64,000 nt of DNA from Gnetum montanum (Eukaryota > Plantae > Gnetophyta), in assembly GCA_015680685.1 (NCBI GenBank), contig MNCI01002305.1, forward strand, positions 1 through 64,000, read 5' to 3'. Under the pieces are notes generated by a model that saw nothing but the letters and a program-made list of their open reading frames with translations, did not search any database and was not told the DNA's origin. The position numbers and the translations under genes are program-made. Shown in pieces: positions 1-64,000 of this stretch. The number at the start of each line of letters is the position of its first letter. Positions within the stretch are counted from its first letter, which is position 1.

Positions 1-1439
1 CGTTTTGTATGGTGGAGTGTAGGGGTACCTCGCCACTCATCACTAACCAATTTCATCAAATAACTACATAATAGTACCTACCTCTATAAACTATCCCTAC
101 TTAGCAAGTTCCTCAATAATAACAACAAGCATAATAACTTCTATTTCTTTGCTCAATGAAAGAAGAGATTCTGAATTAACTACAATCATGGCAAGCTAAG
201 TTCTATGATATTTTCTACTACATTAATCCTACTTATATGTATTTTACTTAGAAATATTTTCAAATACCTATTGATTGATTGCAAGTAGGGCTTTGAAGTT
301 TCATGGTCATAAATTCTATTGTAAGCATAGACATGAATATCATGGTGGTAGGTTCATTCCATCCTATTCATCTGATGGAGAGGATAACACTTTAAGAAAA
401 ATGAGGATTAGTATTGAAGATGTCCTTATACCATTCCTTGAGTGGTACAAAGATGAATAATCTATCTCAAGGATAAACTCTTCAAAAATATCTAAGAAAG
501 CTAAAAAAGATGGTATTTGATGGTAGAAGTGTTACCACTATTTCCATGTCCAAGGTAGCTATAGATGTAGACAAGGAAGGACATTTTTCTAAAAATCACT
601 TAGATCCAAGAGAACCCATGGTTGAATTTTAAATTAATGAGAAGGATCAATGCTAGCTCTTTGTTACTCTAAATCAAGAGTTAATATCATCTCAATGTAG
701 CAATGCTTAGATTGAGGGCCTTCTCCTCTTAAAAGTGTCAATATTCACATGGAGCTAGCTAACTAATCTTACATATATCCCATGTGGTAGGTGAAAAATG
801 TGATGAGAACCTTGGAGATGATTTTCTTCTTATTATGAAAAGAGCTTAATTAAGCACCATTGATGCTAGGCTATTCCTTCAAGGCCTTTGCCTTCACCTT
901 GAAATTAGTAGAAGAAATGAGATTGGAAGAAATCCTTATAGGATAATATCTTATAATACATCCAAATCATGTAGTAAGCATAATTGAAATTTCTATATCA
1001 TTGAATGTCTATTTCTTGTTAGAGACATCATTTTTATTAAGTAACATCTAGTTCAAAAAGCCACCAATTAGATCTTGAAATGTATAATTAATTCTCATAT
1101 ATATCTGATGTTAAATCATCCTATTTGAAGGAAGGAAACATAATGAATATTGTGGAAATGATGCAATATGATCCTAAATTTCTGGACACTCATGATTTAT
1201 TTAAAATATTCCTATACAACTATAGAGCTTAAGCCACTTTTGGATGGCTATGAATACATGCTTCTCACTAATGGTTATTTTATCATTATTAATTTCATAA
1301 TGATGACCATTTAGAAGATAAAGTTAAAAAAAAAAGATAGTTGCTAACTAGAACAAAGTATTTGTCTAGTTTTATGATGAACTCATAGAAATCAACTTTT
1401 TCATATGTCAGCATCACATATACAGGGATCTAGTCATCA

Positions 1440-3400
1440 TGCCTTGGTATATACTTCAATGAAGACTAAATCCTAATTTGTGTGATGTGGTAAAGAATAA
1501 GATCATCCATCTCTTATGAGTTTATTTCATTACATCCATTTAGGATAGTAAGTGAATTAGTCCAAATATAGTCTCAAAAAAGAAAGAAAATGAATGAAAA
1601 GTCTAACTTAACTACAAGTTGCTAAATGCTACTATATTCAAGGACTTTTTTCCATTATAATTTATGGACCAAGTTCTATAAAACATATCTAACTAGAAGT
1701 ACTAGAGTTTTCTTTATAAGTACCAAATCAACATAGTGCCAAAGGAGCAAGCCAACACTAGTTTTAGTCATCTGTAAAAAAAACCTTTTCTTTCAAGCAG
1801 ATGCCTCAAATATTGCATTAGGTACAGTCCTAATCTAATTTTATTAGAAGTAAAGATCATAGTACATTTACTATACTAGCTCATGCATTGTAGGTCCATA
1901 ACTAGATTATACTACCACACAAAAGAGCTCATGAACATCATTATTATACTTCAAAAAGTCAAGCATTATGTTCTTGGATGTAAGGATTTTGTACATACTA
2001 ATCATAGGAACATATATTTTCTCATGAACAAATTTGATGTCAACCTCTATGTGAATTGATGATTAGTTATTTTATAGGATTTTGATCAACATATGATCAA
2101 GTGCAAGGGATATAAGAGCATGATCGAAGATTATCTTTCAATAATACATACTAGTAATGAATAGGAAGATGTACTTCTAAACTACTTTCTTGATGATTAT
2201 GTTTGTGGGGCTATCTCTGACACTAGGAATGGGTGTAACTAACCATGATATGTGGATATCCTTAATTAACTAATGGCCTAGAAGATACCTTATGGATGGG
2301 ATAAAAGAAAGATCCAGTAATTCCAATACTAGGTAAAGCCTTGGTTACTATAGAGCATTTCTACATGAGGTGCCCTAATTATCTCATGAGGTGGCATTTT
2401 CCTAGAGAGAGCCAAGACATCATATTAGCTCATGTACACCTTGGTATGTGTGGTGGGCACTATGCTAGAAAGAGAACTACAACAAAGGTACTAGTTATGG
2501 GCTATAATTGGCCTACCATATTTTTGTAATGCTCAATAGTTTATGTGCTACTACAGTAATTGTAAGGAAAAGGGAGGTATGTCCTCACGTATGGAGGATC
2601 TGCAATATTGAATCTAACCACTTAAGCTCTTCAACATGTATCGGATTAACTTCATTGGTTCCATTATTCCAATATTCAATGGAAAATATTCCTTCATAAT
2701 AATATATTACATAGGTTTGGCATCCCTAGAATATTGATCTCTAATAATGGTATACATTTTATAGATAATGTTTTCAAGAATTTTTTAAAAATGTTATGGA
2801 GTTAATCATAAATTAAAATTTCATTATCTCCTATATGTCAACAATGAAGAAAAGATTAATAATCATTAAATAATTAAAATACATAGAAAAATTATTAGCA
2901 CATAAAGAAAATACTAGACCAACTAGCTGAATGATGCTGTTGGACCTATTTAATAGCATGGAAAACTCCTACTAACTACATACTATTTAAGTTGGTATTG
3001 GAATAGGTTCCATGATTACCTATTAATCTTAAAACTAAAATATTGGGTAGTGTGGTGATTTGAATATGATTTTTTATTCTACACAAAACTAAAAATTGAT
3101 TACCCTCAACCTTCTTGATTTGAATCGTGAAATCATCTTGATGCATAATGAATTAGAACATTTGTACACCAAGGCTTGTAATGATGTTCATGCAAGAGAA
3201 TTTGATTTGAAACCTAATGAAAAGGTCCTAAATATTAATCCATCACACTTGACCTATTTGGAGAAGTTTCAATTTTAATGGAAAGGATCTTATATTAGCC
3301 ATACGAGTTGTCAATCTAGGACCATGCATATATATCATCTAGATGAGCTTAATAAAATTCATCTAGGAAATGGGAAACACCTAAAATACTATAAAGAATA
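1440..3400 (+). pseudogene. Degenerate Athila-like gypsy pol remnant (partial RT with internal deletion, RNase H, integrase)
   Basis: Broken translations give RLNPNLCDVVK (RT start, ~1465), DASNIALG (RH, ~1800), HVHLGMCGGHYARKRTTTKVLVMGYNWPTIF (INT zinc-binding region, ORF 2341-2529) and the INT C-terminus ending ..NGKHLKYY (~3370-3392). Many stops and frameshifts. Confidence 0.8.
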
Positions 3401-6249
3401 TNCTTTTGTTATTTTTCTTATAATTTTTAATAAAGTTGGTATGTTTAGTTAGGAAATTATATATTTTTTAAGATTAATGATTATTTATTTATGAACTATA
3501 TTCTTTTTATATTTTTTATTATTATGTATAGGAAAAATAATTAATGTGCTTTATGAATGCTTACCTAATAAGCCAATGGTGGATGGATGAGCTAGAGATA
3601 TGATGATGATATGAGAGTGCTAGAAAGGTTTAAAGTAAATCCTTGAATAATGGAATACCTAATTTATGAAGTTCATCCACCCACATTTCCTATATTAATC
3701 AATAGTAAACCAAAATTAAATTTAGTGGGAGGCTTGATCTCAAACTACAAGTTGTTCAAGCTAATACCAATCAAACGGTGGGTAGATTGTGGGGTCATAC
3801 CTTGGGATGTAAACCATGGAATTCTAGATGATGTATTGATCACTAATAAGAAGAGGATGTATCATCAATGATCCTTGTGAACACTATGATGGATCAAATT
3901 GATGTGAATAGAATAAGTCGATCATATTTACCATCCATGATCATCATAGTTAGCAAAGGTTCATGATTCCCATGAACCTGTGTGTGACATATAGTGAGGG
4001 ATCTATTCATGTTCATTTAAATCAAAGACTCCAAATGGTAATGTCACATTTCAATCATGTCCAAAACTCTTATTCACATCTCATAATGTCCTCTTCTTAT
4101 GAGAAATAATTTCTTCTAAAAAATTAATAAATTAAAAAGGAAGAGGGAATTTGAAGAGTGATATTATTCTAAGCTCACCGATCCTCATAAATTGGTATTA
4201 TTATTATCATGGATCAATTATATATACTTAAGAAAGATAAATATGAAAGGTTGAAAAAATAATCATGTAAAACATGTGTGATATGAATTGAACATGCTTA
4301 TCTCATGTTCAATATATTCCCTAGAATAATTGAGTCCTAAACGTAATTTTTCAAGATAATCTCTAGCCTCATTTCCATCCATGGTAGAAAGACCTGAAAA
4401 TCTTTCTTTTAGTAAACTTTGGTATCACCAAATGCTACTATCACTCAATTCTTAAAATAAATTTATTTCAAGGGGTCAAGATTATAACCCTTGATCCAAG
4501 AAATGATCATCTTTATCGTGGGGATTCCATCAACTTAATCATGGTAATGTAATGATCATAACAATTCAGATTAGTTAGCACAACTAGAGAGGCTAATAAG
4601 AGGTTTTCAATAAATTTAAATTTATGGGACCTACTATGCATATGTGCATGGATGAAGGAAAATCAAATCAAAATTTTTACTTCTAGATAATCTTTAGCAT
4701 GTTGCCTTTGGTTCAATTTCACTAATGGCTATGTATACTAATCAAAGCTAAATGACACTTATATTAGATGTTTTGTTAAGAGGTCTTGAGTTTAATATTC
4801 ACTAATATTTGACTTACTAACTTTTAAGTTAATAATAATAATAATAATAGTTAACAAGTAAATTAATTTTCATTAGTCCAAAGCATTAAATACTTTACAA
4901 ATAGGGATTTTACCAAAAATAGTAATACTTTTTCATAGTAATAATAATACTAAATTAATTATTAATTTTTATAATAATTCAAAAAATAGTTGACCCTTTT
5001 AAATAAATAATAATTATAACCAAAGTTTCGTAAGAAAAATATACATAACCTCATTTATTTTTATTATTTAGTACCATTAATGATGAATGAATAGAGGATT
5101 CAGAACTAGTATCATTTTAGATTATTAAAAGGAAAATCTCATAAGTGTGATCTTACTCTTGAAAAGAAGACTTGGAGGTCTATTCCTATTTTGTGAATAG
5201 GTAGCAATGAAGGGATGTAGCAATGCATCTCTCACTATAGGTAGAAAATGATTAAGTACTTCCATGAGCTAATTGAACTATTGGCTAGTAATCCAATGGT
5301 TTTGGACTTTTTCCTTCTCTCTATTATCCATTAATTTATTCTACATCTCTTTTCTCCATTCTAGCACATTGTTATGTATGATAATATGTCAATTGGAAAA
5401 ATAGAGGATGAGATTTAAACATTCAAGGGGCAAACTAGTGTTTGATGTTGATGTCTCACTGGTTATTGGAAATCCACAAGTGTTCCATTAATAGGTTTTA
5501 TAAGGGCAAGAAAGAGGATGTGCCTACTATGAGAAGGACCTACTTTTGAATCCTTAGTGACTTTTCATTATGAGTGAAATTAAGCTTATCTCTTATGAGA
5601 TGGAAATGGTTTCATGACATAATGCACTTGATTGATCTCCCACATATGTGGTTGTGACTATTGCTTATCATACTACCTCACTTGTGTCTACTTCATTGAT
5701 CTTTAAATTTTCAATATATCTCTCACTTTTATAAATTAATTTTTTTATAGTTCTTATATCATGTGAATGAGTATATCTAACATTATTATTTAAGTGCCCT
5801 AATTTTGGATATCATCCAAGGTATGTTTTATGTATTATAATTTTTACTTNCACATGGATTATGCTTATCATTATTTCAATGCGAAATTATTGTAATGGTA
5901 GTATAATGCCTAGGGGACTAATTTAATTTTAAGAAATTTTAATAGATCATCATGTTTAAGTGATTACAATTGAAATTTCATAGGCTAACCATGTATGAGA
6001 TTGAAAGTATTAAAGCTCAATTTGTGAGCCCACAAGAGAACCAATAGTATCAAATGCAAAGGAGGAAAAATAAATATTCTTGAATTCAATACCTATACTA
6101 GAGAGGCCTTCCTAAAGATAGAGATATAGAGGTAGAAATACATGCTATTGATCTTCAAGGAAAGCATGTTCATAGCAAGGGTTCCCCAAACATGTGTTGG
6201 AACAGGTAGTGTAAGATAATCTAGATGCAGATAATGTGGAAGAGGGAAT

Positions 6250-9200
6250 GAGTGCTAACAATGTATTAGAAAGATCGATCCATGAGGAAAAGAACTACCA
6301 CTAATTCCTTGATCTTGGTTGATCCAAACTAAAGGAAACACTTGAAATTATTACTCTTTTATAAAGAAGTTCATCTAGAAATTAATTAGATAATGGACTC
6401 TGCTTCTCTTTGTTTTTCCATCTTAACCAAGAGAGATTATCAATGATCACATTCTTAGTCCCTATTCAATCTACCACTGTAATATTGAATTCTTGTAAGA
6501 TCACAAGTCATAGTATGATACGGGGGCTCACTATTGGCTTATTCATTAGGAAGTATATGGCACTATGATCTATGTGCACAAACACTTTATACCCAAGCAC
6601 ATAGTTCTTGAAATTTTTGAAAGCTTACACCACTATCATTAGTTCTTTCTTAGTTTTGGTGTAATTCAACTATGCATCCATAATACTTTAGCTTTCATAG
6701 TGAATGTAATATGGATGTTTTTTATTGTCCAACTATGTAATCATGAATCCCAAGGCATAATTAGATGCATCTATCATTATATTAAATGGTCTAGAGAAAT
6801 TTGGTGCCTGTAGAATTGGAGTTTCTACAAGTTTTTCCTTTAGCTATTGGAATGCATGTTCACACTCATTGGTCTAGATGAATGGAGCATCTTTCTTTGT
6901 AGGCTTGACCAATGGTTTTTTGATCTTAGAGAAATTCACTATAAACCCCCAATAATAGATAGTGTTTCCAAGGAATGGTCAGACGTCTTTGATTATCTCT
7001 AGTTGCTATGATTCCTTAGATGACCCTTATCTTTTCAAGGTCTACCTCAGTCCCTACCTACGTAATTTTGTGTCCCAGTACTATGCCCCCCTAGACTAGT
7101 AAATTAATTTTTTGGCAATTGAGCCTAAGGTTTGTTTTAACACATCTTTTTAGTACTTACACAAAGAAAATCTAAGGCTTGCTCAACTGTAGCCCCATAG
7201 GTAGAAAAGTCATTCATAAAGACTCTACCTTGCTACTAATTTGCTATTGAAAAATAGTAAAGACTAGGCATTGAAATGTTGCAGGGGCATTACACAAACC
7301 AAATGACATCTTGCAATATGTAAAAGTCCCTCAACGACTTGTGAATATTGTTTTGGCCTAATTTTTTGATGTAATATGGATTTGGTTATAGCCGCTATAA
7401 CCATCCAAGAAGCTATAATAGAAATTCCCAGATATGGTGTCCAGAACTTGGTCCACAAATGGCAATGAAAAATGATCTTTAAATGTTGTCATATTCAATA
7501 GCCTAAAGTTTATGAAAACCCATCACTTGCCACCTATCTTTTGCACAATTACGAGTAGGCTAACCACTCACTATCTATGATGGGATAGATGAACCCAACC
7601 TTGAGGAGTTGTTATATTTCTTCTTTGATGATCTATTTTAATCTAGGGTTTAGCCACCTCTACAGTTTCCTTCTTGGCTTCATGACCCGATCAATGTAGA
7701 TACAATGTTGGCATATCCTTGGATCAATTCTAGTTAGTTTAGAATATGACCAAGAAAATACTATTTGACATTTGTTGACCACATTCAACAACTTTTGTTT
7801 TTGTCGGGGAACAAGATTTGCATTGATTATAACTAGCTTGCCATTTCTTAAAAATGCATACTCCATGTTGGCTTGTAAAGTTTTTAACTCTAGAGGATTT
7901 GGCTTGAAATGATTAGGGATTGCCAAATATTTCCAATGGGCATCATTAACTTTGTCATTATAGAGTTGGTGATGAAGTTGATCAATTTCATCCATGTCCT
8001 CGACATAAGCACATGTTAGGTTCTCAGTAGGTTTGATGCATAGTGTGTTGCTATGAGAGTTAGGTATCAGCCACTAGGTACCCTTCTATTTTGTTGTTGC
8101 TGCATATAGGCACCTTTGGATATCAGTTTCATGTGCACACTGATTTCATACTTTTATGAATGTACTTTTAATTGTCTAGATTTTATGCACATAATTGCAC
8201 CCATTATCACTATTGTAATGAATGGAACTTACTTCTTCTCAAGTTGTCAAAATTTGTTCTCCATAGAGATTTCCAAGGAGAAGTCCCTAATTTCCATTCT
8301 TGCATCAACAATGCTTAACCATGCAGATCCCAATGATGGGGAAGTTTCCTTTGCATTTTTCTAACTTGATCACTAAAAATTTGGCAGGATAGGACCACCC
8401 ACAAACTATAGTCAATATGTTCTCCACAATCCCAAAGGGACAATGATTGGCTAGTATACCAATTCCATATAAATATTGCTCTTCTTAAAAGGTGGTAGGT
8501 TCTATTCCTTGTACATGTCATGGGAGATGAGACTAAAACTAGAACTAGAGTCAAGAAGAGCCTTCCAAGGCTCGTTTCCAATGATCTATAAGTAAATAAA
8601 AGGACTTCCTAGGTTAGATCTCTTCATGGGAAGGTTGTCAATTTTGAACTAATCAAAGACTACATGACTTAACATCATAGTGTAAATCTAAGGTAGAATT
8701 TGATTTGAAGGAACCTCAAATGTGTTTGGTGTAGAGGATGAGGATGTTGGAGATACAAGGTGGCTAGCCACATTAAGTTATGAGGGATTTGGAGGACTGT
8801 TGAATAAAAAAAATGGTCATTTCTTGGATCTATTATTCAAACCACTCGACTAGAATACTAGTTGTAAATTTACAAACCCTCACAGCATTTCATTGCTATG
8901 GCTATGGAGAAATTTTGCCCTACATAGATGAAGTAGGAGGTAATTGGGTTGAGGATGGAGGAATATGTGTAGACAAATGCAAATGGTGGTGTGGATATGA
9001 GGGCTCCCCTTGAGTAGATGGTAAATGAGTTTGATGTTACTTTGGAGGATAATAGGGATGTTGAAATAAGGAGTGGCTAGGAGAACCATGTCAAGAAATA
9101 GTTTTTTGAACATAGTACCTATATGAATTTGGTTTCCTGTAAGGGTAGTTTTGTCTCAATGGTGGTATTCCCCATGACTGTGGTTGTTTCCACTACTAGT

Positions 9201-11237
9201 ATTACTCATATGATGGTGGTGAAGCTCCACTTGGATAGTAAGCTTGTTGTTGATGGTGGAGCTACCTTGGATTACATTGAGGATAATGTAATCATCTAGG
9301 TGCTTGCCTCCTTTCTAGTTGAGGATTCAATGTATATACCAAAGACTCTTGTAAGTGTGACACCATAGGGAAACATCCCTTATGATGGTCATATTGACAA
9401 ATGTCACATCCAACATCATCATCTAAGTCTATATCCACAACTTCTTCTACTACAACAACTTTACCCTTACCTCTTTAGTAGGCATGTTTAGCTTCTCTCT
9501 ACCTCCTATGATCACAATCACTATTTTTCTCTCTAGATTCTTAAGAAATATTCATATAAATTTGGAATTTTTCATTTAAAGAGTCCCATAATTTATAAAC
9601 CTTTTCTAAAATATTAAAAACAAATTTTTGGATGTGCAAGGTTTTCTTGTTCATCACCTCATCAAGTGGTGACTCCTCCTTCTCACAGAATTATACCTTC
9701 CTTTTCTTGATGGACGGGTCCCTATGATATTCTTTTTCATGTTGCCTCTTTCACAACTCATCTTATTTTTTTGCTACCTACTCTATCAACCTTTCAATTT
9801 GATGAGCTCTTAGTTTAAATTGTCTCCCTTGGGGATAAACCCCAAGAGCTTTTCTAGTTTCTACTCTAAGCCTTTCTATGCTATAGCAAAGTTGTTTCCT
9901 CTAATAATAATCATGGCCAAGGCATCGATGTAAGAGAGAATAATATTTACCCATGGTGGCATCCAATGTTTCATGTGTTCTCTATTTCCAGCCCTAGATT
10001 TGACTTCTTAGATTAGACACTCTAGAATATGTATGGTATTTGTCATTAAATAGTTCAAGCATGGTACTCCATTTGCGAATGGATTCTAGTTGCAAGGACT
10101 AATACTAGCTTTCTACCTTCTTGATGAGTACCCTAGCAAATAGATTTAATTTTTTCTAGTCATTTTCTATGTTTTTTAAGGCACAAGCATCATGAAAGGC
10201 TTGCAGATCATAGTTATATCCTCCCTCAAATCTTGGGATATTGTTCACGTCTAAGTGCTTGATCCGACTAGCTTTCACATGCCTGGTTGAAATTTTTACA
10301 AACTTTGTAATATTTAACATACTTTGAGTTCCCAATAAAGGCTCATCATAATCATTATTTAATTATCTTCAATGATGTCCTCTATTACCCATTCGTTCAT
10401 TATGGGCCTAGCAATTAGTATTATTATCCTGTTATTCATCTTCATCACAACGTTTTTTAGAACCAGAAGAGGAAGAAGAATATGGAGACAAAGATGGCAA
10501 AGAGGGAGGAGGAATACCACCACCATGGTATCTACAAACTCCCCTTTAGTTTTTGTATCCACATTCATCATTTTTTTATCATCTTGATGCTTGTTCAAGC
10601 CCTTACATTGACTGCCATTTATACCTAAACCTAGATTGTTGATAGTGGACCATAGATTTAGGGCCACAACCCCATCACCAATAATGAGGTATGGAAAATT
10701 TTCATGTTGAGAGCCCCTAAAATGAGAGTCCTCATTTTCACCTTGGTTAAGCAGGAACAAGCAATTAGTAAATCATTTTTCCTTCACAAACTCATGGTGC
10801 TTCTCCTAGTGTTGATCTCTTTGGTGTTATGTTTTAGTAGGATGGTAGTCACGGTAGTCATAATCATGCATAATGTACTCCTCTTGAAGATCTTGGATGC
10901 CTAAATTCTTGAGAGTTTGAAGTAGCATCATGGGCATAGATTGATTAGGAGGCATTACAATTTTGCCTTTCATATCACACCATTGCAATTCTTCATCCTG
11001 ATGTAAGATGAAGGTGAAATTAGGGACATACTCATATGGATGAGTATATACTACCTTGCATTCTTGAGGGACTAGTAGTATAGCATCATCACAACTATGA
11101 GAAGAAGAAATTTTGTAAAATAAATAAAATATCAGTGTGATTATGTAACTATATTACATGTGAGAATGATGTTGACCTTAGGGTTCATCCAATAAAGTTT
11201 ACTAATCCTAGATAGGACATGTTTTAAACAAAAAGAG
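6250..11237 (-). mobile_element. Degenerate Athila-like element internal region (gag-PR-RT-RH; integrase missing)
   Basis: Minus-strand remnants: knuckle CDICQYDHHKGC (~9370-9410), protease-like VDA (~8300), ELKTLQANMEYAFL..DPRICQHCIYID (ORF 7660-7995), VFMND at the YxDD position (~7215) and RH DASNYALG (~6750-6772). Confidence 0.75.
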
Positions 11238-11255
11238 TCCTTGGCAATAGCACCA
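11238..11255 (-). promoter_or_regulatory. Primer-binding site, tRNA-Asp type (Athila-like), degenerate
   Basis: Minus strand reads TGGTGCTATTGCCAAGGA versus the canonical Athila TGGCGCCGTTGCCGGGGA; all differences are transitions. Lies 1 nt from a CA LTR end at 11257. Confidence 0.75.
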
Positions 11256-11256
11256 A

Positions 11257-12500
11257 TGATGAGCTTTGAAAAGTACCCTTACATTCAACCATATGAATCA
11301 CAAAGCATTCACATGTGAGCCTAGCAAATTCCATGGACTCTATAGTTTTCTAGTGCACTAGTTCTCTAGAAAGTAAACTGGATGTTAAGAATGTTTATTG
11401 TCTTCCCAACTACACTTCTGAAGCTCAAGGGTATGATTTAAGTGTAATTGAGGCACATAATTTTCATTATTTTATATTTTATGATTTTGATGCTTGAAAT
11501 AAACAAGATAGAGAATAAATTAATTTAATGTCTACTTTAATCTAATTAATTAACTATTGTTTGAGTAGTCTTGACATAATTATCTGGTCCCACTTGCTGT
11601 ACACATCCTAAACACCTATAATGTTGCTGGGTTACCAAGTGTTAAATGCTATTGGGATTATCAAACATCATTCACATGCTCAAAGTGGTCATACTTATGT
11701 CCTTACTTATTTACTATTTAGCTTATCTCACTTAATTACTTAATTATTTTAATTATTGAGGAACATTGAATAAATAACTAAAATGATTTAAGCTCTCCAA
11801 AATGCTGGAAGGTTTATCAAGAAGTTTGTCTTTATTTCCACACACACTATCATGCTCAAGTCCAACAGGGCTTCAATAAAGATCTATACACTCAACAACT
11901 TCTACTATGTGCACTCAAGAAAATATTCTAACTTTCAAATGAAAAAGGTGCAAGAGCTCTGCTACAACTATGACAAGATGTCCCCTAAACATGGTAGATT
12001 GACACATATTTATAGGTAAGAACAAGCCTTGCATTGATGTGGCTACATCAACGCATCAAACAATGCATCAATGGGGCCTAGTTGATGCAACCTAGTTGAT
12101 GAGGCATCATCGACATAGCCAATCCATGAATCATCACCAACCATCAAGGGAAAAGGTCCATTTTCCATGAAGGCTCATGATTAGGAATTTTTAATCCAAA
12201 TGTAGCTAGAACCCATAAGGCTAATCTCTTCTATAGCTTTCAACATCTTCACTTATTAGGACTATATCTAGTGATGATAATTTCCTCCTTTTAGATTGAG
12301 GTAATTATCACATGATTAATAAATTTTTTGCATTTTATAAGAGCATGTTCATGATACTAGGATTAAATGAATCAACAACATTTATATCCTAATATTCAGA
12401 GGGTATACTAGCGATGGTCCCCAACTTCACATGCAAGCATTTGATAATGCTTGCTATCTACAAGGTATCATTAGTGATTACTATAAGTTATAGTTAGTTT
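11257..12500 (-). repeat. 5' LTR of the minus-strand Athila-like element (far boundary approximate)
   Basis: CA end next to the PBS. Minus-strand TATA (plus TTTATAGG ~12009). Homologous to 18050-18750 (e.g. TCAAAGTGGTCRTACTTATGT) and to 25315-25435. Confidence 0.55.
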
Positions 12501-12899
12501 CTTGTGTCTTTATTGAACAAGAAAAATCCTAGTACAAATCCTTACCACCTAAATCAATTCAAATATGTACATACATGAATAGATTTTCCACATCAAATTC
12601 CAAACCTCTGCCCATATTTTTAACATCCACAAAGAAATGGCTGAATGAAGGCAAGAAGATCATGAAGGCCAATATCTAAAGAAAAGGCTAACCCAAATTC
12701 TAGTGTTGCATAGTTTCAACTAGACTTAACCTTTTCATATAATGATAGATTCTTCTAATTTTACATTGGTTGTAATCCTAATTTAGTCTTTTGAAAAGAA
12801 GAAATCCTACTACATCCACTGTGCTATCCAAAGTATTCTAGGATCTTAACTAAATTAAATCACCACTAAAAAGAAGTTATTAACGATCATTATTCACTA

Positions 12900-14460
12900 A
12901 CAAAATTTAAGAATTATGTTATTAAGTGCAATATCTTCATCCACAGTAATCATAGTGTCATCTAGTTTCTCATGTATAAACTAGATGTTAGTCCTCATGT
13001 AATTCAATAGCTAGTTGTTTTACAAGAATTTGATCTATACATGATTGATTGTAAGGGAGCTGAAAATCTAGTGGTAGATCATATATCATGTCTATGAATT
13101 AGAAACAAGTGAGAAGATGTCATTCTTAATGATCTTTCAAATGACCAAATTTGTAAGATCATTTTTAACTTAAAGAGAAAATGTGAATTCTAATGATATG
13201 TAGACATTCTTAAATACCTAGTCACTCAAAAGATTTATCCTGACTACTATAAATATAAGATCCAATGATTCCAATGCTAGGTAAGGCATTACTTGGTTAT
13301 CAAAGAGCATATCTAAAAGAGATGCCCTAATGACCATGTAAGGTGGTGTACTCTAAAAGAAATAAAATGTGTCATCTTAGCTCATTCATAACATGATATG
13401 TGTCATGGGTAATATGCTAGAAAGGGAGTAGCAACAAAGTTGCTACTTGTAGGCTATTTTTGTCCCATCATCTTTCGTAATGCTCAACATTTTGTGTTGT
13501 CATGTATGAAGGGATCACAATAGTGCATCCAAACACTAGAATCATTTAATGTATGAGGGATTGACTTCATTAGATCCATCTCTCCAATCTCTAATGACAA
13601 GGCATACATCATTGTATATGTAGATTATTGAATGAAGTAGGTTGAAGCTACTATTATTAAGGATTGTTTATCTATCACTACAGTGAACTTCCTTTGAATA
13701 ATATTCTTCATAGGTTTGTTATTCCTCAAATATTAATCTCTAGTAATAACACATACTTTACTAGTAAGGTTTTCAAGAATTTATTAGAATCTTATAGATT
13801 TAATCATAAATTAACTCTTTCTTATCATTCTTAAGCCAATGATAAAGTAGAAGTTACTAACTATGATATTCTTAAAATACTTAAGAAGATGGTTAGTAGG
13901 TATAGAGGAAATTATACTAATTAGGTTATGGCACTCTTTAGGACTATTGAATAAGATTGAAAAATCATATTGGTTACACACCATTTAAGTTAGTTTATGG
14001 ACAAGTTTCATGAATACCTATTAATCTTAAAATAAAGACATAGAGTAATGTTGTAGATTTTGATATGACATTAGATTCTAGTTAGAAAGAGAGGTTAATT
14101 AATCTCAACCTTCTTAATGAAAATTTTCAAAATCATCTTAATGCATAATAAGTTAGAACATTCATAAACCAACTCTCACCATGATGTTCATGCAAGAGAG
14201 TTTGATTTCAAAACTAGAGATGAGGTTCTATATTTAATTTGTTATACTTGGAATATTTGGATAAATTTCAATTTCAATAAGAAGGACATACATTATCCAC
14301 ACCAATCACCAATGTACTGCAACACATATCTACCATCTAGATGAGCCAGATAAAATTTTCTTGATTAATGGGAAATACTTGAAGCACTATAAAAAATATA
14401 TGTTTGCAATGAGAGTGCGTGATGACCAATCATGTATTTTGAACTTAAGGTATACCAGGT
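12900..14460 (+). pseudogene. Degenerate RNase H-integrase remnant of a second copy of the family at 1-6 kb
   Basis: LQEFDLYMIDCKGAENLVVDH (RH end), GIDFI/YIIVYVDY (INT core) and NGKYLKHY end. Colinear with 2000-3400. Downstream sequence is also shared (14670-14830 ~ 3545-3700; 15590-16030 ~ 5235-5660). Confidence 0.8.
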
Positions 14461-14833
14461 GATAGACATGGATTACTTGTAAGTGAAAATTCTCCATGTC
14501 ATGTCAAATTTTCTTTGCTTTTTGTTATTTTTCTTGTGTGCTTGAATAAATTTGATGAGCTTCATTAGTACTTTTTATTTCTTTGAGCTTAATGATGAAT
14601 CATTCATGATCTTTTCTTTTCCTTAATTGTGTTTGAGTGTGTTTGTGGATATGTTTGAAAATCAATTTTTGTGCTTTATGAAATCTCACCCAATAAGCCA
14701 ATGATGGATGAAATGATGATGCAAGAGTACCAAATGGATCCAAAGTAAATCCTTGATTGATGACATGTACCTACAATAGAATTCATCCATCCATATTTTC
14801 TTCTATCCATTGCTAATACATAAGGCTTAGATT

Positions 14834-15590
14834 NNNNNNNNNNNNNNNNNNNNNNNNNNNNNNNNNNNNNNNNNNNNNNNNNNNNNNNNNNNNNNNNNNN
14901 NNNNNNNNNNNNNNNNNNNNNNNNNNNNNNNNNNNNNNNNNNNNNNNNNNNNNNNNNNNNNNNNNNNNNNNNNNNNNNNNNNNNNNNNNNNNNNNNNNNN
15001 NNNNNNNNNNNNNNNNNNNNNNNNNNNNNNNNNNNNNNNNNNNNNNNNNNNNNNNNNNNNNNNNNNNNNNNNNNNNNNNNNNNNNNNNNNNNNNNNNNNN
15101 NNNNNNNNNNNNNNNNNNNNNNNNNNNNNNNNNNNNNNNNNNNNNNNNNNNNNNNNNNNNNNNNNNNNNNNNNNNNNNNNNNNNNNNNNNNNNNNNNNNN
15201 NNNNNNNNNNNNNNNNNNNNNNNNNNNNNNNNNNNNNNNNNNNNNNNNNNNNNNNNNNNNNNNNNNNNNNNNNNNNNNNNNNNNNNNNNNNNNNNNNNNN
15301 NNNNNNNNNNNNNNNNNNNNNNNNNNNNNNNNNNNNNNNNNNNNNNNNNNNNNNNNNNNNNNNNNNNNNNNNNNNNNNNNNNNNNNNNNNNNNNNNNNNN
15401 NNNNNNNNNNNNNNNNNNNNNNNNNNNNNNNNNNNNNNNNNNNNNNNNNNNNNNNNNNNNNNNNNNNNNNNNNNNNNNNNNNNNNNNNNNNNNNNNNNNN
15501 NNNNNNNNNNNNNNNNNNNNNNNNNNNNNNNNNNNNNNNNNNNNNNNNNNNNNNNNNNNNNNNNNNNNNNNNNNNNNNNNNNNNNNNNNN
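14834..15590. other. Assembly gap (757 N)
   Basis: Run of n. Confidence 1.
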
Positions 15591-18049
15591 TTGTAAGGTG
15601 TAGGATATGCTCACATTCTTCATAAGCTAATTGAATGATTGACTAGGAATCTAATAATGTTACACTTTCAGCTTCTCTCTCTTATCCATCTTACATTCTC
15701 CATTCGTTTCATTTTATTTCTTCTTCATTATGTTGAGTGAAATCAATTTGATCAACCAAATAAAAGGATGATATTTAGCCATCCAAGGGGATAAAATTAT
15801 GTTTTATGTTGGCATCTCACTAGTTATTTTGAATCCATGAGTATCCCACCAACAGGTTTCATAAGGGCAAGGAAGGTAGGTACCTAATGTGGGGAGGAAC
15901 CAGTTGCAAATCTTTGGTGGCTTGGCATTATAGGTGAGTGAGCTCAAGCTTAACTCCTAGGATGGTGCCAGTTTCATGGCATAAGGTACTTAATTGGTCT
16001 TCCATGTATGGGATTGTGACTCATTGGGACTAATGGTTTGATCAGAAATATCTTATTCCGCCTTCATGAGTCATACTTCATGATTTGGCATAACTTGGTT
16101 TATTTGATTGATGGTATTACATGTTGTATATCCTTTTGGTTTTTTGAATTTTTTATTCATTCCTTTTATTATTATTCTTATGTTCTTCAATACATGCATT
16201 TCGTTAGGATTGTCCAATGCTAGTATCTTGTAACTTAGTTATAGGGAAGAGATAATATTGGATATGTGTTTTATGATTATATCTTATTTTTGATACCTTT
16301 GTACATGTTTGGCATTATTATGTGAGTTTTTTCTTCATGTTTTCTTTGTAAATTATACTTTTATTTTCATGCATGATTTTTTAATGGTGGTTTAATGCCT
16401 AGATATTTCACATGATTTTTAGCATTTCTAAAAATTAACATATTTAGGTAGGTACAATCTTATGATCCATGAAGAAATCATTATTCATTTTTACTTAAAG
16501 AGGACTCACTCCATCCAGAGCCTAAGAGTTTCTCTTAAAAAGAAGATTAAGAGGTGAAAAGAATCATGTTCCTGAACTACAAGTAGAAAACATGCATAAT
16601 AATTAGTAATTGGGTATAAACCAAAAGATATATTGAATATCCTTGCATCAATCTTGAGACATATTTATCTTTACAAGAATTCTAGGGGATTCTTCTTATT
16701 AGCCATCATTCCTTGGTTCCTCTTCTTAATATGGAAATTTTGTAATACATCCTATGTCAAAGTATTTATATATTTTTATTTCTCCACAAAAATTTTCATG
16801 TGTCTACTCTCAATCCTTATGTCTTAAGTGTTAAAGCTATAGAACTAGCTTTATCTAGTCATGGAGAAATGATAAAGCATCCACTAGTAATTTGAATATT
16901 AAATTTGAGCCATGGATTTAGGAAAGTATTTCATGTGCTCTATTTTTGTAGTCTAGCATGTTTGGTAGTGGTTCTTGCTCTTCTAAGATGCATCCTTACC
17001 CCCTTTGTCATACTTTTAGATTATGTGCATAATTCCAAGTTCTTTAGGATGATTTTAGCTTCATTTAGATATTCTTTGGTCTTTGCAACATGCTCCATCA
17101 GGTTTGAAACAACATCCAAAAATCAAGTTACAAAGTGTAGTTTGGAGGATGAACTAACTACCTTGCATCAATGCAAGGGCATTGATGCATTATTTTCTAG
17201 GTTTAGTTTGCCTAGATTTTTCTTCTATATGATCAAGATGAGTTCAAATTATCTCAATAGGCCTTCATTGACATCTAGGAACTAATGAACTTCTTTTGTT
17301 CTTATGTGAAAACTATAAATAACTAGGATGATGTCATTTATATATCATTTATAACTTAGACATTTCTTGGAGCTTTTGTTATTTTTTTTGTTTGAAGAGA
17401 TCTTTTTTCCTTAAGTAAGTTTATTTTTTTCTTATTTATTTATGTAGTTTGAGTCATCACTTTCACAAGTACAACTAGACTCTATTCGAGTATTACCTTG
17501 CTTATGTAGCTAAGAACCATTTGGTTGATGCCACATGGTGAATAAAGCTCATGGTTTTCCCTTTTTCCACCATTTATGTCTTAAATATTAAAAATGATAG
17601 AAATAATTATTTAATTTTCATGTGATTTATCTACAATGATTCATTCCTTATCTAAGGAAGTCATAACTATATGATATGTGTTGGGCCATGGAAGTTATGA
17701 CTAAATTTTTTTTTTTTTATATTTCATGTGTAGTGTTGCACATGTTCACAAGAGGGATTGTGACATGATCATTACATCTATTCCTCAAGAGAGATTATGA
17801 TTGATGAGCAACAAGCAGTCCCTCCACTCAACCATAGGAATCACAACTATTCATTAGTGATTCAGTTGAATTTCATGGACTTGGATATACAAAGATAGTA
17901 TCATGAGAATTATGATAGTTATCTTCTTGGATTTCACTTATGTAAGATCATTTTTATGGTTAAGTGTAAGCCAAGAAACAAGATATTTATTTATATTTTT
18001 ATTTATTTAATATATATATGAAAGTAAAGATAATTAACTGGGAATTAAC

Positions 18050-18750
18050 TACTTAACTATCTAATGCTTCTTAAGCTAACTAGCCTAACATAAGCATTTG
18101 GGCCCACTTTTTGTATGCATCGTAAACTTGTTCTAATGCTATTGAGTTACCAAGTTCCTATCATTGGATGTACCAAATAGGCATTGCTAGGTTTACTAAG
18201 CATTAAATGGTATGTTCAAAGTGGTCGTACTTATGTGTTTCTTATTAATTGTATTAATTAACTAAGGATAAGGATGTAAAGTGCATAAAAATAAACATTA
18301 ATATATTTTAAGTGCTACAAGTAGTTCCAAAAATTCTATCTTTATTATTACCACATCAATTTATCCAAGTACAATGATGTTCGAATAAGGATTCATATAA
18401 TTCCTTGAAGTCCTACTATGAGTACTTAGAAAATATACTAACTTTGATGAATGAATACTGTAGCAACTTGAATAAACTAATGACATGATGTGTCATAAAT
18501 GTAGTGAATACATGCATTTATATAGTCATGACATGATACTACATCAATGCATTAAACCATGTGTCAACGTGTCTACATTGATAGGGCTACATTGATGCAT
18601 GCTTGTCAACATAGCTAGTCGAATGATTTATCATACCCCCACGACTAGGTGAAAACTTCTTCTCAAGTGAAAAAAAAGTAGAATCAAGCTTCTTAAAAAA
18701 TTGGGAAAGTATGGGATTATTCATTGACTGGCTTTAACTAACTAGCTCTA
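18050..18750 (-). repeat. Probable 3' LTR segment of the minus-strand Athila-like element at 18.8-25.3 kb
   Basis: Similar to the LTR at 11.5-12.1 kb, including the GCATCAAC/GCATTGAT repeat block and TATA. Boundaries approximate. Confidence 0.5.
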
Positions 18751-18829
18751 AGTGTCAAATTATACAAAATTACAAAAATGGATATCCTTGAATAAAACAT
18801 TTGACACCCTTACAAAAATGGCAACAAAA

Positions 18830-21730
18830 ACCCTTTGGTTGTGGAAGATGAGGAGAATATTAGATAGTTCTAGAAGGTGGATGCTCCTCAAATGTTGAAG
18901 GACCTTTGGAAGACTCCAACACTCATGGAAATGGCAATGGCTTAGGATGAGGTTGTCCTACTATGGCTACTACTTTTGGTGCAAGATAACAAGCATCCAA
19001 CAATGCTTTAATCTTCTCCTTCTTACTCCATGAGTTTCACATAGTCCATACATCTTTGCTAATGTGGGCTAGTATAGGGACATTCCACGGACAAGGCATT
19101 GTTTGGAAAAAATCCTTAACATTAATGAACCACGTTGCAAATTATTTCTATCTAACGTTAAATGTGTTTAGTAAGTTCTATAAATCATGGTAATCATTCA
19201 CTTTTTTGGCTAAGTTCTTAGCAACTGCTCATTAATCTATGAAACTTTAAGCTTTACATTGGTTATTTCTAACTTTTTCTTGGTCTCTTTGTGATGCTTG
19301 AACTTGACCTCATAAAAGAGGTACAAGCTAGCCACCTACTTCTCAAGCTCCATCTTTGGCCTTCTTATTGTTAGCATCACCAAGTTTGCATATCAAAAGT
19401 TGAAGAGCTTCATGTAATCCATCATCTCCTCTATTTGCAACTCCTTTAGGTGGATTTATAATTTTTTATAGGCATTCAAGCCATTAAAGATTAGCTTCCA
19501 TACATCATCTCTTTGTTGGAGTTTCTAGAGGGTCTCTTTCATCTTCATCTTGGCTAGTTGGATTTACTTCTTGTTCACTTCTTTGAGTATCCCCACATGG
19601 TCCCTATAATGATTTTTCACCTTCTCAAACTTCAAGGCCTCATCTTTTGAGGTGGCTACCTTGATGACCATATTTTGGCAAAGCATCTGGACTTTCTCCA
19701 TAAAGAGACTATGATTCTTAGCTACTAACCTTCTCAAATTCAAGTTCACCTTAACCAACGGCTCCTACTATTATCTCAAAAATTTGACCATTTGATATTT
19801 TTTCTCCTCAACATTTCATAGGTGATGAATGTCCTTCGTGAGGACCAAGTTTTTTTTAAGAGACTTATGCTAACTCCTTATCACTATTGATGGAAAGAGC
19901 TTCTGATAAGGAGGCATTGAAGACCATCATCTCCATCGCATTTTCAGCCTCCTTGAGTTTGTACTAAAGTTATAGGAAAGCTTCATCTCTTGTGATTGTT
20001 TTGTTGAGAAATGGTAGGGTTAGCAAGACAGGCTCTTAATTCTAAAATATTAGTAGCCAACCAATGACTTTTAGTAGTGGCTACCTCTAGTTGGACATTG
20101 GCAATGATGAGCTTACCCTTCATCTCAAGAAACTTTGATTAGGTAGTAATAATTTCTCATAGAAGATCAAAGATCTCTAAAAGTCATTGCGTAGTTCCCA
20201 GCAGTTGATCCAACACCTTCTTAAGTTGGGCTACACTTAATCTCTTTCTTCTCATCCTATAGAAGCATGTACATCTTTAAGGGTAGCTATGTCAAACATG
20301 GCTACTACAAGAGTATTCAATCCTTTAACCACCTGATCTATCACCACTTACACCACTATTTATTTTTCATGATTTTGCATCACCAAGATAGTAGCTTCCT
20401 TACCTTCCTCCAAGTGCATTGAAAAAGTTGCAAAATTCCTAGAAATTTCTGAAAACTCTTCCTATCCAAGGATGGAAATCATAAATTCTTGAGTGCTTGG
20501 ATTTGTTCCTATGGGTGCCTACATGTGTTGGGTAGAAAACAATGAGATGGTCTTCTCCAACTATCTAATTGTCCTAGTAACTTCATTGTGGTAACTCAAC
20601 ACTGGTTGGTAGACCGATGACATCCCATCACTTGCCTCTCCTTGCTGATGCTACAATAATTGTTCATGAAGTTTTCTCATGTGCATAAAAATTGTGCAAG
20701 CCTCTAGTGTAGTCTCATTAGTAGGTGGTTGTGGTGGTCACTCCTTCTGTAGAAGATTGATAGCTATCTTATCCTTCATCATCTTCTATCAGGATGTGGA
20801 AGAAGCATGATGGAGTGTGTCATTGACATAATGGTCTATGCCTCCCTTTCTCCAAATTTTGTAGATTAGGTATGTGAAGGAAAGTCTCTTCCTTCCAACT
20901 CGAATGCCCTTGCATGCCCTCATATCTAGAAGTCCATAGGCACCAAGGATGATTAATGGCCATGGATTGTTAAAAATTGAATCATGCAAGCATTCACCAA
21001 AGAATTAAGACATACCAAAATAGACACATTGATTAATCATGATAAACTGAAATGATGTGGTAGATGGGAAGAATTAATGATAAGAGGGAGGATCATAATG
21101 AAGTCCTGCATCCTGGTCACATGAAGTCCTTTATGAATTTGCATGATTAATATTACTTGATACTATTCCATCCTTCACAAGAATTAAGGCCATCCACTTC
21201 CAGTGACTTTTCATTGGTACATTAAGATCATTCAACCCCATAGAACTCATGAACACCCTCAAAGATTATCCATCATTCTAGATATAGAAGAAAAGAGAAG
21301 CAGAAATTTAAGAGGGCCTTAGTTAGAGGGGTGCCTTCAGGCTTGGGTAAAATGTCCTTCCAACCCCATAACCAATTCTTTTAGCCCATCATTTCATCTT
21401 AAGGGATGTGCTTTAAATTTCCATGTTTTATTTTCATGGAAACCACACCATGGAAATACATTGCTTCCTATTATTGGTCGATGTTGGGAGTAATGAGGAA
21501 TCAATGAGATTACTCGTAAAAATATAGATAGTAGGTAGGTACAAAAGGTGACAAGTCCCATTGAAATAACACCCTTTTCAAATCCATTTGATTTATTCCA
21601 AGTCCAAAAAATACCAAGGTCATGGGTTCTTTATAAGTTTTTATTAAGAAAGGACCACATGCTTCCAAAATAAGAGGACACCTGGAGTTGAGTGAAATGG
21701 ATGGATGATGTCACCTCATTTCTTGATATC
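18830..21730 (-). pseudogene. Degenerate extra ORF downstream of integrase (Athila env-like position) with coiled-coil C-terminal half
   Basis: Same strand as pol. Surviving pieces HDSIFNNPWPLIILGAYGLLD.. (20789-20989) and K/E/L-rich VKVNLNLRRLVAKNHSL..KDEALKFEKVK (19564-19758). Confidence 0.55.
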
Positions 21731-22099
21731 ATGAAAAAAAATGTCCTATTAATCAATGTTAGAATTCAAAAATGAAATTAAATCATTAAGCTATCAACTT
21801 AATCAAGATAATTCAATGAACCACCATCAATAAACAACTATATTTGGCCCCAAAGTCTTGATGGAAATAAAGAAGAAAAATACAGATAAGAAAATTAAAA
21901 TAAGATAAAATATAAAATAAATCATAAAATATCCAAGAAAATGGAAAGTGTATAAAGAATAATGTAAAATACAAAGAGTTAAAAAACTAAGGAGCCACTA
22001 CAAAATATTAGCATGGATGACCATCTCCTGCACAATTGAGTTTGAAGGAAGAGATCTGAAAGATTGAGCATGCTTGATCATAAGTTGAGGTACTATTAC

Positions 22100-25000
22100 T
22101 ACTAGATATCCTTGTCTCTAGTAAATATTTAATTTATTGCATGTTAACTAATAATATTTGTTTTTGGCTAGCAAAATGGTAGATAATCGTGGACCCAGAT
22201 GAAAAAGTTTCATGTATAATGTAAGAATACTTATATAGCATTTAAAATTATTTACATTGATTTACATGCATGGGATTCTAGTAGAGCATCTTGTCTCCTA
22301 GTTTAAATTTTACTTTTCTTATTCTAAGATCATGACATTGCTTACAGTGTGCCTTGTACAATTCATTCAATGATACTGCTACTAATCAATTTTCATCTAG
22401 CATGTTGAAGTTCATCAATCTTTCTCTTTGGGCTAGACTTAGATCCAAGTCAAGGTCACAAGCTGTTGAAAGTATATGGAGCTCAATTTGGATGGGAAGA
22501 GTTGAGAGTTTCCCATAAACTAACTCATAGGTAAAATACCCAATAGGAAGTTTCCATGTTGAACAATAAGCCCAAAGAGCATTGTTGAGTTTACTGCTCC
22601 AATCCTAACTATGTGTGTTAGTATTTTTGTGATTTTCCTATTCATGACCTACACTCAACCATTTTCTTGGAGGTGATATGGAGTTTTTAGTTTATGTTTA
22701 GCCCCTAATAATTGCATGAATTTTCAAAAAGTGGCACCCATAAAATATTTTCCATTATCTAAAATTAGTGTCACTGGTACACAAAACCTATTTATAATAT
22801 TTTATTGTATAAACCATACTACCATGGAAGACGAACAATTGGAAACAACAAATTTAGCTGACTTGGTACAATAGTTAATTGCCACAATGATATATGCCTT
22901 TCTCTTTGACATAGGGTTGATGGTCCCCATGAAGTCAATCCTATAAAGATTAAAAGGCTTCAGTGGTTCAATCCACTATTGGGGTTCTTTCATTTGCATG
23001 ATTATTCCTCCATCGTCTTGGCACCTATTATAGGAATGGAAGAAGTGATGGACATCCCCAAAGATTATTAACCAATAATACCTTACTATGACGATCTTAA
23101 TTGTCATCCTCCTCCCAACATAGTGGCCCCCACAAAGGCCTTCATGCACATCTTGGAGGAATAGAAGCTGATCTACATTGGGAACACACAATCATACCAA
23201 GCCATCTATGCAACTATTATAAAGGTTACATTTTATTTTCATGAAGTTCTTGGCCTAATAAAGAAATTATTGTTTCTTCTTATTATCCCAATCCTATGGC
23301 ATCTCCCATGTGAGTAGATAGGAGAGGATGTGATCATACTAGCTTGTTTCTTTGGGACTTTGAACATCAACAGCACCAGCAAAGAGGATTTTATTAGAAA
23401 AATAATTAGATAGTGGTTCCTCATGCTATTTGATATCCCATCTCAACTAAGACAAGTGGTTAGAAACCATATTTTCAGTTTCCATTTTGTTCAATCATTG
23501 TGAGATCAAGCTCTTAAAGGATCACCATCCACTATTTGACACATGGACTCATCGTTGGTTTCTTCATTAGGAACTAGATAACATAGTGGTTGGTGTGCAC
23601 AAAAAAATAATATCCAGGCACATTATCCCTAAATTTCTCTAAGGCATACATCACTATCATGATCTCCTTTTTAGTGATTATGTGTCTTAATTATGCATCC
23701 ATAATGCCTCTACTTGTGTAGTGGATGTAATATGGATGTTTCTAATTATTCAACTATGTAAGCATGGCTTCCAAAGCATAATTCGATGCATTATTCATGA
23801 TGTTAAATGGATTGGAATAGTTTAGTACTCGTATCATTAGAGTTTTTATGAGTTTCTACTTTAATTTTTGGAATGCATTCTCACATTCCTTGATCTAGAT
23901 ATATAGTGCATTTTTTTTATAAGTTTCACCAAAAGTTTGGTAATCTTTGACAAGTTTTTAATGAATCACCTATAGTAACCAGTATGACCAAGAAATGACT
24001 TTACATCTTATATTATTTCTATTTACCTGGTTATTTCTTGGATGATCCATACTTTCTCCGAGCCTACCTTCATTTCTTTACTTGAAATCGTATGCCCCAA
24101 GATAATTCCCTCTTGGATCATCTGGTGGCTCTTCTACCAGTTGAGCCTAACATTTTTCTCCACATATCATTAAAGAACTTTCTCAATGTGTTCCAAGGCT
24201 TACTTAAAGGTATCGCTATAGCTAGAGAAGTCATTCATGAAAAAATTTAGCCTACTATTGATCTTTTGTTAAAAGATGCTTAGAACCAACCATTGAAATG
24301 TGGTGGGAGCATTACACAAACCAAAGGGCATCTTCATGTATGCAAAAGTTCCCAAGGACTCATGAATGTAATCTTTTCCTAGTGTTTTGGTACTATCAAT
24401 ATTTAGTTATAACCACTATAAGCATCCAAAAAGTTGTAGTAACAATGCCCCACAATGATGTCCAATACCTGGTCTACAAGTGGCAATGGAAAATGGTCTT
24501 TGTAACTTACCATATTCAACAATCAAATTTCTATATAGAATCCTTTTTTTTCTTCCTTCTTTGGTATAATAGCAAGTGGGATAACCCACTCAATACCCAC
24601 AATTAGGTAGATGAACCTTGCTTTGAGGCATTGTTCAATATCCTCCTTGATGATTTGCTTGCATTTTCGATTCAATCATCTTTGTGGTTATCTTTTTGGT
24701 TTGATGGAGAATTCTATGTAGATTTTGTACTAGAATATTCAGGGATTGAAGGTTTTTTGTCATTTATTCACAACTTCCAACAATTTCCTTTTCTATTCTA
24801 GAGCAAGTGTGGCATTTATAATTACTTGCTTATCATTGTTAATAAATGCATATTTCATTCCTACCATTAGATCCTTTAACTCAAGGGGCTCTTGATTGAA
24901 AGTATCAAGGATCTCCAACTCTTCTTAATCAATATCAATTTGTGAATTAGAGAGTTTGTGATGGAGCTACTCCAATTTATCCATGATTTCAACATAAGAG

Positions 25001-25290
25001 GTAGTAAGGCTCTTAGATGATTCTATGCAAATTGTTGATCTAGCTTCATCATTTCTTATCAGCCATTGGGTACCCTTCTATTTAATGGCTATGACATATT
25101 TGCACCATTAAATTTTTGTACTTTCTACATAGTGATTCCATGCCTAAAGTGATGTGCCTTTGATGATCCACAATCTTTGCATGCAATGGCACCCTATGTG
25201 ACTATACATGATACATGGAACTCTCTTTTTCTCATTTTTCCAAATTCATTCTCCTTGGAAATCTTTAAGAAAAGATCTTGAATCCCCATC
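22100..25290 (-). pseudogene. Degenerate Athila-like pol (PR remnant, RT, RH, INT)
   Basis: LQDVHEGLCGGHYVGRRMTIKI..YYWLIIF (ORF 22976-23191), IDFMGTI (~22925-22943), DHFPLPLVDQVLD (RT, ~24460-24500), FFMNDFS (~24230) and RH ASNYALE. Colinear with 6450-8330. gag is deleted and the pol joins an LTR-like piece at 25315-25435. Confidence 0.8.
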
Positions 25291-26139
25291 CTTTCATATT
25301 TATACATGGTGGGACACACATATTTATAGGAAAAAATAGACACTATGTCGATGGTTACGCATCAACGTATCATTGCATGCATCAATGGGATCACGTTGAT
25401 GAGTACACATTGATATAGCTACGTTGATGTAGCTGCTGTTACATCACTACCTCACCTCTATAGGTACTCACTAGTATGATTTGACATCTATGAAATCATG
25501 TGTGAAGGGAGAAGCATTAGTAGTAAACCTTTGGTACTATTTTACATTATTTGTTGATGTCTTTCATAAATATATTCTAAACTTCAACAAAGAGGGGCCA
25601 ATGGAACACCTAAAAGAAATTTGATTATAATAGCAAAACTTGATAACCACATTTAGTCAAAAATGTGAAGCTTGAGCCCCTCTCATGTAACATCTACAAC
25701 TATCAAAATAATTAATAAAACATATGATAATAAACCACTATCCTAAACTACTAATTTATGCTGGCTAGTGTAATTTCCCATATAATTTTGATTTATGCTA
25801 GCCAGCATAATTCATAGCATATTTTATGATTTACCCTAAAAGGGATTATCAAAGTAACCCTAAAATTCTGCAAAATGAAACTTAATGGATAAAGACTTAT
25901 GCTACCTTTTTAAAAGCTCTACTTTAACATTTAAAATATAGTCTCAAAATTGATTCCAAACTATAAAGAAAAAATTACTATCCCTAAGATCCATATCATA
26001 CTACATTTTTAATATATGTTCAACATTAGCTTGATTTAAATGAAAATAAACATACATGCAAAATTAATTCAAAAATTTACAAATCAAAACAAATGAACCT
26101 TGGATCATGAGGTTAGTGGTTAAGTCATATTCCAACCTA

Positions 26140-26150
26140 CTCTGATACCA
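26140..26150 (-). promoter_or_regulatory. tRNA-iMet primer-binding site of an LTR-element fragment
   Basis: Minus strand TGGTATCAGAG, 2 nt after a CA (26154-26153). No associated coding region recognisable. Confidence 0.6.
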
Positions 26151-26409
26151 TTTGATGGTTACAAGAAAATCACAAGTGCATCAATAAGAAGCAAAGTAAT
26201 GGACACAAAAACATTAAATCTAAAACAACAACAAAATTTGCAAGTATATCATGTTAGTTGGAGCCAAAAAAGTAGAACTTGAAAACCAAATCCCTTTTTT
26301 TCATTCTTTGATATAAATTTATCTAGGTAGTAATACTTAACTTAGGCATTAAACACATTTTTTATTTAAGACTACATCTCATAATTTATGGATATTGACT
26401 GAACCATAA

Positions 26410-29400
26410 TGTAATACCTTAAATTTTTAGATACCTAGTATGTATATCTTGCTTGGTGCATTGGTGTGTTATGCATGTTAGTAGTTTAACATATTTTATG
26501 ATTATATACTTGATATTTCATGTTAATGGGATTTAGGATGTATGTATGAATTAGTTCTATTATATATATTTTTGATATATATATATTTCTTATTTAAATG
26601 TTGTACACTAATCCTATTGTTGAGTGTGGTAGGACTTCATGAGAGGTTTGGTTGGGAGCATGGCATGGTTGATGACCTATGGTTTACTTGACATTCTTTA
26701 GTAAATATTTTATGATTTTTTTTAATATCCTATGGTTATAGTTAATTGACTCATATTTAATTTAATTATTTTAATTCTATTTCATGATATTTGTTAGGAT
26801 GGTTTAGGATAGTGGTTTATTATCATATGTTTTGTTAATTATTTTGATATTTGTAGATGTTACATGAAAGAAGAGGAAGTTATATGTGTGATAAGAGAGA
26901 TCAATGGAAGTATTATTTTAGTTCAACTATTATTTTTGGTAACTAGCCAATTTTTCTTTTTTCATAATTTTTGGTAACATTTCATTAAAATTTCCATGAT
27001 TCTTTTGTGCCACATAGCTTGAAGATTCTAGTAAATATAATGAAGAGGTATGGTTGAAGATTGAAGCTTTTGGAAATGTTGGTGGATTTCAAATTAGTTA
27101 TAATTTTGATTAGTTCTTTGTTATGTTTCATTCTTCTTGTGTGGATTTCTTCATGCAATTTTAGAGGTGAGTAATGTTGGTCCATTTTCGATATAAATTA
27201 ACAAGGTTATATAAATTTGTGAGATAAGTTCTATTGATATTAAATTTTGTATTATTGTGCTATTATTGGAAATGTGGATTTTATTTTAAACATCTCAAAA
27301 TGTTGATCTTATAGTTTATCTTGTAATTCATGGTTGTTAGTAATACTCTTTTGATTAATTTTGGTCATGGGTTTTCTACAATTACCAACAATTTTGTGGA
27401 CTGGATTTTGTTGTTTGTATGGTCAATATTAATTATGATTGTATAATTAAAGTTACTGTAATTCTTGTCATGTATGATTTGATTTGGAAAAAAATCATGA
27501 ATTCATCTCATTTTGGTGAGTAGGTTGGAATCTTATGATACTCATACGTTATTTTATACCTTACATTTATCTATTCCTTCGTTGTTAATTGTGAGATCTT
27601 CTTAATGTGATAACTGCTGTCCTTTTTCCTTCATGATGATATTGATTGAATTCTATTTTTTTTATCCTTATATCCTCTTGATTGTAACAAAATCATCTCC
27701 TTGTTATGCCTAAACTTAGCTATCATTGTGCCAACTTAATTATCATGTTATTGGTATTATTGTTGATTACCCTAGTTCTCCACTTGTTCTTGTTTCTAGA
27801 TTGTTGGATTCATGATATTTCTTTTCTTACTATTTCCTTTACTTTTCTCATTGTTTTAATTTTGTTTCAATTGGTTTTATCATTTTTCCAACTTGGACTA
27901 AATGTCCCTGGTCTCAAAGGGATGTATTCCTTGTAAACGAGGACTCCCAAACAAAAATATTTACCATAGTCGAGATGTTTCCTTTCCAATGTAGACACCT
28001 TTCCTAGCCTATAGACATCTCTCTATGATTGTCTTCCACTTGGCAAGACCTCTTCCTTCTCCTATAGATGCCTCTTCCACTTTATATATATCTCCTCCTA
28101 GACATCTTCTATTCTCATAAATGCCTTCCCTACAAGCCTAGCACTAGAATAACTTGTTACTTGTGAAGTTTTTTCTTTTGTATAAGTCCAATTTTTCATT
28201 TTCTTGGCTTCAAAACTCCTTAAAATCTTCTTAAAGTCTCTTATCTTTGTTTAAAATCATTTGTATTTGATTTTTGATTCTCAAATATTAGTCACTCTTC
28301 TTGCATAAGTGTGTATTTCTTAGTTTGAACATTGGGTACTTGTGGAATCTTGTATTGGTTATCTCAATCCTCATGATGCTATAACTCTATTTGATTCATG
28401 AGAACTTGGTGATGATGATATATCCATATTGGTTTGACATTTGAGTTGGATCCCTTGGATAGTTGGATTCCTTTGGTTTGTATGTTACCCTCTACCATTA
28501 ATTTCAATTATCATGTTTATATGTTTGTTGGATAATTAGATGTTAGAGCTAGCACCTAGTTTATATGGTCAATTGGAGCTATTCTTTGTAAAGATATTTT
28601 TTCATTTGACCCACATTGCTATGCACCAATGTGACTTTTTTTTATAGTTTCATCCTACATGAGAGGATGATTTTATGGTTCATTAGTCTTCTTTTGTTTG
28701 ATGCCTTTAAAACATTAAAAGTGAGTCTTGGCAAGGCCTCTAAAATAGGTATATGTTTTGGTACAACTAAATAAGTCTTGGTAGACACTTGTTGTTTTGA
28801 GACTAATAATATATCCATGTACATGGTAAATTTTGTATTTTATTTGGAATTTGATATTTGAAATTGAATGAGTATACATTACAATAATTGATATACATGT
28901 GACACCAAGCGTAGTGCATGCTAGCCTCGTTTCTTGTGACAATTGAAGTTGGTAAATCTTAATATTAGTAATTTTTAATGATTGGATGTTCGACTATATA
29001 TTTGTATTCTTGTTTGGATGTTCTTGAGCTAATATGTTTTGTAGGATATCCATGCTCATCCTAGCTCCTATAATATCTATCCCTTCTTCAATTGGAAATG
29101 CTACTAAGGTTTCTCATTCAATTTTTACTAATAATTTCATTTTCATTCTAGGTTGATTAGAGTGGATGAATATTAAAGATCTTGGATGGTTTACTAAGTT
29201 ATTTTTAGAGTGCCTTGCTGATTTTATATATTTACATTTGAGCTTTGACTATATATATACCTTAGAAATTTTAGTAGTATATGAATTATACCTTTATTAT
29301 GTTAATTATATACTCATGAAAATTTAGATTTGTAATTTATTTATCTCTCTTTTTCATTACATATTTTTAGTAAATGATTTATATTATTCTCTTTACAATT

Positions 29401-29623
29401 AGATTTAGTTTCTAGCATCTATATTTATCTTAATTGTTATAATTGTGTATTCCTTTCCTTCCACTTCTTAGCTTCATTCCTTTCCTTGGGTTATGACTTC
29501 ATTCTAGGTTCCTTTTATTGCATAGATTGTTTATTATCTTTCATTGCCATGGTTAATCATTTGTTAAGGTTTTTACTCAAGATAATGCTCTCCAATCTAA
29601 GGTTTAGCAAAAAGGTTGTTACA
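26410..29623 (+). repeat. Probable 5' LTR (~3.2 kb) of a Tekay/chromovirus-like element
   Basis: Starts TGTAATACC and ends GGTTGTTACA (terminal inverted repeat). Followed by a decayed Met-PBS-like ..TGTTAGAGC and then gag. Confidence 0.6.
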
Positions 29624-29949
29624 AGCCAATGTTAGAGCATAGGCTTTTCTAATTTTTTCATTGTGTTATAATGTCCAAAATTGTAGGTGCTAGAAGTAGA
29701 TGTGATTATGCTATAAGGATGGATGTTAGGCCTAGCAATCCAACATAGACACCTAACCCTATTCTTGATAAAATAGGGATCTATTGAAAAATTTCTAAGA
29801 AACACTTATCACTCTAGTTCCTACTCCTATGTAAGATGAGAAGATCAACCAAAAAATATCAATCATTATCTATTTTAGTTCCTTTATCAACAAGAACTCT
29901 ACTTCACCATTGACATAGGATGCTTTGGTAGTGATGGTAGTGGTAGATG

Positions 29950-32367
29950 GTCAATGGAGAAAGAGCTTATGGAGCAGTTTCAAAAGATCGGATTCCCTAT
30001 CTTCTAAGGTGAGGACTATCTTATAATTACTATTAAGTGGCTTGATGAGATCCTTAATATCCTTAAACTATTTGATTTATCAATAGTTTCATGAATCCAC
30101 TAGATGATGATAGACTACACAGAAAAAGGCTTATCACTAAGAAGAATGTAATTTCTATTAGAATGATTTTCTTAATACTTTCATAGCTCATTACATTCCT
30201 TTAGATTTTGTAAAGCTGAAGGATAAGGAGTTTTACCATATCTACTAGGGTAGTAGAACTGTGACTAAGTTTGACTGCAAGTCTTAGAGTTAAGCATGTG
30301 TGTGCCCCACATACATTCCAATGAGAGGTCCAAAGCCAACTACTTTGTTGATAGTCTTCATGTGTTCATTAAGGATCCTTTTTTCTCTTTATTTTTAGAC
30401 ATATAAGGATGCTTAAATTCATATTCTAGACATAATGGTTAGTTAGTTAACTAAATAAGTACAATGTAATTGATATCAGAAGAGGGATCATAACTCTTCT
30501 AGGAAGTCAATAAATCTAATCAAACCTATATTTCTAATTAAAGTGACTAGTAACAATAGTAGGAAATAGGTGGTGGGACTACTCGTGGGTCTATTAGTTA
30601 CCATGTTTCAAGGAGAGTTAGGTACATTAATAAGGAATATCCCAACTACTATAACTATGGTTCGATAGGATACAAGAGCTTTAATTTTTGGAAGTATTTA
30701 AGAGATGAAGGTCCTTAGTAGGGTGGAAAATCTTTTGGTAACTAGGGTAGTACCAAGGTGCATGCATGCATATATGATCTTATGGATCAACTAATAGACA
30801 CTTAACCCAACACTGTGATGGAGGATAGAGGTATGATTTATAATTTGATAGTTTTGATTCTTTCTAATCTTGGTGTGAGTCATTTATTTATTTATCCATA
30901 AATAGTTAAACAATTGGTTTTTTTAGGTTAGTATCTTAATCAAGAGCTTCCCATTAGGTTTATTGGTGACTATGTACTTGCTATAGACCAAGTGTACAAG
31001 TCACTATCTTTGGTAATTTAGAATGTCATTTGGTTTAGTGATCTTCACATCATGAACCTAGGGAACCTTGATGTTATCTTAGGCATGGATTAGTTGTCTT
31101 TCTATCAAAAACATCTAGATTATTATTTCAAGATATTTTCCTTAGTCAAAAATGATGATCTTCAAATGATATTGCATACTTGGTCACACAAAGTCGAGTT
31201 TGATCTTGTCTCTTTAAGACCTTTTCATTGTTTGTTATAAAAGGGTCATTCTTACTTTGTATTTAAATTAGAAAAATTTATTTGTTATCTAAGATTGATC
31301 ATATTCCTTTGGTTAATATTTTTCTAATATATTTCATTTCCAAGTTACCTTGTTTCCCTACAAGGCATTATGTTGAATTTGAGATTTTACTAAAACTTGG
31401 TGCTAAACCTATCTTTAAGATGCCACAGAGGATGTCCCTTATCGAGTTACCAGAAGTAAATATTTAGCTTTATAACTTGCTTGATAAGGGCTTGATTCAC
31501 CAAAGTATCTCTCCTTAGGGTGCTTCCATCCTCTTTGTAAAAAATAAGAATGTTAGTATGAGGTTGTACATTGATTATTAGTAGTTAAATCAAGTGATAG
31601 TGAAGAATAAGTATCCTTTGTCATGGATAGATGATTTGTTTAACTAGTTGTAAAAAGCTTATGTGTTTTCAAAGATAGATCTAAAGTCAAGGTATCATCA
31701 AGTTGACTTCATAGAGAAGAATGTATCCAAGATAATTTTAAAGATATAGTATGGGCATTATGAGTTTTTGATATTATCATTTTGACTCATCAACACCCCT
31801 ATAGTATTTATGCATCTCATAAATATTGTTATGAGGTCATACCTAGATCAAGTTATTATCATATTCATCAATGATATTTTAATGTACTCTTCATTAGAGT
31901 AGTTACATGAACAACACTTGAGGATCATTTTGAAAACAATGAAAAAACATTAGTTGTTTATCCAATCTTCAAAGTGTTAAATTTTTATGTCAAAAGATTT
32001 ATTTTCTAGGAAATGTTGTTTCAAATATTGGTATGCAACAGATCTGACTAAGATATTAGTCATTTAAGATTATCTTGTTCCAAATAAAATTGAAAAGATT
32101 CACAGTTTTCTTGGATTGGCAGGCTATTATAGATTGTTCATTAAAAATTTCTCTTACATTGCTTCATCTCACATGAAGCTATTGTAAAAGAATGTTGTCT
32201 TCTTATGGAACTTATGATGTCAGGTTGTCTTTGATGAACTCAAGGGTAGACTAATCTCAACTTCTAATTTCACCTACCCTAGGTAAATCATTTGATGTTT
32301 GTATTGATTCATCAAGAGAGGGTTATGGGTGTATTCTCATATACAAGGATAATGTGGTAGCCTATTA
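29950..32367 (+). pseudogene. Degenerate Tekay-like gag-PR-RT-RH, truncated in RNase H
   Basis: FQKIGFPIF.GE (gag), decayed LFDSGA-like protease (~30855-30890), GASILFVK..MRLYIDY..LNQVIVKNKYPLSWIDDLF..VFSKIDLKSRYHQ, FINDILMYS (YxDD), FLGLAGYYRLFI and RH IDSSREGYGCIL..VVAY, then an abrupt end. Confidence 0.85.
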
Positions 32368-34462
32368 CTGAGCTATTAGTTCTTTTATTATTGCACTATA
32401 TAATGTGGGAATCAATCAAATATAGAACTACAGGTTATGTGGGGTTAAGTTGCTAGAATTATGATGAAGAATGTTTAACATTAAGTCATTCTTAACAGAA
32501 GAAATTAATATCTTAATACACAATATTACTGCAAAAATTTCATTATAATAATATCATTCAACAACTTGAATTTTATATTCTTTGAAAGGTATATGGGTAT
32601 TTATCTATATATTTATTTCTCTATATTATCTATATCTCCTTTTCTATTCTTCTTTTATAGTTCTGCTTCAATCTGGTGTAAAAATTACTTCAATTAATGG
32701 TTTCAATAACTTTTGGCTAATGGTTATGACCTAGGTGGGAGTCACAGCTAGGTTGTAGCTCCCTACCTAAAGAAGAATAATCAAGTCAATCAATTGTTGC
32801 AAGGGACTGTGATTAGTAGTCATAGTCAACCATTTTCAATGGTCAAGTATTCAAATCCTAACCAATTAGGTTGAAAGATCCTTTATGATTATGATAGTGG
32901 TATGAGTCATTGAAACTCATACTAATGAATTTCAGTCTTTTGTTAAAAAATACATTGTGAGTAGTTGTGAATTGCATCAAGAAGAAACTTTGTACTATGA
33001 GCTCATGAGAGTCACATGAGTAGGAAATACCTTACCAAACTCAATTTCAACTTCCAATGCTTCCATCATTTTTGTTCGAAGCTAACTCCACCTGTTTATC
33101 AATTCTTTCTCTTTTGAAAATTGACTCTTGACAATCATAGGATAGACATTGTTATTGTGGTGAGTTCTAAACTCATCAAGAATGAAATCCTAAGTTTATA
33201 CCTTGAACTATGGGCAACTATGGATCACATGAGCTCACAACTATTTGCCCAAGTCTAAAAATGAAGGAACCAACTAGAAAGGACCATCAATTCATATCCC
33301 AAAATAGCTCCTCAACTAGCTCTTCATCATCCTAATAAAAGAGAGTAGAAGAATATAAATAAATTAATGAAAATATAATAAATAACAAAGCACATCATAA
33401 AATCAATCCCCTTTATCATAACACTTCAAAACATATAGAAAGGAAGAAGGGAAAAGAAGAAGTGAGGAAACAAAATGCTCAAGTTGGAGGAGCTAAGCCC
33501 TCCCCTAAAGGGGATGTAGAAGCCTTTGCTAAAGGAGGAGGTTAAGATGCATCATTTCTTGCCTTCTTACTCATGTAATCCTATTTTATTACCTTATCAT
33601 TTACTTGGTTTGTAGGGCTAGATGGTCCAACCTAATTTGCATCAATGATCTGGAATCCCATGGGAGAAAAATTTGGATTCACCAATTCACCAACCTCCTG
33701 GTGAATAACTATGTTGTGTAGCTCTCTCATCATACAAAAAAAAAATGATGTCCCAAGATCTTGACCTTGGTTACCAACTAATACTACCTTCTCCCAAGTT
33801 GATTGCATTGAGCATGAAGATGCATCTCCATCTCATTATAATGTCTAATGAGACTTTATTGTAGGACATCCAATCAAGTCATGAATCAAGCTTCAACATC
33901 CACCAAAGCCTAGTTAGCACCTATCATGCCTTGCTACTACTGTGGCTATTGTATATCAGCATAATGGGTCTTCTAAGAGGCCTTGTTCCCATTTCCAAGT
34001 ACACATGGATTAGTAATCCACCTAATCTTCGCATACCATGTCCTAGACAATTACTAACTGTAGAAGGCACATCCCAGATTCAAAAATTGGTCCTCATTTA
34101 ATGCAACAATCACCTTGATGAGTAGGATAGGTGGCCAAATCTAAAAATGTTGATACAATGTTGATCACTAATGTGAAAGGAACCCCATTAGTGCCTTGGA
34201 TGACTAACTTCATCTTAGAAAAAATGATTAATAGATAATTGAGAGTGCAAGGAACCTCCAAGTCTCTCATTACTAACATGCCTAAGAACATGACATGTGA
34301 AATGAGAGTTGCCTAAAATGTTCATCATCATTTCTCTTACAAGAACCATAGTTTCTGTGAAAAGATTCTTATAGGGCCATCTTGTCTCATCCATCATCAT
34401 GCCAGCAAATAGCTTAGCCAACTAAGTCCACCTATCTGACAATGTTAATACAAAGTGCCATT

Positions 34463-35869
34463 TGAAACACCATAAAAATTTCGAGGCCTCGACGGTTCGG
34501 AAAAATCTAGCAACTCAGGTGAGAAGTCGCAACAAGGTGTGGCACAGTACAAATGAACTTCAGGAGATAGAACAAAATGATGGGTGCAGGACGGCAAGCC
34601 TTCCACTTTGTGAGTTTTCTATGTTTCAAAATCTCAACATTTAGCACATTACACTGCATTATGCAACATAGCGTAACGCCGCATTATGTAGCGTAATATC
34701 AAAGACAGTCTACCATAGCATCAAAAATGGCAAACATTCAAGACTCCGACAACCCAGCAAAAATATCAAGGCTTAAGCAACGATCTGCAGCATGCTGCGC
34801 ATTTTAGTGGATTTTATTCCCTAGTTAAGGGGGCCCATTACACTATGTTACGTAGTGCAGCATAATAAAACCCCAAAAGGGATTGATCAGAAACAGAGGA
34901 AGCACAACAACAATACTTCAACTTTTGCAGTTTTGTTATTTTGCGCTAAATCACGCTATGATGCGTAATGTAGTGTGACGCAGTGTAATATAAGTAACGA
35001 TAGTACAATTTAGACATCAGTAATTCATACGCCATAATACGCTCTCTAGCGTATTGTAGCATAATCAAAGGATAGTTTGTTGACAAAGCTCAAACAAGAG
35101 TAGTTTACAATGCACTACATAGCATAGCACCACAAGATACAACGACAACACATCAAGTCAATGGCATCTTGTAAGTTCAGGACACATGTCATCTAAACCA
35201 TGTTTTCCTCCTTACCCTAACCTTATAAGTGCTCCAGTTGACGAAGATCAAAGGGTTGGAAAAAATTTTCTCTTTCAAGGTTGGCAACAGAGCAAAAAGA
35301 GGATCAGCGATCATGAGAACATCAGAGGTGATTGGCAAGAACTCTTGATCAAAAACAATCGGCTACCAGATATTCTCCCCCAGGTCTAACTTACTTGTGT
35401 GTAGATTGGCTAGAACAAGGTAGATTGACCCTCTCTTGTTTCATCTTTAGAAAACTTTCTTGCTGTTGGCATGTGCTTCATCCAAACCGAAGCTCGCCTG
35501 TAATCATTGTATCAAACATATTGTGTTAATAAATTAAATCCCAGATCTTATGATCGTATTCCCTACAAATCTGATTCCTTGCATCCTATTTATACATATT
35601 TGGCAATCACATCTAAATCGTTTACATCGTTTTCAATTGTTTTCGGGATTAACAATATTGCATCGCCTTATAAAGAATCTTCATTTTGCCATCAAATTAT
35701 TGCAAAAATTTTATTGATTAAGTAAGTCCTTGTCTAATTGACAAGACCATTCAGGGCATCTCAAATTCATTTTTTTCTCCAGCACCGCCCTCGCACAGAT
35801 TCGAGGTTAGAACTATGTACATGGGCTTTCATTCGGTATTTCCAGCGACCGACATTTTCTATTGTTATA
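34463..35869 (+). repeat. 5' LTR (1407 bp)
   Basis: TGAAACACC...GTTATA (CA->TA). Aligns end to end with 50788-52193. TATA-like CCTTATAAG at ~35221. Confidence 0.95.
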
Positions 35870-35875
35870 GTTTTT

Positions 35876-35892
35876 TGGCGCTAGAAGGAGGG
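35876..35892 (+). promoter_or_regulatory. Primer-binding site complementary to the plant tRNA-Asn 3' end
   Basis: TGGCGCTAGAAGGAGGG, 6 nt after the LTR. Complementary to ..CCCUCCUUCUAGCG-CCA (tRNA sequence recalled from memory). Confidence 0.85.
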
Positions 35893-36125
35893 CCTTCGTA
35901 GCCGATCTACATTTTACAGGTAGTCTTGTAAGTTGTCTGTACCCATTGTCAATCAACGTAAACGTAATACCTCCGAGGTTGTTTACGAAATTGTGAGGTG
36001 CAGATCGGTCGCTTCGATGATTCCTTTGGAATCCTACAAGATAGAAAGCCTCGATTATTGTCTCAGGTCATCTTTGTCCTTCTTATCTTTACCTTTATCA
36101 TCATTATTTTCGAATCGCATAGAAA

Positions 36126-39100
36126 ATGGTTACATCAACCACAGCTGTTGACACTACCAACCTAGAAAACCCTTGGACCATGCAAGTTACACTTCCGGTG
36201 GTCGAGCCGCCAACTAGTCTGATGCGATCACGCCGCTCCTTCAGGCTTCAAAATAAAGAGCCTAAGGAACATGCTCATTGCAAGGAACACTACAATTTCC
36301 TCTACGCTAAGCTAGCGGCAAACCTTCCTATGTATCCGCAAGTACTTGAGGAAAAACAAGAGTACGAGTTCATGTACAACAACAGGAAGGAATGTTTTCC
36401 TTCACTGAATGCCACTGTGCCCCTGACAGATCAACAAAAGTGGATCCTAGATCAAATGTTGATGTTAAATACATTTCTAGAACAACTACAGGTCTTGTTC
36501 AGTGATGAAATGCTTCACAACGAGCAAGACGATCTAGAATCTCACTCTGAAGGGGGCAGTCATGCTGATTTCACCATGGCCCCTCCCTCCACGACGTCTT
36601 GCGTAAATCCATTGTTCATGGTCACCATGCCTTTGACATTATCCAATACCAATCGAGTCCCGCATTCACCGTGATTATATTTTCTTTCTCCGACTATGCT
36701 TTCGGGTGAAGGTCCCTCACAGATCATTCCCCAGTAGGTGCAATTACCTAATCCGCCCCATCGTACACCTATGCCTATGTCACCACATGTGCACGCGATA
36801 CCTACGTCCCAATTACCTACAACACCAACTTTGCTTTTGACTCACATGACAGAGCCTACCACCATAGCATGGTGGGCTCCCAACATGTCTCTTGTTGCCC
36901 ATCCTACGCAAATGCACCACCATCCCCATCATCAGAGTCAAGTCCCACAAGTGCTAAACCCAGCTACAGGATTGTTGCTCATGCCCCCGGTTACACAAAC
37001 AACATACCCAATGGCATAGCCTATGGTGTTTGCTCCATTTGCACCAACCACCGAATGGTGGATGCCACAAGCAACACTACCTACAGGGACTATCCCAATG
37101 GCACCAACCATCGGCCAAGCCGCTGCCTCTGTTCTGCCACCTGGTATGGCTCCACCCACAGTTCCACAAACGACCTTGTCATCTACAGGTTTGGATCAAG
37201 CCTTCCAGCTCATTCAGACCCTTATAGAGGAGGTCAAGCATCTCAAGGCTCCTGGTTCTGATGTGGTGCAAGTCATGGATTTCTACCATGACGATCCTAG
37301 TAGTCTAGCAATCCCAGTCCTATCATTGCCACCTAGGATGCCCCTTCCCCATTTCAGAAAATACAATGGGGAAGGTGATCCCAATGCCCACCTCATCACT
37401 TTTATGTGAGAGTCCTTATTGCTGCAACAATGGTCGCATACTATAATCAATTTCTTTGCTATGTCCTTAATAGGTAAAGCTTTGGATTGGTATCGAGCAC
37501 TTCCACGTGCTTCCATTTCAACTTTGGAAGAGCTATTAACCTAGTTTGTGACTTGTTTCAAATACAACCTGAAGCCAGAAGTCACACTGGACCAGCTCAT
37601 GGGAGTCAAACAAGACCCTCTTGAGCCGGTTCAAAAGTTGATACAGCGTTAGAGCACCACCTTAAATGAGATCTGCAAACCCATCGCAGAGGCCCATCTA
37701 TTGGCAATCTTCAAGGGAGCGATCAACAAGTTAATCAAGTCTAAGATGTATTACCTTGCTCCCCATTCCCTCAGCCAAGCCTTTGCTCAGACTAAGAGCA
37801 TCCAAGATGTGGCGGAGGCTAGTAAAGATTTGACATATGTGGTCTACAAAAATTCCCATAGCAAGGATAAGGATACAGGAAAAGCCACAACAACAACAGT
37901 GGCAACCGTTGCTGAAGGGGCCATGAAGAAAAACAACAATAACAAAAAAACAACTATGGAGCCAGCCGAACTGACAACTAGCTCAAATGGTGCCAATCAA
38001 GAAGCTCCTCCCACCCTCGAAGCATTTCCACCACTGAGGCCAAAATTTGAGCGTAAAGATCACTCAAATTACACAACTCTACCTATGAAGCCTTTAGAAC
38101 TTCTGAAGCAATTATTGGAAACCGGTCACATCCGACACAAGGTGGTGTCCAAGGAGGCTCTAAAATGTCACAGGTGCCACTATGAGTTACTCAAGAATCC
38201 CTCCTTGGCCCAACCTAATGAACTGCCCATTCCCAAGAACTTTAAGCTAGACTGATTCTATGACTACCATCAATTGTGTGGTCATGACACGGATTATTGC
38301 TAGGCGTTGAAAGATGGCATTCAACGTATGATTAATTAGGGTGACCTGATCATAGATAGTAGTAGTCCAGCTCACCTAGAAAACCAAGTCATGCATGTGT
38401 ACCAAGACCCGTTAAATGCAAACAACGCAGGGTACACAATTAACATGGTAGGAGCAGAGAGCGATAATTGGGCACAACCAAAACAACCTTTCGTGTTGCG
38501 AACACATCCTTGCTCTCCCCGAACAACGGATCCATCAGCATCGACAAGTGATGCTCCAAGGCAACCTTTTATCATTAGAGCCCCTTCTTAGACAACTTCT
38601 CGATAGCCCCCTGTTGGTAAAGCCATAGCTTAGCCCGTGCCTACGCCCAATGCTCCCTTTGTCATCAGGGTGCCAAAACCATAAACTCTCCATCCCATGT
38701 AGGGGAAAACCTCCAAGTCAATCTGCTGATCCCAACTTAATGAAAAAGGATAAGCAGGTATGACAGCTGGTATGGCCAAGGACCATCTTACGCTGGGGTT
38801 TCCCAAGCCTAAACCCCTCTCTTCTGTACCCTTGGCCCCATTTCCTAAAAATGGTAAAGTGATGCAAACACAACCATCTACTCCTAGCCAAAAGAAACAC
38901 AGCCCTCGACCGAATGTCACTCCTCCATGAGAAATTTGTCTCCTAGGGCGAATGGAAGAGGAAAAGGGTGACAACTATCCAGATCGTGGGTGGAATCTCT
39001 TCAACACATTTATGCAAGTCAAATAGGCTCTAAAACAAAAAAATACAACATTAAGCCTTTATGACTTACTCATGACATCATAGAAACATCGTGAAGCTAT

Positions 39101-39891
39101 GGGTTCGTATGCTGATGTCCATACCCATGGACGAAAGCCTGCCAACGGATGAAGAAGTGATTCATTTTGTTATGCTTTCCCCCGCAGCTGAGAAAACCAG
39201 GCATTCCTTGTTGACCTTTCATGAAGAATCCATTAAGGATGACCCAAAGAAAGGTCAGGTGACAATGGCACCCATTTTCATCACCATCTGGGTTGGCCAA
39301 CACCAAGTTCAGAGGATGCATGTGGATGATGGGACAGCCGCTAATGTCATCCCATATCCCATAGTGGATAAGCTAGGCTTGATTGATTAGATCAATCCTA
39401 CCATGATGTCATGTTTAAAGTCATTCAACGGGGCATGAGTGCAAGTCAAAGGCATAGTGCACATCAACTTTGTGTCAGGGGATTAGTTCCCCATAGACGC
39501 AACGTTTATTATCGTTGAAGAGATGCTTGGTTTCAACTTGATCTTGGGGAGGTCTTGGTTGGCTCAACTAAGGGCAGTTTCTTCACCTATCCATCAGAAG
39601 ATCCATCTACCCTACGCAGGAGGAGAAGTGGTCATCCACGGTGATGAAATAACCCCTCAGGCTGTTAACAACATAGAAACGGAACAGGGGTCAGAAATCA
39701 AAATGTTCGAAGATTAGCCCCCTATCTGAATACTCGAACAAGCTGAAATAGTGGCAGATGACAACCTAACTTGGGCCAAACTACCATTCCCAGAGGAAGA
39801 GTGTGATGTGAAGGAAAAGGGTGGTAAATCCCCTCATCTTTACACATCACCAAAAATAAAAGCGATCAAGAAACAATTACAGGGCTAGCCA
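36126..39891 (+). pseudogene. gag + protease (exon 1 of the polyprotein) with nonsense mutations and one +1 frameshift near 39100
   Basis: ORFs 36126, 36738, 37023, 37701 and 38391 share one frame. PHFRKYNGEGDPNAHL..LIGKALDWY (retrotrans_gag), Tat-type knuckle YDYHQLCGHDTDYC.ALK (~38259-38312), SLYDLLMTS.KHREAM, protease HVDDGTAANVI and FNLILGRSWL..AVSSPIHQKI. Confidence 0.9.
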
Positions 39892-40195
39892 GTAAGCTTG
39901 GTCATCTGGTTCTCTTATTATAATAGGATCAACACCCTTTTTGTTGCCCTACGTGTGCATACCCTATTTTACAACTCACCGCCGTACAATTTATGCGTAT
40001 TTTCTTTCATCATGCTATCCCAGCTTTGCTGTACAAACACTCATCTTGTTTTACGCTTACGCTTATTCCTTGCAGTCCCACCAGCTATTCTCATTTACAC
40101 TTATGTTTTTACGCTCCCACTAGTTATCTTTATCATCCTTAAATTTATCTACAACTAGTCATGTATACTTTGCACCTAAAATATACACAACCTGC

Positions 40196-40560
40196 AATGG
40201 CCTTAAACTATTCAGGGCCCAAAATGGCCTAAAACTAATTGCAGCCTGCCATGACTTAAAATTGATGATTTAATGTTATTTATCCTTTCACACACCATAT
40301 ATGCCCATGGCCCAAAATGGCCTAAAACTACCCATGGCCTGAAATGGCCTAAAACTACCCATGGCCCAAAATAGCCTAAAACTAATTGCAGCCTGCCAAG
40401 GCTTAAAACTGGCAACTTGATGTTATTTCTTTTCTTCACACATATGTCTAGGGCCCAAAATGGCCTAAAACTATACATGGACCGAAATGGCCTATAACTA
40501 CCTATTTAAATCACAGTTTACACTTCAACTAATCAAAGGCCCGAAATGGCCTAAAACTAG
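40196..40560 (+). repeat. Tandem/dispersed repeat GGCCCAAAATGGCCTAAAACTA
   Basis: About 8 copies, three of them in direct tandem at ~40307-40384. Confidence 0.9.
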
Positions 40561-40777
40561 TTATCGTATTTACGCTTTGCACCGGAATTATCTAGTAGCC
40601 CACAATGACTTTATACCAGTAACTTCATTTATGCTACATGCCTAAAATTATCTGCCATTTCTTATAGCATCAAAACCTACTTATTTACGCTTTGCATAAA
40701 ATGAAAATAGCAAAAAAAAATTAACTTAGACCAAATTTGCATCAAAGTGTCAAAGAAAAATATTGTCTTTTCCATCA

Positions 40778-43700
40778 TTAAAAAAATGAACTGTGGCTAG
40801 TATAGCCACACTAAGCATCTCCTTTGTCCCCATTATCACCCGTATCCCTCAGCTTAATCTGCACTCTAAGAAAATCATCCTCGTAGGGGCCATCTTTTTT
40901 AGGCGACATTTCTTTGTGAAGGTGTCCCTCCCTGTTAGGCTCTTCTATATGAATTTGTTTGCCACGGTGTTGATTATCATCATTACACTTAGTCCCCTAC
41001 AAACCCTCTTCATGAGGACCGCCATCCACGTTAGGTTCATCTCGTTGAAGAACCTCCTCAGGTCATTCCTACAATTAACATAACACACATATTGACATCG
41101 TGATCAAAAATAGGTATGATAAAAGGCATAGTAAAATAAAAACTCACCTGTGACGGTCTTGCATTGGTAGCAAACGGAATTTTTTCTAAGCCAATCCATA
41201 GACGTTGCATAACTTCATCCTCGGTAAGCTCAGAACAAACCCCGTCTCCTAGATTAGCTCTGGCCTTGATCTTCCCTTTCTCCACAGGAGTCCATCGGGG
41301 TGGTTCGGGGAAGAAGGAAGGGATGGTTGTCTCCCCTCCAGGAAGAGTCATTTCCCTTTTTGGAGAGGCACTCACCGTCACTTGCTCCTGGAACTTTTCA
41401 AATGCACTGGAAGCACCAATAACATCGAGGAATAGTCAAAGAGACTAAGCCTTGATGGAAGAGTCCCTGTAATATTGAGGATAGGCAGTGCATTCTAGCT
41501 TGTAGACATATTTTTGGTCTTTCTGCGTCTACCCCCACTCTTGCACACTTGCGCAAAAGTCCTTCCAGTCTTGATTTTTTTGAGCTAGGAGATCCATTTG
41601 CATCTGCTACTCAACTAGCTCATGGCTGGTTTGGACATTATTTCGGATGATCATCCAATAATGGGCATAGTCCATAATAGCCATCCACTAGTCCTCATTA
41701 CCTATCCCCTAATCTTGCAAGAATTCATTCTGCAACCTCAAATCCCCCACTTCATCACCTAGAGCCACCCTCTCTTTCTCCAACCTTTGCAATCTCTTCC
41801 AAAGGTCTTCGTTTATACTTTGACATTTACACAAGGAGCAGGTCGAGCATACCACACATTTACGCATCTCTTCATAAATGCTACGTGGCACGACGGTCAC
41901 TTCCGTTGAGGGTTTAGTGGTGTCTAGATTAATAGGCTCCAACGGATCCCATCTGAGTTGAGCTCCTAATAACATAAAATAGTGGTTAGGCATAATTAGG
42001 TAACATAATACCATGATGGGGTAACTTCTGTGTAATGATCATGGTGTACCCACTTCAGGATTGATTTGCTCTAAGCAACTGATCATATCTTGGACGACCC
42101 ACTCCATAAAGACGAATTTATCAGGAAATTTGCCCTAGGATCGAGTCGCCACTATTGAAAAATGTACATCCTGGTTACCTATTACATAGGACAAGTTCCA
42201 TGTGAGGACACGATTGAAACATTACAATGGCCAATATAACCTTCAGAAGCAATGGTCTAGAGTTGAGTATGCCATAAAAGTTAGCCTCACAGAGTCACTG
42301 ATCATTTACCTCTTCTTGTCTGGGCCAAAAGGACTTCGGCATATTTCACTGTTGCTCCCTTCTTACATGCAGGAACCTATGCACTGCTAGTCGTGTTGAC
42401 TGTAGCCTCTTCTTCCAAGGCCGGGGCCTCCTCCTCGCACCACAAAATCATAGCCCCTGTTTCAGGGGTTAACCTTTCCATGACCTTCTCCTTCGCTGTC
42501 ACACAATGTTCTCAGTTAACATAGAATTATGCTTTAGTTCATTAAATTATGACATAATATTGTCTATATCCAGCATAACTATAATTATTATCACATTTTT
42601 TTGCTTACCTGCTGGAGGATTAATACTCCAACACTTGACCTGCATCTTCTACCTCGTACCACTTGTTGGCTCCTCGGACTCCTCGATCAAACGAGGCTTC
42701 TTGCAGGGCACCGATGAGTCCACTATCTCATTTTCCAGGCACTTCCCCCTTGATGCATCACTAGTATAGGAAGGGAGCACCCCACCCACACTGTCTTGAC
42801 CCCACGTTCGAGGTGCCACCATGTTTTTAGTCATTACTGACAACAACTCCATGATTCCTTTAGGATGGTCCTATGACCAGACAGTGCCAAAAATATGGGA
42901 AATCCATGGTTTAGAGATCTGGCTACAGTCTTACTACACCCAAACTCCATTTCTTTGAACTACTAGAAACTCAGCAAAGTGCTGGAAGCAAGCTATAAAA
43001 AAGGCAAAATGCACATTGAAATGGGATTCAAGCTTCTTGTGAAGCTTGACCATTTCAACGCATAGGACTTCGGCAAAATAGCTGGCCCAATTGAATTGTG
43101 TCCCTTCGCCCATGACCTCTCGCATAATGCGAGCTTACTTTATGGTGAGAAACCTCCCTTGGGAGAGTGTCTTGGGGAAGGCCTGGGCTCGGAAAAGGGG
43201 GTAAATGGTGTTGGCCACCTCCAACTCAATCCCTTCGGTAGGAATTCCTTTGGCCTCCTTCCTAACCCCTAGCCACATCTCTACCTCTTCCTAGTACTTG
43301 GCACTCCTCTTCAACTTTTTCTCTATAGGAAATCCATCAGAGGGAACCCTGAAGAGATTGACGAACAACTAAGCATCAATGTCAAAATTTACGTGCACGT
43401 TACGCATGCGTATGCAGAGACACTCAACTTTTTAACTAAAGGAGTTGACTAAGGTTAACATTTCACCCACAGTAACATTAGGGGTTATGGCCAAGAATAG
43501 GTCCATTAGTCCATCCTTCCAAAGGTTATTGGTCAAAACAACAGGGGCCGCTCTATGGCCAAGCTAGTGTTGTGCCTCCTTTATGTCACCCTAGTGGAAA
43601 AAGATATTGCTTGCATCGTGACTAGAAGCCATGATCGTAATCTCCCATGATTCCCTGACTGCACACATAAAACAATAGCTGAGCCAAGATAGCAAAAAAT

Positions 43701-45234
43701 AAAACAAGAAAACTTCACACATCATCGCTAGCTAATAACATTAACACAATTCATCATCGTAACGAAGTTTACCAAGTCTGAATGCCAAAGGAAATGGATG
43801 GATTTTCCTTCGCATGTCGGCGACAGTGAGGGGAGGATCCAAGGTCTATTCCTTATCCAACCATCTGAGATTTTTTCATCTAGCAAAAAAGTTAGCATTG
43901 CAAGTTGGGTATTATGGAATTTCAAATGCTAGTTGTTCCATGACAGTGACCCGTACATTACTTATAGCAGTAAATTCACCTATAGCCCTTTCGGTCAATG
44001 ACAAAGTATCATTATCGCCTAGGAGACTTCTGTCATTGATTTAGAATCTACATCATAGAAAATGGGAAAATTCTTTACACTCAATGTAAATTTAAACAGT
44101 AGTTAGCATGTTAACACACATCGAACAACACAAATTTAGGTTCTTACCCGCCGGTGTAATACACGGTACTAGGCGGGTTTTGGAAATAAGTTGTGAGGTG
44201 ACAGGCCACGAATAGAGTATTGTAGGAGTGATAGCAGTTGAATCTGGGCACCTTCCAGATCCAAATCAAATACCTCAAACCTTTGGCACTCTATTCACAG
44301 TCTTGTACCCATGCAGTCTCAATCCTGTTGTCTGTCAGGAATCCCAAGACGTCGTGCATTGAACCAACCAGTAGCGTCTCCAAAATAGTGGTAGCTACAT
44401 CTCTTGGTAGATTGGACCAGACGATTACGCTGTAGTTACAAAGTAGAAACTGTAGGAACCCCCGCACACCCCTCTGGAACCACATCACCTCCCCCTTTAT
44501 ACGAGCATGAGAAGGAGGAACATTGGCCGCGGGGACAAGCATGCAGCAGAGAACGCCCACGATGTCCAAAATGATTAGGACAGGCTTTAGCATAATACTG
44601 TATAGTAAAAAAAAACATACTACCATTAGGAAAAACATTTAGACATGAACCTTTTCCATGCTAAATTAGGATTTTTCCAATTCCCTGAAAACTACAGGTT
44701 CCACTTGAAACGCATGGCCAGAATCTCCCAAACCCTTGCAACAGCTCAAGGTTTTTCTTTGACAACGGAGATGGAAATGAAACTACGTATCATTCTAGCG
44801 TAACATGTAACCATTACGGGAATAAAGGAAAAAAGAACAAAACCCTGATTATACTATCCACCAACTGTAACACCTAGTTTTTTTTCGATTATACATTATG
44901 TTTGCTCAGTCTTACTTAATGTTACCTAAACCCTCGTAACGATATGAGGTTTATCTCCAACAGCGAAGATGAGGGTAATATCGCAAACCACAATAGCTCA
45001 TCCCGCGTAAATAGATACTAACCCTCAACGTAACAAACGCATTCAGGAAAATAACAAACAACCACGATGCTACAACAAATATAACAATGGTGCAAAAGGC
45101 TAGATGACGACTTACCGGTTCAGTGGAGTAACTTCCCAAGCCTCGAATCTGTCCTGCGAAGCCTGCTGCAAACTCTCCTGCACTTCATCAATCCTTGCCA
45201 GTTTAGCATTCTTCCCCTGGACCTTAGGTGCCAT
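40778..45234 (-). pseudogene. Antisense 8-exon cargo gene (~1105 aa): FCP1/NIF-like HAD domain + PMD-like domain + Cys cluster/coiled coil + acidic tail
   Basis: Exons 45234-45116, 44597-44148, 44047-43773, 43658-42609, 42495-42310, 42178-42050, 41965-41148, 41068-40778 (3318 nt, divisible by 3). All introns are GT-AG (518, 100, 114, 113, 131, 84, 79 nt) with matching phases. Starts MAPKVQGKNAKLAR. Internal stops only, no frameshifts. The 84-nt intron and the terminal stop are the least certain parts. Confidence 0.8.
43930..44597 (-). pseudogene. FCP1-homology/NIF (HAD) phosphatase-like domain within the cargo gene (exons 2-3)
   Basis: KPVLIILDIVGVL (motif I), FQRGVRGFLQFLLCNYSVIVWSN (cf. 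KRP..FL.FC...F.V.VWSS), AWVQDC, YHSYNTLFVAC..NPPST (cf. Y..NTLLIDD..NPPNT) and SNVR (cf. DDVR). Confidence 0.7.
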
Positions 45235-45260
45235 AGTTGCAATCGAATGAATTCTCATAG

Positions 45261-45330
45261 AACCCTAAACCCTAAATCCAAATTTGCGATATCTGTAACC
45301 TACTTCAAGTATGAACCATCGGTTTATAAA
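45261..45330 (-). promoter_or_regulatory. Putative promoter/5' UTR of the antisense gene (TATA + telo-box)
   Basis: TTTATAAA at 45323-45330, about 90 nt upstream of the ATG at 45234. AACCCTAAACCCTAAA (telo-box AAACCCTA) at 45261-45276. Confidence 0.55.
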
Positions 45331-45777
45331 CAAAATTCTTGAAACTAACTTCTCTTTCTGCCCGATCAATGCAGAACTTCCCGAAACGCTGGTGTCAGTA
45401 TGACATGAAACATGAAGATCAGGGCATTAATTTCATAGATATCATGTACATTGCAGTCTGAAATGATCCAAACTAATACATTTATCATCTCATAATCTGG
45501 CCGCATTAACTACGATTCGTACAGAGATTCAAATTTCACGACACACTAGACACACCACATTGCACCTTCCATTTTATTTCATACACCAGCATCTAGGAAG
45601 CCAAGCTTGTCATTGTTTTATAGACCAGGCATATTTGTAATGGTCCACTAAGACCTTAAACTATAAGCCTCCTTAATATGCAGCCCTAACGCAACGAAAA
45701 CAAAAACAAACTCTTATCACTCAACAGATTGGTCGAAAAATGATGTAACAACTTCCTTTTTTTTTGCGTTTTTGCAG

Positions 45778-47410
45778 GGTGATTCACAAATGGACGCAGA
45801 TTTATCTACACCATTAGCCTTAACAGGCCCATATGGGGAGACCATTAGAAAGCATAATTACACTCTAATAGAAATAGATCCTTCCCTTTGTAACACAACT
45901 ATAGCAACATCAGAAATATCCCCAGATTGGCTAAAACATCTAGCCCAAACGCTAGACTTGGAGGCTGGCGATGTGATTGACGACCCTCTCGACGAGGGCC
46001 CTATGGTTATGCACAAAGGTGAAAATAAAACTCTCAGGGTTAGTTCCCTCCTAGATCGACAGACACAGAGTGACATAATGCAGGTGCTCCAAAACAATGC
46101 TGCTGTATTTGCGTGGTCATACGAAGACATGCCGGGATTAGACCCGAGATTAATACAGCATAACATAATTTTAGACCCACGCATCAAAACAATTAGACCG
46201 AAAGCACGAAAGATTAAGCCAAAAATCACATTAGCAATGCGTAATGAAATCACCAAGCTATATCAAGCTGGTTTCATTCGCACAATTGATTACTCAGATT
46301 GGGTGTCCAACATCGTAGTTGTTACTAAGAAAACGGGAGGCATACGCATCTGCATAGACTTCTGGGATCTGAACAAAGCTATGATTAAGGACAATTTCCC
46401 ACTACCAAGTATCAACCAACTGATCAACACAATAGCTGGCCACATGCTTCTATCCTTTATGGATGATTTCTCAATCAAATTCGTATTAATCTAGAGCATC
46501 AATTGACCATAATGTTCATGATGCCCTGGGGGACCTTTTGTTACACTATGATGTCTTTCGGGCTAAAAAATGTTGGGGCAATGTATCAACGAGACATGAA
46601 ATACATCTTTAGTGACTATCTTTTAGGGAGATTGAATGACTATGTAGATGACATAGCTGTCAAGTCTATAAAGTCTGAAGATCATTCAGAGGACCTAGAG
46701 TTAGTCCTTAAACGATGTCTTAAGCATGACTTACGGCTCAACCCAAAGAAGTGCATATTTGGAGTCAAAACCAGACACATGTTAGGGTTTATGATATCAG
46801 AAACTAGCATCCGAGTTGACCCCGAAAAATTTAAAGCCATCATCAATTTAACGCCACCTACAAACCTCAAAGAACTACGTGGGTTGCAAGGCAAACTACA
46901 GTTCATCAGGTGAATCATTTCGACATTAATAGACAAATTACATTCTATGCAAAAACTTCTTAAGAAGGATGTTAATTTTGAATGGACCAATGACTTCCAA
47001 CGTGCATTTGACGACTTAAAAAAGGAGCTACAACATTTACCAATGATTTTCTCACCACAAAGGGATCAACCTTTCTACATCTATCTAGCTAACTCAGATG
47101 TGTCTATAGTTGCGTTACTTTGCCAAAAAAGGAACGATGGGTCAGAATCCCTATCTACTACCTCTGTCATGCTCTATTTGCATATGAAACAAGGTACAAT
47201 GAAGTGGAACATAATTGTTTGATGTTAGTTTTCGCACTTAAAAAATGTAGCCTTTATCTTTTCCGCAGTCAGGTCAACATAATTTGTAAAAGCAACGTTC
47301 TGCGGGCTATCTCAAACAACTTATATGAGAGTAGTAGGATAGCTCGTTGGAAGGCTATCATAGCCGAATTTGATTTACATTATGTTGGCCAATCGTCCAC
47401 CAAAGATTAG
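45778..47410 (+). pseudogene. Reverse transcriptase and native RNase H (exon 2 of the polyprotein)
   Basis: VFAWSYEDMPGLDP..WVSNIVVVTKKTGGIRICIDFWDLNKA..KDNFPLP, small deletion/frameshift at ~46470, YVDDIAVKS (~46641), LNPKKCIFGV, FYIYLANSD and RIARWKAIIAEFDL. Confidence 0.95.
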
Positions 47411-47519
47411 GGTATAGCTAACCAACTAGCGACATCGCCCACTAAAGATCAAGCTACGATAGAGCTAGAATTCCCAGATGAACATGTACATAGTATAGGC
47501 CCTATGTCGGTAAGCCTCG

Positions 47520-47900
47520 AAGCGACGTTATATTTTGATGGAGCTTCAACTACTAGAGGTGGCAGTGCTAGCGTCATCATTACACTTACCCCTGAGGATG
47601 TGTGCCCATTGGCTTATTGCCTGGCCTTCCCTTGTATGAACAACATGGTAGAGTATGAGGGGCTCCTCAGGGGATTGTTGACAACCAGAGAGCTCAACGT
47701 TCAACACCTGATGATCCGAGGTAATTCGATGCTCATCATCAATCAAATCACAGAAATCTATGCCTGCAAAGCTATGCACCTACATCCATACTGCATTATG
47801 GCTAAAGATCTCCTGAAAAAATTTGTGATAATCGATGCCCAACACGTGCCACGCAATGAAAACGTTGTTGCCGATGCACTAGCAACACTAGCACTAAACA
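47520..47900 (+). pseudogene. Additional archaeal-type RNase H (aRH)
   Basis: LYFDGAS..GGSASVII..CMNNMVEYEGLLRGL..IRGNSMLIINQI..HVPRNENVVADALA. Position between RH and INT is as in Ogre/Retand Tat elements. Confidence 0.9.
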
Positions 47901-47989
47901 TGCCACCACACTTGTTTGTCACTTGGCCCACTTTAATGATAGAATGTACAGAGCCTATCATTCAAGTGGTGTAGATTTCTTTATTTAAC

Positions 47990-49248
47990 ATGGGAGGAAC
48001 ACCAGAATGGTATGACAACATTAAAACTTACCTTTTTCATGGCAAACCACCACATGAGCTAACACATCCACAAAATGATGCAGTGCACAAGCGTGCCAGG
48101 AAATATGTCATCATTGGAGACAGTACTCTCTATAGATGCTCTTTTGATGGGGTATTGCTCACCTACGTCAATAATGATTAAGAATGATGAATAGTTAGTG
48201 AAGTCCACAAGGGACTGTGTGGGGGACACGTAGCCCTGTGAGCCATGGTCGCTAAAATCAGACGCGTAGGGTACCATTGGTCGTACATGAAAGAGAATGC
48301 TTTACCAAAGTTAAGACATGTGATATATGTCAGCGTTATGAAAACCTAATACACATGTCACCAACTAAGTTATACATTACCTAGATTACTTGTCCATTCC
48401 AATGATGGAGACTGGACATCATAGGTCCCATCGCGCCTAAATCTTCTGTAGGACATAGCTTCATTATCATCACCACCAAGTATTTTACAAAGTGGGTTGA
48501 AGCTATCCCCCTATGGAATATTACATCTCAATAGGTTTACCATTTCATCTTAGATAATATTGTAACTAGATTTGGGCTCCCTATGACTATTGTGACTGAC
48601 AACGGACCATAATTTAGTAGCACATAAACCAAATCTTTTTGCGATAATCTTGGTATTAAGCAATCTTTTTCTTCACCTTATTACCCATAGGCAAATGGTC
48701 AAGCACAAGCGATAAACAAGGTAATTATCAATCTACTTAAGAAGATGCTCAGCAATAACAAAAAACGATGGCATGAAAAAATCCTCTACGTGCTATGGGC
48801 ATATCGTACAATGTGTAGAATAGCCACAGAAAGGACACCCTACAGCCTGGTCTACGGATCCGAAGTAGTTTTGCCCTTAGAATCATAGCTTCCCTCATTG
48901 CAGATGGTCCTATCCATGGTTATAAATGAGAATTAACACAATGAGTCTAGAATCATGGATTTAGACTCAGTGGAGGAGAAATGCATCCAGACGCTCGACA
49001 CCATTGAAAGATATCAGGATAAACAGAGACAAAAGCATTGCGACAACCTACATCAACGATCGATCAAGAAAGGAGATTTAGTTCTCAAGGCCATTTGTGA
49101 ACTAGTAGGCAATTTCTCTGCAAACTGGGAAGGCCCTTTCCTGGTCATCGGCACATACAGCAATGGAGCATTCAAGTTAGCAGATATCGATGACAACGAG
49201 TTATCAAATCTAGTAAATCATCTGTATTTAAAGCGGTATTACATTTGA
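47990..49248 (+). pseudogene. Integrase
   Basis: EVHKGLCGGH..CDICQ zinc domain, GLDIIGPI, IVTDNG, PYYP.ANGQAQ, VLWAYRT and NWEGPF..HLYLKRYYI stop. No chromodomain. Confidence 0.92.
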
Positions 49249-49280
49249 ACATCAATTAGGCTAAAACACAAGGTAAAAAA

Positions 49281-49612
49281 CATCTGCTATGACATAAAAC
49301 TGACAAAGTTGTACACGTCTGCTACGATGTAAAACTAGCACTTCTTGTATGCATCCGCCAAGACGCTAAACTGGCGAAGCTTTCGACCGTCCGCCATGAT
49401 GTGAAACTGGTGAGGTAAGCATACATCTGCTGAGACGCTAAACCAACATAGACTTATCCCTAGGTCAGAACATAAAACTAATACCCACAACACGGTCTGC
49501 TGGGACCATAAACTAGCTCTTCCACTGTCTACTATGACGTAAAACTAATAGGTTCCAGTCTGCCCAGACGTTAAACCGGGAGCACAGCCTGCTGAGGCTT
49601 AAAACCAGCAAC
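49281..49612 (+). repeat. 3' UTR repeat array: ~22-bp conserved core with variable spacers
   Basis: About 10 units of ~TCTGCTANGACGTAAAACTRG separated by different short spacers; period roughly 29-37 nt. Confidence 0.85.
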
Positions 49613-50774
49613 AACAATTAACCAAGACTCAAAAATGGAATCTGTTGAGCATTCCATGAAGCAAGTGAGCATGGTCATTCTTGCACAGCATCCCTACCAG
49701 AGGAAACGGGTAAGGCGTTGGATCAGACGCAACGCTGCTACCCCGCTGACATCCTACTGATTCTTCGGACATGCCTTAAAGCATACTACTGACCCCTCAG
49801 AGATGTTTCTATGATAGCCACTCTGTAGCTGCAGCTCCAGGGATCAAATTTTCTACTTGGGGCCCCGAAGCGACTATGGTCATCCATAGTCTCAATGGCC
49901 TCCATCCATCACCATCACCAAACTCTGGCCTAGCAGATTCATCTAACTTGTTCTTTGCCCAATCATTTTGGCAACATGAATCTGGCTATCAACGGTGGCT
50001 GCATGAACCACAACACCAACATTGGGATGCTTTCTCCCTATTATGGTCCCTGTTTCATGGCCTATGCTCTCCTTTTTCTTTAGATTGTGCTTGTCTCAAC
50101 AACTTCCCTCCTTAGTGATTAGGACGATTGCTTCTGCGCTCTTCTCTGTGATATGTTTTGCAGGTTCCTTGCTACGACAGCGTTGATTGGGAATGCATTC
50201 ATTATAAGGCAAGGTTTCATGGCATCCTGAAGTGGTTGCTTAGACTAGCTTTCCCATTTAGGAGTGCAAACCATACCTATCCCTCCATCAGATGCATTAC
50301 TTCGTTTTCTCCTCCCTTTGTCCTCATGATCATCTTTACCCCCTGTTTTGCTTGTACAAAGCGTGAACATTTAAGCAAAATCTTTTCCATCTTCATGTTA
50401 AAAAAAAAAGGGCAAAGCTTGGTAAAATGGATGTAAAAAAACTCATCCAGGCCACACAGGCATAACAAAACTCGTCCATGTAAGCCCTTTATATACAGTA
50501 TGATAGTGTAACCTCTTGCAAATACATTCGTGGAAGGATGCTATGACTCGTTCACAAAAGTTTCATGTTCACGTGCTTGAGTCTTCCATGAACCTGTCTT
50601 TCCTCACATATGTAAAATCCCCCCTATGCTTTCCTCCCTACCCTACCTTTGCACTTCCAAGTTTTGATAGAGCGACATCTGAGCAATCTCCAACTGTCAT
50701 TGTTGGTGCCTTTACCTCTTTGGTGTTTCATATTCTTTGTCGACATCTTTCAGGCAAGCCCTCTAAAAGTCCAC

Positions 50775-50787
50775 AAAGAGGGGCCAT
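50775..50787 (+). promoter_or_regulatory. Polypurine tract
   Basis: AAAGAGGGGCCAT immediately before the 3' LTR. Confidence 0.85.
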
Positions 50788-52193
50788 TAAAACACCATAA
50801 AAATTTTGAGGCCTCGACGGTTCGGCAAAATCTAGCGACTCAGGTTAGGAGTTGCGACAAGGCATGACACAATATAGATGAACTTCAGGAGATAGAACAA
50901 AACGATGGGTGCAGGACGGCAAGCCTTCTACTTTGCAAGTTTTCTATGTTTCAAAATCTCAATATTTAGCACATTATGCTGCATTAAACAACATAGCATA
51001 ATGCTGCATTATGCAGCGTAATATCAAAGACAGTCTATCATAGCATCAAAAATGGCAAACATTCAAGACTCCAGCAACCCAGCAAAAATCTCAAGGCTTA
51101 AGCAATGATCTGCAACATGCTGTGCATTTTAGCAGATTTTCTCCCCTGGTTAAGGGGGCCCATTACGCTACGTTACACAGTGTGGCATAATAAAATCTTG
51201 AAAGGGATTGATTAGAAATAGAGGAAGCACGGCAACAATACTTCAACTTTTGCAGTTTCGTTATTTTACACTGAATCATGCTATGATGCATAATGTAGTG
51301 TGATGCAGCGTAATACAAGTAACGATAGTACAATTCAGACATCAGTAATTCATACGTCATAATACACTCTCTAGTGTATTATAGCATAATCAAAGGACAT
51401 TTTGTTGCCAAAGCTCAAACAAGAGTAGTTTACAATGCGCTACACAGCATAGCGTCACAAGCTCCAATGAAAATACATCAAGTCAATGGCATCTTGTAAG
51501 TTCAAGACACGCGTCAGCTAAACCATGTTTTCCTCTTGATCCTAACCTTATAAATGCTCCAATTGAACAAGACCAAAGGGATGGCAAAAATATTCTCTTT
51601 CAAGGTTGGAAAGAGAGCAAAAAGAGGATCAGTGATTGTGACAACATCGGAGGTGATTGGCAAGAACTCTTGATCAGAAACAATTGGCTACTAGATATTT
51701 TCCCTTGGGTCTGACTTCCTTGCATCCAGATTGGCTAGAACAAGGTAGATTGACCCTTGCTTGTTTCATCTTTAGATAACTTTCTTGCTGTTGGCATATG
51801 CTTCGTCCAAAATGAAGCCCACCTATAATCATTATATCAAACATATTCTGTTAATAAATTAAATCCCAGATCTTATGATCGTATTCCCTACAAATCTAAT
51901 TCCTTGCATCCTATTTATAAAATATGGCAATCACATCTAAATCGTTTACATTGTTTTCAATTATTTTTAGGATTAACAATATTGCATCGCCTTATAAAGA
52001 ATCTTCATTTTGCCATCAAATTATTGCAAAAATTTTATTGATTAAGTAAGTCCCTGTCTGATTGACAAGACCGTTCAAGGCACCTTGGATTCGTTTCTTT
52101 CTCCAACACCACCCTCGCATAGATCCAAGGTTAGAACTATGTACATGGACTTTCGTTCGGTATTTCTAGCAATCGATGTTTTTCATCATTACA
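50788..52193 (+). repeat. 3' LTR (1406 bp)
   Basis: TAAAACACC (TG->TA)...CATTACA. Colinear with the 5' LTR. Confidence 0.95.
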
Positions 52194-52198
52194 CTATT

Positions 52199-53944
52199 TG
52201 TTGGTCCCACCTGCACCTCAAGTACCTTAGCAATAAGGGCGTCATTGATGTCATAGGGCTTGGTGCCAACCTAGAAAGTCCATTACATAGGTGAAGTCCT
52301 TTAAAATGTCAATTAGGACTATTGAGCCTCTTACTCATAGAATATATCATCTCCTATTAAGATAAACTCTAGGTTGTACACTATCAAAGTGGTTGCAAGT
52401 AGTGAATTCAATAGTTCCATGAGGGGCTTGGAGTTCCTAAGTTCCCTCAATGACATCATAGAGAACTTTGTCTCTCAATGCTCATGCTTCAAATTCTCCA
52501 TACACTCCCTATGAGTGCATTCTTTCTCCTCCTCTTAAGCATGTCTCTATGCTATTGAATCTGCAATTACCAAAGACTATCCCTGAGTATGCCTCCTGTT
52601 ATGCTAAGATACATAAGAAGTTTCTTATTGCAAAAAACATTAGTACACAATCAATAATAGTCTAATGCATAAATGAAAAACATGAATATAATTCAATAAA
52701 TAAATAAAGTACCATAATATCAAAAATAAACATAATTACAAACAACTACAAAGATCTACACCAATATTTCTAAAATCTTAACAATGTTGGTACCCCCAAT
52801 GAAGTCTACATTTTCCTCAATGTACATGACTAGTGCAAAGATGGAAAATAAAAACTAAAATTAAAATTAAGTATGAAGATTTTGCATAACATAAAGAGAA
52901 ATCTATTAACAATCATTAATGGATTAGCTAGTATACCATGAATTTAGAGTACAAAGGATGCAAATGAAATTACTTGATGTTATTGCATACTAATAAGTAA
53001 TTTTTAAAAGAAATTAATGTTCCATAGATCTATCTTGGATAAAACCTAATCCAAGCTTAATAGGGGATTACTTACGAACAAGGATAGTTATACTAAAAAA
53101 AACATAACACCCATACCAATAAAATTCAAATTATCATGGCTCATCTAATATATCCTAGAGTTAACTTAATACTGAAGATATCTTTATGTTACTTTCTACT
53201 TATAAGATATAGTGTATATAATAAGAAAACTTCTAATAGCTCAAAAACAACAAAAACCTAGTTGTATGCAAAATTCAAAATCAAAGTAACATAGAAATTA
53301 CTTCAAATGTTGAATGGAAAGTGCTAGAATGCCAAAGAAGACACAAATAGCCCAAACTTCATTAATAAGTCATTTAATCACCTCTAGAAAAACACTGATG
53401 TCCTAAAATTGCTAGAAATAGTGTAGAATAGGAAGTCTAACAAGAAAAACATATTAAAGTAAGAGATTTAAGGCCTACCTTAGGTATTTTATGGAGGGAA
53501 GAAGGCTTGGAGGTTAGATCTAATAACTATGCACATGATGAAAGCTCAATTCAACTCTTGGATGTGTCCTATGACATTCTATGATGAAAAGTGATTTTTG
53601 GTTTTTTGGGATGCACTTTTATTTCTTGCATCTTTTAATTAGGTTGCAACCTACTACAAGTTGTAACTTGTCATAACACAACAATGAAAAATTTAATAAA
53701 TTTGAAAGTTGTAATCAACTATGAGTTACACCTTGTGGAATCTCTAAAACTAATGGTTGCACCTAGCCACCCTATTCTACAATCTAAGAAATTAACATTA
53801 CAAAGTAATGCACTACAAGTTATAGGCATTTGCATTGTTCGAAACCTGAAAAACATGAATTTCAAAATGTGTTAAATTATGAGTTGCACTTATCATAATA
53901 ATAAATTAATTGGAATTAGACATTGAGATGTGAGGGGGGTTACA
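52199..53944 (-). mobile_element. Old minus-strand LTR-element remnant, probable target of the Tat insertion (may continue at ~33000-34457)
   Basis: Minus strand begins TGTAACCCCCCTCAC (LTR-like start at 53944). Faint gag-like residues at 52300-52530. Heavily decayed. Confidence 0.35.
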
Positions 53945-54672
53945 AATCACACTACATTGTAGGTACCAAACTTCAATAGAATGAACTCCAAGGTGATTGC
54001 AGCTTGTAATCAAGCTCACAGTTAGACTATGAGATACTATGAGTAGTACTCTTCTCACACTTTCTAATCCAAGATAATTTTACCATAAACAATAAGGAAA
54101 ATAATAGATAAAATAGATTAAAAGGAAAAGAAAATAATCAAAAATGAAAAAAAAACTTTGTGATAGAAGAATAACTACGATGTTAGTGCTTGGTAAACAT
54201 CAAGACATTGGGTGATAATTTAAGTAAACTTGCTTCTCAAAGAATAATACAAATACAAGGAACAATCACATTTAGACATTCATGAATCATTTTTTACCAA
54301 CTTATCCATGTCTTGTGGTACTATACCTTTCAAAATATATAGACTTCCCCTACTAAAAGTAGTTGTTTGTGATAGAGACTCTTTATGCATCAACATAATA
54401 ACTTTATCATATGGTAATGGACAAAAGAGATCATAGGATCCAAAACACTTTATTATCCAATAATTATTTATTCTATTTTTCAACAATGGTATTTTTAGTG
54501 ATTGGGATTATTGCACTACCATTAGAACATGGTTAGTAAACAAAGGAAACTTCACTCTTGATGTAGTTCCATGATTGTAATGAGACAAGATGGTTCTTAA
54601 AAGGGCATTCTAAGACCTATACACCTACAATAGGTTATTACTCCTAATTTATTGCTATCAAAATGTGTTCTA

Positions 54673-55916
54673 TGAAATATCACAAATAAAATCCATGTTG
54701 GAACCCATAACCAAAATTATTTGTAATTTGGTGAAAAATAATGCCAAACACAATTACATTATGTTCCCCAAAATTTGGCATTGTAAGCTTTATCACTAGG
54801 AAACTTTTGTAGTTTATATTCTATAGATTTTACATATCCTACCTTATGAAGGCTATAAAATGCTTCATAAGCTATGAATGTCTCGTCTTGTAGGTGAAAA
54901 AGGCTATAGTTTTTATATATCTAGGCTTACGAAGGTTGCAGATGCCTAGAAAACCACCAAATTTGGCATTTATTAGCCTATATGTTGGCCATGGTAGTTT
55001 TTACACTAGAAAACCTATAACAATAGTGCATAAAATTTAGGTTTTTAGTTTTTATGTTGGGACACCTGCCCAACCAGCATATAAAATTTGTCCTTTTAAT
55101 TTTTATGTTGGGCCTTAGATTTTTATGTTGAGCAAAATATGGAGCTAGTGTAGAAAACATAAAAATATCCAATTTTGCTAAATATGCTACCAAGAGATTC
55201 CCTACACACACCAAAATGTTTTAGCAATCTATCAACAAGCATGATAGAATCAACAACAAATTAGGACATCAATAAATTATTTAAATGCAAAATTACTTCA
55301 TTGAAAGGACTTATGGATAATTCATCCATTCACCAAAATTAAGACTTTTGAAGTAGTGAAGGTAGAGAAAAACTTCCATAATACCAATACTTTTGGAAAT
55401 TTTCATTCAGGCTAATATCAAGACTTTTAGAGCATTGCAGATCAACCAAGAATCTATACTATTCTTCCACATACAACACAATCCCATTAATAGAGAGACC
55501 AATGATGAGCTTCAAGTGTAGAATATATGGGACCATCGAGAGAAAATCTGAATGCAAAACATACCCTATCGACTGAGTTAGGTTCTAAACATTCTCCCTT
55601 TGGCATTTTATGCATTCAAAGCATAAACTTTTGTATTATCTGAACTTCTATTTTGTGAACCTTCAGTATTTCAATAAAATAAAAGCTTTTAGTGTACTAG
55701 TTCATTATGACTTTATTCCCTATTTCTTTGCACTTAAATTTGTATCTACAATTACATTTTATTCATTCACATCAGTAAGAAATTGTAAGTCCTTAGGTGA
55801 TCGATAAGACCATCTAGGATGCTTCAAATCCTTTCCTTGAGGTCCATAGATCTGAAGCTAAATTGTCTCATCTTGAAATTTTTGGCCTTTCAGCATCAAA
55901 TTTTTTAGGCATTATA
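54673..55916 (+). repeat. 5' LTR of the gag-only element
   Basis: TGAAATATC...ATTATA. Aligns with 62492-63786 (e.g. TTTATGCATTCAAAGCATAAA, ATCTGAAGCTAAA). Confidence 0.85.
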
Positions 55917-55921
55917 ATTTT

Positions 55922-55939
55922 TGATGCTAGAAGGAGGGG
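55922..55939 (+). promoter_or_regulatory. Degenerate tRNA-Asn PBS
   Basis: TGATGCTAGAAGGAGGGG versus TGGCGCTAGAAGGAGGG at 35876. Confidence 0.8.
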
Positions 55940-56999
55940 CTGTGCTCAACTTCTTCATAAAACCCATGGCAAAAATATTTTCCATTAGTGTTGGCCTTAG
56001 CTTTGAACTTGCAACCACAAAAATTTTTTTAGGTTTTTCCCAAAACCAATGCTATACTTGCAATCAATTTAGGCCTTGTTTAAGGTTAAAATTGGTATTG
56101 GGTTTTTCCCAATACCTAGTGTATTACCTGAAATTAGTTTAGCATATTTAAATTTTTTCTATTAGTGTTGTACTTTCCTAAAGCCCAGCATATAAACTAT
56201 AGTAAGTTTGGCTTTATTTTCTATTTCTCCATCGAATGATGGGTCTAAAACCTAACATATAAAGTTCAATAAGTGTGGCCATCTTTTTATTTTTCTATCA
56301 AGTGCTTGACTTTTACAATGCCAACATATAGCCTTCAACAAAACTTGCACCTTAACATATAACCTATAACTCATTTCATCTTTTAATTTTGTAAAAGCTT
56401 GGTTTTAGGTTTTTCTAGAACACAACATATAAATTGCATTGTAAGCTTTGGTTGGGTGGTCATCTGAAACCCAACATATAACCATCAACCTTTTCAAATA
56501 TTTTCTTTGCATTAAATATTCTCTAACCATAACTTGCAGTGCTGCCACCATTCCCTGCAATGTAAAACAAAAGAAGATTAATCTTTAATTTTTTCTAGTG
56601 TAGTACACTACTATAGTTCCTTGTGTCTTAATCCATGAAAAAGTTAACTTTTAATTTTTTTCTAGTATAGTGCATAGCACTGTAATCCCTATTTTAACCA
56701 TTTTCACTTTGATATTTTTTCAACCATGTTTACACTAAAAATCATTTTTATGCTGAAAACCATTTTTATGGTGAAAGCTATTTTATACACTAAGCTTATA
56801 TGTTGTGAATCATATAAGTTGGAAAGCTTTTATGCTAAGAATCCCATATGTTGAGCCTCTCATACACTAAGACTACCTCATATGCTAAGGCTCTCACAAA
56901 ACCTTACACAATCTAAGAGACTTAGCAAGTCATTCAGTTTAATACCTTGTTTATGTCTTCCCACCGTTCAACAGTATTACCACATAACATAACACAAAT

Positions 57000-58850
57000 T
57001 TTTTCCAAATGAGAAGTTATTCATGTCTATGGTCCAAAGGACCCAATGGTCATAGAGCATAGGCAATCACTTAGGTGAAGGGATTAGGAACTAACATCCA
57101 TAATTATCAATGAGAAGTTCTATAATTTTATTTATGCTAAAATATAGAGGAGCCTCCTCGTATCTTTCTCTAAAGTTGACACCAAGCATTAGTATCAGAT
57201 TATACAACGAAGTGGAAAAAAATACATTCCTTCATCGTATGAGCAAATTTCTCTAATAGATTTCTATACCCATTTATTGATATATTTAAAAGATGTTGAT
57301 GAGTTAACCAAGGAAGTTAGTTTGGAGGAAAACCAAAAAGAGCATAATGAGTTCAAAGTAGAACATGAGCTAGATACCTTTGTGGGGAGCAATGTTCAAC
57401 TTTCAACTCCCTAAGAAACCACCTCTAGTCTTGTACCCCTACTATACCCTATAGGATAGGTGCCTCAGTCTTTTCCTCCTTATCCCATCATGTTTACACC
57501 AACACACATCGTCATTGCTTAGCAAGCCCAACCTATTTTCCAATCTACCTCACTATTCTTATCAATGTCATTTTCCACTCAACCTTGTTTCATGCACCCA
57601 ACCTAAGTGATGTCTACCTTGCTACCTCCCTTTGTCATACTAGTGGAACTCTCTCTAAGACCCTAAGCAACACAAGCCTTCTACACTCCTTTCATCCCCT
57701 TCATATCATAGGTTCCAACACAAACATCATTTTCATTGTTTAACCCTCAATGATGGAAATCACACAACCTCTTCCATCTATATCAATGTCAATCGCACAG
57801 CCTTAATCTACTCAACTCCCTCCTCAACCATTATTACAAACATTGTAGCCTATAGGAATGCCCCAAGGCTTGGATCAAGCCTTCCAAATGATCCAAGACC
57901 TTACTAAAGAGCTATGGAAACTCAAAGCTAGTACAACTTAGAAGGTCAAGGTTATAGATTTCTATCAAGATGATCCCATAAGCCCTATTATTCCTTAAAT
58001 AACCATACCTACAAGCATGTATATACGAAAGTTCACTAAATATAATGATGTAGGAGATTACAACACATAGATGGTCACCTTTCAATCTGAATGCCTCTTT
58101 TTGCAAACTTGGCCACATACAATATTATGCATTTTTCCTATGTCCCTCAAGGGAAAGGCTCTAGATTATTATCAAATCCTACTTAAAGGTTCCATCTCTT
58201 CTCTTGAAAACTTAATAGACCAATTTGTCAACTGCTTCAAATACAACTTGAAGTTAGATGCCACATTAGATCAACTTATGAAGGTGAGGAAGGGATCACT
58301 TGAACTAATCAAAAGGTTCGTTTAAAGATTGAATTCAATGCTCAACAAGATTCAAGAGTCTATCTCTAAAACTTACCTCTTGGACCTCTTTAAGGGATCA
58401 GTAAATAACTTCATCAAATTAAAGCTCTACTACTTAGAGCCTTGATCATTGATCCAAGCCTTTTCGAAAACTAAGAACATCAAGAAGGTTGCTGATACAA
58501 GTAATGACTTGGCCTATGTGACCTATAAAAACCAACACACAATAAGGGATAGGGATAAAACTATGCAAGAGCATACAATTATGGTAGCAGTAACAAAAGA
58601 GTCAAAACAAGTAGAAAGGTAGGAATCACCACCATGAAATACATCTTCTAATTCATAACAACTGACCATCTTATGATTCATCAAAACTGACCAAACATTG
58701 CATAAAAGGATAGAATGAAGTACACTAGGTTGCCTATGAAGCCCTCTAAGCTTTTAGAATAGTTTCTTAAAGATAACTATATCTAACATACGCAATTGTC
58801 TGAAGAATCTCATAAGAGGCAAAGTGTTCTTTATGACAGAGCTAGAGCCC
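57000..58850 (+). pseudogene. Degenerate gag
   Basis: YNFIYAK (cf. YNFLYAKL), GLDQAFQMIQDL (cf. GLDQAFQLIQTL), MSLKGKALDYY..FVNCFKYNLK..TLDQLM and YTRLPMKP (cf. YTTLPMKP). Confidence 0.85.
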
Positions 58851-61800
58851 AATAATGGCAACATCATGACCCACCAAGGCCTAAAACTAGCAACATGATG
58901 ATCTCCCAAGGGCTAAAACTAGTACATTATTAGCCTTCCTTCCTTTTATCTCTCTTATATTTGTAATGTAACCTATTACACCTTATTTTAGACTATTACA
59001 TTTCATTGTTAAACTTTTCTTTGTAACTTTATTTTTTATAGTCATTTTAACTCATATCCTTTTACACCAAAGATTAGAAAACATAGAAAAATGTAAAACA
59101 TGAAAAATAATCAAAAAATTTATCATCCTTAATAAAACAAAATAGTGTACAAATCTTCAATCATAGTTTAACTTAACTCTCATACTTCAAACTTGGTTTA
59201 GGATGATCAATAAAGCTTATATGCTAGCTAGTGTATAAGGAACATGCAAGAGTCTTTTCACCAACTTCCTTGGATTAAAATGACTGAAAAATTAACTAGT
59301 GGAAGTCCAAAGGCCTAAGGAATAACATAAGATGAAAATTTGGACAACTTTTAGCCTTCAGAAGCTAACTTAAAGCCTTTTACGCTAGGCACACAAACCT
59401 TATATGTTGGCTAGCATATAAGGAACATGTGAGAGACTTTTGACCACTTTCTTTTACTGAAAATGACTCAAAAATCAACTGGTGTAAGCCCCAAATCCTA
59501 TGGCATAAGGTAAGCCCAAACTTTAACTATGTTTTAGCTCTTAGAAGAGGAATTTAAGCATCCTACACTAAAGGTAGGAAGCTTGTATTCTAGCCAGCTT
59601 ATAAAGAGCATAAAAACTGCCAATGGACTCTTATTTGCCTTCCCATGCTATCCAAAAATCCTTATCCTAGCATAGAATCCTAGGTGCTAGCTTGGGAACC
59701 CTATGAAGTAGGAAAAGTAGTTGAAATGGCTTCACAAATCCAATTCTTCATTTTTTAGGCTAGGATTATAGGATTTATATGTTTGTGAGCATAAAAATTA
59801 AGAACAAGCCATCTACCAGTTTGAATGACTTCAAAATGCATCATGCTAATTACCAAACCCTAGTTATAGACACTCGAGACCTTAGAGGCCAAGAAATCAA
59901 GTAGAATGATCCAAAAAACTATTAATTATCAATCTTTACATTGGGCATATAAGATATATATGGTGGCCATTATATAAATGGATTGGCTAAATGTTTGGAA
60001 AAAAATTTTAGCATCCAAAATTACTTGGAATTTTAGTGGAGAAGCCTAGGATCCTAGAACTAGAAGCTAACTATAATTTGACCTTGGTTAGGCATAGAAA
60101 ATTTAGGATTTACCACTTTTACATTGAGGCATTAGGAGAAATATGATGGCCAACATAAAAACTACCAAATGAACTTTGGTTGACACATTTTACCTTAGAA
60201 AAACCCACTTTTTGATCTTAAGAACTATGCGCTACCCCAAAAGCCTAAGGTGGAAAAATTTTGAATTTTGATAATCCATGAAAAAATTCATCTAGCATAA
60301 ATACATTGGGGGCCAAGATTTATACACTAGCTAGTATATAACTCAGGATGTGGTAGCCTGTAATGCCCTTATTGAGTCAAATCAACACCAAAATTGACAT
60401 ATCTCTTCACCTAGACTACTATGCTAATACCCAAGGGCCCTAACATCCAAGAACTAGTCAAAATAAATTCTTGGAATCAAATATTTCAATATATACAGTA
60501 GTGCCTCATGAGAAATATGCTAGCCATATTTTAGGCCAACATAAAAGTCATGAATAGCCTTTTTCTTAGCTTAAAACAAGCTCAAAATAACAATTTAAGA
60601 TGTCCAAATCATTCTATATGCCTTGGAAGCTATTATGAGAGCCTAGGAATGCCAAAAACTAAGTCCAAACCATCTAAAAATCACATATCTTAGTCTCATA
60701 TGTTGGCATACCAATTCCCTACATTGGCCAACATGTGGTCATAGTGTATGATAGTTTGAGCAAGTGAAAGTCAATTCAGGTTAGCTAATTCTTAATCCCG
60801 AAGATTACCACAAGCACTATAATGACTTTGCCAAGTCAAATAGGCCTTCCACAATGGCCCACTAAGGCCTAAAACTGGCAACATATCATCATGTTGACCA
60901 TATACTAGCCTAATTTGCCTTGTTTAGCCTTGTTTCACTATTTTCTAGCCTTATTTAACATTATGTTACTCTAACATTATAATATTTCACATTATTTAAC
61001 AATTGTATCACATAGATGCCACTTGATATGTTTATGATGACTAGCCTTAAAGCCTAAATGGGCCTTCCTGTGATTTTTTTAGGCCAAGTTGATCTTAAAA
61101 TATCAAAATATTAAGCCTCAAAACCATTCTACCATATAGCCTTAACATCCTAAAGTAGCTTGATTACCATTGACCTTGAAGCTAGAATCATTACAAAGGA
61201 TTCTTGGTTAAATTTCCCATATAAACCATGATGGTGAGAAGAAAATGCATGGAACCAAGTTCCTTGCTTGAACTTAAACCTACTTTAGACATCATCAAGC
61301 CCTTGCAATGTAATAGTAAAACCATCAAATAACCGTATATTACATCTAACACTCACATGTTTCCTTATAGCATTATTTTTCATTAGTTGGAATGAATTAC
61401 CAATGTTGATAACTCCAATGATCTATAACAAGCAAGCCTACATGACCTCATAACTCCATTTTTCATGAAAAATGAATTGCAAACTTTGTAAAATTTGTGA
61501 TGTAAGACATAGATCACTCAATGTTGTAATGATAGTAGCCTATGGTGTTCTATAATGTGCTTATTATGTCATGTAGCAATATGCAGTGCCTTGTAACAAT
61601 GTGTATTATTTATCTTGTTTTCTTACTCTCTTGGAGTTGTGCTTACAAGATGAAACCTGGAGTCATGACAAAGGTGTAACTCATTGCAATAGCAAGATAC
61701 CATATGACCTTGATGACTAAGATTTGGTTAGCTTGTCCTACTAGGCCAAGAGTGCTTGTCTCACGTCACTACCATTACCCCTTTCAAGCTATAATCCCAT

Positions 61801-62491
61801 AGTCTAATTACAACCTTCCTTACCCTAAATAACAATGATAACCTATGTTCAATATTCATGCATCATGGCTATGTGACATCCCCTTCATTAAGCTTCACTA
61901 TCAAGTTCATTGGATGTAACACATCTCATTTGATGAGAAAACCAAACTAAGTTTGGCCTTGGCAATGGATCCCAATGAAGGTTTCAGCCCTCTATAAAGT
62001 AAAAAAATGAAAAAATAAAAAATGATGAAGTAAATTTCCAAAAAAGGAAAAATGAAAATGAACCTTAAAATTCAAATCAACAACTCAAAACAAACAAAAG
62101 GAAGAGCTTAATGATTGAAGAAGCCTTGGACTAGAGTGTTCATTCTGCTAACATATTACTGAGTGACTAGTACTTCTAAGCACAAATCATGAAGACCACG
62201 TTGATCAGCAAGCATATCACTACCATATCGTAACCATGATGTCAACATTTGGAATTTATTGTTAATGCATGTGACCATTTTCCAATGATTAAATATGACC
62301 TTTATCTCATCTTAGACCTATATCATCTCATCATAGCCTTATCTCACCATCATAAGTACTCTTTGGCATGGATCGATAGCTACAAAATCAAGTGTAGAGA
62401 AGAAACATTGATGATGGATCAATAGTGATGTTTTGCATTCTTTATCAATTTTCCTAGGGTTAATCCTCAAAACATCAACAAGAGAGGCTAA

Positions 62492-63786
62492 TGAAACATC
62501 ATAAAGAAAATCAATATTGAAATCCATTATCAAATTTATATGTAATTTGTTGCAAAATTATGACAAACATAATTACATTATTTTCCCCAAAATCTAGCAT
62601 TGTAACCTTTTTCATTAGGATTTGAGGCAATAGTTTTAATGTAAAGTGAAATTTGCAATTTATATGTTGCACATCTCATACATCCTAGCTTATGGATGTT
62701 AAAAATGCTTCATAAGCTATGAATGCCTCATCTTTTAGGTAAGAAAATCTACAGTTTCCACATGTCTAGATTTGGGAAGGTTGAAAATGCCTTGTAGACC
62801 ACCAAATTTGGCATTTCTTAGCTTATACATTGCCCATGACAATTTTTATGCTAGAAAACCTATAAAGACAATGTATAAAATTTGGATTTTAAGTTTTTAT
62901 GCTGGCCATAGCATTTTTTACACTATGACATCTACATAGGTAGCATATAAAATCTGGTCTTTGATTTTTTAAGTTGAGCCTTGGATTTTTACATTAGGAA
63001 ACATATGAAGGTAGTGTGAAAATCATAAAAATATCAAAATTTGCTAAATATGCTATCAAGAGATGCCATGCATACACAATAAATTTGCAACAATCTGTTA
63101 GTAATCATGACAGAATTATCAACAACAAATTAGGACATCAATAACCTATTTAAACCAAAGATTACTTCATTAAAGGGACTTTTAGATGATTCGTGCATTC
63201 ACTAAACTTAAAAATTTTAAAGTAGTGCAAGCAAACAAAAGTTCAGAATACCAAGATTTTTTGTAATTTGCATTCAAGCTTAAAAACAAGACTTTCAAAG
63301 CAATGCATACCTACAAAAAGTCTATAACTATTCTTCTACCTACAATGTAGATTCCAATGATAGAGAGACCAGTGATGAGATTGAGGTGTAGAACACACTG
63401 TATCATCTATAGTAGAGTTGGATATAGAATAGACCCTGCTAGATGACTCAGGTTCCAAGCACTCTTCCTTTGGTTCTTTATGCATTCAAAGCATAAAACT
63501 TTGTATTATCCAAACTTCTGTTTCTATGGACCTTTAGTATTTCAATAAAAAAAATTTATAGTTTTGTTGATTCATTACAAGTTTATTCCCTATTTCTATA
63601 CACTTAAATTTATATTTGTGATTACATTTTATTTATTTGAATTAGTAATGGATTGGAAGTTCTTGGGTGATCACGAAGACCATCCAGGGTGATTTGGAAG
63701 CTTTTCCTTAGACTTGTGTATCTGAAGCTAAACTATCTCATCTTGAAATTTTCAGCCTTCTAACATCAAATTTTTCAAGTGTTACA
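62492..63786 (+). repeat. 3' LTR of the gag-only element
   Basis: TGAAACATC...GTTACA, preceded by the PPT. Confidence 0.85.
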
Positions 63787-64000
63787 ATCTTTAAATAATA
63801 GAAATTTTGCTTTTGTTACAGGTTCAATCCCTATGCAAGTCATTTCTCATGAGTACCCCTTGGGATCATGTTTGATATCTCATGATGTCTCTTATCCCAA
63901 GTCCTTAATTAATACCCAAGCCTCAAGTTTGTCACGAAATAACATATTGAGCTAACAATATACCTAGTATAAAGAAAGAGAATTGACTCACTTTTCTAAC

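Follow-up and report, generated by a model that had tools for sequence, protein, structure and literature searches.

A candidate intron-bearing antisense gene within the putative enlarged pol intron of a decayed Tat/Ogre-type retrotransposon of Gnetum montanum

We describe a decayed LTR retrotransposon of the gnetophyte Gnetum montanum, in which the segment between protease and reverse transcriptase appears to be an intron that holds an eight-exon gene on the opposite strand. The window, i.e. the whole stretch of DNA analysed, comprises 64,000 nucleotides (GenBank assembly GCA_015680685.1, contig MNCI01002305.1, positions 1 to 64,000). We favor a Tat/Ogre-type element whose protease-RT intron was enlarged to 5.9 kb by an opposite-strand accessory gene, and assign this reading a probability of roughly 0.6. 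The original prediction is partly confirmed: judged from sequence features, the antisense gene is probably real, as seen in a single decayed copy. Element and antisense gene alike are pseudogenes here.

The element is flanked by LTRs that align over 1402 nt (34457-35858 to 50783-52182) with 88.9% identity (K2P 0.123) and differ by 127 transitions and 28 transversions. Its parts are as follows:

34457..35858, plus strand: 5' LTR; coordinates of the aligned core, the actual ends lying a few bases further out
36126..38590, plus strand: gag, decayed; low-stop frame with 9 in-frame stops in 821 codons
39091..39891, plus strand: protease region up to the sense donor; D-D-G-T-A aspartic-protease motif, frame coordinate mod 3 = 1
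39892..45777, plus strand: putative sense intron from protease to RT; 5886 nt, phase 0, GTAAGC...TTTTTGCAG
40176..40560, no strand assigned: cluster of 27-nt and 147-nt tandem repeats in the sense intron, 3' of the antisense gene
45778..46913, plus strand: reverse transcriptase (RT); RVT_1 E 4.9e-13 on 46503-46913
46914..47407, plus strand: RNase H (RH); RT_RNaseH_2 E 7.6e-10, RT_RNaseH E 5.2e-12
47504..47974, plus strand: second, archaeal-type RNase H (aRH), between RH and integrase; RVT_3 E 8.3e-16
47975..49248, plus strand: integrase region, decayed; integrase-like motifs in frame
50783..52182, plus strand: 3' LTR, with a purine-rich tract directly before it

A TGGCGC... sequence comes next after the 5' LTR. 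The best database relatives of the RT are just 45% identical to it. A 44-aa piece of gag (37410-37541) retrieved Retrotrans_gag below threshold (Pfam, E 0.026), pieces of the protease region and short pieces of the integrase region gave no Pfam matches, and an Rfam search over 34000-52500 returned nothing. The order RVT_1, RT_RNaseH, RVT_3 and then the integrase motifs is that of the Tat lineage, for which an aRH between RH and integrase is a marker according to a survey (PMC6317226). The donor at 39892 and the acceptor at 45777, in phase 0, likewise provide the sequence signals of the protease-RT intron typical of Tat/Ogre elements. No extra ORF was seen upstream of gag, whose frame opens at 36126 and whose portion from 36126 to 36674 has no Pfam match; the region from pol to the 3' LTR spans only about 1.5 kb. 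The best explanation of these features is a Ty3/gypsy retrotransposon of the Tat/Ogre type, present as a dead copy that is probably several million years old.

Both ends of the putative sense intron are strong splice signals, with the donor reading CCA/GTAAGC and the acceptor consisting of a T-rich tract followed by GCAG/GG. The coding frames on both flanks share the same register (mod 3 = 1; 5886 = 3 x 1962), and an in-frame TAG (39886-39888) lies two codons 5' of the donor. The antisense gene (45234-40778) is contained entirely within this intron. The two-layer nesting put forward in the original prediction thus stands as a layout in sequence, comprising the sense splice signals, the shared frame and the gene inside the intron; its other half, by which the antisense introns are kept while sense splicing removes the cassette, would follow from the way in which LTR elements replicate.

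The Ogre elements of pea and Medicago offer the closest precedent for the sense intron, as they splice out a non-coding protease-RT gap averaging 274 bp (PMC6317226, and its references 68 and 69). The present element resembles them in the order gag-PR, gap, RT-RH-aRH-INT, in consensus GT..AG ends whose splicing would restore the frame, and in being a large element with tandem repeats. In contrast to that short average gap, its own measures 5886 nt and bears an opposite-strand gene, and the usual extra ORF of Ogre upstream of gag was not found. This roughly 20-fold excess over the Ogre average (PMC6317226) could fit a Helitron or another gene-fragment DNA transposon having hit a short protease-RT intron after the copy had integrated; nesting is frequent in plant genomes, and Helitron ends are discernible only against a cassette-free sister copy. 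Nevertheless, the cassette is bounded neither by terminal inverted repeats nor by internal long direct repeats, and neither internal LTRs nor an obvious target duplication at 39.9k/45.77k was seen. Moreover, the cassette has decayed to the same degree as gag-pol rather than being younger, and we regard such a private secondary insertion as very unlikely. Self-BLAST and tblastn identified no second copy of the cassette within the window.

Our reconstruction of the antisense gene reproduced the predicted structure of eight minus-strand exons and seven introns, all GT-AG and in phases 2,2,1,1,1,1,0; the junction numbers of the prediction are exon ends. The exons add up to 3318 nt, or 1106 codons, and close with a TAA at 40780-40778:

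45321..45328, minus strand: TATA-like box situated 94 nt 5' of the exon-1 ATG; a single motif match that could be due to chance
45234-45116, minus strand: exon 1; 0 stops; donor CCG/GTAAGT at 45115
44597-44148, minus strand: exon 2, candidate NIF/FCP1-like (HAD) domain; 1 stop; stop depletion p 0.012
44047-43773, minus strand: exon 3; 91 codons, 4 stops; would complete the NIF-like domain at its C-terminal side
43658-42609, minus strand: exon 4; 349 codons, 10 stops; stop depletion p 0.032
42495-42310, minus strand: exon 5, acidic stretch; 1 stop; codon LLR z 2.8
42178-42050, minus strand: exon 6; 1 stop
41965-41148, minus strand: exon 7; 272 codons, 6 stops; stop depletion p 0.01; stop-free codon LLR z 3.1
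41068-40778, minus strand: exon 8; 3 internal stops and the terminal TAA

Exon 7 encodes a Cys-rich stretch followed by a charged, heptad-like stretch resembling a coiled coil. An alternative in-frame ATG is situated at 45258, eight codons upstream of that of exon 1, and the TATA-like box is a possible antisense core promoter. The seven donors read GTAAGT, GTAAGA, GTAAAC, GTAAGC, GTAAAT, GTACAC and GTGAGT, four of them conforming to GTRAG. The introns are AT/U-rich, and six of them, intron 6 excepted, have a GC content of 0.26-0.39, as against 0.40-0.52 in the exons; intron 7 (GTGAGT..TTGTAG, 79 nt), for instance, is 49% T. Intron 6 (42049-41966, 84 nt) preserves the frame and is dispensable.

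This dispensability is one argument for the view that there is no gene at all, the model having arisen from the many frames and GT-AG pairings on offer where stops are scarce, or as the shadow of a plus-strand feature. Considered as a whole, the antisense model exceeds chance: it has 26 internal stops, whereas dinucleotide shuffles, taking the best of three frames, contain 43.4 +/- 4.4, and 26 or fewer were reached in 0 of 1000. The presence of four GTRAG donors and of U-rich introns exactly at the phase-consistent positions also speaks against a chance assembly. An automatic model builder that was blind to the earlier model recovered the junctions 45116, 44148, 42609 and 42178. On the other side, stop depletion is significant on its own just for exons 2, 4 and 7, and the stop counts of the remaining five exons (1, 3, 5, 6 and 8) are individually indistinguishable from chance, leaving these exons without separate support. 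On the plus strand, generic model building returned a multi-exon model just as poor in stops (39 across 1509 codons), and hence the strand cannot be read from a scarcity of stops alone; since a lenient dynamic-programming builder with cheap introns could tile either strand, stop counts were not used as an argument for strandedness.

The strand is instead indicated by a codon log-likelihood ratio (LLR) comparing coding with reverse-complement codon usage, which was trained on gag and pol with stop codons and their complements omitted. A first version that included stop codons was discarded, as it was confounded by the choosing of stop-poor frames. Cross-validated between gag and pol, the stop-free measure gave 0.11-0.13. 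It yielded +0.064 per codon in the frames of the antisense model (z 3.7) and -0.03 in both off-frames, whereas the best plus-strand frames reached a mere +0.017 (z 1.0). The signal is therefore frame-specific on the minus strand and null for the plus-strand models, and six plus-strand pieces produced no Pfam match. In the light of these observations, we consider it highly improbable that no gene is involved.

We next turn to the state of decay, for which the original prediction had stressed that the internal stops could be explained by single transitions. That statement carries no test value, given that a single transition in CAA, CAG, CGA or TGG suffices to produce any of the stop codons; the LTR differences, for their part, are biased towards transitions (127:28). 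A more informative index is the fraction of stops among stops plus CAA, CAG, CGA and TGG codons, which amounts to 0.25 for the antisense model and 0.19 for gag-pol (Fisher p 0.29), against 0.47-0.48 in the off-frames. A decay on par with that of gag-pol fits a gene that was probably intact when this copy inserted and that has been decaying for as long as gag-pol has.

This parity also bears on the proposal that a host NIF/FCP1-like gene entered the intron of a founder element together with its introns and was thereafter copied passively, with neither a role nor selection. LTR elements have been documented to capture genes, and their extra ORFs are heterogeneous and of many sources (PMC7264820, PMC6317226). 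The short U-rich introns and the TATA-like box are traits of an ordinary plant gene, the 26 internal stops are compatible with such a passenger, and an element-serving function of the product is only conjectural. Conversely, the antisense gene has decayed no further than gag-pol, and captured genes usually have a copy number of one or a few (PMC7264820). We deem passive capture unlikely.

The homology searches with the antisense gene were conducted exon piece by exon piece. Exon 2 matched PF03031 (NIF) with E values of 0.09-0.13 (12.4-12.8 bits), below the cut-off of 21.8 bits, its residues 38-75 aligning to profile positions 37-74 collinearly with the exon start. Scores this weak are expected here, because genuine gag pieces of the same copy are likewise sub-threshold. 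In a protein atlas, 27 of the 30 neighbors of exon 2 are NIF proteins (0.90-0.91), with 191 of 256 features shared. The convergence of two methods on the same domain, in the right register, weakly supports a NIF/FCP1-like exon 2 and counts against the view that no gene exists. At the catalytic DxDx(T/V) motif, which marks the start of the domain in this family, this one decayed copy reads L-D-I-V-G-V-L, with the first Asp kept and the second replaced. A single-sequence AlphaFold model of the exon-2 piece was all-helical with a pLDDT of 60 and was discarded as meaningless.

The PMD-like part that had been proposed for exon 4 found no support in our tests. Five pieces of this exon (43-73 aa, and thus of low power) had no Pfam match at E <= 1, including to PMD (PF10536); in the atlas, the region 42937-43134 was closest to unnamed plant clusters (0.94), followed by DUF1985 (0.88), with PMD at 0.82 (rank 29). 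Transposase_28 (PF04195) was likewise not matched by the antisense exon pieces in Pfam. Searches for homologous proteins with 44294-44638 and 42937-43134 (both minus strand) were blank, as was a metagenome scan for relatives of the exon pieces; PDB sequence searches with these pieces returned nothing meaningful, and an exact look-up of ten ORFs of the window found 0 of 10 in the collection. A phmmer search of 1.84 billion representative proteins retrieved just three spurious matches, all to repetitive proteins, and this dearth of significant homologs is a point in favor of there being no gene.

That no element with this layout has been described, as the original prediction held, agrees with the accessible parts of the relevant reviews and survey (PMC6317226, PMC7264820, PMC11963269). 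Nevertheless, several systems share individual aspects of it. Retand, Grande (gene23) and RIRE2 possess antisense additional ORFs between pol and the 3' LTR (PMC7264820, PMC11963269). Like these large Tat-lineage elements, the Gnetum element has accessory coding capacity antisense to gag-pol, which in Grande comes with its own promoter; however, theirs are continuous ORFs, mostly of the Transposase_28 type, whereas the candidate gene presented here lies inside the polyprotein intron, is split by seven introns and encodes a putative NIF-like domain. A transposon-type accessory protein on an Ogre-like element also recalls the PMD ORFs of Ogre, which are located upstream of gag. Such plant-mobile-domain ORFs are present in 57% of Ogre elements (PMC6317226). 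Unlike them, the PMD in our case is undetected by Pfam and has just the modest atlas lead.

Further afield, HTLV-1 HBZ has a major isoform that is spliced. It is an antisense retroviral gene (PMC11963269), comparable in that a reverse-transcribing element encodes a protein on its minus strand, under an antisense promoter specific to that gene; in contrast, it belongs to a vertebrate retrovirus, sits at the 3' end, has one intron and lacks an enclosing sense intron. In Arabidopsis, the MAIN/MAIL1-PP7L complex and the MAIL3 PMD-PP7 fusion combine a phosphatase-type with a transposon-derived domain in transposon silencing (PMC7156037). They furnish a functional analogy for a fusion of phosphatase-like and PMD-like parts, the latter being putative here, but are encoded by the host and adopt a phosphatase fold of the PPP type, as opposed to the HAD/NIF-type fold suggested for exon 2.

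Returning to the preferred reading of an accessory gene carried in the pol intron, we envisage that the antisense gene travels with the element and would be transcribed from its own promoter within 45.25-45.77k. Running antisense to the genomic RNA, its seven introns would never be excised from the template by the spliceosome and would therefore outlast retrotransposition. Sense splicing would strip the whole cassette from the Gag-Pol mRNA, and the unspliced sense RNA might yield Gag-protease and serve as template. With low confidence, we posit that the product could be a phosphatase-like scaffold that resides in the nucleus, lacks catalytic activity and is linked to a domain akin to those of plant transposon proteins; it might modulate host transcription or the silencing of the element. 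A bolder version, which we hold to be quite doubtful, is that of a whole family with a working eight-exon antisense gene in its pol intron. In this scenario, the product would combine an inactive NIF/FCP1-type phosphatase with a transposon-type (PMD-like) domain and would mimic or trap either the tail of RNA polymerase II or the phosphatase-PMD module by which the host silences transposons, so that the element controls its own transcription or escapes silencing. The proportions of Gag, Gag-Pol, accessory protein and double-stranded RNA would then depend on how the 5.9 kb is spliced in the sense direction and transcribed in the antisense direction.

Accessory genes are common in plant LTR retrotransposons, and their roles are obscure. 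Surveys have been confined to uninterrupted ORFs of 250 codons or more on either side of gag-pol (PMC6317226); consequently, a split antisense gene in an intron of the polyprotein would escape them. Were the arrangement to prove family-wide and under selection, it would mean that a retroelement can keep a normal intron-bearing gene by virtue of its backward orientation, and that the Ogre-type intron may act as a cargo bay in addition to being a switch of the gag/pol ratio. The phosphatase-like protein would then be a concrete candidate for a mediator of the interplay between element and host.

We find that the antisense gene sits in a single copy of a decayed Tat/Ogre-type Ty3/gypsy LTR retrotransposon of 18 kb, bounded by two 1.4-kb direct repeats that are 88.9% identical, with 127 transitions and 28 transversions between them (K2P 0.123). 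This divergence would place the element at roughly 5-9 million years at commonly used plant substitution rates, and transitions dominate its decay. Its parts are as follows.

34457-35858, plus strand: 5' LTR, direct repeat
36126-38590, plus strand: gag (Retrotrans_gag E 0.026, one 44-aa piece)
39091-39891, plus strand: protease region
beyond the 5.9-kb gap, plus strand: RT (RVT_1 E 4.9e-13)
3' of RT, plus strand: RNase H (RH; E 5e-12)
between RH and integrase, plus strand: second RNase H, RVT_3 type (E 8e-16)
after the second RNase H, plus strand: integrase region
50783-52182, plus strand: 3' LTR, direct repeat

In angiosperm Tat elements, the Ogre/Retand arrangement combines an additional RNase H, placed between RH and integrase, with a break between protease and RT, the latter being the hallmark of Ogre (PMC6317226). 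Among 5.8 billion proteins searched, the nearest relatives of the RT share only 45% identity with it, and no separate ORF was seen upstream of gag in the element.

The protease-RT gap starts at 39892 (CCA/GTAAGC) and ends at 45777 with a long T-rich tract followed by GCAG/GG. As the coding frames on both sides agree (coordinate mod 3 = 1) and its length of 5886 nt is 3 x 1962, the predicted splicing would fuse protease to RT in frame, in phase 0. An in-frame TAG at 39886-39888, two codons ahead of the donor, may reflect decay, given that gag-pol of this copy carries 33 in-frame stops; were it ancestral instead, Gag-protease would stop short of the junction, and protease could not be joined to RT by splicing. 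The gap averages 274 bp in Ogre (PMC6317226), as against 5886 nt in the Gnetum element. Over its first 260 nt (39900-40160) the putative sense intron is T/C-rich and of low complexity on the plus strand; an 86-codon open frame therein has no family match and is probably a compositional effect. Directly 3' of the antisense gene, still within the sense intron, lies a 147-nt higher-order tandem cluster (40176-40560) of a 27-nt unit with the consensus CCCATGGCCCAAAATGGCCTAAAACTA. Such tandem arrays are frequent in Tat/Ogre elements.

The exons of the antisense gene, for which the junction numbers of the original prediction were taken as exon ends and the remaining junctions were located by scanning, are these.

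45234-45116, minus strand: exon E1
44597-44148, minus strand: exon E2
44047-43773, minus strand: exon E3
43658-42609, minus strand: exon E4
42495-42310, minus strand: exon E5
42178-42050, minus strand: exon E6
41965-41148, minus strand: exon E7
41068-40778, minus strand: exon E8

They total 3318 nt, exactly the 1106 codons predicted, and the predicted phases (2,2,1,1,1,1,0) and terminal TAA at 40780-40778 were likewise reproduced. The predicted donors of introns 1-7 are GTAAGT, GTAAGA, GTAAAC, GTAAGC, GTAAAT, GTACAC and GTGAGT; introns 1, 2, 3, 5 and 7 are U-rich (35-49% T on the minus strand), and the GC content of the six introns other than intron 6 is 0.26-0.39, as against 0.40-0.52 in the exons. 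The predicted ATG is preceded, at a distance of 94 nt, by a TATA-like box, and an additional in-frame ATG occurs at 45258.

The model contains 26 internal stops, whereas dinucleotide shuffles (n=1000; exon boundaries fixed, best of three frames per exon) gave 43.4 +/- 4.4, with 0/1000 as low as 26. Hence, the 8-exon model as a whole exceeds chance; among single exons only E2 (p 0.012), E4 (0.032) and E7 (0.01) stand out for stop depletion, and the fine structure of the other five is unsupported by this copy. Intron 6 is dispensable, since the frame is kept and just one stop is removed. A generic gene builder, blind to the predicted model, found junctions 45116, 44148, 42609 and 42178. It also returned an equally stop-poor plus-strand tiling (39 stops in 1509 codons), and gag and pol, read in antisense, are likewise poor in stops; stop depletion thus tells us that one of the strands codes but does not identify it. 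A log-likelihood ratio (LLR) of coding against reverse-complement codon usage, trained on gag and pol of the element and omitting stop codons and their complements, was positive in the minus model frames (+0.064 per codon, z 3.7) and -0.03 in each of the two off-frames, as against +0.017 (z 1.0) for the best plus frames; gag/pol cross-validation gave 0.11-0.13. The minus strand is also favoured by the domain signal described below and by the direction in which the splice signals read.

Antisense translations and searches were run per exon or piece. The E2 piece matched Pfam NIF (PF03031; FCP1-type, HAD fold) at E 0.09-0.13, and genuine gag pieces of the same copy match Pfam just as weakly. Its residues 38-75 align with profile positions 37-74, a register by which the domain would begin at the exon start. 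In a protein-atlas comparison 27 of its 30 neighbours were NIF clusters (0.90-0.91; 191/256 shared features), and the two signals are weak and partly independent. At motif I it reads D-I-V instead of D-x-D, so that the product of this single decayed copy, at least, would be no working phosphatase. The E4 piece 42937-43134 neighbours unnamed plant clusters (0.94), with DUF1985 (0.88) and the plant mobile domain (PMD; 0.82) as no more than leads; as Pfam gave no match on five E4 pieces and the atlas PMD score is only 0.82, we do not endorse a PMD-like part. By eye, E4 ends in a K-K-P-R stretch, E5 is acidic, and in E7 a heptad-like charged stretch comes after one rich in Cys.

The decay index, stops/(stops + CAA, CAG, CGA, TGG), is 0.25 for the model and 0.19 for gag-pol (p 0.29), as against 0.47-0.48 for the off-frames; by this measure the cassette, namely the gap with its antisense gene, looks like a gene that has been decaying for as long as gag-pol. 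This equal decay argues against the cassette being a secondary insertion that arrived later than the element. No terminal inverted repeats or internal long direct repeats were found bounding the 5.9-kb stretch, its sole repeats being the 27/147-nt cluster, and no second cassette copy was found within the 64-kb window. Protein-level searches for sister copies came back empty as well.

Elsewhere in the window, a second LTR-like pair (54857-55922 and 62702-63792; 75-80% identity, spacing 7.87 kb) flanks a gag-like region (57049-58604) whose protein is 47-50% identical to the main element's gag, with no pol match seen between the repeats; this unit may be a gag-only, non-autonomous relative. Direct repeats at 6470-6769 and 23491-23790 (70% identical, 17 kb apart) adjoin minus-strand RT-like fragments (7019-7387 and 24053-24352; about 32% identical to the main element's RT), which together may represent either a pair of older gypsy-type remnants or the duplication of one block. 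An assembly gap appears as a 757-base N run at 14834-15590, and single Ns occur at 3402 and 5850.

At the level of sequence, the antisense gene is a real feature, nested in the sense intron as the original prediction described. The Tat-lineage elements Grande, RIRE2 and Retand are well known to carry antisense accessory ORFs, but these are located between pol and the 3' LTR, have been described as continuous and mostly encode Transposase_28 (PMC7264820, PMC11963269); in Ogre elements, extra ORFs encode PMD and the spliced intron is short (PMC6317226). Searches of the literature for a link between retrotransposons and NIF or CTD-phosphatase found nothing relevant, and the host phosphatase-PMD modules that act on transposon silencing, MAIN/MAIL1-PP7L and MAIL3, serve only as a functional analogy (PMC7156037). 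We propose that the gene is best filed among retrotransposon accessory genes, as a putative new variant. As the earlier survey sought continuous ORFs of at least 250 codons upstream or downstream of gag-pol (PMC6317226), a split antisense gene within a polyprotein intron would have gone unrecorded.
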